From the NCBI GenBank assembly GCA_034226945.1, contig CP120458.1, forward strand, positions 682,001-746,000: a stretch of 64,000 bases of DNA, given 5' to 3'. Numbering within the stretch: the stretch's first letter is position 1; each line of letters starts with the position of its first letter. This stretch comes from Picochlorum sp. SENEW3 (taxonomy: Eukaryota). Both the position numbers and the translations under genes were made by a program. The notes beneath the pieces are model-generated. The model had not been told where the DNA came from, did no database searches, and worked only from the letters and a program-made list of their open reading frames with translations. Positions 1 to 64,000 of this stretch are shown here, one piece after another.

Positions 1-291
1 CATCATTATGATGTGTCTTATTGTGTGTAGACATATTGATGTGTCTACATGAACATCTGGATGTGTATATAGATGGTGGATTGCAATTGCATGCATATCT
101 CATGTTCTTGGCATTCAGAGACTTGATTGGAGCTCTTTCGTAGGCTGTCTTCCTAGATATTCCCACATAAATATGATGCACAAGAATCCTTTTCAGAGTG
201 ACCTAGGGAGATGTCCTAAGGGGTGCTCAGGATGCCTGTATTAAAAATGATACAAATGTATGTATGTATGTATTTGACGTGAAAGTATGTT

Positions 292-2448
292 CTATTCTCC
301 GCAGACAGATGTCTCCAACGCTGAGTACAAATCAGATCCTTGCCAGTAGTACCAATAGGCGTGAATCATCATTGGGAGATTGGTCATGTTCAAATCTGAA
401 CAAGGGACTTCTCTTGCAAAGTCAAACGCAATCTGCCGCTTTGGGAGTGTATACTGACTATCTCCCACCATTTTGATGATGTAAAAAAGATCCTCTTGAC
501 CTGAAGCTTTGTACTGATCCAAGACTCTCAACATTGCCCTTGGAGATCGCAATGACATTCCTCCATTCCCAACACCTTCAGGAAGCGTCTCTGACAATTT
601 GCCCCATCGCTCATTCTCTCTGTGCCAAGGTGCTCCGATGAAATCATACTTCAGGAACCTCTTTGCATTGCCGTGCAGGAGTAGTCCATCGGTCTGAATC
701 ATCAATATGCGGTCAAAATCACGGAAATACTGCCAAAACGAAATTGAAGTTAACAGCTTATTCAAATATGGGATATCCATATACTTGATAGGTAGTTCAA
801 TCCGCCGCATGCCTCTGATTGATTTCTCAATCGCCAGTACAAAGTCCCTATTCAAAATGCTATGTACAACAGTCACACCCCAGCTAGAATCCAAGTGATA
901 CAGTGCATTTTTCAGCACGTATTCGAGCGCATAATGGTTTCGTGGCTCAATAAATAAAATTTGGTTGCGCGTCATCTGAGTATTAAGGCTGAAACTTCTC
1001 CCGTGTACCAACCCAGCAGTCTTGTAAACAAGATGCCGAAAGGGTTTTGATATGGTACCCCTGTGGATAAGGGTATCTGCCGTGCTCAGGAAAGCATCTT
1101 CTGTAAATTTTTTTGACTTTTCAAGAGCTAAAGAGCTCATGCTATTCCTGGTTAAATGATTGCGGACAAGTTGTACAGTCTTTTGTATTATACAGGGTTG
1201 AGTCTCGCACACAAAGCCATTGATGCCATGATCGACAATCTCCTCCATGGCTCCTCCATGGAACACGACTGGAATGATGCCATAGCCCATAGCGAGAGCA
1301 ACAGAAATCCCAAAATGCTCTTCTGAGGCAGGATCCTTGTGACCTTTCCCTATACCTGTCAGGTGCCACAATATATCTGCTGTATGCAGAAGGTCTTGCA
1401 ACTCCTGATCGCTGTAATCGATGAGGAACCTCACATTTTCAGAGCCTGCCATGTTCCTTAGTCTTTTGGTGTATTCTAGGTCTTCCTTTCTAGCCTTCAT
1501 TTGTGCACCAGCCAGGGTGAGAATTGCAGATTTTGATTTCAATATACCAATTATTTTTTCAAACATTCGAATTGCCACTTCATGGCCTTTGCTCTGTCTC
1601 CCTTCGAAGAATCTTCCGAGTAAAATGATGTGAACCTTTCTAGGGGCTCGAGTGCCCCTTGGGATGGCTCTTCGCAATGGCACTGGTGGATACAAGACAG
1701 TAATCTCTGGTAATCTACTCGAATAGAGCGAGATATTTAGACCCCTTGCCAGATATTCATTGTACCAACCAAACGTAAATTGACTATTAAGTAACACATA
1801 ATCATACGTGAGCAGGTTTCTAATTTCATACTCCTGGCTCAATTTGTCCAGGTCAAAAGGAAACTGGCACATGTAAAAGTTGACATAACCAATACCTGCA
1901 ACTTGCGGCATCTTTTCATTTCCCATGGACAAAAACACATCATATTTGCTCTGGGAGTCCTTGATGAATCCGAAATCTCTATGAACAACGAAAACGCTCA
2001 TAGGCTTTACATCTATGCCCATTTGTTCTGACAGGTGACTAAGAGCAACTCCAGTTGTAACAGGATTGCCTTCCTCTACGAGGAAATGAACCTGAAGGCC
2101 ACGTTCCTGTAATGCTCTTGCAAATGTGAGCAAGTACCTCTCTCCGCCTCCGGGAAGTAGTGGATACGGTGTGAATATTGCCCCAATCCCGCTCTTCTCG
2201 ATTTCTTTCCATTCCAATGGTGCAAACGAGCATGCATGTGAGAGAACACTGCTACGGTCAGGATGAAAGCCCAAGTCATCGGTATCTTTGAGAGTATACT
2301 TCAACACCAAGGCAATGAAGACGACCACCGCAACAAAGAGAGATACATGGTGTCGACTGATATTCCAACTTTTGGATATCTTATAAGGCAACGACCCGGG
2401 CTTTTTAAAGGATTTTAACCGTATGCCATTGTATCTATAAATCTGCAT
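292..2448 (-). CDS. Type II membrane glycosyltransferase: GT4/GT-B domain fused to a C-terminal DUF5672-like domain (718 aa)
   Basis: N-terminal hydrophobic anchor (SLFVAVVVFIALVL); PGGGERY and EHFGISVALAMGYGIIPVV GT4-type motifs; C-terminal QTDGLL..YDFIGAPW..VGNGGMSLR typical of DUF5672; one uninterrupted ORF. Confidence 0.85.
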   Translation of the reverse strand: MQIYRYNGIRLKSFKKPGSLPYKISKSWNISRHHVSLFVAVVVFIALVLKYTLKDTDDLGFHPDRSSVLSHACSFAPLEWKEIEKSGIGAIFTPYPLLPGGGERYLLTFARALQERGLQVHFLVEEGNPVTTGVALSHLSEQMGIDVKPMSVFVVHRDFGFIKDSQSKYDVFLSMGNEKMPQVAGIGYVNFYMCQFPFDLDKLSQEYEIRNLLTYDYVLLNSQFTFGWYNEYLARGLNISLYSSRLPEITVLYPPVPLRRAIPRGTRAPRKVHIILLGRFFEGRQSKGHEVAIRMFEKIIGILKSKSAILTLAGAQMKARKEDLEYTKRLRNMAGSENVRFLIDYSDQELQDLLHTADILWHLTGIGKGHKDPASEEHFGISVALAMGYGIIPVVFHGGAMEEIVDHGINGFVCETQPCIIQKTVQLVRNHLTRNSMSSLALEKSKKFTEDAFLSTADTLIHRGTISKPFRHLVYKTAGLVHGRSFSLNTQMTRNQILFIEPRNHYALEYVLKNALYHLDSSWGVTVVHSILNRDFVLAIEKSIRGMRRIELPIKYMDIPYLNKLLTSISFWQYFRDFDRILMIQTDGLLLHGNAKRFLKYDFIGAPWHRENERWGKLSETLPEGVGNGGMSLRSPRAMLRVLDQYKASGQEDLFYIIKMVGDSQYTLPKRQIAFDFAREVPCSDLNMTNLPMMIHAYWYYWQGSDLYSALETSVCGE

Positions 2449-2465
2449 TAGGCCGCTTTTACATA

Positions 2466-2478
2466 CAGTAAAAATTTT
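2466..2478 (+). repeat. Tc1/pogo-type terminal inverted repeat (left), flanked by TA
   Basis: TA|CAGTAAAAATTTT; an inverted copy AAAATTTTTACTG|TA ends at 40371 and a near-identical end lies at 26244 next to the pogo transposase. Confidence 0.65.
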
Positions 2479-2534
2479 TTTAATGGCGGCAAATTGAGGC
2501 CATCCGTCGAAATTCCCAAAGTACCACTTGCTGC

Positions 2535-2585
2535 TAGAGTTGGGATTTCACGCTATCGCCCATCCACGCTATCACGCTATGCTAC
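2535..2585 (+). mobile_element. Left end of a hAT-like or non-autonomous DNA transposon
   Basis: Starts TAGAGTTGGG followed by repeated CACGCTAT(CG) subterminal motifs; the inverse end CCCAACTCTA with the same motifs is at 40300-40309. Confidence 0.5.
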
Positions 2586-5500
2586 CACTTACAGAAAGGA
2601 TGGTGGCCTCCTTAAATCCCAAAATTCTCTGAGGGGCGTATTTTATTATTTCAATGACGCCATCGAAAAGAGGGTAAGAAAATATGTCTATTGAAACAAA
2701 AATGAGGAAATTTGGCGCGATATTCGAAAAGTTATGGGGCCCTGTGTAAAATGGCTTGTGTGAAAATTTTGAGAAGTCAGGTCGACCGCCCGTGGTACTA
2801 ATTAAGGAACTTCTGGTGTCGATCACAAGGCACCCAGATCTCCCACAATAGCCTCGATTCACTGCTGTTACTTGGAAATTATTTATACTTTACACGTTTA
2901 TTGTCATTCGATATCGACACTGTCCGCTGCTGCGAAGGTGGAACCTCGGGTTGGGAAGAAGGCAAGCATTTTGTCCATTTCTTTCTTGTGGCCGTCCTCC
3001 ACAAGCTTGTAGTGGGGCCATTCTCCCTCCCAACCATCTTTTGACATTTGAAAACTAGAAACTTGGCAGACGATATCGTCGATCGGCACGCTGAACACAC
3101 GTTCGTCATGCCTCCACGGCCTCTCTCCTGTGAACTCCTTCACCATGTACACAGTGGTTCCATGGTAATCCATCTTTTCCGTCTCATATATCCCGCAAAT
3201 CGCGTATCGTTCCACTTCATCTGGCTTCCGGGGACTGAATACGCGGACAAATTCATACACCACCCCAACGTGGTGAGCCTCAGAATCCTTGTCCCTCAGC
3301 AAGACAAAGTGTGACCGCCTCTTTGTATCACGCCTGTCATAGAATGTTTTCACACAACAGCCTTTGCCATCTACCAAGACGTTGCAAGAAAAATGACTGT
3401 ACAATTTGATATCTCTCTGCGGCTCCCTCGGTCTCTCGTTCTGGTGCTTTGTGTGAAACTCTCTGATGAGGTTCAACTTCTTCTTCTCGATGGACTCCCT
3501 CAGCTTATCCCTCTGCTGCTTCGATGCATCTCTAGCTTCGATGCATTTCGTCGTACTCCGCTCTACTCCTTTCCCTTGAAGAGCATACGTGGTGCTTGGA
3601 TGGGCGTCGTACATGGTGCCCGCAGCCTTTCGGTGTTGCTTCGGGGCATACACTGGGATGGCACTCTGGTCGGCTGACCCAAGCTTGTGCTTGGCTTTCT
3701 CCAATGCCGATCTGATAAGATACCGTTTTGCTAATGTTGCCTCGGGCGTATTGATACAACTCGTCGAGGAGACGGCCCGCATAGCCCGTTCGACCCACAG
3801 CTCTGACAACTGGTGCAGTGGGCCCAGGAAGGCCTCCTGGTGATGCAGGAGGCAGTTGGCTGTATGGAGGTTGGGCGTCAGCAATTCGTATGCCTTCTCT
3901 TCCTGACATATCCTTGAGAACTGGTGTAGATGCCAGAGGGCTCGAGATGGCTCGAGCCGGGCGGCTTCAGCGTGGCTCAGGTGATGCATGACAAACTGCC
4001 TCAAATGTGACCAAGCTTCCATGCCCTTGGGTGTGAGCACAGAAACACCCGTCACCTCCTCGTTGAAGAGGGCACATGAATGTACTTCTACGAAAACTTT
4101 GACTTCCTCGCAAATCCAAGAGTAGCAGTGCTCTAATGACGAGTATGGACGATTGAACGAGTTGTTCAGAGTAATTCCTCTCTCCAATTTCTTGACGGTC
4201 TTCTTGCTGTAGACTCTCATACTCCTGCTATCGGGATCACTGGTTTTCTTGTTGCCGTGGCCATCCCACAAGTATTTGATAAAGTTCTTCGTTATGCCTA
4301 AGAGAATCAGATGGTATAGAGGAGCTGGGATCCCGTGCTTGACGTGCAACGTAGGCACGGCATGAAACACTTTTGCATAGTCGTGAATCCCAAGCCGATC
4401 CTGCCATTCTTGCGTGCTCGATCCGTCGTATATGCCATGGGGCATCACAGTTTTCATAATATTCAATATATCTTCTAGGTCATCGTGCCCAATCACGGAC
4501 TGCTGCTGAATTGCATCATCGTCACAGCGGGACAACTGGAACTCTTCGTTGGTGATTCCATTGATATGTGTGACAGGATCCTCCTCCTCGTAGCCTGTGA
4601 GTAGCCTTCTCTTGTACGATTTGCCGTTTTTGCTGGTTATGGCTTCTGAGGCCCGCTGCCAGCAAAAGTAGCACCCTTTGATGGCGTTCCCCGGAGCGCA
4701 CATGTGGATCTTTTCTCTGGCCTTGGCATCTGCATGAATGAATCCCAGTATGGGTCGATGAACTCCAGAATGTCTCACCACATCACCATCTTCGTCCACT
4801 TCATCATATTGATATTCCATGGGAGATGAGCGGAGGCGCTCAAACTCTTCACCAATAAAACATAAGAAGGGGTTGAGGTTTTGGGGTTCTTTTGGGCCTG
4901 GGATAATTCCCAATAATCTGGTGTTGCAGCTGAGATATCGGCCTTCAGGGTCCATATCTTCACACTTTAATACAATCAGAGTACAAGAATGTGCTTTCCT
5001 TCCAAAAGGCTGGGATCCATCCACGCCGATCGACCAGATACTAGTCGTGTCGTCCCCTGCTGTGCTTTCCCTCTCCTTGATCCATTTGAACCACTCGGAT
5101 GTGTACACCGTGTTTCCTGCGCGACCACTTTCGATGCTTTTGTTTCTTGATTCTCGAAATTTGCGCGAAGCGAACAGACTCTGCATACAGTCTTGCACCC
5201 CAAAGTAATAAAAGTGCTGCATGGGTCTTGGGCTCCCACCCCTGTCTGCCGTGAACCTCTTCCTACCACACCCTGCTCCACATTCTTCACCCATGTCCCT
5301 ATCTTTGAACGGGACGACGTTGCCGTAGATGTATCCGCAGGGACACTTATGGTATTCGACAGTCTGAAGGTCTGGAACATCCATGGCCTTCCTCAGAAGG
5401 TGGATGGATGGTGGAATGATCATCCTGTCACGGTTGCTCCTCCCCATCCGAACTACGCTCAAGATATCCTGCATGAGCTCTTTTGATACAGCATGCTTTA

Positions 5501-6418
5501 GTTCTATTTCGAGGAGCGCAGATGTGAGCTGAAGCAAAGTGCAGGGTGCCTCATCTTCCTCGTCTTCATCTTCTTGTGGCTGATCCAGCCCATCGCCACA
5601 TTCCTTACCCAACACTGCCATTAGAAAGGTTTGGAAATGCGACCCCTGAGTGCACCGAAAGCGTTCACCAGGTCCATTCTCGCCATTTGGCTCATGCTCA
5701 TCACTCGAAGCGTCGCTGTCCTCAAGGTCCTGCAGGAAGATAGCTTTCACTCTTCAGAACAAACAAGAACCAGAATCAGGAAGCATGACATTTGTCTCCT
5801 CACCTCGGTGCACACGCTGCCCTCATCGGATGATTCCACTGCTTCATCAAAATCTTCACAGGAGTGAATTGGTAGAGTTTCGTCTCGGTCATAAGGGAGG
5901 AGAGTAGTGGACACTTGTCGATCGAGTTGGATTGTGGCAGCACCATCTTCAAGACTCCTTGGGTGGCACTCATCCGTCACCGCCACATCGAACTTCAAGG
6001 CAATCTCTGGATGCTTATTCCGTATGTGCTGGAGCAATTTCCGTCGATCTAGGTCTCCCGGCTGATTGAGGCACATCCTCTCATAGATGTGAGGCTTCCC
6101 ATGATAGCCACAAGACTTCCCATACGGGCACTGCACTCGGCACCACACCTGCCTAGATTCTCGATCGAATCGAATCATGGATGGTCGACATTCACGCTCC
6201 AGATGAATGCATGACTGATGAAAGTCGGTCCACAGTTTGGCTACCTTTTTTGTTCCAGTTCTCCTCCTCTTTGACCTTCTCCCTCCCTGGGAGGTACTGT
6301 GCTCCGTATCACGATTCATTGGAGATTGAACCAAAAAAACATTATTTTATTGTACACGAGCCGTGATGATATGTTGGCAAATGGATAGGAGTCGCTCTCG
6401 CACGATGGTTTGCAGATG
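2586..6418 (-). mobile_element. CACTA/EnSpm DNA transposon copy 1, truncated (one TIR only)
   Basis: Begins CACTTACAGAAAGGATGG; colinear and nearly identical to 43148-46979; homology stops at about 6418 where Gypsy pol sequence begins. Confidence 0.92.
2904..6319 (-). CDS. CACTA (Transposase_21/TnpD-like) transposase, two exons (6319-5804, 5729-2904), about 1113 aa
   Basis: GVDGSQPF..LLGIIPGPKEP..L.PFL..EEF..L, ADAKAR...GCYFC and LYHLILLG motifs. Predicted phase-0 intron 5730-5803 (GAG|GTGAGG...CTGCAG|GAC) joins the 195-aa and 948-aa ORFs; exon 1 has a Cys/His zinc-finger-like pattern. Confidence 0.88.
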
Positions 6419-8251
6419 AGCCGTGCTGATGCAAAAGCACGAGGATGTGTATCATCCCGTTGCCTTCTTCTCGAGGAAATTGAAGCCTGCTGAGCAGAAC
6501 TATCCCGTGCATGACCGAGAGTTCTTGGCACTTGTGGCAGCCTTGCTCCACTGGAAGCATTATTTGTACATGGAATCTCCGGTGATTTACACTGATCATA
6601 GACCTTTGGTTCACCTGAGAAAGCAGAAAGATTTGAACCCTCGACAGATTCGATGGATGGAGAAGATAGCAGCATTCAATGCAGACATACGGTATGTTCA
6701 AGGCCGGGCAAATGTCCTTGCCGACTTGCTCAGCCGCCTCCTGTGCGCCTCTTTGTTGCATCGGAGTTGCAACATGATGCCCCCAGGGTGGAGGAAATCA
6801 AGCGAATGTACGAAAAGGACAAATTCATTGGCTCGCTGAAGAAACATCTTCACAGCAAATTGGCAGTACCAGCGGTGTTTAACGCGCTCAAGGTGGAAAA
6901 AGTAGTGGAAAAGGATGGACTATTGTACTATGAACATCCTGAGAAATCTCGCCTGAGGCTCATTGTCCCTGACGACAAGAGCTTGAAGTGGGACTTGTGC
7001 AAACATCACCACGATGCGGTGTGTGCTGCCCATCCAGGCCGAGACAAAATGTATCAGCAGATGAAGCGATATTACTACTGGCCAGATATGTTCTCGGATA
7101 TTGCAGACTATGTGCGCCAATGTCGCGTGTGCCAAGTGGTGAAAGACCAGAGCAAAAGACACCAAGGATTGCTCAAGCCGTTACCAGTGCCTCGTGGGCC
7201 TTGGGAGGACATCAGCATGGACTTCATCGTGGAGCTTCCAAGCACTGCGAGGAAAAATACGGTGGCTCTGGTGTTTGTGGACAGATTCACAAAGATGATG
7301 CATGTGGCACCGACGTCCACTCCTTGTGACGCCGAAAAGACGGCCCGACTGTTCATTCACCATGTGTTCAGATACCACGGTATGCCAAAGCGAATCGTGT
7401 CAGACCGAGACTCGCGATTCCTGAGTGCCTTTTGGCAAGAACTAATGAGTCGATTGGGATGTCAGACACTCATGTCCACTGCATATCATCCCCAGACAGA
7501 TGGTCAGACCGAACGTTCCAACAGGATTCTGGAAGAAATGATTCGATGCTATTGCGACGAATTCACGAATACTTGGGATGAAGAGCTGAATGTCCTGGAG
7601 TTTGCGTACAATAATTCGTATCAGAGCAGTATCAAGAGTACGCCGTTTTATGTGAATCAGGGCAGACACCCTGCCTTGCCCACCACTATCGCTCTTGGGC
7701 TGGAGAATGACACTACTGCAACAAATGCCAGCCAACTCATACAGAATATGGCATCTGCCAGGTATGCTGCAAAACATTATATGGAAGTTGCTCAAGCAAG
7801 ACAAGCCAAGTACGCCAATACGAAGAGAAAATCTCTGCCCCTCAAGGTTGGAGATGAAGTGCTTTTGGCTACGAACAGGCTCAAGATGAATGGAGAGAGT
7901 TTCAAGAAGTTACAACCGCGTTGGATAGGACCTTTTGTGGTAACAAAAGTGATTAACAGTAATGCAGTCAGGATAAACTCTGACCAGATGGGTCACAAAT
8001 TCCACCCGGTCATCAACGTGGAACGGCTCAAACCATATCATTCAGGAATGGACGTACAGAAACTCGACGACGAGTTGTCTCAACAAATGTCAGAAATTGC
8101 TGTTGAGCATATAAACGAAGAAGAAGAAAAAGAAGGAAATATGCCTGAGGCGAGTATGGACGCACAGTCCAAAGACTCTCAGCAGCCTGACCAGCTCATA
8201 TCACCAGAAGAGGACGAAGATGACCTCGTGATCGAGCTGGATGATTATTAG
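6419..8251 (+). pseudogene. pol: Gypsy pol fragment (RNase H + integrase), 5'-truncated and frameshifted
   Basis: ORFs 6423-6839 and 6653-8251 overlap in different frames; no RT or gag upstream. Confidence 0.9.
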
Positions 8252-8395
8252 ATAGATTGTTTGATGTGGGAAGGTTTTCAAGGGGAGATACAACCCTTGG
8301 CTGAGTTGAAGAAACTACCTCAGCACCTGCAATGGTTTTTCCCTTCCAGCCACATGACAACTGAGGACAGTTGGTCCAAACTTAGCGGGAAGGAC

Positions 8396-8688
8396 TGTAA
8401 CAGTACGAGGGTTGTACTGTTATGGCGCACCCGTGGAGGAGTGTTCTAGAACCTTCTAGAACCCATGACGTGACAGTGTTCATGAAATGTATAAATACCA
8501 TGCTCCAGCCCTAGGCTGGAGGACTTCAAATATAACTATTTCTTACAGTGTAACGTCGGACCAATGGAGCAACTAGTATCATTATATGGGCCCCGCATGA
8601 TATATTTGGGACGCTTACTCATTGTGTTGCAATGAGTACTCCCACGACGACGACACTTTTGAACAGGGAACACCTCGCCCCTGTTACA
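8396..8688 (+). repeat. 3' LTR (293 bp)
   Basis: TGTAACAG...CTGTTACA inverted termini, preceded by purine tract AGCGGGAAGGAC; TATAAATA at 8490-8497. Confidence 0.9.
8443..8462 (+). promoter_or_regulatory. Perfect four-unit heat-shock element in LTR U3
   Basis: gTTCtaGAAccTTCtaGAAc, alternating nGAAn pentamers, about 30 bp upstream of the TATA box. Confidence 0.7.
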
Positions 8689-11600
8689 AAGACACTGAGG
8701 ATTTTCTGGAATATGTGGGTGCTGCGGGAATTTCAGCCACATTTCGGAAAAATCGTCAATGACGGGTCCTGGATGTTCTTTGAACATGAAGACAAACAGT
8801 TCCCGGTGACTGTACAGTATGAAACTCAGACACAGACGCAACAAGCCATCTTACGGGTGTCCCAACTCGACACCGGAGCTGCTTCAACAGTTCTTGGGAA
8901 GTATCATGCAACACTTGGCAAACAAAGGTAACATCTCGAAAGAAGCGGAGATAATGACATGCGCACCTCGCAGCCATACGAGGAACGCCGGAGAAATGCC
9001 AGAATACCTCCATGCAACAGAATGGCTCATCACCTACAAGGACAACAGGCCAGGACAGAATGGCACCATCCCAGTGGGCCCAACAGGACCTGCACTGGAG
9101 TGGCAGGTACTCAGACCCCGCCGCCCACATGTCTCATTGGACACAGTACCAACCCTGGCCAACTACCCAGTGAGAGAAGTACAGTATGCCGCCATGGTGG
9201 AGAACAACGAAATCCAAACCGACGATTTCGTGAACATCACAAGCGAGGAATTCGCAGCCCAAGTAAACCAGACACAAGAAGCACACACAGAAACACAGGA
9301 CACATCAGCACCCCAGCCAGCACAACAGATGGAGGAGGACCAACAGGAGGCACCCAACACCGAAGAACACGACAACCTTGTCGACCCACAGCACACCGCC
9401 GCCAACCAACAGGATGGAACGAATGAAGCTATGACACAGAGGGAAGAGGGACCAAGGGAAGCCGGCAACACAGAGGACTCAGAGGATGTGGTGTCTGCAG
9501 AGACACGCACTGTGGCGAGCAACACAGCGACGTCAGGCCTGGACAACTCTGAAGAAGCACACAACAATCTGCAGGACCTGATAGGGGAGGAGAGCCAGAG
9601 GAGGATCACAAGAGCCTCGACCAAAAAGAGGGAGCAGCAAGGCTCACCAAAAAAGAAGCTAGCCACAGGCCCCTCACCAACGGCATCGCCTCAGAAGAAG
9701 GCGCATGCCATCCGCAAGTAAATCATTATCCATGATGATGAACGGCTTGAACTTCATGACATTCAACGTAAGAGGCTTGACCCCAAACAAATACAGTGCC
9801 ATGATGAAGCTGTTAGAAGATCACAGGATTGATATTGCCCTGATACAGGAAACCCATCTCAAAGGAAACACAGACGAACACAACTTTACAGACCTACTCG
9901 ATAGAAACACACAAGCAGAATGGAAAACATTTTGGCACAATGATCGCCAACACGGCAGAGCTCGAGGTACAGCAATTTGGATCCGAACCTATCGGCAAGG
10001 CAGAGCACCAATTCACCTCCACCCCAGCACAGTGACAAGGAAAGGCATGGGCCGCATGATCAGTCTTTCACTGGACTGGTCGGGAGATAAACTAAGAATA
10101 GGAAATGTGTATATGCCTACCACCTCCACCTCCAACCACTGGACGATCAGCACGGCTCTGATCAACCACATCAAGAAAGATACACAGAGAACACAGGGAA
10201 TCATTTATGCTGGAGACTGGAATTTTGTTGAAGACCAGACACTGGATACCACCTCCACAAAGAGAATCAACAACAAACAAGAACAATACCTCATCAGGTA
10301 CTGGAAAGAAACTGTAGGGAACTCGATCACAGAATGCCAACAGGAGACACTGAGACAGAACCACATGTACACCCAACACCATGGAACCATGGAAGGAACT
10401 ATTCATAGCCGCCTGGACCGCTTCTATGCCTCGTCAGACATGACCAGATATATCACACAACCTATCAAAACGATAGAGATCCACAGCTACGGAATAGTAT
10501 CAGACCATAAGCCAGTCATCATGAGCATCATCGGAAATTGCCCCATAAAGATGCTGCACCCGTGCAGAAAGAATACATGAAAAGGATTAAAACCGCAGCA
10601 AAATGCCACCCACTTGCAATGAAGGAGGCGAGGAACGCATTCGAGGCTTTCCTCTCCTCATTCCAGGGTGGTGTTTGGCTCTCGGAGGAAACCCAAGGGT
10701 CTCTGCCGGACACTGACAGACATCGGATGATACTCGAGCAGTATCCACATATTAAACGCCAACTGGGGAAAATATGGAACCAGGCCTCGAACCAAGCAAT
10801 TGAAGCACTGAAGCTGGCTTTACATCAAGCCGAGGAACAGGGCATTGACCGACACATCAAAGATTGCAAACGACAGCTGCAGCAAGGGCAACAGGCAAAT
10901 CGATCGGATTCACACACGTGTATTCCAAATGACGCAATGGATAAACTCTCTTATCAGCTGCTGATGAGACCCAAGGGGAGCAACTGCATTGGAAGCTTGA
11001 CTGACCCAAAGTCACGGTATACTTATACCAGTCCCAAAGGCATCGCAAATTGCCTTGCCAACACGATTGCAGAGGTATCAAAGCCTCCGCAAACAAATCA
11101 GGAAGCCCAGCAGGAACTGATCGATTTGATTGCGGAGGAAGATCGCACTGTCTTCCCGACCTTTTGTAACCCCTCAGAGACAATCAGCTCACAGGAAGTC
11201 GCCAAAGCCATCAGGAAAATCCGCAACTCCTGTCCTGGAGATGATGGGTTGCAGATTATCCACTACAGAAAGTTTAGCAAATGGATGTGTCCGATCTTGG
11301 CCACACTATTTTCCGCCATCATCGCAAGGAACGAGATGCCAGCCAAATTTCATCATGGCACGATCAGAGCCATTGAAAAGGGAGGAACCCTGACAGATCC
11401 CACCAATTATAGACCCATCACCCTACTCAATGTGGACTACAGAATCTTCGGGTTTATCCTGAAGGAGAGAATGACTTTGAGCCTCCAGAACTTGATTCCA
11501 GCAACGCAGACAGCCTTCCTGCCTGGAAGACAGTCAGCAGAAAACATATGGGCAGTACAGACCATCCCCCTACTCCTACACAGAGACAACAGAGAAGCAT

Positions 11601-13881
11601 TGATCGCCCTATGCGACTTTCGCAAAGCCTATGACACGATTGATAGAAGCTTTCTGTTTCAGATATGCCATACACTCCAGATGCCAGACTACCTGGTGAG
11701 ATGGATTCAACTCATGCTCTGGGAGACAACCAGTAAGGTATATGCAAACCATTGCTTTTCAGACTACAGACAATTTCATGCAGGGCTGAGACAGGGATGC
11801 CCAGCGTCCCCACTACTCTACCTGTTAATTGGATTTATGCTAGCTCGCCTGGTACAACACTCAGAACTGGGCATAACAATACCATGTCCACTCCAGACAG
11901 ACCCAACACAGTCAGATACAGCCTTGAAGCTATGCCTTTTCCAGTTTGCTGACGACAGCAAACTCATTCTCGAAGAAGATCAGATCCCGCGCTTTAAACA
12001 GATTATGGCGCTGTTCGCTGAGGCAACAGGGCAGCACTTGAACAAGGAGAAGACCAAACTCTTGCCCATAGGCGCCCTCAAGACCCTGCATCACAAGCAA
12101 CAGATCGATGACTTCAAGGTCACAACAGAAGCAAAAATCCTAGGTGTGACACTACACTGCGGAATTGACGCTCCGACATACCATTGGCAAAGCAAAATGT
12201 CCCAACTCCAGCAGCTCACGGATAAAATCAAGCGTATGACAGGACTGTCCATCTTTGCAAAATTTGACCTCTTCAACAAATTTGTCACCTCCAAAGTACT
12301 CTATGCTGCAGAATTTATCTATACACCGCCATCCATAGTCGATGGCATCCATAAGATGGCAAGGAGCTTTTACCACCAGATGCACCATGCTGGAAAAACG
12401 AAGCAATACAGTCTAGAGCCGATCTTGGCGGCCTGGGCATGCTCCCCTTTCGGGAACATATCAAGGCCCGTCAATATAAATGGCTCATCAAGCTTCTCGT
12501 GTTAGGCACCACCACCGTCTGGTCCACGCTGGTATGGAATGCCACAGCACACTACAGAAGAACCAACAGGCCAACAAAGATCATGGCTCTCAGGCTCCTC
12601 ACCCAGCCGTGTGAGTTACCGGGAGTCCACCCGGCTCTCATGGAATACAGCGAGGACAACGAGATCTCATTGCACTCGCTGATCAACTCAGTATTCAGGA
12701 ATCCAACAGAAGAAAGACAGTGGAACTACTGCTGGCATCGCTACAAAGGAAACCAGTTGCCACTCCACAAGTATACGGTGAAAGATGGCACTCGCCTGAT
12801 CACCATCAACTCGCCAGACCCAGTCAAATGGCAGCAAGCGACCAACAATCAGATTGCTTGGATACACACTGTGAGCGAGATACGGCCCAGGTTCGGTAAG
12901 ATGCTGGGAAACATCAGAAAATGGTGGAGAGCACGGGTGCCCAACCCGTGGAAGGCGATCATATGGCATATAAACTCAGGAGGGCTCCTCGTGAGTCATC
13001 TCCCAGCGGAGAGGCGCAAGGACTGTGCATGTGGACATTCGAAGGCATCAATGGACCATTATGCCCGAGAATGCCCTATTGCCAAACATGTCTACAGCCT
13101 CCTCAAACCAGAAAGCATGCTTGCTGGAACAAACAGCCATTTCCAACTCCTTCTTCACAACATATGGAGCAACACATCTCCAAAGGATGTGGACGATGCC
13201 ATATGGACTGAGATTAGTATTATTACCATCAATGCTTTGGATGTGGGCCGTAAAACAGCCTACAGACTCCTCCACCACTCCACCACAGAACATCCACCAC
13301 AGCCACAGGATATCATCAGAAAGGCCAGCCACACAGCAGAGCAGTACTTCTGGGAACTGCTGAAACAACGAAAGCCAGCTTCCCTCCACCATCGCCAACA
13401 ATGAAAGAGTTGCCATTCCTGAAATGGCAACCTGCTAACAATCGCTGGGTGTTACAGAAACCCCTGATATGGACCCTGACTAGAAACAGATCAGTGACAC
13501 TCGTGCAGTGAACAAGGAAGCGCTTGCCACTTCCAGGACAAACATCAGCATTCCAAGAGAGACTATAGTCAGATTTGCCTGAAGTATGACGGCCCAACTG
13601 CTCCTGTACGGTTTAGTGGTACCCATGGTAAAAATTTCACAACCTGGAGCAGTCGTCATATGGAAGGTCGAGGAAATCTGTTTCATTCACTATGCTACAC
13701 TCGCTCAAACAAAACACTACAGAGGAGTATGTCCAATGGACAATGTACAGGTCAGGAGGTTTTGTATCCCTTTATAAATTCCTCAACATTTTATTTAGGG
13801 ATTTCCTCCTGTGGGGCTTGTATGATTTGGAAGATATTCGTCATATTTCTCGACTGTGTAATAATCCCCTATAAAAAAAAA
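8689..13881 (+). mobile_element. L1/Tx1-like LINE family A, copy 1 (5' part of ORF1 missing)
   Basis: ORF1 to 9721; ORF2 9705-about 13510 in pieces: APE endonuclease (TFNVRGL, LIQETH, AGDWN, SRLDRF, SDH), RT (NYRPITLLN, GLRQGCP, FADD), CACG..HY..C cysteine motif; tail AATCCCCTATA(n). Confidence 0.95.
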
Positions 13882-14145
13882 CAAAGGCAGTGGCAAATAA
13901 ATCTACGCTATTGATTCAACTCGAGATACGACTCCACCTGTTATCAACCCACTAATACATGGAGGAGACCAGTGTCAGAGTAACTCTAGCAGGTAAAACT
14001 GTCATAAACGACCTTGATCCAGAGTACCATAAAAACACAAGTTTCCAGCGAGAAGTAGCCAATAATAAAAACTGAGGTCTGTGGCAACCGAAATAGGGGA
14101 AAAGAAGCTAGTGCAAGAGGTGAGAAGACCTACAGGAGGCACAAA

Positions 14146-17100
14146 CTACCTGGCAAGGTCCCAGCGGTGCTCAGCATCTCGCCAACGAATGATGGGGAGA
14201 CATGTCTGAGCTGCCGACCCGGGAGAAAGGCTATCGTTATAAGCATCTAATACCTCATTGAATGTGCTGATGAGGGTGTCAATAAACTGGGCAGATGTAG
14301 CGTCTGCCGAGGCCTTGAAGATCTGTCGTCGAATATCATCCAAGCTATAACTGCACGCCACCACGATGAGACCCCAAGTGTCCGAGGGGTATGGAAGAGG
14401 TGATGGAGGCTGGTTGGTCCAAATGGAGTGCAACACCTGGGTGACTGGAATGCCAAGACCTGTGGCAAGGTGCTGATATAGGCTACAAGCAATGCTGCAT
14501 TCTGTGGTATAATAATGGTTTCTACCTGGTGTGGCATTTGAGTGGCCACAAACACATGCTTTTTCTTTCTGCGTCTTCTGAGCATTCACCTGAGTATCCA
14601 TGAGGATCTCCCAGAAAGGGAGTTTATAGATAGAGGGGAGCTGAAGCTGTTGCAAAGGCTTGAAGATTCTGTGGAGTGGTCTAGGCACACTCGCTATGAT
14701 CTCAAGCCAGCCCCGGAGGCGTCTGCGTCGGTGCTGTCTATCTACTCGTGTGAACAAGGTAGTGCCTTGCTTCACTGTATATGTATCTAACGTCATAGTG
14801 CATTTAGGGTGTATCTGCCATCCTAGTTCGCCTTGAAGGCCATTCATGACATATGTTCCTGTCTCCTGATTCTGGAGAATGGCCCTCTGAAGATCTGCGA
14901 GATGGTATGCATATATGCTAGATGTAAATAATAGGGTAGGTGGCTCGTACCGTAAGTAAGCAGGCTCGTGATGGTAAACTATGGGCTGTAGCTCAAAATT
15001 GGGAACAGCCGGGATGCCTCTCTGTAGAAGGTGGATGGGCAAACAGGCAGGTATGCCTGGATGCTGACCATCCTGCATCTTCAAAAAGATATTCCACGCT
15101 AATTGAACCCATGCTTTCTCGGCGCCAGCTGTGAATAAAAGAATATACCACTTCAAATCACGCGCAGTGAGGTGGGCCTGAAGGGGTAAACAGCCAAGGC
15201 CTCCTTCTTTTGGATTGGCTGCAAACGCTGTGCTTCTCCAAAAATTGCTCTGGAGGAGTTGGCGTATGGTTGTCCAGACTTCCTTTACTTGTGCTGGGGT
15301 GGGCTTCACAACTTCTGCATAGTATAAATCTTTAGGAAGCAGGTATGTCGAGACAATTCTAAATTTGCTAAATGGTGATAAATGTCTTGCTTTGACTTTT
15401 CGAATGGCTGTTTTCAGTTTGGCGACTCGAGTGTCCCAGTCTATGGCAAAGGCGCCTGTATGTGCCTGGACCTTGAAATCTAGGATTGTTGCTTCACTCA
15501 CCACCTTGAGCCCTGCGATCGTCCGGGGATGCACTGCCGGCTGTCCTATGGGGAGGAGCAATGTTTTGGTCATATTCAGGACCTGTCCAGTGCCTCGTCC
15601 AAATCGATGCATGATGTTGATGAATCGCGAGACATCCGCGTAACTCCTCAATGGGACCGTGTTGTCATCTGCATATTGTAATATAGGAACATAGAGCTCG
15701 TGAGGGCAGTGCTGTAGTCCGTCGTGAAGATAGTGTTGCATCTTGTGTGTCAGTGGCAGTCTGATGCCAAATCTGTGTTTTTCTAGCCATCTGGCGAGGA
15801 TATGGCCAATCAAAAGGTAGAAATATGGAGATACAGGGTCGCCCTGTCGTACGCCTGCTTCAAATTTTCTGCGTTTGGAAAAGGCTCCATTATAGTAGAC
15901 CTGACTATACGTATTCTCCAGCAAGACTGCGATCCAGTGTTGGAGTGAGGGAGGCATCTGCAAGCATTGGCAAATTTTCACGAGAAATCGTCGATCAACC
16001 TTATCATATGCTTTGGAAAAATCGCAAACCGCTAGGAAGGCTGATTTCTGCTCAAGTTGCAAGTGCTGTGGAATGAGTTGGAGAGGCCACACTTTGTCCA
16101 TAGGGCTCCGTCCTGGCAGAAAGGCTGTCTGTGTGGGGCTGATCAACTGCTGCAACGGTCCTTTCAATTTCGCAAGAAGTATCTGAGTAAAAATTCGATA
16201 ATCTGTGTTGAGTAGGGTGATGGGTCTGTAATTGATGGCCTGATACCTCGGTCCTTTTTTGTAAATAGGGATAATGAGACCCTCCAGAAAGGACTGAGGC
16301 ATGTCGTGCAAGAGACCAGTGAAGACTTTGGCCAATCTCGGGGCCAAGGAATCCTTCAAGAGCCGATACGTGACAATTTTTATGCCATCTAGGCCTGCTG
16401 CCGTGGGCTTCATTCGTTTGATGGCATTCCTGACATCTTGTTCTGTGATCATGCCAGGGAAAGCTTGTGCTGGAAAAACTGTTCGATCTGCTGGCGTGAG
16501 GGAGTGTAGGATTTCCTCCTGAATCTCTTCTGATAATATGTCCTGTTGTGAAATGTCTGCATAGTGGTCAATAAGAATATTTGCACAGGCCGTCGAGTCC
16601 CCTTGTAACTGCTGGTGGCTATCTTGAAGTCTGTAATCGGTGGTGGAATATCTGTATGGGGTCAACGGCATGGCATGACTTTCTGTGTCTGCATCCCATT
16701 GTTGTTCAGCATTAGGCTGGTGATCTACATGAGCGTATCGATGTTGGAGCTGATGACTGGTGAAAGCGCTCATGGCTGCTTCTTGCTCTCGAAGTTGTCT
16801 GACAGCCTCCAGTTCTTTACCTCGAAATTTCCGTTGTGCACTGTACGACAGGCGTGCAATGGTGCCTTTGATGTCAAGCCATGTCTTATAAGTGATCGTA
16901 TCTTGTCTGGCAAGGGGGCGAAAGCGCTGAGAACATTCATCGCGGAAATTCTGCAATATGCTGGCATCGTTTCTGAATTGAGTTGGGATGCGTCTTCTGT
17001 AGGCCTTCTTCGTCGGGGTGGTTATCGGAGTCTGGCACCTGAGCGACAGGATAACCGCCGCATGATCTGTGTGGACCATCGAAGATTCAATTGACTGCAC

Positions 17101-17877
17101 TGTGATGGATTTCAGAAGTGGTTCCAATTGCTTTGAACCATAGAATCTGTCTAATCTGCTCTTGGTGACGCAACGTGGGTCTTGCTGTGTCACATGCTCG
17201 TGTGTGTAGGCAGCTCGGTCCCTGAGGGTATTGCTGCCCAAGTCGCATATATATGTGCTGTCAAACGCAGTGGCCCATAATTTCGCTGTGCGTCTGTATG
17301 GATGTGCTCTGTGGAGGTTGGTCGTTGTATCACGCTGATGCGAGACAAAATTATAGTCACCTCCCCAGAGAACCTGTTGGCTCTTCTCCAGTTGTTGTTT
17401 CAGGATGCGAATGCATGGCTGTATATCCGAATCTTGTGCTGAGCCTGTATTAGGAAAATATATCGAGCTAATACGCACGTCTAATCCAGGTCCTTTGAAA
17501 CGGCCTGTCAGTATCCTGCTTGGGAGATCATGCATGATGGGGCTAAATGTATAAGACTGCTCTAGTAGTCGTCTCCTGACTAAAATGGCCACTCCTTGCC
17601 GAGGTCTTGCCTTATTGGATGTCTGGCTTAATGCACTGCCCCAGTAACATTGCCAAGGGTGGAGGGATCGTTCAATCTGACGTATGCGATGATCATCTGT
17701 GAGCAGATGGGTCTCCTGCAATAGTACGATATCAATATGTAATCTTTCCAGTTCCAATTGTAAAGCTAACGCTTTGTCAACGTTGAGACCATTAACGTTG
17801 AGGCTATATATTCTGAGTGTCTGTGGCTTCATCTTGATGTGGTATGTATATTGATGTATGCCTGGGGCATGGGTCAA
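14146..17877 (-). CDS. LINE-B ORF2: APE endonuclease + reverse transcriptase (likely ATG at 17832)
   Basis: SLNVNGL, LLQETH, GGDYN, SRLDRF, TDH; NYRPITLLN, CDFSKAYD, GVRQGDP, QYADD; C-terminal CVCG..HY..C. Confidence 0.95.
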   Translation of the reverse strand: MTHAPGIHQYTYHIKMKPQTLRIYSLNVNGLNVDKALALQLELERLHIDIVLLQETHLLTDDHRIRQIERSLHPWQCYWGSALSQTSNKARPRQGVAILVRRRLLEQSYTFSPIMHDLPSRILTGRFKGPGLDVRISSIYFPNTGSAQDSDIQPCIRILKQQLEKSQQVLWGGDYNFVSHQRDTTTNLHRAHPYRRTAKLWATAFDSTYICDLGSNTLRDRAAYTHEHVTQQDPRCVTKSRLDRFYGSKQLEPLLKSITVQSIESSMVHTDHAAVILSLRCQTPITTPTKKAYRRRIPTQFRNDASILQNFRDECSQRFRPLARQDTITYKTWLDIKGTIARLSYSAQRKFRGKELEAVRQLREQEAAMSAFTSHQLQHRYAHVDHQPNAEQQWDADTESHAMPLTPYRYSTTDYRLQDSHQQLQGDSTACANILIDHYADISQQDILSEEIQEEILHSLTPADRTVFPAQAFPGMITEQDVRNAIKRMKPTAAGLDGIKIVTYRLLKDSLAPRLAKVFTGLLHDMPQSFLEGLIIPIYKKGPRYQAINYRPITLLNTDYRIFTQILLAKLKGPLQQLISPTQTAFLPGRSPMDKVWPLQLIPQHLQLEQKSAFLAVCDFSKAYDKVDRRFLVKICQCLQMPPSLQHWIAVLLENTYSQVYYNGAFSKRRKFEAGVRQGDPVSPYFYLLIGHILARWLEKHRFGIRLPLTHKMQHYLHDGLQHCPHELYVPILQYADDNTVPLRSYADVSRFINIMHRFGRGTGQVLNMTKTLLLPIGQPAVHPRTIAGLKVVSEATILDFKVQAHTGAFAIDWDTRVAKLKTAIRKVKARHLSPFSKFRIVSTYLLPKDLYYAEVVKPTPAQVKEVWTTIRQLLQSNFWRSTAFAANPKEGGLGCLPLQAHLTARDLKWYILLFTAGAEKAWVQLAWNIFLKMQDGQHPGIPACLPIHLLQRGIPAVPNFELQPIVYHHEPAYLRYEPPTLLFTSSIYAYHLADLQRAILQNQETGTYVMNGLQGELGWQIHPKCTMTLDTYTVKQGTTLFTRVDRQHRRRRLRGWLEIIASVPRPLHRIFKPLQQLQLPSIYKLPFWEILMDTQVNAQKTQKEKACVCGHSNATPGRNHYYTTECSIACSLYQHLATGLGIPVTQVLHSIWTNQPPSPLPYPSDTWGLIVVACSYSLDDIRRQIFKASADATSAQFIDTLISTFNEVLDAYNDSLSPGSAAQTCLPIIRWRDAEHRWDLAR

Positions 17878-18902
17878 AGATCATCCATGATCTCAGGATT
17901 TTGCTCCAGACAATCTGCAATTTCTTGGAGCTCCTGTGCATGGATAGCATCCTCCTGAAGCAGCGACGGTTCTGGTGGCTGTATAGGGATGGGTGCTGTC
18001 TGCGGTAAAGAGTTTCTTTGTATCTCTGGGCTTGGTCTCCGTCTGTCCATACCTCGTTGTGAGGCGTTCGAGAACAACACAGTGCGAGAACGCTTCGTAG
18101 GAGTACTCGGGTACATCGCCTGGTTGGTCATTAGAGCCTCCCGATAGTTCTTTGAACCATTCTTGAATTCTGCATACTCTGCTTTGGCAACGGCAAGTGC
18201 CTGGAGTCCAGACGTATGCGGCTGTTGTCTGTTCAAGGCTGTTCTGCGGGAGAGATGAATGTTCAGAGTCCGGTCACCAAACATAAATCTGATGGGCTCA
18301 ATTTTCTTGAGATTCTCCACCTCCAATGTGGCAATCCATGTGTTGGTAGGCAACTCAATCTCACCACATTTTTCAGTGCTTTGAATGATTTGGGTGGGCT
18401 GGAAACCATTAGCTTGAAGGGCTGCTTTAGCGTAGTCTGGGTCCAGGATGGGGTTGGAATCTGTTTCGTCATTGATATCCATAAAATACTCCTGTTTACG
18501 TGGACGATTAGGCCACACAATTTCAACCACATGCTCATGATCATTGATTTCCAGGGATATGGTATCATCTGGTGCAAGAGCATCAACAAGTTCGACCACC
18601 TCTTCAAATGTGGCAAACGTACATTGAAGGATGGCTCGATAGTTGACCTTTTTGCCCCCAATGAAGGCCGTGGAGTAAAACCAGCGGGATTCTCTGGGCA
18701 TGCCAACAATTTTTCCTTTCGGCAAATGCTCGGTAAGGAACTTCACGCACCTGATCTTGAACAGTTTCATCTGTTCCGTCACATAGGCGTTCGCATCGTG
18801 GTCATAATTCCAATACTTCTGGGGATTGGCAATCTCCATGCGAAGGTGGAACCTGAACACGCGACTGGTCTCGGTTGGAGCAGGGATGGCTGGGTTTGAC
18901 AT
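17874..18902 (-). CDS. LINE-B ORF1 (342 aa)
   Basis: ATG-started ORF immediately upstream of ORF2; assigned by position only. Confidence 0.8.
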   Translation of the reverse strand: MSNPAIPAPTETSRVFRFHLRMEIANPQKYWNYDHDANAYVTEQMKLFKIRCVKFLTEHLPKGKIVGMPRESRWFYSTAFIGGKKVNYRAILQCTFATFEEVVELVDALAPDDTISLEINDHEHVVEIVWPNRPRKQEYFMDINDETDSNPILDPDYAKAALQANGFQPTQIIQSTEKCGEIELPTNTWIATLEVENLKKIEPIRFMFGDRTLNIHLSRRTALNRQQPHTSGLQALAVAKAEYAEFKNGSKNYREALMTNQAMYPSTPTKRSRTVLFSNASQRGMDRRRPSPEIQRNSLPQTAPIPIQPPEPSLLQEDAIHAQELQEIADCLEQNPEIMDDL

Positions 18903-19044
18903 TCTCGATGTTTCTGGTATCGGAACGATGTGATAAACGCAAATAGAGCGATGTTTGATAGACTTTGTGTCTTAACGGTTTTTATAGATTTTTTGGAATA
19001 TGAGGTTGATGAGCCCGCAACCATGCCGAAGCCAAAGTACCACT

Positions 19045-22000
19045 TGCTGCGGCATTCCCGCTTATAAGCGGGATCACCGCCGTATTTGAGGGTGGCGCCC
19101 AATGGCCAAAACCCCAAAACTCGGCGGCGTTCCCGCTTATAAGCCGGATCACCGCCGTGTTTCCAAACCCCATTCTGAAAATATGGCGGCATTCCCGCTT
19201 AGACTAATTTGAATTTTGGGTGAGCGTCGGAGAGTTTATGCTTTCAAATTCATATGATGGATAGTAAGCAATAGATATTGTTTAATTGTAAGGGCTATAT
19301 AAAGGCAATCAATCGCCAGAGTCGCACTGGTGGCAACGCTTCACGGGACTCATGGGCGACCAGGACTCTCCACCACTGTGGACTCAGGAGCAGGGCAGAG
19401 TGCTTCAAGGTCTAGATATCATACCCTTTGATCCACAGAAATGTGAAAAGGACTTTTGGGACCTGCGCCGCGGGACTGATGCCTTCGACCAGGCTCTCGG
19501 AGCACGGGTTGAGGCAGGGAAGCTGTATGAGATATCTGGGGAGCGATATTACACGTCCTTGAGGAGACAGGGACGACTGCGTCTTCCAATTCAGACGTTT
19601 GACGATGCCAATATCATCTACTTGAAAAGAATATGCTATGCGTTTGGCGGCGAAGACATACCGCGCGACGAAGACCTGCGCGAATATCTGGTCTTCAATA
19701 ACGGGTTCTGGCCGCTGCGTGCCAGGCCATATATTGTCGCGTGCCCATCTGCTTTATCGCTGCCTTCCAGTGTGATTTCGTTTCCTTGTATATTGAATAT
19801 ATATGAGGTTGATGAGCCCGCAACCATGCCGAAGTCAGTGCCCAAGTATGCCAAGGACTTGATGCAATTCCACCTGTTAGTGATGAAGCAAGATATGCCG
19901 AGCTTATTGTTTGAGGATGACGTTGCAGACCTTGTTGGGATGTGTATTTTCGTCCTCAAAGACCCTGACATGAATACACTTGATCGAGGCGTACCTGTCT
20001 GCGAGTTCTTCCTTGTTTCTTTGAGCAAAGAAGAAGAGCAGGTTTTGACTCACACTGGCATCCAAGTTCTTTCAGACCATTATATGCAGCATACGATTCC
20101 GAGGGATCGATGCAGTATTGAAAAAGAATATTTAAATCCTCAAAATTTGAGTGAGTATCCCTGGCAGAGAAGACCTACGCGTGAGGGTCGTCCTTCGTAT
20201 GAATGTGGGCAAAGTGTCATTAGGAGGAAAGATGGTGTTTGGGGTATGATTCTACAAGAACGGGAACATATCGACGCAGAGACGGGAGATCTCCACCGAG
20301 AATTCGGGATATCATGCGACAAAGACATTTTGAAAGAAGGAAAGCTGAAGCCTGGGCACAGATTGAAATATTACCCCACATCCGAAATAATGGGAGTGTT
20401 TGCATGCCCGCCAGTGCGTTTTCCTATTCATCCAACAAAAATTGGGCAGCGAGTGGTGGTGTACGGTGCTGGTAATTCCAACAAACTATCCATTCCAGAC
20501 GGGTCTTGTGGTGTCGTGAATGCTGTCATCGAGGATGGTCCGAGAACCTCCTTGATGTGCACCGTGGCTGTGCAAGAAGAATATCCCAGCATGGAGACAA
20601 CACAGATTGACGTGAAATTAAAGTATACGAGATTTTTGTTGCTCGACAACGAACAGTATGTATCTCATCAACCTTCAGATTATGATAATGCGAACATTCC
20701 GCGCAGGATCATTTACAAATTCGAAAATCTGACCTTTTGCGAGATCAAAAAGCTGTTTGAGACAGCGGAGAAGAGCAGACTGGTTCACAAATGTAGCAAA
20801 GGTACGATCTCACGAACAACTTCAATTCGATGCCCTTGCTGATCCATCATCACCACTTTCGCCATCCAGGTAACGAGAGTTTGGTGCCAGGTGACGATAC
20901 CCTTGACATCTTGGAGCGGAAGAGGAAGGAAGCGGGGCATCAGGACTATGTGGCATGGTTGGCTTCTTGTGTCCATTCCGACCCGTTCTTTGGCAAGACC
21001 TGCGAGCGTCGAGCCAATGAACGCTCCGAAACATAAGTGGCATTGCAAAAGCCGACGGAGACCATTGCTGTACTGACTTGCTCAAGGGGACAGCAGAAAG
21101 CAGTGCCGGCAACAAGCAAGCAAGGAAAGAAAGTCAACTGCGAATACAGAACCCGCCTCACAAAGTTTCGATACGAGGATGCCATCTACGCTGAGGCACT
21201 TCAGACCCACACAAATCACGAACCGGGTTCTGGAGATTACCACGAGCCTGAGACACCTCGACTGAAGAGGGCATTGGATGACCTGTACGACCTTGGATTC
21301 AAACCTGCAAAGGCTGTCAACGTTATCAAGTATCAGACAGGTGCCACCCGGCATGATCTCACGGTTGAGGAACGACATCTCTTGAATAAGACGATGGCAA
21401 TTAGAGTCAAAAAAGCATACAACAAGCGACAGGCCTCCGGGACGACCTGGATGCTTGCGAGGCTCTGTACAATCAACACCGCGAACACTTTCTATACTTT
21501 GAGCGAGGCGACGATGTGCAGATCGCCATTTGCAGCCCAGAGCAAAGAAAGGTGATGAAAGCCTGCCATACAATGGTGTTCGCTGATGCTGTGCATTGCC
21601 TGAATCGAAAAGGTGATGTGACATTGGCTCTCCTGGTGCGAGATCCATATGGCATGGGCTTCCCAGTGGCCTACTGCATATGCTCGGGGGGCGAGGATTC
21701 CACCAAATGGAAAAAATTCATCAGAGCCGTTGTAGATGCATGTGATGTACAGATCGATGACATCACCTTCATGATTGACAAATCCACATGCTGCATCTCT
21801 GCTTTGGACCAGCTCAACTGCTTCTGGGTCCTGTGTGCTTTCCATTTCATGCAGAGCATCGGGCGCAAAATGAAAAGCCACGGCAGTGGCGTGTCTGGAC
21901 GCAGTGATCGCGACAAATCCAACCGAAACACAATCTTCAGATATGTCAACAAGCTCAGGCTCGTCAAGGACGAGGGTGCCTTCGATTCTGTGGCGTATGA

Positions 22001-23740
22001 ATTCATGACCTTCCTGGAGAATGAAAACCTGGCCGAGATGAAGGAATACTTCATCAAAAATTGGATGACAATCAGCGATCGGTGGTCTCAATACGGAAGG
22101 AAACACATTGCTTTCTTGAAATCAAACACCAACAATCTGATTGAGCGGCTCTTCAGGACTGTCCAAGAAGAGTTCCTTGACAGGGAGAGACTGGGTCGCA
22201 GAGACAGCCTCATCCTAAAATTCCTCGACGAAGTAACACCACGATACCTTGATCGACTGCAGAAGCGATTACAAGGGGCCGAAAAGGCCAATGCGCGAGT
22301 GAACCAAAACAAGCATTTGACAGGTGTCGACACGTGTGGCAGAACCATGCAGCCCTATTGTGCCACTGGCCAAGGGTCCCTCAGCGACTCGTGCCTCATC
22401 AAATTCAATGTGGATAATCAGATGTTCTACTGCTGTACCAGAGACCACAGCTGCACTTGTGATGACAACGACGACGACATTTGTATGCATGTCGAAGCTG
22501 CCATGAAAAAGTACCCCATCACCTACGAGATGGTGAGAAAGGTGGCGTCTGTCGTGAAAAGCCGCCAACACGAGTATGTCCAGAAGATGGCGACACCAGC
22601 TCCGTTTCATGGTGCAGAAGACCATCATGTGGAATTGTCCGATGTCGAGATTGATGAGGACAACACGGTGTATCAATGCTTGCCGGTGTGCTTTTACCAC
22701 CTGGGACCAAAACCACGCAGAAAGTACTTTGTCAACATGTACTACAAAACGTGCACGTGTCATTGCTTTTCCTTCTTCGGCACATGTCCACATGTCATAG
22801 CGTTAGGCGCTACGGATGAAGACGAGATGGATCCTGCGGAGAAACTCCAGAAATCTGTCCAGATCAGGAACGACACTCATGTCAACGCGGAGTGGGAACG
22901 AGCCTTAGTTCAGGCCTTTCCCGCACCAAGCCATGGCTCAAGCTGCGACATCCTGACGCTTGGAAGACGGCAAATCACGGACCCTAGGATGCTGACCAAA
23001 ATACAGTTCAACAACGACCAGAGAGTCGCAACCTCGATCTTCGACGAATTGCCCCGACATCTTGATGGCCGGTTCATGGAGCTCCATCAGACATTCATGC
23101 AGGGCATCCGACAATTGCAGGAGATTGGCATCAACGAGTGTCGGAACCAGAATACCAATCCAGCCCCTGCATTCAATGCCAATATGGCCTACATCCCTCC
23201 TCAACCAAGCTGGCACAGGAACCCCAACCCCAGCACTTCTGCGGCGCAATACGAGGACATGGTGATTGAAGAATAATAACTCTACAACGAAGAATGTAAA
23301 AACGTCTACTGATCCAGATCGCACACAGAACTAACAGCCAACCGACTCACCTGGAAGTGCGACCCTGACAACGAGAGCATTGCGCTGCAAATAATGCAGC
23401 AATAGGTTACTTGTTGCACATATATTTATAATATATCCCTGATATAGTGTTGGAAGGCAAACACGGCATCTCAGCGCTTCTTCTGACTTTGACGGTTGGG
23501 CTCGGATGGAGCTGTCCAGACCGTGCGTCGAGCAAATTTGGACGCTTGGATGGCAATTTCATATTTTCTTACATATAGTGTATTGACTTGGTACACATGA
23601 TATAAAGGTTATGGTGCTTGTGGATGGCCAACGGGCTTCATCACGGTTGGTGATTGTCTAAGCGGGAATGACGCCATATTTTCAGAATGGGGTTTGGAAA
23701 CACGGCGGTGATCCGGCTTATAAGCGGGAATGCCGCAGCA
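19045..23740 (+). mobile_element. MULE/Mutator-like DNA transposon with long TIRs
   Basis: Left TGCTGCGGCATTCCCGCTTATAAGC(G/C)GGATCACCGCCG, present twice within 19045-19204; inverted at about 23658-23740; encloses a MULE transposase. No direct TSD found, so the exact termini are uncertain by about 6 bp. Confidence 0.88.
19352..23276 (+). pseudogene. MULE transposase: large unknown N-terminal region + FAR1/WRKY-like zinc finger + DDE + two SWIM fingers; one premature stop and one frameshift
   Basis: VFADAVH, FMIDKS, LCAFH, TNNLIE catalytic motifs; CTC..CMH and CTC..CPH SWIM fingers; TCSRG..C..HTNH finger. Predicted intron 20802-20869, TAA at 21034-21036, frameshift near 21435. Confidence 0.8.
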
Positions 23741-24328
23741 CAATCCTCAAATTCGGATTGAGGGGCTCGATTCTCTTGAAAGAGCCTTTACTCATCCTCA
23801 CCACCATCACCTCGTTTAGGCCAAGGTGTAATAATTGATGGATTGCAAACAATTGACTCAAACCATTCGGTCTCAGTGATGGAAGGGAAGAAGTGGAATC
23901 CACACACGACGAGGCAAGCCTGGAAGTGTGCTTTGGAGGCACTGGGAAGATTTTGCCCACTGGCAGCCCATGAACCTCTGGGCCATGCTTCTTATTCCAT
24001 CGCTGAGAGAATGTTTGGATAGCTACCTATTGGCTAATGGATGCTTCCAACAAGTTGCACCCCTGGTGGTGGTTTGGGGAACCAGCTGTTGGTGTTGGTG
24101 TTCCAGGCTATAATTGGGAGGGTGGCGTGCTCTGGCTTGCCTTGAGGCATGTTCTTGGCGTGGAGATGGAGGAGGTTCCAGAAGGTCTGAACGGCGATGG
24201 TCTTTCCTTTGCTAACAATGGTTTCTGTTTGGGGGACTGGGCCCTCTGTATGGTACTTCAATTTGTACATGTAGCGTCTGCCTCTGTCAATGGCATACAC
24301 CGCGCTGACGCAGATGAAGAGCCATATA
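23741..24328 (-). mobile_element. LINE family C 3' fragment
   Basis: Near-identical to about 37601-38190; encodes an ORF2 C-terminus (IWLFICVSAVYAIDRGR..) resembling families A and B. Confidence 0.75.
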
Positions 24329-24329
24329 T

Positions 24330-26244
24330 ATGTTGGGTTGCAAAAGCACAAGATCTGCTCCACAGTCCGAAATCATCTTCGGAATCTGCCTTCATTGCAT
24401 TGGGCATTTTGTCCCCACCATCATCCACCATATCTGGCTCATCTTGATCCCGATCAACATCCTCTTCCTCATTCACTTTATCTTGCCATCGCTCGGTACT
24501 TTCCGGGGTTATCATTCCCAAATCCTTCTGAGCACAATTGAAAGCTTCCCATTCCCTCCACTTGGTATCATCCATGTCCATGGCAGTAAACATTCTCTCT
24601 AGAGCTTCCATCTGATACAAGCTACTAAAGGATTCGCTTAATCCACACGATTTCCATCCACTCAGAATTAACTTTTTCCTTCATCTGCTTGAAACCAAGA
24701 AAAATCTTTCTCAGCCCACTCTGGAATCTTCTCCCTCAAAGTGATCATCTTCAAATCACATGTATATCCAACTGGTTTCTCACCCTGCCTTATTCGCTTT
24801 TCATTTTCCTCTATTTGTTGTTGCAAACTTTCAAGGAGGTATTTTTCAAATTCTTTGATAGCCAGGGCCTTCAATTTATAATTGCCCACGAGGTCTACCA
24901 CCTGTAACTTTGAAGTGCATCAGGCAGGGACAAAGAGCAGTAGTATGTAAGGGTGATTCTTCTTCATCCACTCAGTAAATGCTCTGGAAATGTGTACTTT
25001 CCAGCAATCCAAAACCAGAACACATCTTTGTTTGATATCTTCTATCCTCAGACTCTTACCTGTGTAAGGTTCAACAAGGTGTTTCTCCACCAGCTTCTGG
25101 CAGAAGTACGGATGCAGCACCTTGCCAACCCACTCTTTCATGGTGTCTAAATTCGCCCAGTGTGCATCAGGGTTGGTAGAAAACAGCCAGTCATGCAGTG
25201 CTGTATATTGAGAGTGCTTGCTTCCCTTTACCTTGTCTCTCTTGCCTTTGAAGACAAACTGCAGAGGCAGCATCTCCCCACTTGCACTGAGACCAACCAT
25301 CATTGTCACTTGCCTTTTATCGTTGTGGGCTATCATGGAAACCCCTTTGCGCTAGAGTTTTATCCCTGTGAGGAGCAAGGTGCCACTCAGTCTGATCTGC
25401 ATTGACAACCAGGTCAGGAGTGATGTTGAATTCTTTAACACGAACAGCCAACCTGTCACAAAATGCCAGTTTTAATTCCTCCCAGTTATCTGGCACTTCT
25501 CTGCCCGTGGTTGCCTGACGCAAAGAAAGCCCTAAATCTTTGTATAAAAAGTTTCTGAACCAAGATTTCGACATTTTCCAACCTTTCAAAATTTCTGGCT
25601 CCCCCCTCCCAGCCTCATTTTCCTCAGTCCTCACTCGATCTAAGTTCGCCTGTACCACCGACCAAACGAAGTTCAATGTAGTTGGAACATGGACTTCTTT
25701 TGCCCTGACAATGTCGTTGACCCAGCTCCTAACCATTGTCTTCCGCTCTTCATCAACTGCTTTCCTTCCTCTAATCTTTCTGTAGATACCATTCTGCCTC
25801 CATGCCCTGACCGTTGATTCACTCAACCTTTGAAAATTCTCGAGTCGTGGAAACTGTTTTTGGAACCATTTAATCTATTTGGAGACAGAGAACCTACCGC
25901 GAGGATTCAATTGTTGGGCCTTCTCTAGGACCATGGCAACTACCAAATTGTCCCAATACATATACTTTCCCCCCAACCTGTCAGGCTGAGCCTTTTCCCC
26001 TTGTTTTCGTTTCCTTTCTAGTCTTCTACTCCGGCTCTTTTGGATGTAGGACGGGGGATTTACGAAATACTTCTTGGGACCAGGTTGTAATCTTGGTTTG
26101 AACTCCACCACTGGTCTAGATGATGTAGCCCCTTCTCCATTGAAAGCTTGCATGATCGAAATCTGCTTTGTCAATTTTTTGGCGTGTTTTTAATCTAAAT
26201 TCGTTTTAATGCGATTTACCTAACGAAATTTAAAATTTTTCCTG
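24330..26244 (-). pseudogene. pogo/Tigger-like (CENP-B HTH + DDE_1) transposon, decayed and 3'-truncated, with its 5' TIR
   Basis: SESTVRAW HTH, SKSWFRNF, VVNADQT, VLDCWKVH, VPA*CTSKLQVVD; several stops and a frameshift; terminus TA|CAGGAAAAATTTTAAATTTCG at 26244. Confidence 0.88.
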
Positions 26245-29200
26245 TATATAAACAATAATTGATCAAAGATCGTAGTGTTTCTGAACATAACGAGAAGCTC
26301 ATACTCCTCATCGAGAGGCAACCTGCGACGATGGCCACGGCTGTCGCCAACCTCCAGAACTTTATGGAGGCTCTGCGAGAAGCAGAAAAAGCAACAAAGT
26401 CAGCAAGAGTGACTTTCACCACCACCCTGCAGTGCGAGAATGGAGAACCGGAACGTTCGTACATTCAAAATTTGAAATTGCGAATCGACCGATCCATCAT
26501 CTTGCACCTCGAACAAGGGTTGCAAGCCTACGGAAATCAACCTTTATTGCAAGATAACATTGAAGATCCCCACAAGATGATGTTCACGGAGGAGAAGATC
26601 GGCCACCACTATGCCACCAAAACAAAGACACTGAGGATTTTCTGGAATATGTGGGTGCTGCGGGAATTTCAGCCACATTTCGGAAAAATCGTCAATGACG
26701 GGTCCTGGATGTTCTTTGAACATGAAGACAAACAGTTCCCGGTGACTGTACAGTATGAAACTCAGACACAGACGCAACAAGCCATCTTACGGGGTGTCCC
26801 AACTCGACACCGGAGCTGCTTCAACAGTTCTTGGGAAGTATCATGCAACACTTGGCAAACAAAGGTAACATCTCGAAAGAAGCGGAGATAATGACATGCG
26901 CACCTCGCAGCCATACGAGGAACGCCGGAGAAATGCCAGAATACCTCCATGCAACAGAATGGCTCATCACCTACAAGGACAACAGGCCAGGACAGAATGG
27001 CACCATCCCAGTGGGCCCAACAGGACCTGCACTGGAGTGGCAGGTACTCAGACCCCGCCGCCCACATGTCTCATTGGACACAGTACCAACCCTGGCCAAC
27101 TACCCAGTGAGAGAAGTACAGTATGCCGCCATGGTGGAGAACAACGAAATCCAAACCGACGATTTCGTGAACATCACAAGCGAGGAATTCGCAGCCCAAG
27201 TAAACCAGACACAAGAAGCACACACAGAAACACAGGACACATCAGCACCCCAGCCAGCACAACAGATGGAGGAGGACCAACAGGAGGCACCCAACACCGA
27301 AGAACACGACAACCTTGTCGACCCACAGCACACCGCCGCCAACCAACAGGATGGAACGAATGAAGCTATGACACAGAGGGAAGAGGGACCAAGGGAAGCC
27401 GGCAACACAGAGGACTCAGAGGATGTGGTGTCTGCAGAGACACGCACTGTGGCGAGCAACACAGCGACGTCAGGCCTGGACAACTCTGAAGAAGCACACA
27501 ACAATCTGCAGGACCTGATAGGGGAGGAGAGCCAGAGGAGGATCACAAGAGCCTCGACCAAAAAGAGGGAGCAGCAAGGCTCACCAAAAAAGAAGCTAGC
27601 CACAGGCCCCTCACCAACGACATCGCCTCAGAAGAAGGCGCATGCCATCCGCAAGTAAATCATTATCCATGATGATGAACGGCTTGAACTTCATGACATT
27701 CAACGTAAGAGGCTTGACCCCAAACAAATACAGTGCCATGATGAAGCTGTTAGAAGATCACAGGATTGATATTGCCCTGATACAGGAAACCCATCTCAAA
27801 GGAAACACAGACGAACACAACTTTACAGACCTACTCGATAGAAACACACAAGCAGAATGGAAAACATTTTGGCACAATGATCGCCAACACGGCAGAGCTC
27901 GAGGTACAGCAATTTGGATCCGAACCTATCGGCAAGGCAGAGCACCAATTCACCTCCACCCCAGCACAGTGACAAGGAAAGGCATGGGCCGCATGATCAG
28001 TCTTTCACTGGACTGGTCGGGACATAAACTAAGAATAGGAAATGTGTATATGCCTACCACCTCCACCTCCAACCACTGGACGATCAGCACGGCTCTGATC
28101 AACCACATCAAGAAAGATACACAGAGAACACAGGGAATCATTTATGCTGGAGACTGGAATTTTGTTGAAGACCAGACACTGGATACCACCTCCACAAAGA
28201 GAATCAACAACAAACAAGAACAATACCTCATCAGGTACTGGAAAGAAACTGTAGGGAACTCGATCACAGAATGCCAACAGGAGACACTGAGACAGAAACA
28301 CATGTACACACAACACCATGGAACCATGGAAGGAACTATTCATAGCCGCCTGGACCGCTTCTATGCCTCGTCAGACATGACCAGATATATCACACAACCT
28401 ATCAAAACGATAGAGATCCACAGCTACGGAATAGTATCAGACCATAAGCCAGTCATCATGAGCATCATCGGAAATTGCCCCATAAAGATGCTGCACCCGT
28501 GCAGAAAGAATACATGAAAAGGATTAAAACCGCAGCAAAATGCCACCCACTTGCAATGAAGGAGGCGAGGAACGCATTCGAGGCTTTCCTCTCCTCATTC
28601 CAGGGTGGTGTTTGGCTCTCGGAGGAAACCCAAGGGTCTCTGCCGGACACTGACAGACATCGGATGATACTCGAGCAGTATCCACATATTAAACGCCAAC
28701 TGGGGAAAATATGGAACCAGGCCTCGAACCAAGCAATTGAAGCACTGAAGCTGGCTTTACATCAAGCCGAGGAACAGGGCATTGACCGACACATCAAAGA
28801 TTGCAAACGACAGCTGCAGCAAGGGCAACAGGCAAATCGATCGGATTCACACACGTGTATTCCAAATGACGCAATGGATAAACTCTCTTATCAGCTGCTG
28901 ATGAGACCCAAGGGGAGCAACTGCATTGGAAGCTTGACTGACCCAAAGTCACGGTATACTTATACCAGTCCCAAAGGCATCGCAAATTGCCTTGCCAACA
29001 CGATTGCAGAGGTATCAAAGCCTCCGCAAACAAATCAGGAAGCCCAGCAGGAACTGATCGATTTGATTGCGGAGGAAGATCGCACTGTCTTCCCGACCTT
29101 TTGTAACCCCTCAGAGACAATCGAGCCACAGGAAGTCGCCAAAGCCATCAGGAAAATCCGCAACTCCTGTCCTGGAGATGATGGGTTGCAGATTATCCAC

Positions 29201-31819
29201 TACAGAAAGTTTAGCAAATGGATGTGTCCGATCTTGGCCACACTATTTTCCGCCATCATCGCAAGGAACGAGATGCCAGCCAAATTTCATCATGGCACGA
29301 TCAGAGCCATTGAAAAGGGAGGAACCCTGACAGATCCCACCAATTATAGACCCATCACCCTACTCAATGTGGACTACAGAATCTTCGGGTTTATCCTGAA
29401 GGAGAGAATGACTTTGAGCCTCCAGAACTTGATTCCAGCAACGCAGACAGCCTTCCTGCCTGGAAGACAGTCAGCAGAAAACATATGGGCAGTACAGACC
29501 ATCCCCTACTCCTACACAGAGACAACAGAGAAGCATTGATCGCCCTATGCGACTTTCGCAAAGCCTATGACACGATTGATAGAAGCTTTCTGTTTCAGAT
29601 ATGCCATACACTCCAGATGCCAGACTACCTGGTGAGATGGATTCAACTCATGCTCCAGGAGACAACCAGTAAGGTATATGCAAACCATTGCTTTTCAGAC
29701 TACAGACAATTTCATGCAGGGCTGAGACAGGGATGCCCAGCGTCCCCACTACTCTACCTGTTAATTGGATTTATGCTAGCTCGCCTGGTACAACACTCAG
29801 AACTGGGCATAACAATACCATGTCCACTCCAGACAGACCCAACACAGTCAGATACAGCCTTGAAGCTATGCCTTTTCCAGTTTGCTGACGACAGCAAACT
29901 CATTCTCGAAGAAGATCAGATCCCGCGCTTTAAACAGATTATGGCGCTGTTCGCTGAGGCAACAGGGCAGCACTTGAACAAGGAGAAGACCAAACTCTTG
30001 CCCATAGGCGCCCTCAAGACCCTGCATCACAAGCAACAGATCGATGACTTCAAGGTCACAACAGAAGCAAAAATCCTAGGTGTGACACTACACTGCGGAA
30101 TTGACGCTCCGACATACCATTGGCAAAGCAAAATGTCCCAACTCCAGCAGCTCACGGATAAAATCAAGCGTATGACAGGACTGTCCATCTTTGCAAAATT
30201 TGACCTCTTCAACAAATTTGTCACCTCCAAAGTACTCTATGCTGCAGAATTTATCTATACACCGCCATCCATAGTCGATGGCATCCATAAGATGGCAAGG
30301 AAGCTTTTACCACCAGATGCACCATGCTGGAAAAACGAAGCAATACAGTCTAGAGCCGATCTTGGCGGCCTGGGCATGCTCCCCTTTCGGGAACATATCA
30401 AGGCCCGTCAATATAAATGGCTCATCAAAGCTCTCGTGTTAGGCACCACCACCGTCTGGTCCACGCTGGTATGGAATGCCACAGCACACTACAGAAGAAC
30501 CAACAGGCCAACAAAGATCATGGCTCTCAGGCTCCTCACCCAGCCGTGTGAGTTACCGGGAGTCCACCCGGCTCTCATGGAATACAGCGAGGACAACGAG
30601 ATCTCATTGCACTCGCTGATCAACTCAGTATTCAGGAATCCAACAGAAGAAAGACAGTGGAACTACTGCTGGCATCGCTACAAAGGAAACCAGTTGCCAC
30701 TCCACAAGTATACGGTGAAAGATGGCACTCGCCTGATCACCATCAACTCGCCAGACCCAGTCAAATGGCAGCAAGCGACCAACAATCAGATTGCTTGGAT
30801 ACACACTGTGAGCGAGATACGGCCCAGGTTCGGTAAGATGCTGGGAAACATCAGAAAATGGTGGAGAGCACGGGTGCCCAACCCGTGGAAGGCGATCATA
30901 TGGCATATAAACTCAGGAGGGCTCCTCGTGAGTCATCTCCCAGCGGAGAGGCGCAAGGACTGTGCATGTGGACATTCGAAGGCATCAATGGACCATTATG
31001 CCCGAGAATGCCCTATTGCCAAACATGTCTACAGCCTCCTCAAACCAGAAAGCATGCTTGCTGGAACAAACAGCCATTTCCAACTCCTTCTTCACAACAT
31101 ATGGAGCAACACATCTCCAAAGGATGTGGACGATGCCATATGGACTGAGATTAGTATTATTACCATCAATGCTTTGGATGTGGGCCGTAAAACAGCCTAC
31201 AGACTCCTCCACCACTCCACCACAGAACATCCACCACAGCCACAGGATATCATCAGAAAGGCCAGCCACACAGCAGAGCAGTACTTCTGGGAACTGCTGA
31301 AACAACGAAAGCCAAGCTTCCCTCCACCATCGCCAACAATGAAAGAGTTGCCATTCCTGAAATGGCAACCTGCTAACAATCGCTGGGTGTTACAGAAACC
31401 CCTGATATGGACCCTGACTAGAAACAGATCAGTGACACTCGTGCAGTGAACAAGGAAGCGCTTGCCACTTCCAGGACAAACATCAGCATTCCAAGAGAGA
31501 CTATAGTCAGATTTGCCTGAAGTATGACGGCCCAACTGCTCCTGTACGGTTTAGTGGTACCCATGGTAAAAATTTCACAACCTGGAGCAGTCGTCATATG
31601 GAAGGTCGAGGAAATCTGTTTCATTCACTATGCTACACTCGCTCAAACAAAACACTACAGAGGAGTATGTCCAATGGACAATGTACAGGTCAGGAGGTTT
31701 TGTATCCCTTTATAAATTCCTCAACATTTTATTTAGGGATTTCCTCCTGTGGGGCTTGTATGATTTGGAAGATATTCGTCATATTTCTCGACTGTGTAAT
31801 AATCCCCTATAAAAAAAAA
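26245..31819 (+). mobile_element. LINE family A, copy 2 (apparently full length, frameshifted)
   Basis: ORF1 about 26330-27658, ORF2 27642-31449 in three frames, poly(A) at 31811-31819. Confidence 0.95.
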
Positions 31820-31973
31820 GTGTTTATCCACCGTATTGATGCTTTCAGTTAAGACGATACAGACGTCGTCATCTTCTTGCATCGAAGTTTCCTCTAGAAC
31901 CGGTGCCGTTTTCTCTGGCTCCGCCCCAGGGTCCTCGTTTATTTGATTCGTCGACATTTCTGTACACAAGATC

Positions 31974-34900
31974 TTTTTTTTATAGGGGATTATTACACAG
32001 TCGAGAAATATGACGAATATCTTCCAAATCATACAAGCCCCACAGGAGGAAATCCCTAAATAAAATGTTGAGGAATTTATAAAGGGATACAAAACCTCCT
32101 GACCTGTACATTGTCCATTGGACATACTCCTCTGTAGTGTTTTGTTTGAGCGAGTGTAGCATAGTGAATGAAACAGATTTCCTCGACCTTCCATATGACG
32201 ACTGCTCCAGGTTGTGAAATTTTTACCATGGGTACCACTAAACCGTACAGGAGCAGTTGGGCCGTCATACTTCAGGCAAATCTGACTATAGTCTCTCTTG
32301 GAATGCTGATGTTTGTCCTGGAAGTGGCAAGCGCTTCCTTGTTCACTGCACGAGTGTCACTGATCTGTTTCTAGTCAGGGTCCATATCAGGGGTTTCTGT
32401 AACACCCAGCGATTGTTAGCAGGTTGCCATTTCAGGAATGGCAACTCTTTCATTGTTGGCGATGGTGGAGGGAAGCTTGGCTTTCGTTGTTTCAGCAGTT
32501 CCCAGAAGTACTGCTCTGCTGTGTGGCTGGCCTTTCTGATGATATCCTGTGGCTGTGGTGGATGTTCTGTGGTGGAGTGGTGGAGGAGTCTGTAGGCTGT
32601 TTTACGGCCCACATCCAAAGCATTGATGGTAATAATACTAATCTCAGTCCATATGGCATCGTCCACATCCTTTGGAGATGTGTTGCTCCATATGTTGTGA
32701 AGAAGGAGTTGGAAATGGCTGTTTGTTCCAGCAAGCATGCTTTCTGGTTTGAGGAGGCTGTAGACATGTTTGGCAATAGGGCATTCTCGGGCATAATGGT
32801 CCATTGATGCCTTCGAATGTCCACATGCACAGTCCTTGCGCCTCTCCGCTGGGAGATGACTCACGAGGAGCCCTCCTGAGTTTATATGCCATATGATCGC
32901 CTTCCACGGGTTGGGCACCCGTGTCTCCACCATTTTCTGATGTTTCCCAGCATCTTACCGAACCTGGGCCGTATCTCGCTCACAGTGTGTATCCAAGCAA
33001 TCTGATTGTTGGTCGCTTGCTGCCATTTGACTGGGTCTGGCGAGTTGATGGTGATCAGGCGAGTGCCATCTTTCACCGTATACTTGTGGAGTGGCAACTG
33101 GTTTCCTTTGTAGCGATGCCAGCAGTAGTTCCACTGTCTTTCTTCTGTTGGATTCCTGAATACTGAGTTGATCAGCGAGTGCAATGAGATCTCGTTGTCC
33201 TCGCTGTATTCCATGAGAGCCGGGTGGACTCCCGGTAACTCACACGGCTGGGTGAGGAGCCTGAGAGCCATGATCTTTGTTGGCCTGTTGGTTCTTCTGT
33301 AGTGTGCTGTGGCATTCCATACCAGCGTGGACCAGACGGTGGTGGTGCCTAACACGAGAGCTGATGAGCCATTTATATTGACGGGCCTTGATATGTTCCC
33401 GAAAGGGGAGCATGCCCAGGCCGCCAAGATCGGCTCTAGACTGTATTGCTTCGTTTTTCCAGCATGGTGCATCTGGTGGTAAAAGCTTCCTTGCCATCTT
33501 ATGGATGCCATCGACTATGGATGGCGGTGTATAGATAAATTCTGCAGCATAGAGTACTTTGGAGGTGACAAATTTGTTGAAGAGGTCAAATTTTGCAAAG
33601 ATGGACAGTCCTGTCATACGCTTGATTTTATCCGTGAGCTGCTGGAGTTGGGACATTTTGCTTTGCCAATGGTATGTCGGAGCGTCAATTCCGCAGTGTA
33701 GTGTCACACCTAGGATTTTTGCTTCTGTTGTGACCTTGAAGTCATCGATCTGTTGCTTGTGATGCAGGGTCTTGAGGGCGCCTATGGGCAAGAGTTTGGT
33801 CTTCTCCTTGTTCAAGTGCTGCCCTGTTGCCTCAGCGAACAGCGCCATAATCTGTTTAAAGCGCGGGATCTGATCTTCTTCGAGAATGAGTTTGCTGTCG
33901 TCAGCAAACTGGAAAAGGCATAGCTTCAAGGCTGTATCTGACTGTGTTGGGTCTGTCTGGAGTGGACATGGTATTGTTATGCCCAGTTCTGAGTGTTGTA
34001 CCAGGCGAGCTAGCATAAATCCAATTAACAGGTAGAGTAGTGGGGACGCTGGGCATCCCTGTCTCAGCCCTGCATGAAATTGTCTGTAGTCTGAAAAGCA
34101 ATGGTTTGCATATACCTTACTGGTTGTCTCCTGGAGCATGAGTTGAATCCATCTCACCAGGTAGTCTGGCATCTGGAGTGTATGGCATATCTGAAACAGA
34201 AAGCTCTATCAATCGTGTCATAGGCTTTGCGAAAGTCGCATAGGGCGATCAATGCTTCTCTGTTGTCTCTGTGTAGGAGTAGGGGATGGTCTGTACTGCC
34301 CATATGTTTTCTGCTGACTGTCTTCCAGGCAGGAAGGCTGTCTGCGTTGCTGGAATCAAGTTCTGGAGGCTCAAAGTCATTCTCTCCTTCAGGATAAACC
34401 CGAAGATTCTGTAGTCCACATTGAGTAGGGTGATGGGTCTATAATTGGTGGGATCTGTCAGGGTTCCTCCCTTTTCAATGGCTCTGATCGTGCCATGATG
34501 AAATTTGGCTGGCATCTCGTTCCTTGCGATGATGGCGGAAAATAGTGTGGCCAAGATCGGACACATCCATTTGCTAAACTTTCTGTAGTGGATAATCTGC
34601 AACCCATCATCTCCAGGACAGGAGTTGCGGATTTTCCTGATGGCTTTGGCGACTTCCTGTGGCTGATTGTCTCTGAGGGGTTACAAAAGGTCGGGAAGAC
34701 AGTGCGATCTTCCTCCGCAATCAAATCGATCAGTTCCTGCTGGGCTTCCTGATTTGTTTGCGGAGGCTTTGATACCTCTGCAATCGTGTTGGCAAGGCAA
34801 TTTGCGATGCCTTTGGGACTGGTATAAGTATACCGTGACTTTGGGTCAGTCAGCTTCCAATGCAGTTGCTCCCCTTGGGTCTCATCAGCAGCTGATAAGA

Positions 34901-37540
34901 GAGTTTATCCATTGCGTCATTTGGAATACACGTGTGTGAATCCGATCGATTTGCCTGTTGCCCTTGCTGCAGCTGTCGTTTGCAATCTTTGATGTGTCGG
35001 TCAATGCCCTGTTCCTCGGCTTGATGTAAAGCCAGCTTCAGTGCTTCAATTGCTTGGTTCGAGGCCTGGTTCCATATTTTCCCCAGTTGGCGTTTAATAT
35101 GTGGATACTGCTCGAGTATCATCCGATGTCTGTCAGTGTCCGGCAGAGACCCTTGGGTTTCCTCCGAGAGCCAAACACCACCCTGGAATGAGGAGAGGAA
35201 AGCCTCGAATGCGTTCCTCGCCTCCTTCATTGCAAGTGGGTGGCATTTTGCTGCGGTTTTAATCCTTTTCATGTATTCTTTCTGCACGGGTGCAGCATCT
35301 TTATGGGGCAATTTCCGATGATGCTCATGATGACTGGCTTATGGTCTGATACTATTCCGTGGCTGTGGATCTCTATCGTTTTGATAGGTTGTGTGATATA
35401 TCTGGTCATGTCTGACGAGGCATAGAAGCGGTCCAGGCGGCTATGAATAGTTCCTTCCATGGTTCCATGGTGTTGTGTGTACATGTGTTTCTGTCTCAGT
35501 GTCTCCTGTTGGCATTCTGTGATCGAGTCCCCTACAGTTTCTTTCCAGTACCTGATGAGGTATTGTTCTTGTTTGTTGTTGATTCTCTTTGTGGAGGTGG
35601 TATCCAGTGTCTGGTCTTCAACAAAATTCCAGTCTCCAGCATAAATGATTCCCTGTGTTCTCTGTGTATCTTTCTTGATGTGGTTGATCAGAGCCGTGCT
35701 GATCGTCCAGTGGTTGGAGGTGGAGGTGGTAGGCATATACACATTTCCTATTCTTAGTTTATGTCCCGACCAGTCCAGTGAAAGACTGATCATGCGGCCC
35801 ATGCCTTTCCTTGTCACTGTGCTGGGGTGGAGGTGAATTGGTGCTCTGCCTTGCCGATAGGTTCGGATCCAAATTGCTGTACCTCGAGCTCTGCCGTGTT
35901 GGCGATCATTGTGCCAAAATGTTTTCCATTCTGCTTGTGTGTTTCTATCGAGTAGGTCTGTAAAGTTGTGTTCGTCTGTGTTTCCTTTGAGATGGGTTTC
36001 CTGTATCAGGGCAATATCAATCCTGTGATCTTCTAACAGCTTCATCATGGCACTGTATTTGTTTGGGGTCAAGCCTCTTACGTTGAATGTTATGAAGTTC
36101 AAGCCGTTCATCATCATGGATAATGATTTACTTGCGGATGGCATGCGCCTTCTTCTGAGGCGATGCCGTTGGTGAGGGGCCTGTGGCTAGCTTTTTTTGG
36201 TGAGCCTTGCTGCTCCCTCTTTTTGGTCGAGGCTCTTGTGATCCTCCTCTGGCTCTCCTCCCCTATCAGGTCCTGCAGATTGTTGTGTGCTTCTTCAGAG
36301 TTGTCCAGGCCTGACGTCGCTGTGTTGCTCGCCACAGTGCGTGTCTCTGCAGACACCACATCCTCTGAGTCCTCTGTGTTGCCGGCTTCCCTTGGTCCCT
36401 CTTCCCTCTGTGTCATAAGCTTCATTCGTTCCATCCTGTTGGTTGGCGGCGGTGTGCTGTGGGTCGACAAGGTTGTCGTGTTCTTCGGTGTTGGGTGCCT
36501 CCTGTTGGTCCTCCTCCATCTGTTGTGCTGGCTGGGGTGCTGATGTGTCCTGTGTTTCTGTGTGTGCTTCTTGTGTCTGGTTTACTTGGGCTGCGAATTC
36601 CTCGCTTGTGATGTTCACGAAATCGTCGGTTTGGATTTCGTTGTTCTCCACTATGGCGGCATACTGTACTTCTCTCACTGGGTAGTTGGCCAGGGTTGGT
36701 ACTGTGTCCAATGAGACATGTGGGCGGCGGGGTCTGAGTACCTGCCACTCCAGTGCAGGTCCTGTTGGGCCCACTGGGATGGTGCCATTCTGTCCTGGCC
36801 TGTTGTCCTTGTAGGTGATGAGCCATTCTGTTGCATGGAGGTATTCTGGCATTTCTCCGGCGTTCCTCGTATGGCTGCGAGGTGCGCATGTCATTATCTC
36901 CGCTTCTTTCGAGATGTTACCTTTGTTTGCCAAGTGTTGCATGATACTTCCCAAGAACTGTTGAAGCAGCTCCGGTGTCGAGTTGGGACACCCCGTAAGA
37001 TGGCTTGTTGCGTCTGTGTCTGAGTTTCATACTGTACAGTCACCGGGAACTGTTTGTCTTCATGTTCAAAGAACATCCAGGACCCGTCATTGACGATATT
37101 TCCGAAATGTGGCTGAAATTCCCGCAGCACCCACATATTCCAGAAAATCCTCAGTGTCTTTGTTTTGGTGGCATAGTGGTGGCCGATCTTCTCCTCCGTG
37201 AACATCATCTTGTGGGGATCTTCAATGTTATCTTGCAATAAAGGTTGATTTCCGTAGGCTTGCAACCCTTGTTCGAGGTGCAAGATGATGGATCGGTCGA
37301 TTCGCAATTTCAAATTTTGAATGTACGAACGTTCCGGTTCTCCATTCTCGCACTGCAGGGTGGTGGTGAAAGTCACTCTTGCTGACTTTGTTGCTTTTTC
37401 TGCTTCTCGCAGAGCCTCCATAAAGTTCTGGAGGTTGGCGACAGCCGTGGCCATCGTCGCAGGTTGCCTCTCGATGAGGAGTATGAGCTTCTCGTTATGT
37501 TCAGAAACACTACGATCTTTGATCAATTATTGTTTATATA
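31974..37540 (-). mobile_element. LINE family A, copy 3 (apparently full length, inverted relative to copy 2)
   Basis: Reverse complement of copy 2 with the same 5' terminus TATATAAACAATAATTGATC; poly(T) from 31974. Confidence 0.95.
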
Positions 37541-37600
37541 CATGTAATGTTTTTTATTTTCCAGTCTTACATGCCCGGTGGTGATGCATAGTGAAAGATG

Positions 37601-38484
37601 AGCACAATCCTCAAATTCGGATTGAGGGGCTCGATTCTCTTGAAAGAGCCTTTACTCATCCTCACTACCATCACCTCGTTTAGGCCAAGGTGTAATAATT
37701 GATGGATTGCAAACAATTGATTCAAACCATTCGTTCTCAGTGATGAAAGGGAAGAAGTGGAATCCACACACGACGAGGCAAGCCTGGAAGTGTGTTGTGG
37801 AGGCACTGGGAAGATTTTGCCCACTGGCAGCCCATGGACCTCTGGGCCATGCTTCTTATTCCATCACTGGGCGAATGTTTGAATAGCTACCTATTGGCTA
37901 ATGGATGCTTCCTACAAGTTGCACCCCTGGTGGTGGTTTGGGGAACCAGCTGTTGGTGTTGGTGTTCCAGGCTATAATTGGGAGGGTGGCGTGCTCTGGC
38001 TTGCCTTGAGGCATGTTCTTGGCGTGGAGATGGAGGAGGTTCCAGAAGGTCTGAACGGCGATGCTCTTTCCTTTGCTGACAATGGTATCTGTTTGGGGGA
38101 CTGGGCCCTCTGTATGGTACTTCAATTTGTACATGTAGCGTCTGCCTCTGTCAATGGCATACACCGCGCTGACGCAGATGAAGAGCCATATGCTTTTTGG
38201 CACATGCTGGGGAGGTGTTCCTGTCCATACGAGGAACTGCACTTTTTCTGCATGGATGGACTCGCCCGACAGCTGGCCGTACACGGCTGCTGCCACAGGG
38301 CAGTGCTTGAAGTGGTGAAGGATGTCAGGTGTCTCGCACATGCCACATGCGCATGGCTTCGACCCTGACGAGCGGATGAAGCCGCCCATGGACGCATGCC
38401 AGAACGGCTCCTTCCACGTATTGTCCATCGGGAGCTTCCAGAGGTGTTGGTGGATCAGGGGGCTGCCCGGAGCCTGTGTGGCTC
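37601..38484 (-). mobile_element. LINE family C 3' fragment (longer copy)
   Basis: ORF 37898-38428 with WKEPFW..CACGMC..HHFKHCP cysteine motif homologous to the LINE ORF2 C-terminus. Confidence 0.8.
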
Positions 38485-39511
38485 CTTCATATGATCGATA
38501 GTAAGCAATAGATATTTTTTAATTGTAAGGGCGATATAAAGGCAATCAATCGCCAGAGTCGCACTGGTGGCAACGCTTCACGGGACTCATGGGCGACCAG
38601 GACTCTCCACCACTGTGGACTCAGGAGCAGGGCAGAGTGCTTCAAAGTCTAGATATCATACCCTTTGATTCACAGAAATGTGAAAAGGACTTTTGGGACC
38701 TGCGCCGCGGGACTGATGCCTTCGACCAGGCTCTCGGAGCACGGGTTGAGGCAGGGAAGCTGTATGAGATATCTGGGGAGCGATATTACACGTCCTTGAG
38801 GAGACAGGGACGACTGCGTCTTCCAATTCAGACGTTTCACGATGCCAATATCATCTACTTGAAAAGAATATGCTATGCGTTTGGCGGCGAAGACATACCG
38901 CGCGACGAAGACCTGCGCGAAAATCTGGTCTTCAATAACGGGTTCTGGCCGCTGCGTACCAGGCCATATATTGTCGCGTGCCCATCTGCTTTATCGCTGC
39001 CTTCCAGTGTGATTTCGTTTCCTTGTATATTGAATATATATGAGGTTGATGAGCCCGCAACCATGCCGAAGTCAGTGCCCAAGTATGCCAAGGACTTAAT
39101 GCAATTCCACCTGTTAGTGATGAAGCAAGATATGCCGAGCTTGTTGTTTGACGATGACGTTGCAGACCTTGTTGGGATGTGTATTTTCGTCCTCAAAGAC
39201 CCTGACATGAATACACTTGATCGAGGCGTACCTGTCTGCGAGTTCTTCCTTGTTTCTTTGAGCAAAGAAGAAGAGCAGGTTTTGACTCACACTGGCATCC
39301 AAGTTCTTTCAGACCATTATATGCAGCATACGATTCCGAGGGATCGATGCAGTATTGAAAAAGAATATTTAAATCCTCAAAATTTGAGTGAGTATCCCTG
39401 GCAGAGAAGACCTATGCGTGAGGGTCGTCCTTCGTATGAATGTGGGCAAAGTGTCATTAGGAGGAAAGATGGTGTTTGGGGTATGATTCTACAAGAACGG
39501 GAACATATCGA
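38485..39511 (+). mobile_element. Internal fragment of the MULE element (second copy of about 19249-20274)
   Basis: ORF 38589 is nearly identical to ORF 19352 up to EREHID; no TIR. Confidence 0.9.
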
Positions 39512-39549
39512 TATATACCCTATGATATTGAAAGTCTGCGACAGACAGC

Positions 39550-39826
39550 GTTGAATCGTGGCTATTATGCAAGAATCGGTGCCTTGTGGTGGCCTCCGGA
39601 ATTTCCTTAATAAGTACCACAGGTCGACGTCCAGGCTTCTCAAAATTTTCACACAACCCAATTTACTCAGAGGCCCATAACTTTTCGAATATCGCACCAA
39701 ATCTCCCCATTTTCGTTTCAATAGACATATTTTCTTACCATCTTTCCGGTGAACCGGTCGAAATAATAAAATACGCTCCTCAGGAAAATTTGGGATTTAA
39801 GGAGGCCACCACATTTTCTGTGAGTG
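39550..39826 (+). mobile_element. Terminal fragment of a diverged CACTA subfamily (CACTC terminus, inverted relative to copies 1 and 2)
   Basis: Reverse complement reads CACTCACAGAAAATGTGGTGGCCTCCTTAAATCCC and aligns with about 2586-2860. Confidence 0.82.
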
Positions 39827-40164
39827 CAAAAAGTTCTTTTGATGGGATGGTATCAGAGGACCAAATATGGCATGTGCACTGAATTTCCATGTCCCACTAT
39901 TTCCATATAAGAAGACTATCAGAATGCTGCCGGTGACAGTAAGTCTCTAGAAAAGCCTCTCTGGTCTCTCAGAATGCCTCATCAAGCCCAAAAACTCGTC
40001 CAGTAGGTGGCAGTCAACGTGGGGATGACTGAAGTGATATGGACTCTCCCGTGCTGTATATCTGGTCTATCGTTGCTGGAACTTCGATCAGGACACACCA
40101 AACTATCATTATTATGGTATAAGAACTTAACATTCAATGAAAAGCTAATGCAACGCCATATTTC

Positions 40165-40309
40165 GTGGCGATAGCTTGGCGATAGCGTCACACGCTATCG
40201 ATCTAATCTATAATCTCCTATCAAATGTCCATTTGACCGATGCTATTGACAAAATCAAGCGATCGGTCGATAGCGTGTAAATTCCGGACCACGCTATCGC
40301 CCAACTCTA
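40165..40309 (+). mobile_element. Right end of the hAT-like element
   Basis: Several CGATAGC/CGCTATCG motifs in both orientations ending in CCCAACTCTA. Confidence 0.5.
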
Positions 40310-40348
40310 AAGACTGGAAAATAAAATAAAAACCTATTAGGTTCGTTA

Positions 40349-40371
40349 AACGAAATTTAAAATTTTTACTG
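40349..40371 (-). repeat. pogo-type TIR (right), flanked by TA
   Basis: AACGAAATTTAAAATTTTTACTG|TA differs at one position from the pogo terminus at 26222-26244. Confidence 0.75.
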
Positions 40372-40436
40372 TATCAATTACACACGTGACATAGAGCAAT
40401 CGAATGCAAACCGGGCCCCGAAAGGGCCCATACAGA

Positions 40437-40632
40437 GAAGAGGCCTTATTTAAGACCCCCTGTAGTTTAGGGATTTCCCATCAAATGGTCCAGGGACCGG
40501 GTAGGGTCGGGTAGGGGGCCGGGGGATTAGGGTATTAGGGTTAGAAAACATGTAGATTTTGGACCGTGTTTGGCCGGTCGGATATTTTAAGCGACCGGTG
40601 ATTTAGCTCGGGGTCTTGAATAAGACCTCTTC
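40437..40632. mobile_element. MITE-like element, 196 bp, 23-bp imperfect TIRs, G-rich telomere-like core
   Basis: GAAGAGGCCTTATTTAAGACCCC ... GGGGTCTTGAATAAGACCTCTTC (2 mismatches); no clear TSD. Confidence 0.6.
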
Positions 40633-40683
40633 CATACCTCAAAGGGCCTGGGTGCAAGCCTGGCAAGGAAAAGGTTTCAGGTT

Positions 40684-40875
40684 TGCAAGTGCTGTGGAAT
40701 GAGTTGGAGAGGCTACACTTTGAACATAGGGCTCCGTCCTAGCAGAAAGGCTGTCTGTGTGGGTCTGATCAACCGCTGCAACCGTCCTTTCAATTTCGGA
40801 ATAGATATCTGAGTAAAAATTCAATGATCCGTGTTGAGCAAGGTGATGGGTCTGTAATTGATGGCCTGATGCCTC
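40684..40875 (-). mobile_element. Degenerate LINE-B RT fragment
   Basis: Aligns by eye with about 16058-16249. Confidence 0.8.
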
Positions 40876-41344
40876 CTTTCGATCCGAATATCAGTATGCA
40901 TACAACATATGTTGATTGAAATGTTATGGGACTTGTGTCAATAAGGGGCCGACAAGAATGTTTTGGGCATTCTGGCCATTGTGTTTGATGGACCTTGAGG
41001 ATGATTCTTCCAAACGCTTTAGTGCCGAGTTACACTCACACATGACAGACAAATAGTTTTCGTTGAATATCACTTTCTATGAAGACTGTATGGGAGGTTA
41101 GACAATTACAATCAAAGACAGATTCAGTTGCTGATTTGGCATACCCTGGAACTCCACATGCAGTACAAATAGATCTGCTGGAGCAAACGGATTTACTATA
41201 ACAGCAAGACTCCAAAAAAATAAAAAATAACCATATTTAAGAAAACGAAAATCATTCGTGGCTTGGATTCGTATTTGCCCTCCCGTCCGACATCGCTCCA
41301 CATTTCCATTTGCTGCTTAGCAGATTTTATGCTCTTAGAGAGCT

Positions 41345-42622
41345 CTAAATACACTCAATGGACATATTAACACCCACTGACCTGATGATAGATTTCTCTG
41401 CGGCGACCTTAAAACGTTGGAAAGGATAACATGGTATATTTCTCACAATATTTACGGACTGGAAGCGGTCCTGGGGTACAGTACCGGTCAAATCCTTGTC
41501 TAGCGAGGCTTGCAAAACCTGCTCCATCTCAAGTTCAAGGATGGGCACGTGGTATTTACTCATCCTCCCATTCTTAGTCTCCAAGTCTATATTTATTCCT
41601 AGGTATTTATTTGGTGCATGATGGACGAGAGAACAAAAATATTCAGCTGCAGGAACAACAATCCTAAAAAATTTTTCCATCCAAAGTGTTGAACCATAAT
41701 ATGGATTGAATTCTCCCACATTATCGTCAATCTCTAGATCCCAGGCTGGATCCTGATCTGTTAGTTCCACAAGTGTTTCTCTATCAATCATGTACATCCT
41801 ACCCATGAAATTCTCTTGGAAATGTAGGAAGAGTGTGCCATCATATTTGATCACATCGAAATACTTACTTCTGTAGCCAACAAAGTTTATTACTTGATCT
41901 CGATGGTATAAGTCGTTCAATCGCGAATGGGGCGTGATGGAGATATTACTCATGAGCCTACTGGGTATTCCCTCAAAATCACCGAATCCCGGGTACATAG
42001 CAGTGGCCCTTAGATACCGTCGCCATTTGTTGAAATATATCACATGGTGTAGCTTGACATGGGCATCATCTTCTTGTGAGATAAACAGATCATAATGTCT
42101 GGCATTAATGCTGAACAGTTTTCGGTGCTGAAACTGCAATGTTCCTGCAGTTCCAAAGTTCTTCCCCGAGAGTGCTTGACGTGGAAAACTTTCGTCTTTA
42201 ATATTCAGCTGAGTTGGGAAATCAATATCGCATGCTAAACTCGACAATTTCCCAAATGATCTGTGTGGAGATGTCAAAATAGCAGTAATATTATCTGCTG
42301 CTCCCTCAAGACCCTCATAAGTTACTAGGGCAATGTCCACACGAAATCCAGAGCAGGAAACATTCGCATAGCTACTGATTTGATCCAGCAGATACCCCCA
42401 TCTTGATTTGTTCCATTCAGGCTCCCCCCATAAACCGGTGATAGCTACGTATATCCGCTGACCAGGCTGAGATACTCCCGTTCTAAATACCCTTTTCTCA
42501 AAATTAATTTTACGCATCGATGCGTAAATTGGGGATATCCCCAAGTAAAGCAGGATTAGAGAAAAGGGCACATACAAGAAGGCCAAATTCTGACACACCT
42601 TAAGGTGTGCTCCGGAGCACAT
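41345..42622 (-). CDS. Putative type II membrane GT-A-fold glycosyltransferase (425 aa)
   Basis: N-terminal TM segment (LAFLYVPFSLILLYLGI); YDLFISQEDD resembles a DxD-type motif; intronless. Family not determined. Confidence 0.6.
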   Translation of the reverse strand: MCSGAHLKVCQNLAFLYVPFSLILLYLGISPIYASMRKINFEKRVFRTGVSQPGQRIYVAITGLWGEPEWNKSRWGYLLDQISSYANVSCSGFRVDIALVTYEGLEGAADNITAILTSPHRSFGKLSSLACDIDFPTQLNIKDESFPRQALSGKNFGTAGTLQFQHRKLFSINARHYDLFISQEDDAHVKLHHVIYFNKWRRYLRATAMYPGFGDFEGIPSRLMSNISITPHSRLNDLYHRDQVINFVGYRSKYFDVIKYDGTLFLHFQENFMGRMYMIDRETLVELTDQDPAWDLEIDDNVGEFNPYYGSTLWMEKFFRIVVPAAEYFCSLVHHAPNKYLGINIDLETKNGRMSKYHVPILELEMEQVLQASLDKDLTGTVPQDRFQSVNIVRNIPCYPFQRFKVAAEKSIIRSVGVNMSIECI

Positions 42623-42625
42623 CGA

Positions 42626-42835
42626 TTTTTTTTTTTTAACAGGGGATTATTAGGCCGTCGAGAATTAATCTTCCTGTACGCGTCGAGCAGATTCTGTAGA
42701 AACGCGCGGGCGGGCGGGCGGGCGGGCGGGGATTTTTAAGAAACTGTCGAAATATAGGTCATAATAAAGATGTTAGGTGCTTATTGAGCCAGTTAAATGT
42801 TTTTTATAGGGGATTATCACACAGTCGAAAAATAT
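42626..42835 (-). mobile_element. Short retroposed elements bearing LINE-A-like 3' tails (SINE-like)
   Basis: Two poly(T)-..AGGGGATTAT..GTCGA motifs at 42626 and 42800, with a (GGGC)n tract at 42708-42731 between them. Confidence 0.55.
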
Positions 42836-43465
42836 TTTTACGGGCCTATAGGGGGGAAAAACTTTATATAGCTGTAACCACAAACGCGATTCCCGCTTCC
42901 CTGCAGCAGGATAAATTACACTGTGTACATAAAACTCAATATTAATACATTATAAGACTGGAACAGGGAAGCCAAGAAGTGCCTTGGGACGTGGCGTTCG
43001 TGAGCGACGAATTAGTGAAAAAATCGGTACAAAAAGCGTGCGTGCACTTATATGTTGCACACCGAGTACCATCGGGACAGTACATTAAATACAAAAGATT
43101 AAGATACACATTATAGGGGTGAATGGCACGCCCGGGTGGCTAGACATCACTTACAGAAAGGATGGTGGCCTCCTTAAATCCCAAAATTCTCTGAGGGGCG
43201 TATTTTATTATTTCGATGACGCCATCGAATAGAGGGTAAGAAAATATGTCTATTGAAACAAAAATGAGGAAATTTGGTGCGATATTCGAAAAGTTATGGG
43301 GCCCTGTGTAAAATGGCTTGTGTGAAAATTTTCTGAAGTCAGGTCGACCGCCTGTGATACTAATTAAGGAACTTCTGGTGTCGATCACAAGGCACCCAGA
43401 TCTTCCACAATAGCCTCGATTCACTGCTGTTACTTGGAAATTATTTATACTTTATCCGTTTATTG

Positions 43466-46400
43466 TCATTCGATATCGACACTGTCCGCTGCTGCGAAGG
43501 TGGAACCTCGGGTTGGGAAGAAGGCAAGCATTTTGTCCATTTCTTTCTTGTGGCCGTCCTCCACAAGCTTGTAGTGGGGCCATTCTCCCTCCCAACCATC
43601 TTTTGACATTTGAAAACTAGAAACTTGGCAGACGATATCGTCGATCGGTACGCTGAACACACGTTCGTCATGCCTCCACAGCCTCTCTCCTGTGAACTCC
43701 TTCACCATGTACACAGTGGTTCCATGGTAATCCATCTTTTCCGTCTCATATATCCCACAAATCGCGTATCGTTCCACTTCATCTGGCTTCCGGGGACTGA
43801 ATACGCGGACAAATTCATACACCACCCCAACATGGTGAGCCTCAGAATCCTTGTCCCTCAGCAAGACAAAGTGTGACCGCCTCTTTGTATCACGCCTGTC
43901 ATAGAATGTTTTCACACAACAGCCTTTGCCATCTACCAAGACGTTGCAAGAAAAATGACTGTACAATTTGATATCTCTCTGCGGCTCCCTCGGTCTCTCG
44001 TCCTGGTGCTTTGTGTGAAACTCCCTGATGAGATTCAACTTCTTCTTCTCGATGGACTCCCTCAGCTTATCCTTCTGCTGCTTCGCAGCATCTCGAGCCT
44101 CGATGCATTTCGTCGTACTTCGCTCTACTCCTTTCCCTTGAAGAGCATACGTGGTGCTTGGATGGGCGTCGTACATGGTGCCCGAAGCCGTTCGGTGTTG
44201 CTTCGGGGCATACACTGGGATGGCACTCTGGTCGGCTGGCCCTAACTTGTGCTTGGCTTTCTCCAATGCCGATCTGATAAGATACCGTTTTGCTAATGTT
44301 GCCTCGGGCGTATTGATACAACTCGTCGAGGAGACGGCCCGCATAGCCCGTTCGACCCACAGCTCTGACAACTGGTGCAGTGGGCCCACAAAGGCCTCCT
44401 GGTGATGCAGGAGGCAGTTGGCTGTATGGAGGTTGGGCGTCAGCAATTCGTATGCCTTCTCTTCCTGACATATCCTCGAGAACTGGTGTAGATGCCAGAG
44501 GGCTTGAGATGGCTCGAGCCGGCCGGCTTCAGCGTGGCTCAGGTGATGCATGACAAACTGCCTCAAATGTGCCCAACCTTCCATGCCCTTGGGTGTGAGC
44601 ACAGAAACACCCGTCACCTCCTCGTTGAACAGGGCACATGAATGTACTTCTACGAAAACTTTGACTTCCTCGCAAATCCAAGAGTAGCAGTGCTCTAATG
44701 GCGAGTATGGACGATTGAACGAGTTGTTCAGAGTAATTCCTCTCTCCAATTTCTTGACAGTCTTCTTGCTGTAGACTCTCATACTCCTGCTGTCGGGATC
44801 ACTGGTTTTCTTGTTGCCGTGGCCATCCCACAAATATTTGATAAAGTTTTTTGTTATTCCTAAGAGAATCAGATGGTATAGAGGAGCTGGTATCCCGTGC
44901 TTGACGTGCAAAGTAGGCACGGCATGAAACACTTTTGCATAGTCATGAATCCCAAGCCGATCCTGCCATTCTTGCGTGCTCGATCCGTCGTATATGCCAT
45001 GGGGCATCACAGTTTTCATAATATTTAATATATGTTCCAGGTCAGCGTGTCCGATCGCGGACTGCTGCTGAATTGCATCATCATCACAGCGGGACAACTG
45101 GAACTCTTCGTTGGTGATTCCATTGATATGTGTGACAGGATCCTCCTCCTCGTAGCCTGTGAGTAGCCTTCTCTTATATGATTTGCCGTTTTTGCTAGTT
45201 ATGGCTTCTGAGGCCCGCTGCCAGCAAAAGTAGCACCCTTTGATGGCGTTCCCTGGAGCGCACATGTGGATCTTTTCTCTGGCCTTGGCATCTGCATGAA
45301 TGAATCCCAGTATGGGTCGATGAACTCCAGTATGTCTCACCACATGACCATCTTCTTCCAGTTCATCATACTGATATTCCATGGGAGATGAGCGGAGGCG
45401 CTCAAACTCTTCACCAATAAAACATAAGAAGGGGTTGAGGTTTTTGGGTTCTTTTGGGCCTGGGATAATTCCCAACAATCTCGTGTTGCAGCTGAGATAT
45501 CGGCCTTCAGGGTCCATATCTTCACACTTTAATACAATCAGAGTACAAGAATGTGCTTTCCTTCCAAAAGGCTGGGATCCATCCACGCCGATCGACCAGA
45601 TACTAGTTGTGTCGTCGCCTGCTGTGCTTTCCCTCTCCTTGATCCATTTGAACCACTCGGATGTGTACACCGTGTTTCCTGCGCGACCGCTTTCGATGCT
45701 TTTGTTTCTTGATTCTCGAAATTTGCGCGAAGCGAACAGACTCTGCATACAGTCTTGCACCCCAAAGTAATAAAAGTGCTGCATGGGTCTTGGGCTCCCA
45801 CCCCTGTCGGCCGTGAACCTCTTCCTACCACACCCTGCTCCACATTCTTCACGCATGTCCCTATCTTTGAACGGGACGACGTTGTCGTAGATGTATCCGC
45901 AGGGACACTTATGGTATTCGACAGTCTGAAGGTCTGGAACATCCATGGCCTTCCTCAGAAGGTGGATGGATGGTGGAATGATCATCCTGTCATGGTTGCT
46001 CCTCCCCATCCGAACTACGCTCAAGATATCCTGCATGAGCTCTTTTGATACAGCATGCTTTAACTCTATTTCGAGGAGCGCAGATGTGAGCTGAAGCAAA
46101 GTGCAGGGTGCCTCATCTTCCTCGTCTTCATCCTCTTGTGGCTGATCCAGCCCCTCGCCACGTTCCTTCCCCAACACTGCCATTAGAAAGGTTTGGAAAT
46201 GCGACCCCTGAGTGCACCGAAAGCGTTCACTAGGTACATTCTCGCCATTTGGCTCATGCTCATCACTCGAAGCGTCGCTGTCTTCAAGGTCCTGCAGGAA
46301 GATAGCTTTCACTCTTCAGAACAACAAGAACCAGAATCAGGAAGCATGACATGTGTCTCCTCACCTCGGTGCACACGCTGCCCTCATCGGATGATTCCAC

Positions 46401-46880
46401 TGCTTCATCAAAATCTTCACAGGAGCGAATTGGTAGAGTTTCGTCTCGGTCATAAGGGAGGAGAGTAGTGGACACTTGTCGATCGAGTTGGATTGTGGCA
46501 GCACCATCTTCAAGACTCCTTGGGTGGCACTCATCCGTCACCGCCACATCGAACTTCAAGGCAATCTCTGGATGCTTATTTCGTATGTGCTGGAGCAATT
46601 TCCGTCGATCTAGGTCTCCCGGCTGATTGAGGCACATCCTCTCATAGATGTGAGGCTTCCCATGATAGCCACAAGACTTCCCATACGGGCACTGCACTCG
46701 GCACAACACCTGCCTAGATTCTCGATCGAATCGAATTATGGATGGTCGACATTCACGCTCCAGATGAATGCAAGACTGATGAAAGTCGGTCCACAGTTTT
46801 GCTACCTTTTTTGTTCCAGTTCTCCTCCTCTTTGACCTTCTCCCTCCCTGGGAGGTACTTTGCTCCGTATCACGATTCAT
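43466..46880 (-). CDS. CACTA transposase, two exons (46880-46365, 46291-43466), intact
   Basis: Same motifs as copy 1; predicted intron 46292-46364. Confidence 0.88.
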
Positions 46881-47002
46881 TGGAGATTGAACCAAAAAAC
46901 CATTATTTTATTGTACATGAGCCGTGATGATATGTTGGCAAATCGATAGGAGTCGCTCTCGCACGATGGTTTGCAGATGCATTCAATGATTGGTATGGCA
47001 TT

Positions 47003-48322
47003 TTGAATTCCTCATGTTGCGGACGAGCTGCACTTTGGTTCCATTCGCCCTCTGGACCAGCAGAATATATAAAGTATATCCAAAATAAGGTCTCGATGAT
47101 TCGAATCAAACCCAAATCGGGAAAAGGTCCCTGTCTAGAAATTCAAACATCCGGGTCAGCAGCACCCGGAGACGACTATTTCAAGCAAATCGCGTCGTTT
47201 CGAGAGAAGGAGGGAATACAGAATGAGATTGTTATCGAAGCTGAGGATTGCTCGGGAATACGAGTGGATCTGGATTACCTGGCCCCGGAAATGGAGGACA
47301 TCTTGTGGTGGTTGGAGGCAAGCCCTCCCCCTGAAGTTGCCAACTCTTTTCCCTTAGATGTTGATGAGGGAGGCGATGTCTCGATCGGAGACAGTTCAGA
47401 AATGATGTTTGTTGAGGATACGCATCTAGAGAAACACGCTCGCGAGGCATGCATGAAGTACTGGGCCAGGTCTCCTGTGAATAATGACTTTGAGCAGTGT
47501 CGAGCATACCTGTCCAAGAAAAAAGGTATGCCCAAGGCACATGAGATCCTTTTCGAGTTATGCAAAGAAAAAGTTGTGCTGGAATGCGGAGAATTGTCCA
47601 GGGTTTCGAGATCATACACAGCAGATAGACTCATGACATACCTCAGCTCAAATCACCGGAATAATCACAACAGACATGTCAGAGACGGTGTCCGGAAAAA
47701 CATGGATGCAGATCGTCACTGGTACCTTCAATTTGGAAGATATCTTATCGATTGCATCGGAGAGTATCTAGATGGACTGAACCATGCGGCAGAAGGCGAC
47801 AAGAGGTTTTCCACCCAAGAGCACTTGCAGCATCTGAGACCCTTCGTGGTACAGAAGCTCCCTGCGTGGTATTCTCCAGACAAGTATTCCTTCATCTTTA
47901 CAGGGGCCACGAAAAATTCTGGAAATGAGATGAATTCGCTTATCATCGACGATCTTGACAAAGTCAGAGAGGAACATCCTGAATTCGACGGGAAGGCTAA
48001 AGCTCTCATGTCTGAACAAATACACAAGCAAGCACTCGACAGTGTCAAACATGTACACGAGGAGAACAAGCGGTTGAAGAAACTGCTTTCCAAGAAAGAT
48101 AAGTCAGAGGATGACGCCAAGGCAGAAAGGGATATCCTCAAGAAACAGTTGGCCGAACTCCAGAAGGAGGTGGAGCAACTGAAGAGCAGACGTCCAGGGG
48201 CAAAGCGTGGTGCGAAGCAGCGCCGAACGCAGGATTGTGGCAACGAATACGCTAAAACATATATCACAGGGACATCCAGGCGACGGAGGCCTCTCGAGGA
48301 TGCACAAGACAAAGAGAATTGA
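47003..48322 (+). CDS. CACTA accessory ORF of unknown function, C-terminal coiled coil and basic NLS-like tail (first ATG at 47096)
   Basis: 439-codon open frame inside the TIRs, divergent from the transposase; heptad-like LKKQLAELQKEVEQLK. Confidence 0.75.
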   Translation: MNSSCCGRAALWFHSPSGPAEYIKYIQNKVSMIRIKPKSGKGPCLEIQTSGSAAPGDDYFKQIASFREKEGIQNEIVIEAEDCSGIRVDLDYLAPEMEDILWWLEASPPPEVANSFPLDVDEGGDVSIGDSSEMMFVEDTHLEKHAREACMKYWARSPVNNDFEQCRAYLSKKKGMPKAHEILFELCKEKVVLECGELSRVSRSYTADRLMTYLSSNHRNNHNRHVRDGVRKNMDADRHWYLQFGRYLIDCIGEYLDGLNHAAEGDKRFSTQEHLQHLRPFVVQKLPAWYSPDKYSFIFTGATKNSGNEMNSLIIDDLDKVREEHPEFDGKAKALMSEQIHKQALDSVKHVHEENKRLKKLLSKKDKSEDDAKAERDILKKQLAELQKEVEQLKSRRPGAKRGAKQRRTQDCGNEYAKTYITGTSRRRRPLEDAQDKEN

Positions 48323-49470
48323 CCCACATCATGGCACCCCGGAGATGCACAAGTGAGCCGTGCGGTTGGGTTGGACGGGTATAGTTTTTTCCAAGTGAAT
48401 ATTTAGCACTGCCCATACAGCCTCAGAATGATACAGTATCAATAAATAAACAATATACACTAATGTAAGTTCCAAATTCGTAGCAGAGCGGCTCGCTCGC
48501 AGCGTGACCAACGACCTTCCATCACTAACGACCACCCTTGTATATGTGCCTGCAGGTATAGAGTCCCTCCAATCACGTCGCCAAACAATTAATAAAGGTA
48601 AGAACTGACAATTATATGTGGTGCAGGTGTGAATAGACGTGGAATGGAGAGGACTCGCCGTCTGGCAACAGACGGTTAACGGTTTTTCCCCAATGGTCGC
48701 CCCAGTGCCTACAGTGGCACAACAAGGGGTGATCATTGGTGGAAAAGCAATGAATAAATCGAATTGTAAAGTATCGTGTAAAAAGAATTAAAAAATCGAG
48801 CAGCCCCGGAGGGGGCGAGCAACGAACTGTCGTAATTAGATATATTAAGTACAACCCGGCTGCGAAAATTTTCCAAAATTCCCCGACCTGCCAGTTAGCA
48901 CGTTCTTTTGATCGAGATTTGATCCAGCGCAGTGGAGCCATTTCACGCACTCCCGCCGCTCTAAAAAGTTGCATTAATACTTAAAAGTTCATATTGTGTC
49001 CAGGGAACGGCGTCTTTACGCGTCAAACATAACTTTTGGACGCTCAGTTTCAAGCGCATCTGCACATCCCTCCGAGAGGCGAACTCCCGGTTGCGCGAAC
49101 CATTTGGCGTCAAATTTTCACGAGATACTCTATTTGTAACAATGATCAATAATATATACGAGCGGGAATATATAATGCCCTGTACGCGACGGAATCAGCG
49201 ACCCAAAATCAAGGGGACAGCCATCCTTTCTGTAAGTGCATGGCCGCAAAGCGACCAGATGGGTCCAACCATTAACTGTCGAATGTCCGTGCGCACCTCT
49301 GCTTGCTATCTGTGCCAGGGTATTGGTTGTCAATTCACCTATAGTGCTTTGATATTCCAGAAGAAATGAATTGCTGGATTTTCTGTCGATGCCTGACGCG
49401 TATCAAAGGGCAGCTCAGGGTAGCATATAGTGCTACACGCGAATTGTAATGTTCCCGGTCAACATCAGCC

Positions 49471-50623
49471 TGTGATGGGATGCTGTTATTCATAGATAGA
49501 GAGTGTCCAACCGTCCGGTCAAATTGGCATGTTCATAGGCGAAATTCGTCGATTCATGACACCTGAGTTTGGGCTAAGGCTGTTACTGCTCAAGCTTGAG
49601 CCTTAAGGCTAACTGCCCCAGGTTCCATCGCCCGGGTGGAAGCATAATCTACAGCAATCTGCTATGTTTTGGTGCATATTTGCTCCTGAATGTCATTTAT
49701 CGTGACGCTTCCATGCGCAAATGTCATAAAGACCAGATGCTGCAATGCTGCTTTCTTATGGCTCTCAATACGGTGCTGTTGTGGCCATGATGCGCGATGC
49801 ATTAGCCCAAGGCTCATATGTACATGCGATTGTGAACGTGAGGATTGATGGCCGATATAGCTGCTCTTTGTTGGCACAGGGGCACCGATACAAACCTCAG
49901 AGCAGTAGAATCAATGTGGTTCTCTCGAGCTGTGACGTTTGATCATGAAGATCAAGCATGCCATCGAGATTGGTGTGTGTTCTGATTCTAGACAGAATCA
50001 ATGTAGATGCAGCGCTTCATCCAACCAATGTACAGAAGATTATCTCTTCTTTCACAGGATAGTTTGAATTAGAGGTTGCCACATGAGAATAAATCTTCTC
50101 AGTATATGAAATTGACCATGATGACCAGATCTCTCCTAGGGATCTCATCTCCCTAGATGTTGACAAGAGATCTCCTCCCACAGGGACGTAGCTCTCTGCT
50201 ACAGGGGATGTGATTCCAAGAATGGAAACGCAGGTCTGCTCAGCCAAATCACGAATTTGGGAGGTTTGTATCGATATCAGGCAATGACAAATAGCAAATA
50301 AAACTCCGTCGGTGTATGGAGAACTGCATTTATGCAATGTCAGTTGAACCAGTGATCAGTCTACACTGCTATAATGCAAAGGACTTCCAAGGATCTTGTG
50401 AATTACCATGGGGGCCAAAGAAATCAAGAACGCTTGGAAATACATATTAAGGACCATATAAGGTTTCAGTCTCGCCACAAGATTGTCACTACATGCTTGT
50501 TCCCAACTCAGGGCTTGGACAAACCTGGCCTACTGAAAGGGCGGTCCATCCGCCCTTTCCATCCAAACATCACTAGGTCGATTCAAATGTCATGAGACTC
50601 ACGTCAATAAGGGGCCCGCGAGA
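49471..50623 (+). repeat. Degenerate dispersed repeat, copy 1 (two internal deletions relative to copy 2)
   Basis: Aligns with 60661-62373; both end in GTCAATAAGGGGCCCGCGAGA. Confidence 0.85.
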
Positions 50624-50626
50624 ATG

Positions 50627-53600
50627 TTTTTTTTTTTATAGGGGATTATTAAACAGTCGAGAAATATGACGAATATCTTCCAAATCATACAAGCCCCACA
50701 GGAGGAAATCCCTAGATAAAATGACACAGAGGGAAGAGGGACCAAGGGAAGCCGGCAACACAGAGGACTCAGAGGATGTGGTGTCTGCAGAGACACGCAC
50801 TGTGGCGAGCAACACAGCGACGTCAGGCCTGGGCAACTCTGAAGAAGCACACAACAATCTGCAGGACCTGATAGGGGAGGAGAGCCAGAGGAGGATCACA
50901 AGAGCCTCGACCAAAAAGAGGGAGCAGCAAGGCTCACCAAAAAAGAAGCTAGCCACAGGCCCCTCACCAACGGCATCGCCTCAGAAGAAGGCGCATGCCA
51001 TCCGCAAGTAAATCATTATCCATGATGATGAACGGCTTGAACTTCATGACATTCAACGTAAGAGGCTTGACCCCAAACAAATACAGTGCCATGATGAAGC
51101 TGTTAGAAGATCACAGGATTGATATTGCCCTGATACAGGAAACCCATCTCAAAGGAAACACAGACGAACACAACTTTACAGACCTACTCGATAGAAACAC
51201 ACAAGCAGAATGGAAAACATTTTGGCACAATGATCGCCAACACGGCAGAGCTCGAGGTACAGCAATTTGGATCCGAACCTATCGGCAAGGCAGAGCACCA
51301 ATTCACCTCCACCCCAGCACAGTGACAAGGAAAGGCATGGGCCGCATGATCAGTCTTTCACTGGACTGGTCGGGACATAAACTAAGAATAGGAAATGTGT
51401 ATATGCCTACCACCTCCACCTCCAACCACTGGACGATCAGCACGGCTCTGATCAACCACATCAAGAAAGATACACAGAGAACACAGGGAATCATTTATGC
51501 TGGAGACTGGAATTTTGTTGAAGACCAGACACTGGATACCACCTCCACAAAGAGAATCAACAACAAACAAGAACAATACCTCATCAGGTACTGGAAAGAA
51601 ACTGTAGGGAACTCGATCACAGAATGCCAACAGGAGACACTGAGACAGAAACACATGTACACACAACACCATGGAACCATGGAAGGAACTATTCATAGCC
51701 GCCTGGACCGCTTCTATGCCTCGTCAGACATGACCAGATATATCACACAACCTATCAAAACGATAGAGATCCACAGCTACGGAATAGTATCAGACCATAA
51801 GCCAGTCATCATGAGCATCATCGGGAAATTGCCCCATAAAGATGCTGCACCCGTGCAGAAAGAATACATGAAAAGGATTAAAACCGCAGCAAAATGCCAC
51901 CCACTTGCAATGAAGGAGGCGAGGAACGCATTCGAGGCTTTCCTCTCCTCATTCCAGGGTGGTGTTTGGCTCTCGGAGGAAACCCAAGGGTCTCTGCCGG
52001 ACACTGACAGACATCGGATGATACTCGAGCAGTATCCACATATTAAACGCCAACTGGGGAAAATATGGAACCAGGCCTCGAACCAAGCAATTGAAGCACT
52101 GAAGCTGGCTTTACATCAAGCCGAGGAACAGGGCATTGACCGACACATCAAAGATTGCAAACGACAGCTGCAGCAAGGGCAACAGGCAAATCGATCGGAT
52201 TCACACACGTGTATTCCAAATGACGCAATGGATAAACTCTCTTATCAGCTGCTGATGAGACCCAAGGGGAGCAACTGCATTGGAAGCTGACTGACCCAAA
52301 GTCACGGTATACTTATACCAGTCCCAAAGGCATCGCAAATTGCCTTGCCAACACGATTGCAGAGGTATCAAAGCCTCCGCAAACAAATCAGGAAGCCCAG
52401 CAGGAACTGATCGATTTGATTGCGGAGGAAGATCGCACTGTCTTCCCGACCTTTTGTAACCCCTCAGAGACAATCAGCTCACAGGAAGTCGCCAAAGCCA
52501 TCAGGAAAATCCGCAACTCCTGTCCTGGAGATGATGGGTTGCAGATTATCCACTACAGAAAGTTTAGCAAATGGATGTGTCCGATCTTGGCCACACTATT
52601 TTCCGCCATCATCGCAAGGAACGAGATGCCAGCCAAATTTCATCATGGCACGATCAGAGCCATTGAAAAGGGAGGAACCCTGACAGATCCCACCAATTAT
52701 AGACCCATCACCCTACTCAATGTGGACTACAGAATCTTCGGGTTTATCCTGAAGGAGAGAATGACTTTGAGCCTCCAGAACTTGATTCCAGCAACGCAGA
52801 CAGCCTTCCTGCCTGGAAGACAGTCAGCAGAAAACATATGGGCAGTACAGACCATCCCCTACTCCTACACAGAGACAACAGAGAAGCATTGATCGCCCTA
52901 TGCGACTTTCGCAAAGCCTATGACACGATTGATAGAAGCTTTCTGTTTCAGATATGCCATACACTCCAGATGCCAGACTACCTGGTGAGATGGATTCAAC
53001 TCATGCTCCAGGAGACAACCAGTAAGGTATATGCAAACCATTGCTTTTCAGACTACAGACAATTTCATGCAGGGCTGAGACAGGGATGCCCAGCGTCCCC
53101 ACTACTCTACCTGTTAATTGGATTTATGCTAGCTCGCCTGGTACAACACTCAGAACTGGGCATAACAATACCATGTCCACTCCAGACAGACCCAACACAG
53201 TCAGATACAGCCTTGAAGCTATGCCTTTTCCAGTTTGCTGACGACAGCAAACTCATTCTCGAAGAAGATCAGATCCCGCGCTTTAAACAGATTATGGCGC
53301 TGTTCGCTGAGGCAACAGGGCAGCACTTGAACAAGGAGAAGACCAAACTCTTGCCCATAGGCGCCCTCAAGACCCTGCATCACAAGCAACAGATCGATGA
53401 CTTCAAGGTCACAACAGAAGCAAAAATCCTAGGTGTGACACTACACTGCGGAATTGACGCTCCGACATACCATTGGCAAAGCAAAATGTCCCAACTCCAG
53501 CAGCTCACGGATAAAATCAAGCGTATGACAGGACTGTCCATCTTTGCAAAATTTGACCTCTTCAACAAATTTGTCACCTCCAAAGTACTCTATGCTGCAG

Positions 53601-55175
53601 AATTTATCTATACACCGCCATCCATAGTCGATGGCATCCATAAGATGGCAAGGAAGCTTTTACCACCAGATGCACCATGCTGGAAAAACGAAGCAATACA
53701 GTCTAGAGCCGATCTTGGCGGCCTGGGCATGCTCCCCTTTCGGGAACATATCAAGGCCCGTCAATATAAATGGCTCATCAAGCTTCTCGTGTTAGGCACC
53801 ACCACCGTCTGGTCCACGCTGGTATGGAATGCCACAGCACACTACAGAAGAACCAACAGGCCAACAAAGATCATGGCTCTCAGGCTCCTCACCCAGCCGT
53901 GTGAGTTACCGGGAGTCCACCCGGCTCTCATGGAATACAGCGAGGACAACGAGATCTCATTGCACTCGCTGATCAACTCAGTATTCAGGAATCCAACAGA
54001 AGAAAGACAGTGGAACTACTGCTGGCATCGCTACAAAGGAAACCAGTTGCCACTCCACAAGTATACGGTGAAAGATGGCACTCGCCTGATCACCATCAAC
54101 TCGCCAGACCCAGTCAAATGGCAGCAAGCGACCAACAATCAGATTGCTTGGATACACACTGTGAGCGAGATACGGCCCAGGTTCGGTAAGATGCTGGGAA
54201 ACATCAGAAAATGGTGGAGAGCACGGGTGCCCAACCCGTGGAAGGCGATCATATGGCATATAAACTCAGGAGGGCTCCTCGTGAGTCATCTCCCAGCGGA
54301 GAGGCGCAAGGACTGTGCATGTGGACATTCGAAGGCATCAATGGACCATTATGCCCGAGAATGCCCTATTGCCAAACATGTCTACAGCCTCCTCAAACCA
54401 GAAAGCATGCTTGCTGGAACAAACAGCCATTTCCAACTCCTTCTTCACAACATATGGAGCAACACATCTCCAAAGGATGTGGACGATGCCATATGGACTG
54501 AGATTAGTATTATTACCATCAATGCTTTGGATGTGGGCCGTAAAACAGCCTACAGACTCCTCCACCACTCCACCACAGAACATCCACCACAGCCACAGGA
54601 TATCATCAGAAAGGCCAGCCACACAGCAGAGCAGTACTTCTGGGAACTGCTGAAACAACGAAAGCCAGCTTCCCTCCACCATCGCCAACAATGAAAGAGT
54701 TGCCATTCCTGAAATGGCAACCTGCTAACAATCGCTGGGTGTTACAGAAACCCCTGATATGGACCCTGACTAGAAACAGATCAGTGACACTCGTGCAGTG
54801 AACAAGGAAGCGCTTGCCACTTCCAGGACAAACATCAGCATTCCAAGAGAGACTATAGTCAGATTTGCCTGAAGTATGACGGCCCAACTGCTCCTGTACG
54901 GTTTAGTGGTACCCATGGTAAAAATTTCACAACCTGGAGCAGTCGTCATATGGAAGGTCGAGGAAATCTGTTTCATTCACTATGCTACACTCGCTCAAAC
55001 AAAACACTACAGAGGAGTATGTCCAATGGACAATGTACAGGTCGGGAGGTTTTGTATCCCTTTATAAATTCCTCAACATTTTATTTAGGGATTTCCTCCT
55101 GTGGGGCTTGTATGATTTGGAAGATATTCGTCATATTTCTCGACTGTGTAATAATCCCCTATAAAAAAAAAAAAA
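50627..55175 (+). mobile_element. LINE family A, copy 4: 5'-truncated copy fused back-to-back with an inverted 97-bp 3' tail
   Basis: Poly(T) plus inverted tail at 50627-50723; forward copy 50721-55175 ending in poly(A); 3-bp ATG microhomology at the join. Confidence 0.95.
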
Positions 55176-55482
55176 TACATATAGCGTGAAGCAAGGAACT
55201 AGCTTGTTCACACGAGTAGATAGACAGCACCGACAGCGCGACGCCATACAGAGAAGTGGCCTTGTTTTAGGCCCTCAGCTCGTGGGGGGCCAGAACAAGA
55301 CCCGGAAGAGAAACACGTGTTTATTTATTTATTTTGCTCAATATTAGTTGTATATAAACGTGAAATGATGTGTTGTCACGGGCTAAAGATCACGCGTTGG
55401 GGTTGGCGCACGTGTGGCGGTAGCAGAGCTCACACCTGGGTTGATCTTCCACTGCAGACCAAGACTTGTGGACCCTTGAAGC

Positions 55483-56826
55483 ATGATGAGCGAACCCGAT
55501 CAAGATGGAAACACACACAGGATTGTCCAGCGTGATTACCACCGTCCGAAACCTGTCACCAAGACTCTGAAGCACCTGAGACGAGTTGCCAAATCTGCTG
55601 AGCACACTCTCGGGAGGAAGATGTCAACGTTTGAGGGTGGGCAGTATGTGCTGTTGGTCAAAGCTCTCAGGCAGAACAGGAGCGGTCAAATGCATGGTAC
55701 GTGCAATTTTTCGCTACTTTGAGGTTAGTTCATGTTAGTTCATGAAAGAGTTCTCTTTGCTGCAGAGGTTGTGGAGATTGTGGGCTCCCCAGGTTTGAAG
55801 GAGTCTTTTAAAGCACACCAAAGTGATGTGTTGAATGGCATTCCAGCAAACAAGGACGATACCGATGCACCAATCGGCGAGGCCTGTGATCCGTTCCACA
55901 AAGGCGCTATGGTCGCTGAAATACTGTCTGATGTAGAAGATCGAGATCCAGGCAGGGACACCAACACTTCCAGTCCAGATGCGCCAGTACTAAAAGGAGG
56001 TCCAAGCATGACAAGGCTGCCACGGCCAGATGCAGTCGTACCGCCAGAGGACTCACAAGATTCCATTCTCGATATTGGGGGTTTTGGGGATGACGTAGAT
56101 GAGGTCACTCTGATGGACTGGACTGCCCAGCAGGGTGGGAATGTGCCTCCAGTATCCCAAGCATCTTGTTATTCTGCCCTCAAACAACCACGCGTTGCCT
56201 GCAAGGGCGTTGCTCAGAAAGATACACCTGGCAACGAAGATTCGTGGAGATCACTGGTGCATTCCGACGACCCACTCCTGTCGCTGATCCCATGCAAAAT
56301 ACCACCTCTGGCATCAGCGCTACAACAATGTCAGCACAACCACCTGGAAGCATACAAGCGCCTAGGTCTCCTTGTCTCTGGTACGAGTGACTTGACTGTC
56401 GGTTTGTTTCTTCTGTAAAGCTGTGAGGGTGTCAATGTCGACATGAGTTAATATACTGAGTGTATGTATTGTGCAGATGACTTGAAAGGATGGTTTGAAA
56501 CTGGGGTTGGCCATGCCGTATGGAGCACCGTGCATGCACATTATCCTCAGGTGCTTGATCCCACTTTGGTTGCACGAGAAAGAGTGCGTAATGCAAAAGG
56601 TGCATCAACAGAGAGAAGTGAACTGGAATGGCATTCCAAGAGGAGTGAATTCTCCAAGTCTCAGCAGAGTGCACATCAAAGCATCCAAAGCGAGACACAG
56701 ACAGGCATCTTTGACCAAGTCTTTGAGAGATTCCGTGCTATATGTGTAGTATGGCTTATCCTCAGTACCAGTAATCAGATGGAAGCAAAAGATAAACCAG
56801 TCTGGAGCAGGCTCCTTTTTCGTTAA
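55483..56826 (+). CDS. Predicted three-exon gene of unknown function (55483-55696, 55766-56380, 56477-56826)
   Basis: Two phase-1 introns (GTACGT..TGCAG 55697-55765; GTACGA..TGCAG 56381-56476) join three listed ORFs in frame. Confidence 0.6.
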
Positions 56827-57054
56827 GCCTTGGCTGTTCTTTTTACATATAACTCGTGGAATGCAGAATTGATGTGCGTGTTTTCATCAGATGTATTTGT
56901 GCAGAATGCAACTATCGTTCTTAGTGTATGCAATGTTTTTCTTTTTCATTCAGCTATTTCTCCAATCTAGCACGAGAAAGTGGTTGGTCTCTTTCTGTTT
57001 GTCCCAGAAATCAGTGCTCTTTTGACAGTCCATCCACCTCATGTGTACAATCTT

Positions 57055-58208
57055 TTACAAAAAGTCATCATTTGTTGATTGTCGGAGCTTGATTCCCACC
57101 AAAACTCGACACTTAATCCCATTCACACGTCTGGACGCAGTCTTAACACATCTTCCTCGTGCAGGATCATGGAATTGCCTGAGTTTGGATCGCATCTTCG
57201 TGAGAGAGAACTGTAGTCCCAGTGTCTTCCATGCTGACTCAACGTCGGCAGATGTCGAAATGTCAGACTCGTCGCCAGTAATTTGAAAGATGTTGTCAAT
57301 AACAGAGTCGATGTCCTGGCCATCTTCCTGAATCATCAAATCAGCTTCATTCTGGATGCTTTCCGGAAGGTCAGGAAGCTCCCTGGAATAGTAACGAAGC
57401 AAAAGATGCCACACGATGTTTCCCATTTCTTCCGTCTCCAAGCTTTGCTTCAAAGAGGGATCTCCTTCTCTCCAAAATGATGGCCGTTCTTCCTCTGCCA
57501 TTGAGGTGAAAGTTCTCTTGTCCACATATTTGGCCTTGCAATGAACACCACACAAGTCTCCAAAGCATCCTTGGCTGAAACTTCCGACATTTCATTGGCG
57601 TTGTTCACCAGGGTACATTGAGGTGTGATACTGAATGGCATGCCATGGGGAACCCTGAGACGAATAGGGTCACCTCCTGACACAACTTGCTTGATCAGGT
57701 TTGCATCCAGCTTGTGCCCTTTCCCAATGCTTTCATTCGAAAACGCAAGACGACTCCACCGCAGCCCATACACCCATTTCAGTTCATATTCTGCATCACT
57801 TGCATGGGGAGTATCTCTGAATGCTTTGATATTGTATGTGCTGACGTACTCAGGCCCCAAGGCAACTCGGAGCGCTTTTTCAATCACTCCTTTGCCAGAG
57901 TTCCGGTCACCCAAGATGACGAACCATCTCTTATCTTCTGTGTGTCCAGCAACCGCTCTTGCAAGAATCTTTAATAGCGCTCTACCCTGCTCTTCGCCCA
58001 GCGTATCGAAAAACAGAGTCTTTTCAACATGGTCCAGCCTGTCTTCTGGTGGGGCTTGCTCAGGATACTCACGTGGAACAGATACGGTGGTCATATCTTG
58101 GGGACCCACCTCACGAAAAGTCCCCATTCCGAAATCATATACGCCATTCTTCCAAAAGACTTTCTGTCGGCAGCCCTGGCTTAGACGGGACGGGAAATTT
58201 GGATCGTC
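57055..58208 (-). pseudogene. D5/P4-primase-type superfamily 3 helicase (D5_N + ATPase + C-terminal region); one frameshift near 57555; start not identified
   Basis: FWKNGVYDFGMGTFRE (D5_N-like), Walker A GDRNSGKG, Walker B RLAFSNE, IKQVVSGGDPIRLR, motif C LVNNAN. Confidence 0.85.
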
Positions 58209-58641
58209 CTAGTGATATATATCAGTATGCATACTCTCCTCCATTGGTGATCATCATGGAGATTTGTACACCCTTAAATGACCTTCGATTCGGACAGCAG
58301 TGTCTGCTCATGGTGGGAAACGGGTACGGGACCGTTGTGCTGGTCTGCAACTTAGAGGTCTCACTGTCGAGATGAACCGGGGCAACTATCAATAGTTTCA
58401 CCACATATGACTATTATGTATATATATGAACTGGTTGTTGTCCTTTATCTCGTTGAATAGCAACATCTAGCGGTAACACGGGACGCCGCCGACTTCTCTG
58501 TCACATCTTTCGCCTTCGCACACCACTATGCTTTCCCTATATGGGGGACGGATATGAGTTAGTTTAAAAGATTTTTCACATAGACTGCGAGAAGATTTGG
58601 CGAAGGGTTCCTGTCACCAGGCGGGGTGGTTGGCAACTACC

Positions 58642-58898
58642 GGTGGAACACTGGAACACCTCTCAAACTTTTTTTTCTGGGAGATCACATTTTTCAGTAA
58701 CATCTCCTGGCCATAGATGAAAACATGTAAAAACTACTGTTCCACTGTTCCACTGTACCCAAATTTGTACTATTCTTTCCATTTTAACCTATAAATGCCT
58801 CACTTACACGTCAAAACCGAAATTTGTAGACCAAGGGGGAAATATACTACTGTTCCACTACTGTTCCACTACTGTTCCACTAGTGTTCCGGTGTTCCA
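58642..58898. repeat. Iteron-like TGTTCC(A) array
   Basis: Seven forward copies (58738, 58746, 58851, 58862, 58873, 58884, 58892), including 11-bp-period ACTACTGTTCC units, and two inverted copies (58644, 58652). Confidence 0.8.
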
Positions 58899-59131
58899 TA
58901 GTATCTCCCAGAATCATTCGACGCCGATTCCCCATATCTCTTTCACCCAATAACTTGTACTCAATAAGTTGCAGCAATTGAGGGAAAAAAGCAAGGTTAA
59001 CTTGTAACGGTGGTTGCCTCTCTGATCTCTACCATATCCCCACAACTGACGTGAGACCGCGGTAGTCACTCAATGATCCCAAGAGCGGCACATGCGTAAA
59101 ATTTCCAAAATTTTTTTCTCTGCCTCCATGT

Positions 59132-60157
59132 ATGAGAAAAACACAAGTATATGTAGAAGATCCATGGGATGTCGACTCCTATGCTACCAAGCTCAAGACA
59201 CTCTACAGAGCCATGCATGGCCTCAAGAGGACCTCCCCTGTGGACAATGCCAAGGTACGACAATATTCGGAATGGTTGGTCCCCAAGGTCGATGAACTAT
59301 ATTCGTATCTGAGAGAAAAGTACACAAACTTGTCTGTGCTGTCGTCCATGATGCTCCCGGTAGCATCAGCACTCAGGCAGGAACTCGGGGAGGATCATGC
59401 CATCACTACCAAATGGAGAAATGAGGCCACGGAACTGCGATACCGTGCTGACGAGGAAGCCTCCCATAACGTCCAAGATGAAGACTTTAAAACGTACCAA
59501 GAGATATGCAATCGCCGACACTCGATCAGGGAACAGCTGGACAAGGAGCCATCACATACCATCCAGTACTGGCAGTGGTTTGCCCTGTGCTTGTACACCA
59601 TGCAACCACCACTCCGAGCTGACTGGGCAACGTTGTCCATCATTGATGACGTTGAAAAAGCGTTGCCCGGTAAGAACCATCTTGTCCTCACACCAAGTAA
59701 CGCAATCATTCTGATCCAGTGTGACAAGGTCTCACACAGGAAGGGTGGAGCACACATTCCTGTCAAGGCCGAGCTCCACACTGTATTGTTGGAATCCATT
59801 CACAAATTCCCACGATCTGTGGTCGTTCCACGTACATACAAGACATCAAGAAATGCACTGTATCTATCGTATTGTCCAGACAAACCCATCACCAAGATCA
59901 ACTTGTCCCACTTGCTTGGTCAAACTATGGCTTCTCCAGACACCAAAACACCGTGGTCACGCCCAATCCAACGTCTCCGTACAGCATACTCCACCTACAT
60001 CACGTCAGTACCAGTATCGTACCATACCATGAAGACTGTGGCCGCCGCACAACGACACTCGGTGCAGACCATGTTAGTCCACTACAGGGTGGTACCAGCC
60101 TTTGCATCTCGTACCATGCAAGGGGACCCAAACAGCAACAGTAGCTCCACAGGATAG
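59132..60157 (+). CDS. Tyrosine recombinase, virophage/Polinton-like-virus (OLV11-like) type (341 aa)
   Basis: Catalytic pattern: QPPLRADW (R), DKVSHRKG (K), IQRLRTAYST (xxLR), AAAQRHSVQTMLVHY (H..Y); intact and intronless. Confidence 0.82.
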   Translation: MRKTQVYVEDPWDVDSYATKLKTLYRAMHGLKRTSPVDNAKVRQYSEWLVPKVDELYSYLREKYTNLSVLSSMMLPVASALRQELGEDHAITTKWRNEATELRYRADEEASHNVQDEDFKTYQEICNRRHSIREQLDKEPSHTIQYWQWFALCLYTMQPPLRADWATLSIIDDVEKALPGKNHLVLTPSNAIILIQCDKVSHRKGGAHIPVKAELHTVLLESIHKFPRSVVVPRTYKTSRNALYLSYCPDKPITKINLSHLLGQTMASPDTKTPWSRPIQRLRTAYSTYITSVPVSYHTMKTVAAAQRHSVQTMLVHYRVVPAFASRTMQGDPNSNSSSTG

Positions 60158-60660
60158 AACAAAACAGTTAAGATCCTTACGGTAGCAACCATGGCCGAGG
60201 TCATAACTGTATGTTGAGTATGATTCACATAATTCCACCCTAGGATAGGAGCTAGAAACGAACACACCGACAGCGCTAGCTTTTTCCCGTGCAATATCGT
60301 ACCCTATACCCCTTCCATCGTATATTTTATGTTTAACAATAATATTGTATTTCATAAATGTCAACGAACCTTGGTACAGAGGATGCTTCATCCACTTTGC
60401 AAGAGGTCCCAAAGAACAGGGCACTGGATCTCTCGCCAGTTCCCACTCATCCGATCGATTGATGGGTCTCGTTCATTTAAGGGTGTCATCCACGTAGAAG
60501 TACCACCGTAGAACCGAGGCCCCTGGTAGAACCCATGGCCCACAGACGAGATCACAACAGACCAGTGCCTCTCACTCGCGTTGGAAAAGCGCTGGGACGC
60601 CTCATGTCTTCAATCCAGTCGCTTCAACGAAAGATGTTTTCGGAACGGTCAAAGATCCAG

Positions 60661-62373
60661 TGTGATGGGATGCTGTTCTTCACGGATAGAGAGTATCCAA
60701 CTGTCCGTTCAAATTGGCATTTTAATAGGTGACATTCGTCGATTCATGACACCTGAGTTTGGGCCAAGGGTGTCATTGCTCAAGGCTAACTGCACCATAT
60801 TTCATCGCCCAGGGGGGGACATATTCTACAACAATCTGCCATGTTTTGGTGCATATCTGCTCCTGAATGCCATCTATCGTGACACTCCCACGCGCAAATG
60901 TCATAATGACCAGATGCTGCAATGCTCATGCAGCCAAGTCATCTCTCAAATGGAACAGTTACAGCCAACACTTCAATGCCAAGCATCATGGAAACATATA
61001 CAGTCGCGATAAGCGGGTGATATCCGTGAGCAGTACGATTTTCTGCGGATTGTATGCAAGTGCTGATGGTCCTGAGGCCATCCACACCGCAGCCTATTTC
61101 CAATGAAGGTGGGCGTCAGTATCTCCGTCAGTTCCTGCGGTACGAATGTATCGAAACCGTATCATGAACTTGTTGATCTCTAGAGTATGCCTTCGGACTT
61201 CTGTCGGTCCATAACAAGCTCGTTTGTGCCACTGTCCGCTCAAATGCTTGCATGTCACCATATTGCTTTCTTATGGCTCTCAGTGCGGTGCTGTTGTGGC
61301 CATGATGCGCGATGCATTAGCCCAAAGCTCATATGTACATGGAATTGTGAACGTGACGATTGATGGCCAATATAGCTGCTCATTATTGGCACAGAGGCAA
61401 CAATACAAACCTCATAGCAGTAGAATCAATGTGGTTCTCTCGAGCTGTGACGTTTGATCATGAAGATCAAGCATGCCATCGAGATTGGTGTGTGTTCTGA
61501 TTCTAGACAGAATCAATGTAGGTGCAGCGCTTCAGCGGGGTTGATGTTGAATATGAAAGCAGTTACATTGCAAGCCTTTCCCTCCTACTGAAGAGATATA
61601 TGTACCAGTTTGCAGATGGGGGATGTGACAGCGTACATTTCCAGTCGTGGCCTGGATTTCCTTCGCAGGGTACACAATATACTGCCTTGTCACTCTCGTG
61701 TCGTTGCCAACACAGAGCGTTCAACCTTCACACGCAATGAGGTTCGATAGAAGATGGGGTAGAGCACCAACCAATGTACAGAAGATTATCTCTTCTTTCA
61801 CAGGATAGTTTGAATTAGAGGTTGCCACATGAGGTTCAAATCTTCTCAGTATATTGAAATGACCATGATGACTAGATTTCTCCTAGGGATCTCATTTCCC
61901 TAGATGTTTACAAGAGATCTCCTCCCACAGGGACGTAGCTCTCTGCTACAGGGGATGTGATTCCAAGAGATGGAGACGCAGGTCTGCTTAGCCGATTCAC
62001 GGATTTGGGAGATTTGTATCGATATCAGGCAATGAGAAACCGCAAATAGAGCTTTGATGGCGTGTCGACAACTGCATTTGTGCAATGCCAGGTGATCCAG
62101 TGATCAGTCTATACTGCTGTAGTGCAAAGGATTTTCTAGGATCATGTGAATTAGAACGGATGTCAAAGAAACCCAGAACGCTTGGAAATCCATACAAAGG
62201 ACCATACAAGGTTTCAGTCTCACCACAGAATTGTCAGTACATGCATGTTCCCAGCCCATGGGGCTTGGCCAAACCTGGCCTACTGAAAGGGCGGTCCATC
62301 CGCCCTTTCCATCCAAACATCACTATGTCGATTGAAGTGTCATGAGACTCACGTCAATAAGGGGCCCGCGAGA
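60661..62373 (+). repeat. Degenerate dispersed repeat, copy 2 (longer)
   Basis: Aligns with 49471-50623; no long ORF on either strand. Confidence 0.85.
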
Positions 62374-62619
62374 TACCCCTGTGTTGGACTCCATACGCCA
62401 ATTCCCTCGATCCGTGGTCGTTCCATACACCTGTAAGGTAACCCAAATCATAAAGTTCCTTTATTTGTATCAATCGCAGGTTTGAAATGATACAGACGTA
62501 GTAGGAGTCACACAAATTGATCTTACATCGATTGATGTGCTGGTCAGTCGATATAGGGCCGTGATTGGGTGTCAGGTATGAGATGGCCACCCCATCAGCT
62601 GTGTGCTTCAATCAGGCAT

Positions 62620-63448
62620 AGGGTTGGTACTGTGTCCAATGGGACATGTGGGCGGCGGGGTCTGAGTACCTGCCACTCCAGTGCAGGCCCTGTTGGGCCC
62701 ACTGGGATGGTGCCATTCTGTCCTGGCCTGCTGTCCTTGTAGGTGATGAGCCATTCTGTTGCATGGAGGTATTCTGGCATTTCTCCGGCGTTCCTCGTAT
62801 GGCTGCGAGGTGCGCATGTTATTATCTCCGCTTCTTTCGAGATGTTACCTTTGTTTGCCAAGTGTTGCATGATACTGCCCAAGAACTGTTGAAGCAGCTC
62901 CGGGTGTCGAGTTGGGACACCCCGTAAGATGGCTTGTTGCGTCTGTGTCTGAGTTTCATACTGTACAGTCACCGGGAACTGTTTGTCTTCATGTTCAAAG
63001 AACATCCAGGACCCGTCATTGACGATTTTTCCGAAATGTGGCTGAAATTCCCGCAACACCCACATATTCCAGAAGACCCTCAGTGTCTTTGTTTTGGTGG
63101 CATAGTGGTGGCCGATCTTCTCCTCCGTGAACATCATCTTGTGCGGATCTTCAATGTTATCTTGCAATAAGGGTTGATTTCCGTAGGCTTGCAACCCTTG
63201 TTCGAGGTGCAAGATGATGGATCGGTCGATTCGCAACTTCAAATTTTGAATGTACGAACGTTCCGGTTCTTCATTCTCGCACTGCAGGGTGGTGGTGAAA
63301 GTCACTCTTGCTGACTTTGTTGCTTTTTCTGCTTCTCGCAGAGCCTCCATAAAGTTCTGGAGGTTGGCGACAGCCGTGGCCATCGTCGCAGGTTGCCTCT
63401 CGATGAGGAGTATTAGCTTCTCGTTATGTTCAGAAACACTACGATCTT
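62620..63448 (-). mobile_element. LINE family A, copy 5: ORF1 5' fragment (3'-truncated, slightly more diverged)
   Basis: ORF 62595-63521 matches ORF1 and lacks the frameshift seen in copies 2 and 3. Confidence 0.92.
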
Positions 63449-63618
63449 GGGGAATAATTAAACAACAATTTTCAAAGGTAATCAATCTGTTAGCAGGTCT
63501 ATAACCCCAGAAGGATGACAAGCATCACCGAACATGGGGAGCCGGGAAAAGAGTTGGATTACTTCTATGCAGGAACGAATTTGTGCGGAGAGAATAACTC
63601 GATTGCTTTCAGTGATTC

Positions 63619-64000
63619 TTTTTTTTTTTTATAGGGGATTATTACACAGTCGAGAAATATGACGAATATCTTCCAAATCATACAAGCCCCACAGGAGGAA
63701 ATCCCTAAATAAAATGTTGAGGAATTTATAAAGGGATACAAAACCTCCTGACCTGTACATTGTCCATTGGACATACTCCTCTGTAGTGTTTTGTTTGAGC
63801 GAGTGTAGCATAGTGAATGAAACAGATTTCCTCGACCTTCCATATGACGACTGCTCCAGGTTGTGAAATTTTTACCATGGGTACCACTAAACCGTACAGG
63901 AGCAGTTGGGCCGTCATACTTCAGGCAAATCTGACTATAGTCTCACTTGGAATGCTGATGTTTGTCCTGGAAGTGGCAAGCGCTTCCTTGTTCACTGCAC
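63619..64000 (-). mobile_element. LINE family A, copy 6: 3' end (continues beyond the window)
   Basis: Poly(T)ATAGGGGATT.. tail and 3' UTR nearly identical to copy 3. Confidence 0.93.

Follow-up and report, generated by a model that had tools for sequence, protein, structure and literature searches.

A truncated D5-type helicase gene beside an intact tyrosine recombinase gene in Picochlorum: candidate relic of a virus-related integrated element

What kind of element leaves a helicase gene and a tyrosine recombinase gene lying head to head in the genome of an alga? In a 64-kb stretch of DNA from Picochlorum sp. SENEW3 (64,000 nt, referred to here as the window), the two genes diverge from a region of repeat arrays, with the helicase on the minus strand and the recombinase on the plus strand (Table 1). 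The sequence-only reading of this arrangement offered two answers: a minimal rep-ori-int element that excises and replicates as a circle, or a reduced endogenous Polinton-like virus (PLV).

Table 1 Features of the helicase-recombinase locus, in positions of the window.
Feature	Position	Strand	Remarks
Helicase C-terminal domain, other frame	57055..57543	-	P0028 residues 642-797; stop 57055-57057
D5_N remnant and SF3 helicase core	57534..58208	-	Matches P0028 residues 420-644 (of 811 aa)
SF3 motif LVNNAN	57594-57611	-
SF3 motif GGDPIRLR	57654-57677	-
SF3 motif AFSNES	57729-57746	-
Walker A, GDRNSGKG	57888-57911	-
Junction found only in the window and run X1	58210..58229	.	Near-palindrome, 20 nt (TAGTGATATAT / ATATATCAGTA)
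Non-coding region that accompanies the recombinase gene in X7 and X12	58230..59092	+	Repeat arrays and conserved AATAACTTGT box
Inverted array, two TGTTCCAC-type units	58643..58659	-	One unit more in X12
Direct array, two TGTTCCAC units	58733..58756	+
Tandem array, 11-nt period	58846..58899	+	ACTACTGTTCC, three units plus degenerate units
Conserved leader immediately 5' of ATG	59093..59131	+	In-frame reading CVKFPKFFSLPPC
Tyrosine recombinase ORF, intact, 341 aa	59132..60157	+	Identified by fold, catalytic residues and homologues
Catalytic codons of recombinase	R162 59615-17; K199 59726-28; Q280 59969-71; R283 59978-80; H309 60056-58; Y318 60083-85	+
Start of downstream ~80-aa module	60533..60635	+	Reads GKALGRLMSSIQSLQRK; cut off at 60635
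Second recombinase paralogue, 66-nt fragment	62381..62447	+	~Residues 211-240

The helicase remnant and the intact recombinase

The minus-strand feature at 57055-58208 is the 3' half of a D5/P4-type SF3 helicase gene. Its core holds Walker A, Walker B, the Arg finger, and motif C in order, and positions G519, G524, K525, E578, D599, R604, and N624 are invariant in 26 aligned relatives. The PHROG profile phrog_1156, annotated as "DNA primase", matches the helicase with E=1e-20 over profile positions 499-688 of 855, and profile A3, which represents the helicase relatives, matches poxvirus primase D5 in the PDB with E=4.3e-14. Matches to the NCBIfam P4-family model primase_Cterm (TIGR01613; E=7.8e-11) and to Pfam DUF5906 (E=7.4e-5) fall under the curated cut-offs.

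The intact product of this gene is about 811-830 aa long and consists of a conserved N-terminal domain followed by D5_N and the SF3 helicase; relatives are full-length at that size and the window keeps the 3' half only. When the 811-aa relative P0028 was used as a tblastn query, the helicase aligned in two frames (58208-57534, then 57543-57082) rather than as a single ORF, and residues 1-419 had no match anywhere in the 64-kb window. A 1-nt deletion at 57542/57543 breaks the frame between the core and the C-terminal domain. Contigs of runs X7, X12, and X17 contain the extra base that restores the frame; X1 has the deletion. At the other end of the remnant, protein homology stops abruptly at 58208. 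A 26-nt GT..AG "mini-intron" at ~58205-58230, which would lengthen the helicase ORF, was dropped, as 58208 is where homology runs out and where the sequences of other strains part from the window. Two lesions, the 5' truncation at 58208-58210 and the loss of 1 nt at 57542/3, leave the helicase gene dead in this genome. A longer remnant is seen in P. renovo, whose gene model P0233 retains 234 further N-terminal residues that are missing from the window. The N-terminal domain of the relatives (~420 aa) is conserved, with invariant D128, D130, and D282, and was matched by none of the profiles run, AEP primase models included. Its motifs suggest that this domain may be TVpol; by tblastn it is not in the window, where the helicase remnant stands without any N-terminal domain.

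The recombinase on the plus strand is intact and under purifying selection, with dN/dS values of 0.16, 0.16, and 0.18 against the copies at loci L001, L002, and L003, respectively (L056 is the same as L003 in this comparison). Its 341-aa ORF is predicted to adopt a two-domain fold like that of Cre and lambda Int (pLDDT 83). Foldseek searches of the PDB with the predicted structure returned Cre (E=1.6e-5, probability 1.0, ~340 aligned columns, TM 0.54-0.59), followed by XerH, XerA, Tn1549 Int, TelA, and lambda Int. The catalytic residues R162, K199, R283, H309, and Y318, assigned by motif context and spacing rather than by residue-level superposition, are the same in all 19 aligned homologues; at the first-His position, 280, the window has Q, and three of the 19 have H. 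The recombinase had no match among Pfam (PF00589 included), PHROG, NCBIfam, or PDB profiles. Pfam DUF3504 and Phage_integrase gave no match at E<=1, and neither A1 nor A4, the recombinase alignments, had a meaningful match among PDB profiles. The closest structural and profile relatives of the recombinase are those of algal giant viruses and small viral contigs. Its best matches in BFVD belong to Pyramimonas orientalis virus (9.9e-9), Aureococcus anophagefferens virus (1.7e-8), Tetraselmis virus 1, and Heterosigma akashiwo virus (a "Tyr recombinase"), and a protein of Qinghai Lake virophage is matched as well.

The recombinase is conserved among Picochlorum strains, with copies in P. soloecismus and P. 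renovo, and divergent paralogues of it are numerous in each genome and metagenome. On the chromosome that contains the window, at least three more gene models encode recombinases of the family, whereas a single helicase model was found among the clusters examined. The window itself contains a fragment of a second paralogue, and its positions 62382-62447 are 95% identical to L005:488-553. Joints in X7 and X12 contigs that lead from 59755/59760 to 62382/62384 were rejected as deletions, as these contigs belong to the second paralogue. The recombinase in the window may remain active in trans on its family. The comparisons document a recombinase family that goes unrecognized by Pfam, PHROGs, and NCBIfam, is multi-copy and selectively constrained in Picochlorum, and is tied to algal-virus recombinases by fold and profile.

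One X1 contig covers 56999-60550, and contigs of the oligo-dT RNA run X17 extend over both the helicase and recombinase genes with uncovered parts, for example at 59928-60421. The gene content proposed by the sequence-only reading, namely an SF3 helicase on the minus strand and an intact tyrosine recombinase on the plus strand, head to head around a repeat array, was borne out by these comparisons and by the arrays described below.

Repeat arrays and boundaries of the locus

Exact matches to TGTTCCAC occur seven times in the 64-kb window, against 2.9 expected by chance; all lie within 58073-58880, and six of the seven fall in 58643-58880. A 79-nt spacer separates the inverted array from the next array. 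The tandem array at 58846-58899 aligns with an array of L001, in which four aligned units read TGTTAC(AC) instead of TGTTCC. Inverted arrays at L002 have a different motif and the spacer is again 79 nt. The upstream arrays, with repeats of 8-11 nt, change in concert between recombinase copies, and DNA similarity to L001-L004 begins at the conserved leader. The arrays upstream of the recombinase are probably binding sites; their concerted change and the constant 79-nt spacing offer a way to test how sites are recognized.

Contigs of X7 and X12 cease to fit the window at 58210 when followed from the helicase side and at 58230 when followed from the recombinase side, which leaves the 20-nt junction between these positions. 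The recombinase unit is truncated at 60635, past which run X12 and locus L001 continue with an identical 30 letters that are missing from the window. The copy in the window is bounded by these rearrangement breakpoints (58230 and 60635) and not by element ends, and ~3.6 kb of the element is left. LINE copies and another repeat flank the locus. The limits once proposed for the element, 55176-62619, turned out to be edges of those LINEs and of the other repeat.

Several repeats that could be taken for element ends were rejected. A 382-nt inverted repeat (54793-55174 / 63619-64000) consists of LINE 3' ends rather than TIRs, and the same LINE 3' end is also found at 13503-13884 and 31441-31819; what seem to be "terminal inverted repeats" can be LINE ends in the flanks. 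The sequences at 49471-50623 and 60661-62373 are copies of a separate multi-copy repeat, marked as such by loose ends in X1 and X17 and 5'-cut at 60661, and not long direct terminal repeats. A 14-nt perfect inverted repeat (58268-58281 / 60473-60486) was dropped for want of support in other copies; in 9.5 kb, chance alone would yield ~0.2 such pairs. Inverted repeats around the downstream module amount to one 12-nt pair, in L003 only, and are not compelling.

Searches of the window for a TIR, an att duplication, a protease, and tRNA genes or Rfam families as integration targets found none. Pfam detected neither capsid nor packaging ATPase in 68 six-frame flank ORFs, and neither was found among 17 large window ORFs (divergent capsid genes can evade the profile and tblastn searches used). 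When 1879 ORFs from 44 related viral loci were compared with the window by tblastn, the helicase was matched; otherwise, the window gave six weak matches (E 6e-5 to 7e-3), all in sequence of LINE or integrase type. Both searches agree with the earlier statement that no capsid or ATPase gene was recognized nearby. The recombinase unit contains no RT or RNase H; nearby RT genes belong to separate LINE copies that carry their own poly(A) end (55160-55176). ESM Atlas gave no usable match to exon 2 of the neighbouring spliced gene.

Viral relatives and the origin of the locus

Relatives of the helicase family are encoded at 44 loci in IMG/VR (contigs of 4.6-26 kb), mostly spanning P0028 residues ~105-796 at 22-29% identity. 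Seven of these 44 loci also encode a recombinase homologue (hmmsearch E 2e-7 to 2e-5; 1879 ORFs), and the contigs with relatives of both genes are 16-26 kb long. In an hhalign comparison, the recombinase family aligned with six IMG/VR recombinase ORFs over 275 columns (probability 97.1, E=5.9e-11), an alignment with recombinases of helicase-bearing viral contigs that upholds the suggested link to the virophage/PLV gene pool. A capsid scan that covered 72 of 80 ORFs from five viral loci placed Pfam Capsid_N over the cut-off in L031 and gave weak matches in L033 and L028; these three are among the contigs whose recombinase ORFs entered the hhalign comparison. Neither the recombinase (A1) nor P0028 had close relatives among the 2.9 million contigs of IMG/VR, an absence that is also compatible with capsid-less elements. 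A scan of GTDB genomes with A1 returned one 1,788-nt contig of the L003 type.

The two genes are also linked outside the window. The P. renovo models NNA_008652 and NNA_008653 are consecutive gene models for the helicase and recombinase; this adjacency is orthologous to that of the window (98% identity) and hence is no independent case. For the helicase/recombinase pairs P0190/P0184 and P0237/P0243, linkage is read solely from the equal size of their longest contigs (48,036 nt for both members of the former pair and 14,111 nt for both members of the latter). A third coincidence of this type, at 918 nt, was rejected as impossible by size. None of 11 metagenome loci that carry the recombinase contains the helicase; most of these loci are <3 kb. 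In L003, L004, and L056, the upstream neighbour of the recombinase is a gag-like/aspartyl-protease ORF, and in L003 the upstream region combines gag-like and protease ORFs, with RT absent. L002 encodes an AEP-primase-like ORF (ESM Atlas score 0.96) divergent from a recombinase that is 80% identical to that of the window. Full-length helicase genes are in many cases found on short contigs (3-8 kb).

We favor, with a probability of about 0.5, a model in which the locus is the eroded relic of a replication-integration module from an integrated element of the PLV/virophage pool, fixed in a Picochlorum lineage. The simplest account of a helicase and a recombinase that lie in a repeat-rich algal region without a capsid gene is a viral insertion that has worn down. 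In intact relatives, the recombinase would integrate and excise a circular form and the helicase protein would replicate the episome. The arrays between the divergent genes may be protein-binding sites, serving either as origin iterons for the C-terminal domain of the helicase or as accessory sites for the recombinase. Deletion and the insertion of LINEs and another repeat would have removed the remainder of the element, such that nothing in the window is able to replicate autonomously. As no capsid, ATPase, protease, TIR, att, or tRNA was found in the window, viral descent rests on distant relatives. Of the two element types in the sequence-only reading, the reduced endogenous PLV fits this copy better than the rep-ori-int unit, which does not hold for it as a working entity: the rep gene is frameshifted and has lost ~419 codons at its start, and the recombinase unit breaks off at 60635. 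The locus would then be a relic of an ordinary kind, albeit with a few instructive details.

It is possible, and we advance it tentatively, that the window instead holds a dead copy from a capsid-less rep-ori-int family that has a polymerase-helicase gene, an iteron region, and a recombinase only. Picochlorum-like algae would host the members of such a family as small integrative replicons, which would excise as circles and replicate in the manner of an integrative plasmid or phage satellite. The divergent genes with arrays in between and the lack of a capsid gene in the window are consistent with this model, as is L002, which repeats the layout with another replication gene (AEP-primase-like), inverted arrays, and the 79-nt spacer. 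The absence of close relatives of both proteins from IMG/VR and the many full-length helicase genes on 3-8-kb contigs point in the same direction. However, repeats yield short contigs in metagenome assemblies anyway, and no complete copy with defined ends was found; distant relatives reside on 16-26-kb contigs with one Capsid_N match above the cut-off and two weak ones, and the window copy ends at rearrangement breakpoints. It is tempting to speculate further, although we consider it doubtful, that Picochlorum-like algae harbor capsid-less integrative replicons composed of a polymerase-helicase (in a sister lineage, an AEP primase), an iteron region whose inverted arrays lie 79 nt apart, and a virus-derived recombinase, and that a recombinase-only, Crypton-like transposon family budded from these replicons and multiplied. 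If true, this would give eukaryotes a counterpart of phage satellites and integrative plasmids, and would add a new case of a viral integrase becoming a transposase.

The high copy number of the recombinase (at least three more models on the chromosome, copies in P. soloecismus and P. renovo, and the fragment at 62381-62447), the differing neighbours of these copies, and the single helicase model in the genome among the clusters examined raise the alternative that two unrelated elements adjoin in a transposon nest, an autonomous, Crypton-like DNA transposon made up of the recombinase and its arrays having landed within or next to an older endogenous viral helicase gene and truncated it. X7 and X12 differ from the window on both sides of the 58210/58230 junction, as this model would have it. 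We regard it as unlikely, because the 5' half that the helicase gene has lost does not reappear beyond the recombinase unit, which excludes a simple insertion; moreover, more of the helicase is preserved in the P. renovo model, which still adjoins a recombinase model, the pairs of two other clusters have longest contigs of equal size, both families occur together at 7 of 44 viral loci, and neither DUF3504 nor Phage_integrase of Pfam matches at E<=1. Purifying selection (dN/dS 0.16-0.18), coverage by transcript contigs, and conservation among Picochlorum strains could also mark the recombinase as a domesticated host gene with a cellular function, with the helicase as an unrelated pseudogene. 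This is highly improbable in view of the many divergent paralogues per genome and metagenome, the transposon-rich setting with variable neighbours, and a catalytic set that is still complete, which sets the recombinase apart from the domesticated Crypton-derived DUF3504 genes as portrayed in PMC3212892.

Should strains whose helicase gene is uninterrupted still mobilise the element, Picochlorum would be a tractable system for the study of virus-derived integrative elements. Picochlorum is a fast-growing biotechnology alga.

Comparison with known systems

The helicase resembles poxvirus D5 and phage P4 alpha in its D5_N and SF3 core, as reflected by the matches to D5 (E=4.3e-14) and P4-family primase_Cterm (E=7.8e-11). 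It differs from them in that the N-terminal domain of its relatives is no AEP primase by the profiles run, and in that the NCBIfam and DUF5906 scores are below their cut-offs. P4 alpha binds octamer iterons at its origin via its C-terminal domain, and by analogy this binding may serve as a model for the arrays in the window; a literature search for the parallel to P4 alpha iterons found nothing. Unlike DIRS, Ngaro, and PAT retroelements, the recombinase unit has no RT or RNase H. It shares with Cryptons, as characterized in Kojima and Jurka 2011 (PMC3212892), a eukaryotic host, multiple copies, a catalytically complete recombinase as the sole constant gene, and the lack of RT. It differs from them in having no similarity of the Pfam DUF3504/Crypton type and in that its closest relatives are viral.

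According to the descriptions in PMC10120064 and PMC4642659, capsid genes usually accompany the primase-helicase and the tyrosine recombinase of integrated PLVs. The endogenous PLV and virophage insertions in protists described by Bellas et al. 2023 (PMC10120064) were found via capsid genes, are 15-30 kb long, and have TIRs in 47% of cases. The Picochlorum locus is similar to those insertions, as depicted there, in being partly degraded, in combining a primase-helicase with a tyrosine recombinase, and in having retrotransposons around it; it is unlike them in having neither a capsid gene nor a TIR, with ~3.6 kb left. Compared with PLVs and virophages in general, the window lacks capsid, minor capsid, and ATPase genes, its helicase is truncated and frameshifted, and identity to the viral relatives is only 22-29%.

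The combination of a TVpol-SF3 helicase and an OLV11-like recombinase is reported for PgVV, PLV-YSL1, PLV-RED1, and the Organic Lake virophage group (Yutin et al. 2015, PMC4642659). To judge from its relatives on viral contigs, the window's recombinase may be of the OLV11-like type. To the extent that this module is described in that source, the locus corresponds to it in three respects: the helicase is D5-type SF3 and, in full-length relatives, follows a conserved ~420-aa N-terminal domain; Pfam Phage_integrase is blind to the recombinase, yet its fold is predicted to be Cre-like; and both families co-occur on small viral contigs. A recombination hotspot in PgVV adjoins the recombinase gene in the same account (PMC4642659), and the arrays described here likewise adjoin the recombinase gene.

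The helicase remnant and the recombinase

The sequence-only reading had described an SF3 helicase gene and a tyrosine recombinase gene, and this observation is correct. The helicase ORF on the minus strand (57450-58127) contains the motifs GDRNSGKG (Walker A), AFSNES, GGDPIRLR, and LVNNAN. It matches the C-terminal helicase part of the PHROG profile phrog_1156 ("DNA primase"; E=1e-20) and, with scores under the curated cut-offs, the NCBIfam model for the C-terminus of P4-family primases (E=7.8e-11) and Pfam DUF5906 (E=7.4e-5). A phmmer search of 1.84 billion representatives with P0026, an intact homologue, returned 1525 proteins at E<=1e-3, most of which are 750-830 aa in length and matched in their C-terminal half. 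A profile built from 26 helicase relatives matches the poxvirus primase D5 (E=4.3e-14) and ASFV C962R (E=1e-9).

The helicase in the window is a broken half-gene. Its gene model (P0232; PSENEW3n2_00000868, Picochlorum sp. SENEW3) shares one contig of 1,129,626 nt with that of the recombinase (P0177). Two lesions are evident. The frame shifts directly 3' of ETCVVF, where contigs from three other sequencing runs (X7, X12, and X17, an oligo-dT metatranscriptome) carry an additional base after 57542 and keep an intact frame; the 1-nt deletion is common to the window and run X1, which probably represents the window's organism. In addition, tblastn of the 811-aa relative P0028 matches residues 420-797 only, at 58208-57082, and residues 1-419 have no tblastn match anywhere in the 64-kb window. 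The P. renovo gene model P0233 (NNA_008652) shares 98% identity with the window copy where the two overlap and has 234 extra N-terminal residues that are missing from the window. Compared with window positions 57374-57560, P0233 exits the helicase frame within ~10 nt of the window's 1-nt deletion, into a different frame; this exit, known from the gene model alone, could stem from a separate frameshift event, from a hotspot of mutation, or from an artefact of assembly or modeling.

The recombinase ORF is identical to P0177 and has no match in Pfam, PHROG, NCBIfam, or PDB-profile searches. We found 25 homologues at 41-93% identity in a collection of 5.8 billion proteins. Alignment of 19 sequences revealed invariant R162 (QPPLRADW), K199 (DKVS), R283 (RLRxAYS), and H309 and Y318 (AQRHSxxTMxxHY); at position 280, the expected first His, the window has Q, and three of the 19 have H. 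The best PDB structure match of the AlphaFold model (pLDDT 83) is Cre recombinase (E=1.6e-5, probability 1.0, ~340 columns), followed by XerH, XerA, the Tn1549 integrase, TelA, and lambda Int. Since this fold is Cre-like, the objection raised in advance, that the ORF might lack a tyrosine recombinase fold, falls away. Among predicted viral structures, uncharacterised proteins from giant viruses of algae match best, led by Pyramimonas orientalis virus (E=9.9e-9, TM 0.60) and followed by Aureococcus anophagefferens virus and Tetraselmis virus 1. Next come a "Tyr recombinase" of Heterosigma akashiwo virus and, with a weaker match, a protein of a Qinghai Lake virophage. These algal-virus and virophage proteins outscore phage integrases.

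Upstream of the recombinase lie arrays of short repeats, and all seven exact matches to TGTTCCAC in the window fall within 58073-58880. The inverted arrays at 58643-58658 and 58738-58753 are spaced 79 nt apart. L001, a metagenome locus whose recombinase is 93% identical, has a homologous array in which TGTTCC is changed to TGTTAC in each of four aligned units. At L002 (recombinase 80% identical), inverted triple arrays of another motif, AGTTACTT (L002:1149-1281), are again spaced 79 nt apart. Because the layout is conserved while the motif changes, and changes in concert, the arrays point to putative protein-binding sites. Pairwise dN/dS between the window recombinase and those of L001, L002, and L003 is 0.16, 0.16, and 0.18, respectively. 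The recombinase family is unrecognised, multi-copy, and constrained, and together with its co-varying arrays it is the part worth following up.

Chromosomal setting and boundaries

The window is a transposon-rich stretch of eukaryotic chromosome. Five copies or fragments of a single LINE family (ORF1, APE endonuclease, RT), nested and head-to-head, share 97-100% identity, which, in a small algal genome, points to very recent LINE activity. There is also a second LINE type, along with a Ty3-type integrase and a MULE-like transposase. A 3.7-kb repeat has no Pfam match and probably represents a DNA transposon whose family is undescribed or divergent. A 382-nt inverted repeat around 55175-63618 was considered as an element boundary and rejected, as it is made of LINE 3' ends.

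Features of the window around the helicase-recombinase pair
Feature	Position	Strand	Remarks
LINE copy	8686-13884		
LINE copy	26226-31819		
LINE copy	31974-37559	-	inverted
LINE copy	50721-55174		5'-truncated; adjoined by 100-nt LINE 3' fragment 50624-50723
LINE sequence	62620-63448	-	
LINE sequence	63619-64000	-	
3.7-kb repeat, two copies	2586-6334 and 43148-46895		97-100% identical; 948-aa ORF rich in Cys/His clusters and 195-203-aa ORF
Repeat of unknown kind, two copies	60661-62373 and 49471-50623		83-95% identical, indels
Second recombinase paralogue, 66-nt piece	62381-62447		3' of the 60661-62373 repeat, LINE sequence beyond
Spliced gene, 392 aa	55483-56826	+	ATG 55483, stop 56824-56826
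Helicase remnant	57055-58208	-	
Inverted pair of repeat units	58643-58659		
Two direct repeat units	58738-58753		
Array with 11-nt period	58846-58899		
Recombinase ORF, 341 aa	59132-60157	+	
~80-aa module (..LGRL..SLQRKISRLPRGE..WTLY..LQ..)	60533-60635		L001:1659-1953, L007:835-1125, L010:842-1128; L003:2730-2955 inverted

To the left of the helicase, and convergent with it, lies a spliced gene that adjoins it in X12 as well. Both of its GT..AG introns (55696-55764 and 56380-56475) are confirmed by junctions in X1 and X17 contigs; the product is acidic and of low complexity, with no family match in Pfam or the ESM Atlas. The segment 55244-55424 reaches a depth of ~750 in X1, compared to ~50 for the contig of the helicase and recombinase, and has several loose ends in X7; it resembles a fragment of a repeat that is high-copy or highly expressed. 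The stretch 55175-55234 is similar to a portion of the other LINE type, at 14727-14786. On the right, the repeat at 60661-62373 has a defined 3' end (62373 and 50623 in the two copies) and is cut on its 5' side at 60661. That more copies exist elsewhere is indicated by loose ends in X1 and X17.

Contigs of X7 and X12 cease to fit the window from both sides at 58210/58230 and continue into other sequence (X12 by 212 letters past 58210 and 693 past 58230, X7 by 917 past 58230), whereas a 3,552-nt X1 contig fits across the junction. This strain-specific junction between the helicase and the recombinase unit, 58210-58229, is a near-palindromic, AT-rich filler of 20 nt that resembles the product of hairpin-mediated or end-joining repair. 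On the right side, X7 and X12 diverge after 60635, where the next 30 letters of X12 exactly equal those of L001; the window's recombinase unit is thus cut inside the downstream ~80-aa module. Homologues of 400-420 aa carry this module fused in frame to the recombinase; L001, L007, and L010 have it as a separate unit, and L003, L004, and L009 have it inverted, an arrangement that may reflect site-specific inversion. At its edges in L003 lies a perfect inverted repeat of 12 nt (within 2608-2620 and 2919-2930). Given breakpoints on both sides, what remains of the element spans ~57055-60635, bounded by those breakpoints and without true ends.

Linkage of the two genes and the nature of the locus

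The best reading of the locus is an eroded relic of a replication-integration module of the polinton-like virus (PLV) or virophage type, to which we assign a probability of about 0.5. Forty-four IMG/VR loci (contigs of 4.6-26 kb) encode helicase relatives at 22-29% identity, mostly over P0028 residues ~105-796, and seven of them also encode a homologue of the window recombinase; hhalign of the window-family and IMG/VR recombinase alignments gave a probability of 97.1 (E=5.9e-11, 275 columns). Among 72 ORFs from five of these loci, Pfam Capsid_N is over its cut-off in one locus (L031) and weak in two (L033 and L028). Close relatives of either protein were absent from IMG/VR. As the sequence-only reading had remarked, no capsid is recognised nearby: none of 68 six-frame ORFs from the flanks had a Pfam match, and the large window ORFs matched only transposon and glycosyltransferase domains. 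In tblastn against the window, the full set of 1879 ORFs from the 44 viral loci matched only the helicase, except for six weak matches elsewhere (E 6e-5 to 7e-3) in LINE or integrase-type sequence. Neither tRNA genes nor Rfam families were found in the window. Of the two options offered earlier, a minimal capsid-less element of helicase, repeats, and recombinase or a reduced PLV, the second fits better, and the helicase here is a broken half-gene; a family of such capsid-less elements is a less likely alternative.

It is doubtful that the helicase lies by chance beside an autonomous, Crypton-like recombinase element, and observations on linkage bear on this in both directions. In favor of linkage, besides the seven IMG/VR loci, the genes are consecutive models in P. 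renovo, a locus that is orthologous and so not independent evidence. Members of two further helicase clusters, at 57-60% identity to P0028, and of two further recombinase clusters, at 80% identity to the window, have longest contigs of equal size, 48,036 and 14,111 nt, which is at most suggestive of linkage; a third coincidence, at 918 nt, was discarded because the two fragments could not fit one contig of that size. Against linkage, at least three more recombinase models lie on the SENEW3 chromosome but only one helicase model among the clusters examined, and none of 11 metagenome recombinase loci, most of them short, contains the helicase. The recombinase's upstream neighbor also differs between loci. 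In L002 it is a divergently oriented AEP-primase-like ORF (L002:2-943, minus strand; ESM Atlas score 0.96 to AEP_C962R/Herpes_UL52 clusters) with no Pfam or PHROG match, and the AGTTACTT arrays lie between it and the 80%-identical recombinase. In L003, L004, and L056, the upstream ORFs are of the gag-like zinc-knuckle and aspartyl-protease types; those at L003:1-1275 and L056:1-247, the protease retropepsin-like, are on the recombinase's strand (Pfam gag-asp_proteas, E=1.3e-7), and no RT was found upstream of the recombinase in this separate recombinase subfamily.

Comparison with known elements

An overview-level search of the literature found no paper treating a tyrosine recombinase, Crypton, or integrated PLV in Picochlorum. 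Chase et al. 2024 (PMC11633385) report Picochlorum assemblies with giant-virus-marker regions, D5 primase-helicase among the markers. Cryptons are defined by a DUF3504-related recombinase according to Kojima and Jurka 2011 (PMC3212892), whereas the window recombinase has no DUF3504 match in Pfam. According to Yutin et al. 2015 (PMC4642659), PgVV, PLV-YSL1, PLV-RED1, and virophages encode an SF3 helicase in fusion with TVpol, and recombinases of the OLV11-like type occur in PLVs, the Organic Lake virophage group, PgVV, and Aureococcus anophagefferens virus. Integrated PLVs, as described by Bellas et al. 2023 (PMC10120064), are 15-30 kb in length, often adjoin retrotransposons, and in most cases carry capsid genes along with a primase-helicase and either a tyrosine recombinase or an rve integrase. 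The element in the window is of a kind already known, and the case is an ordinary one.
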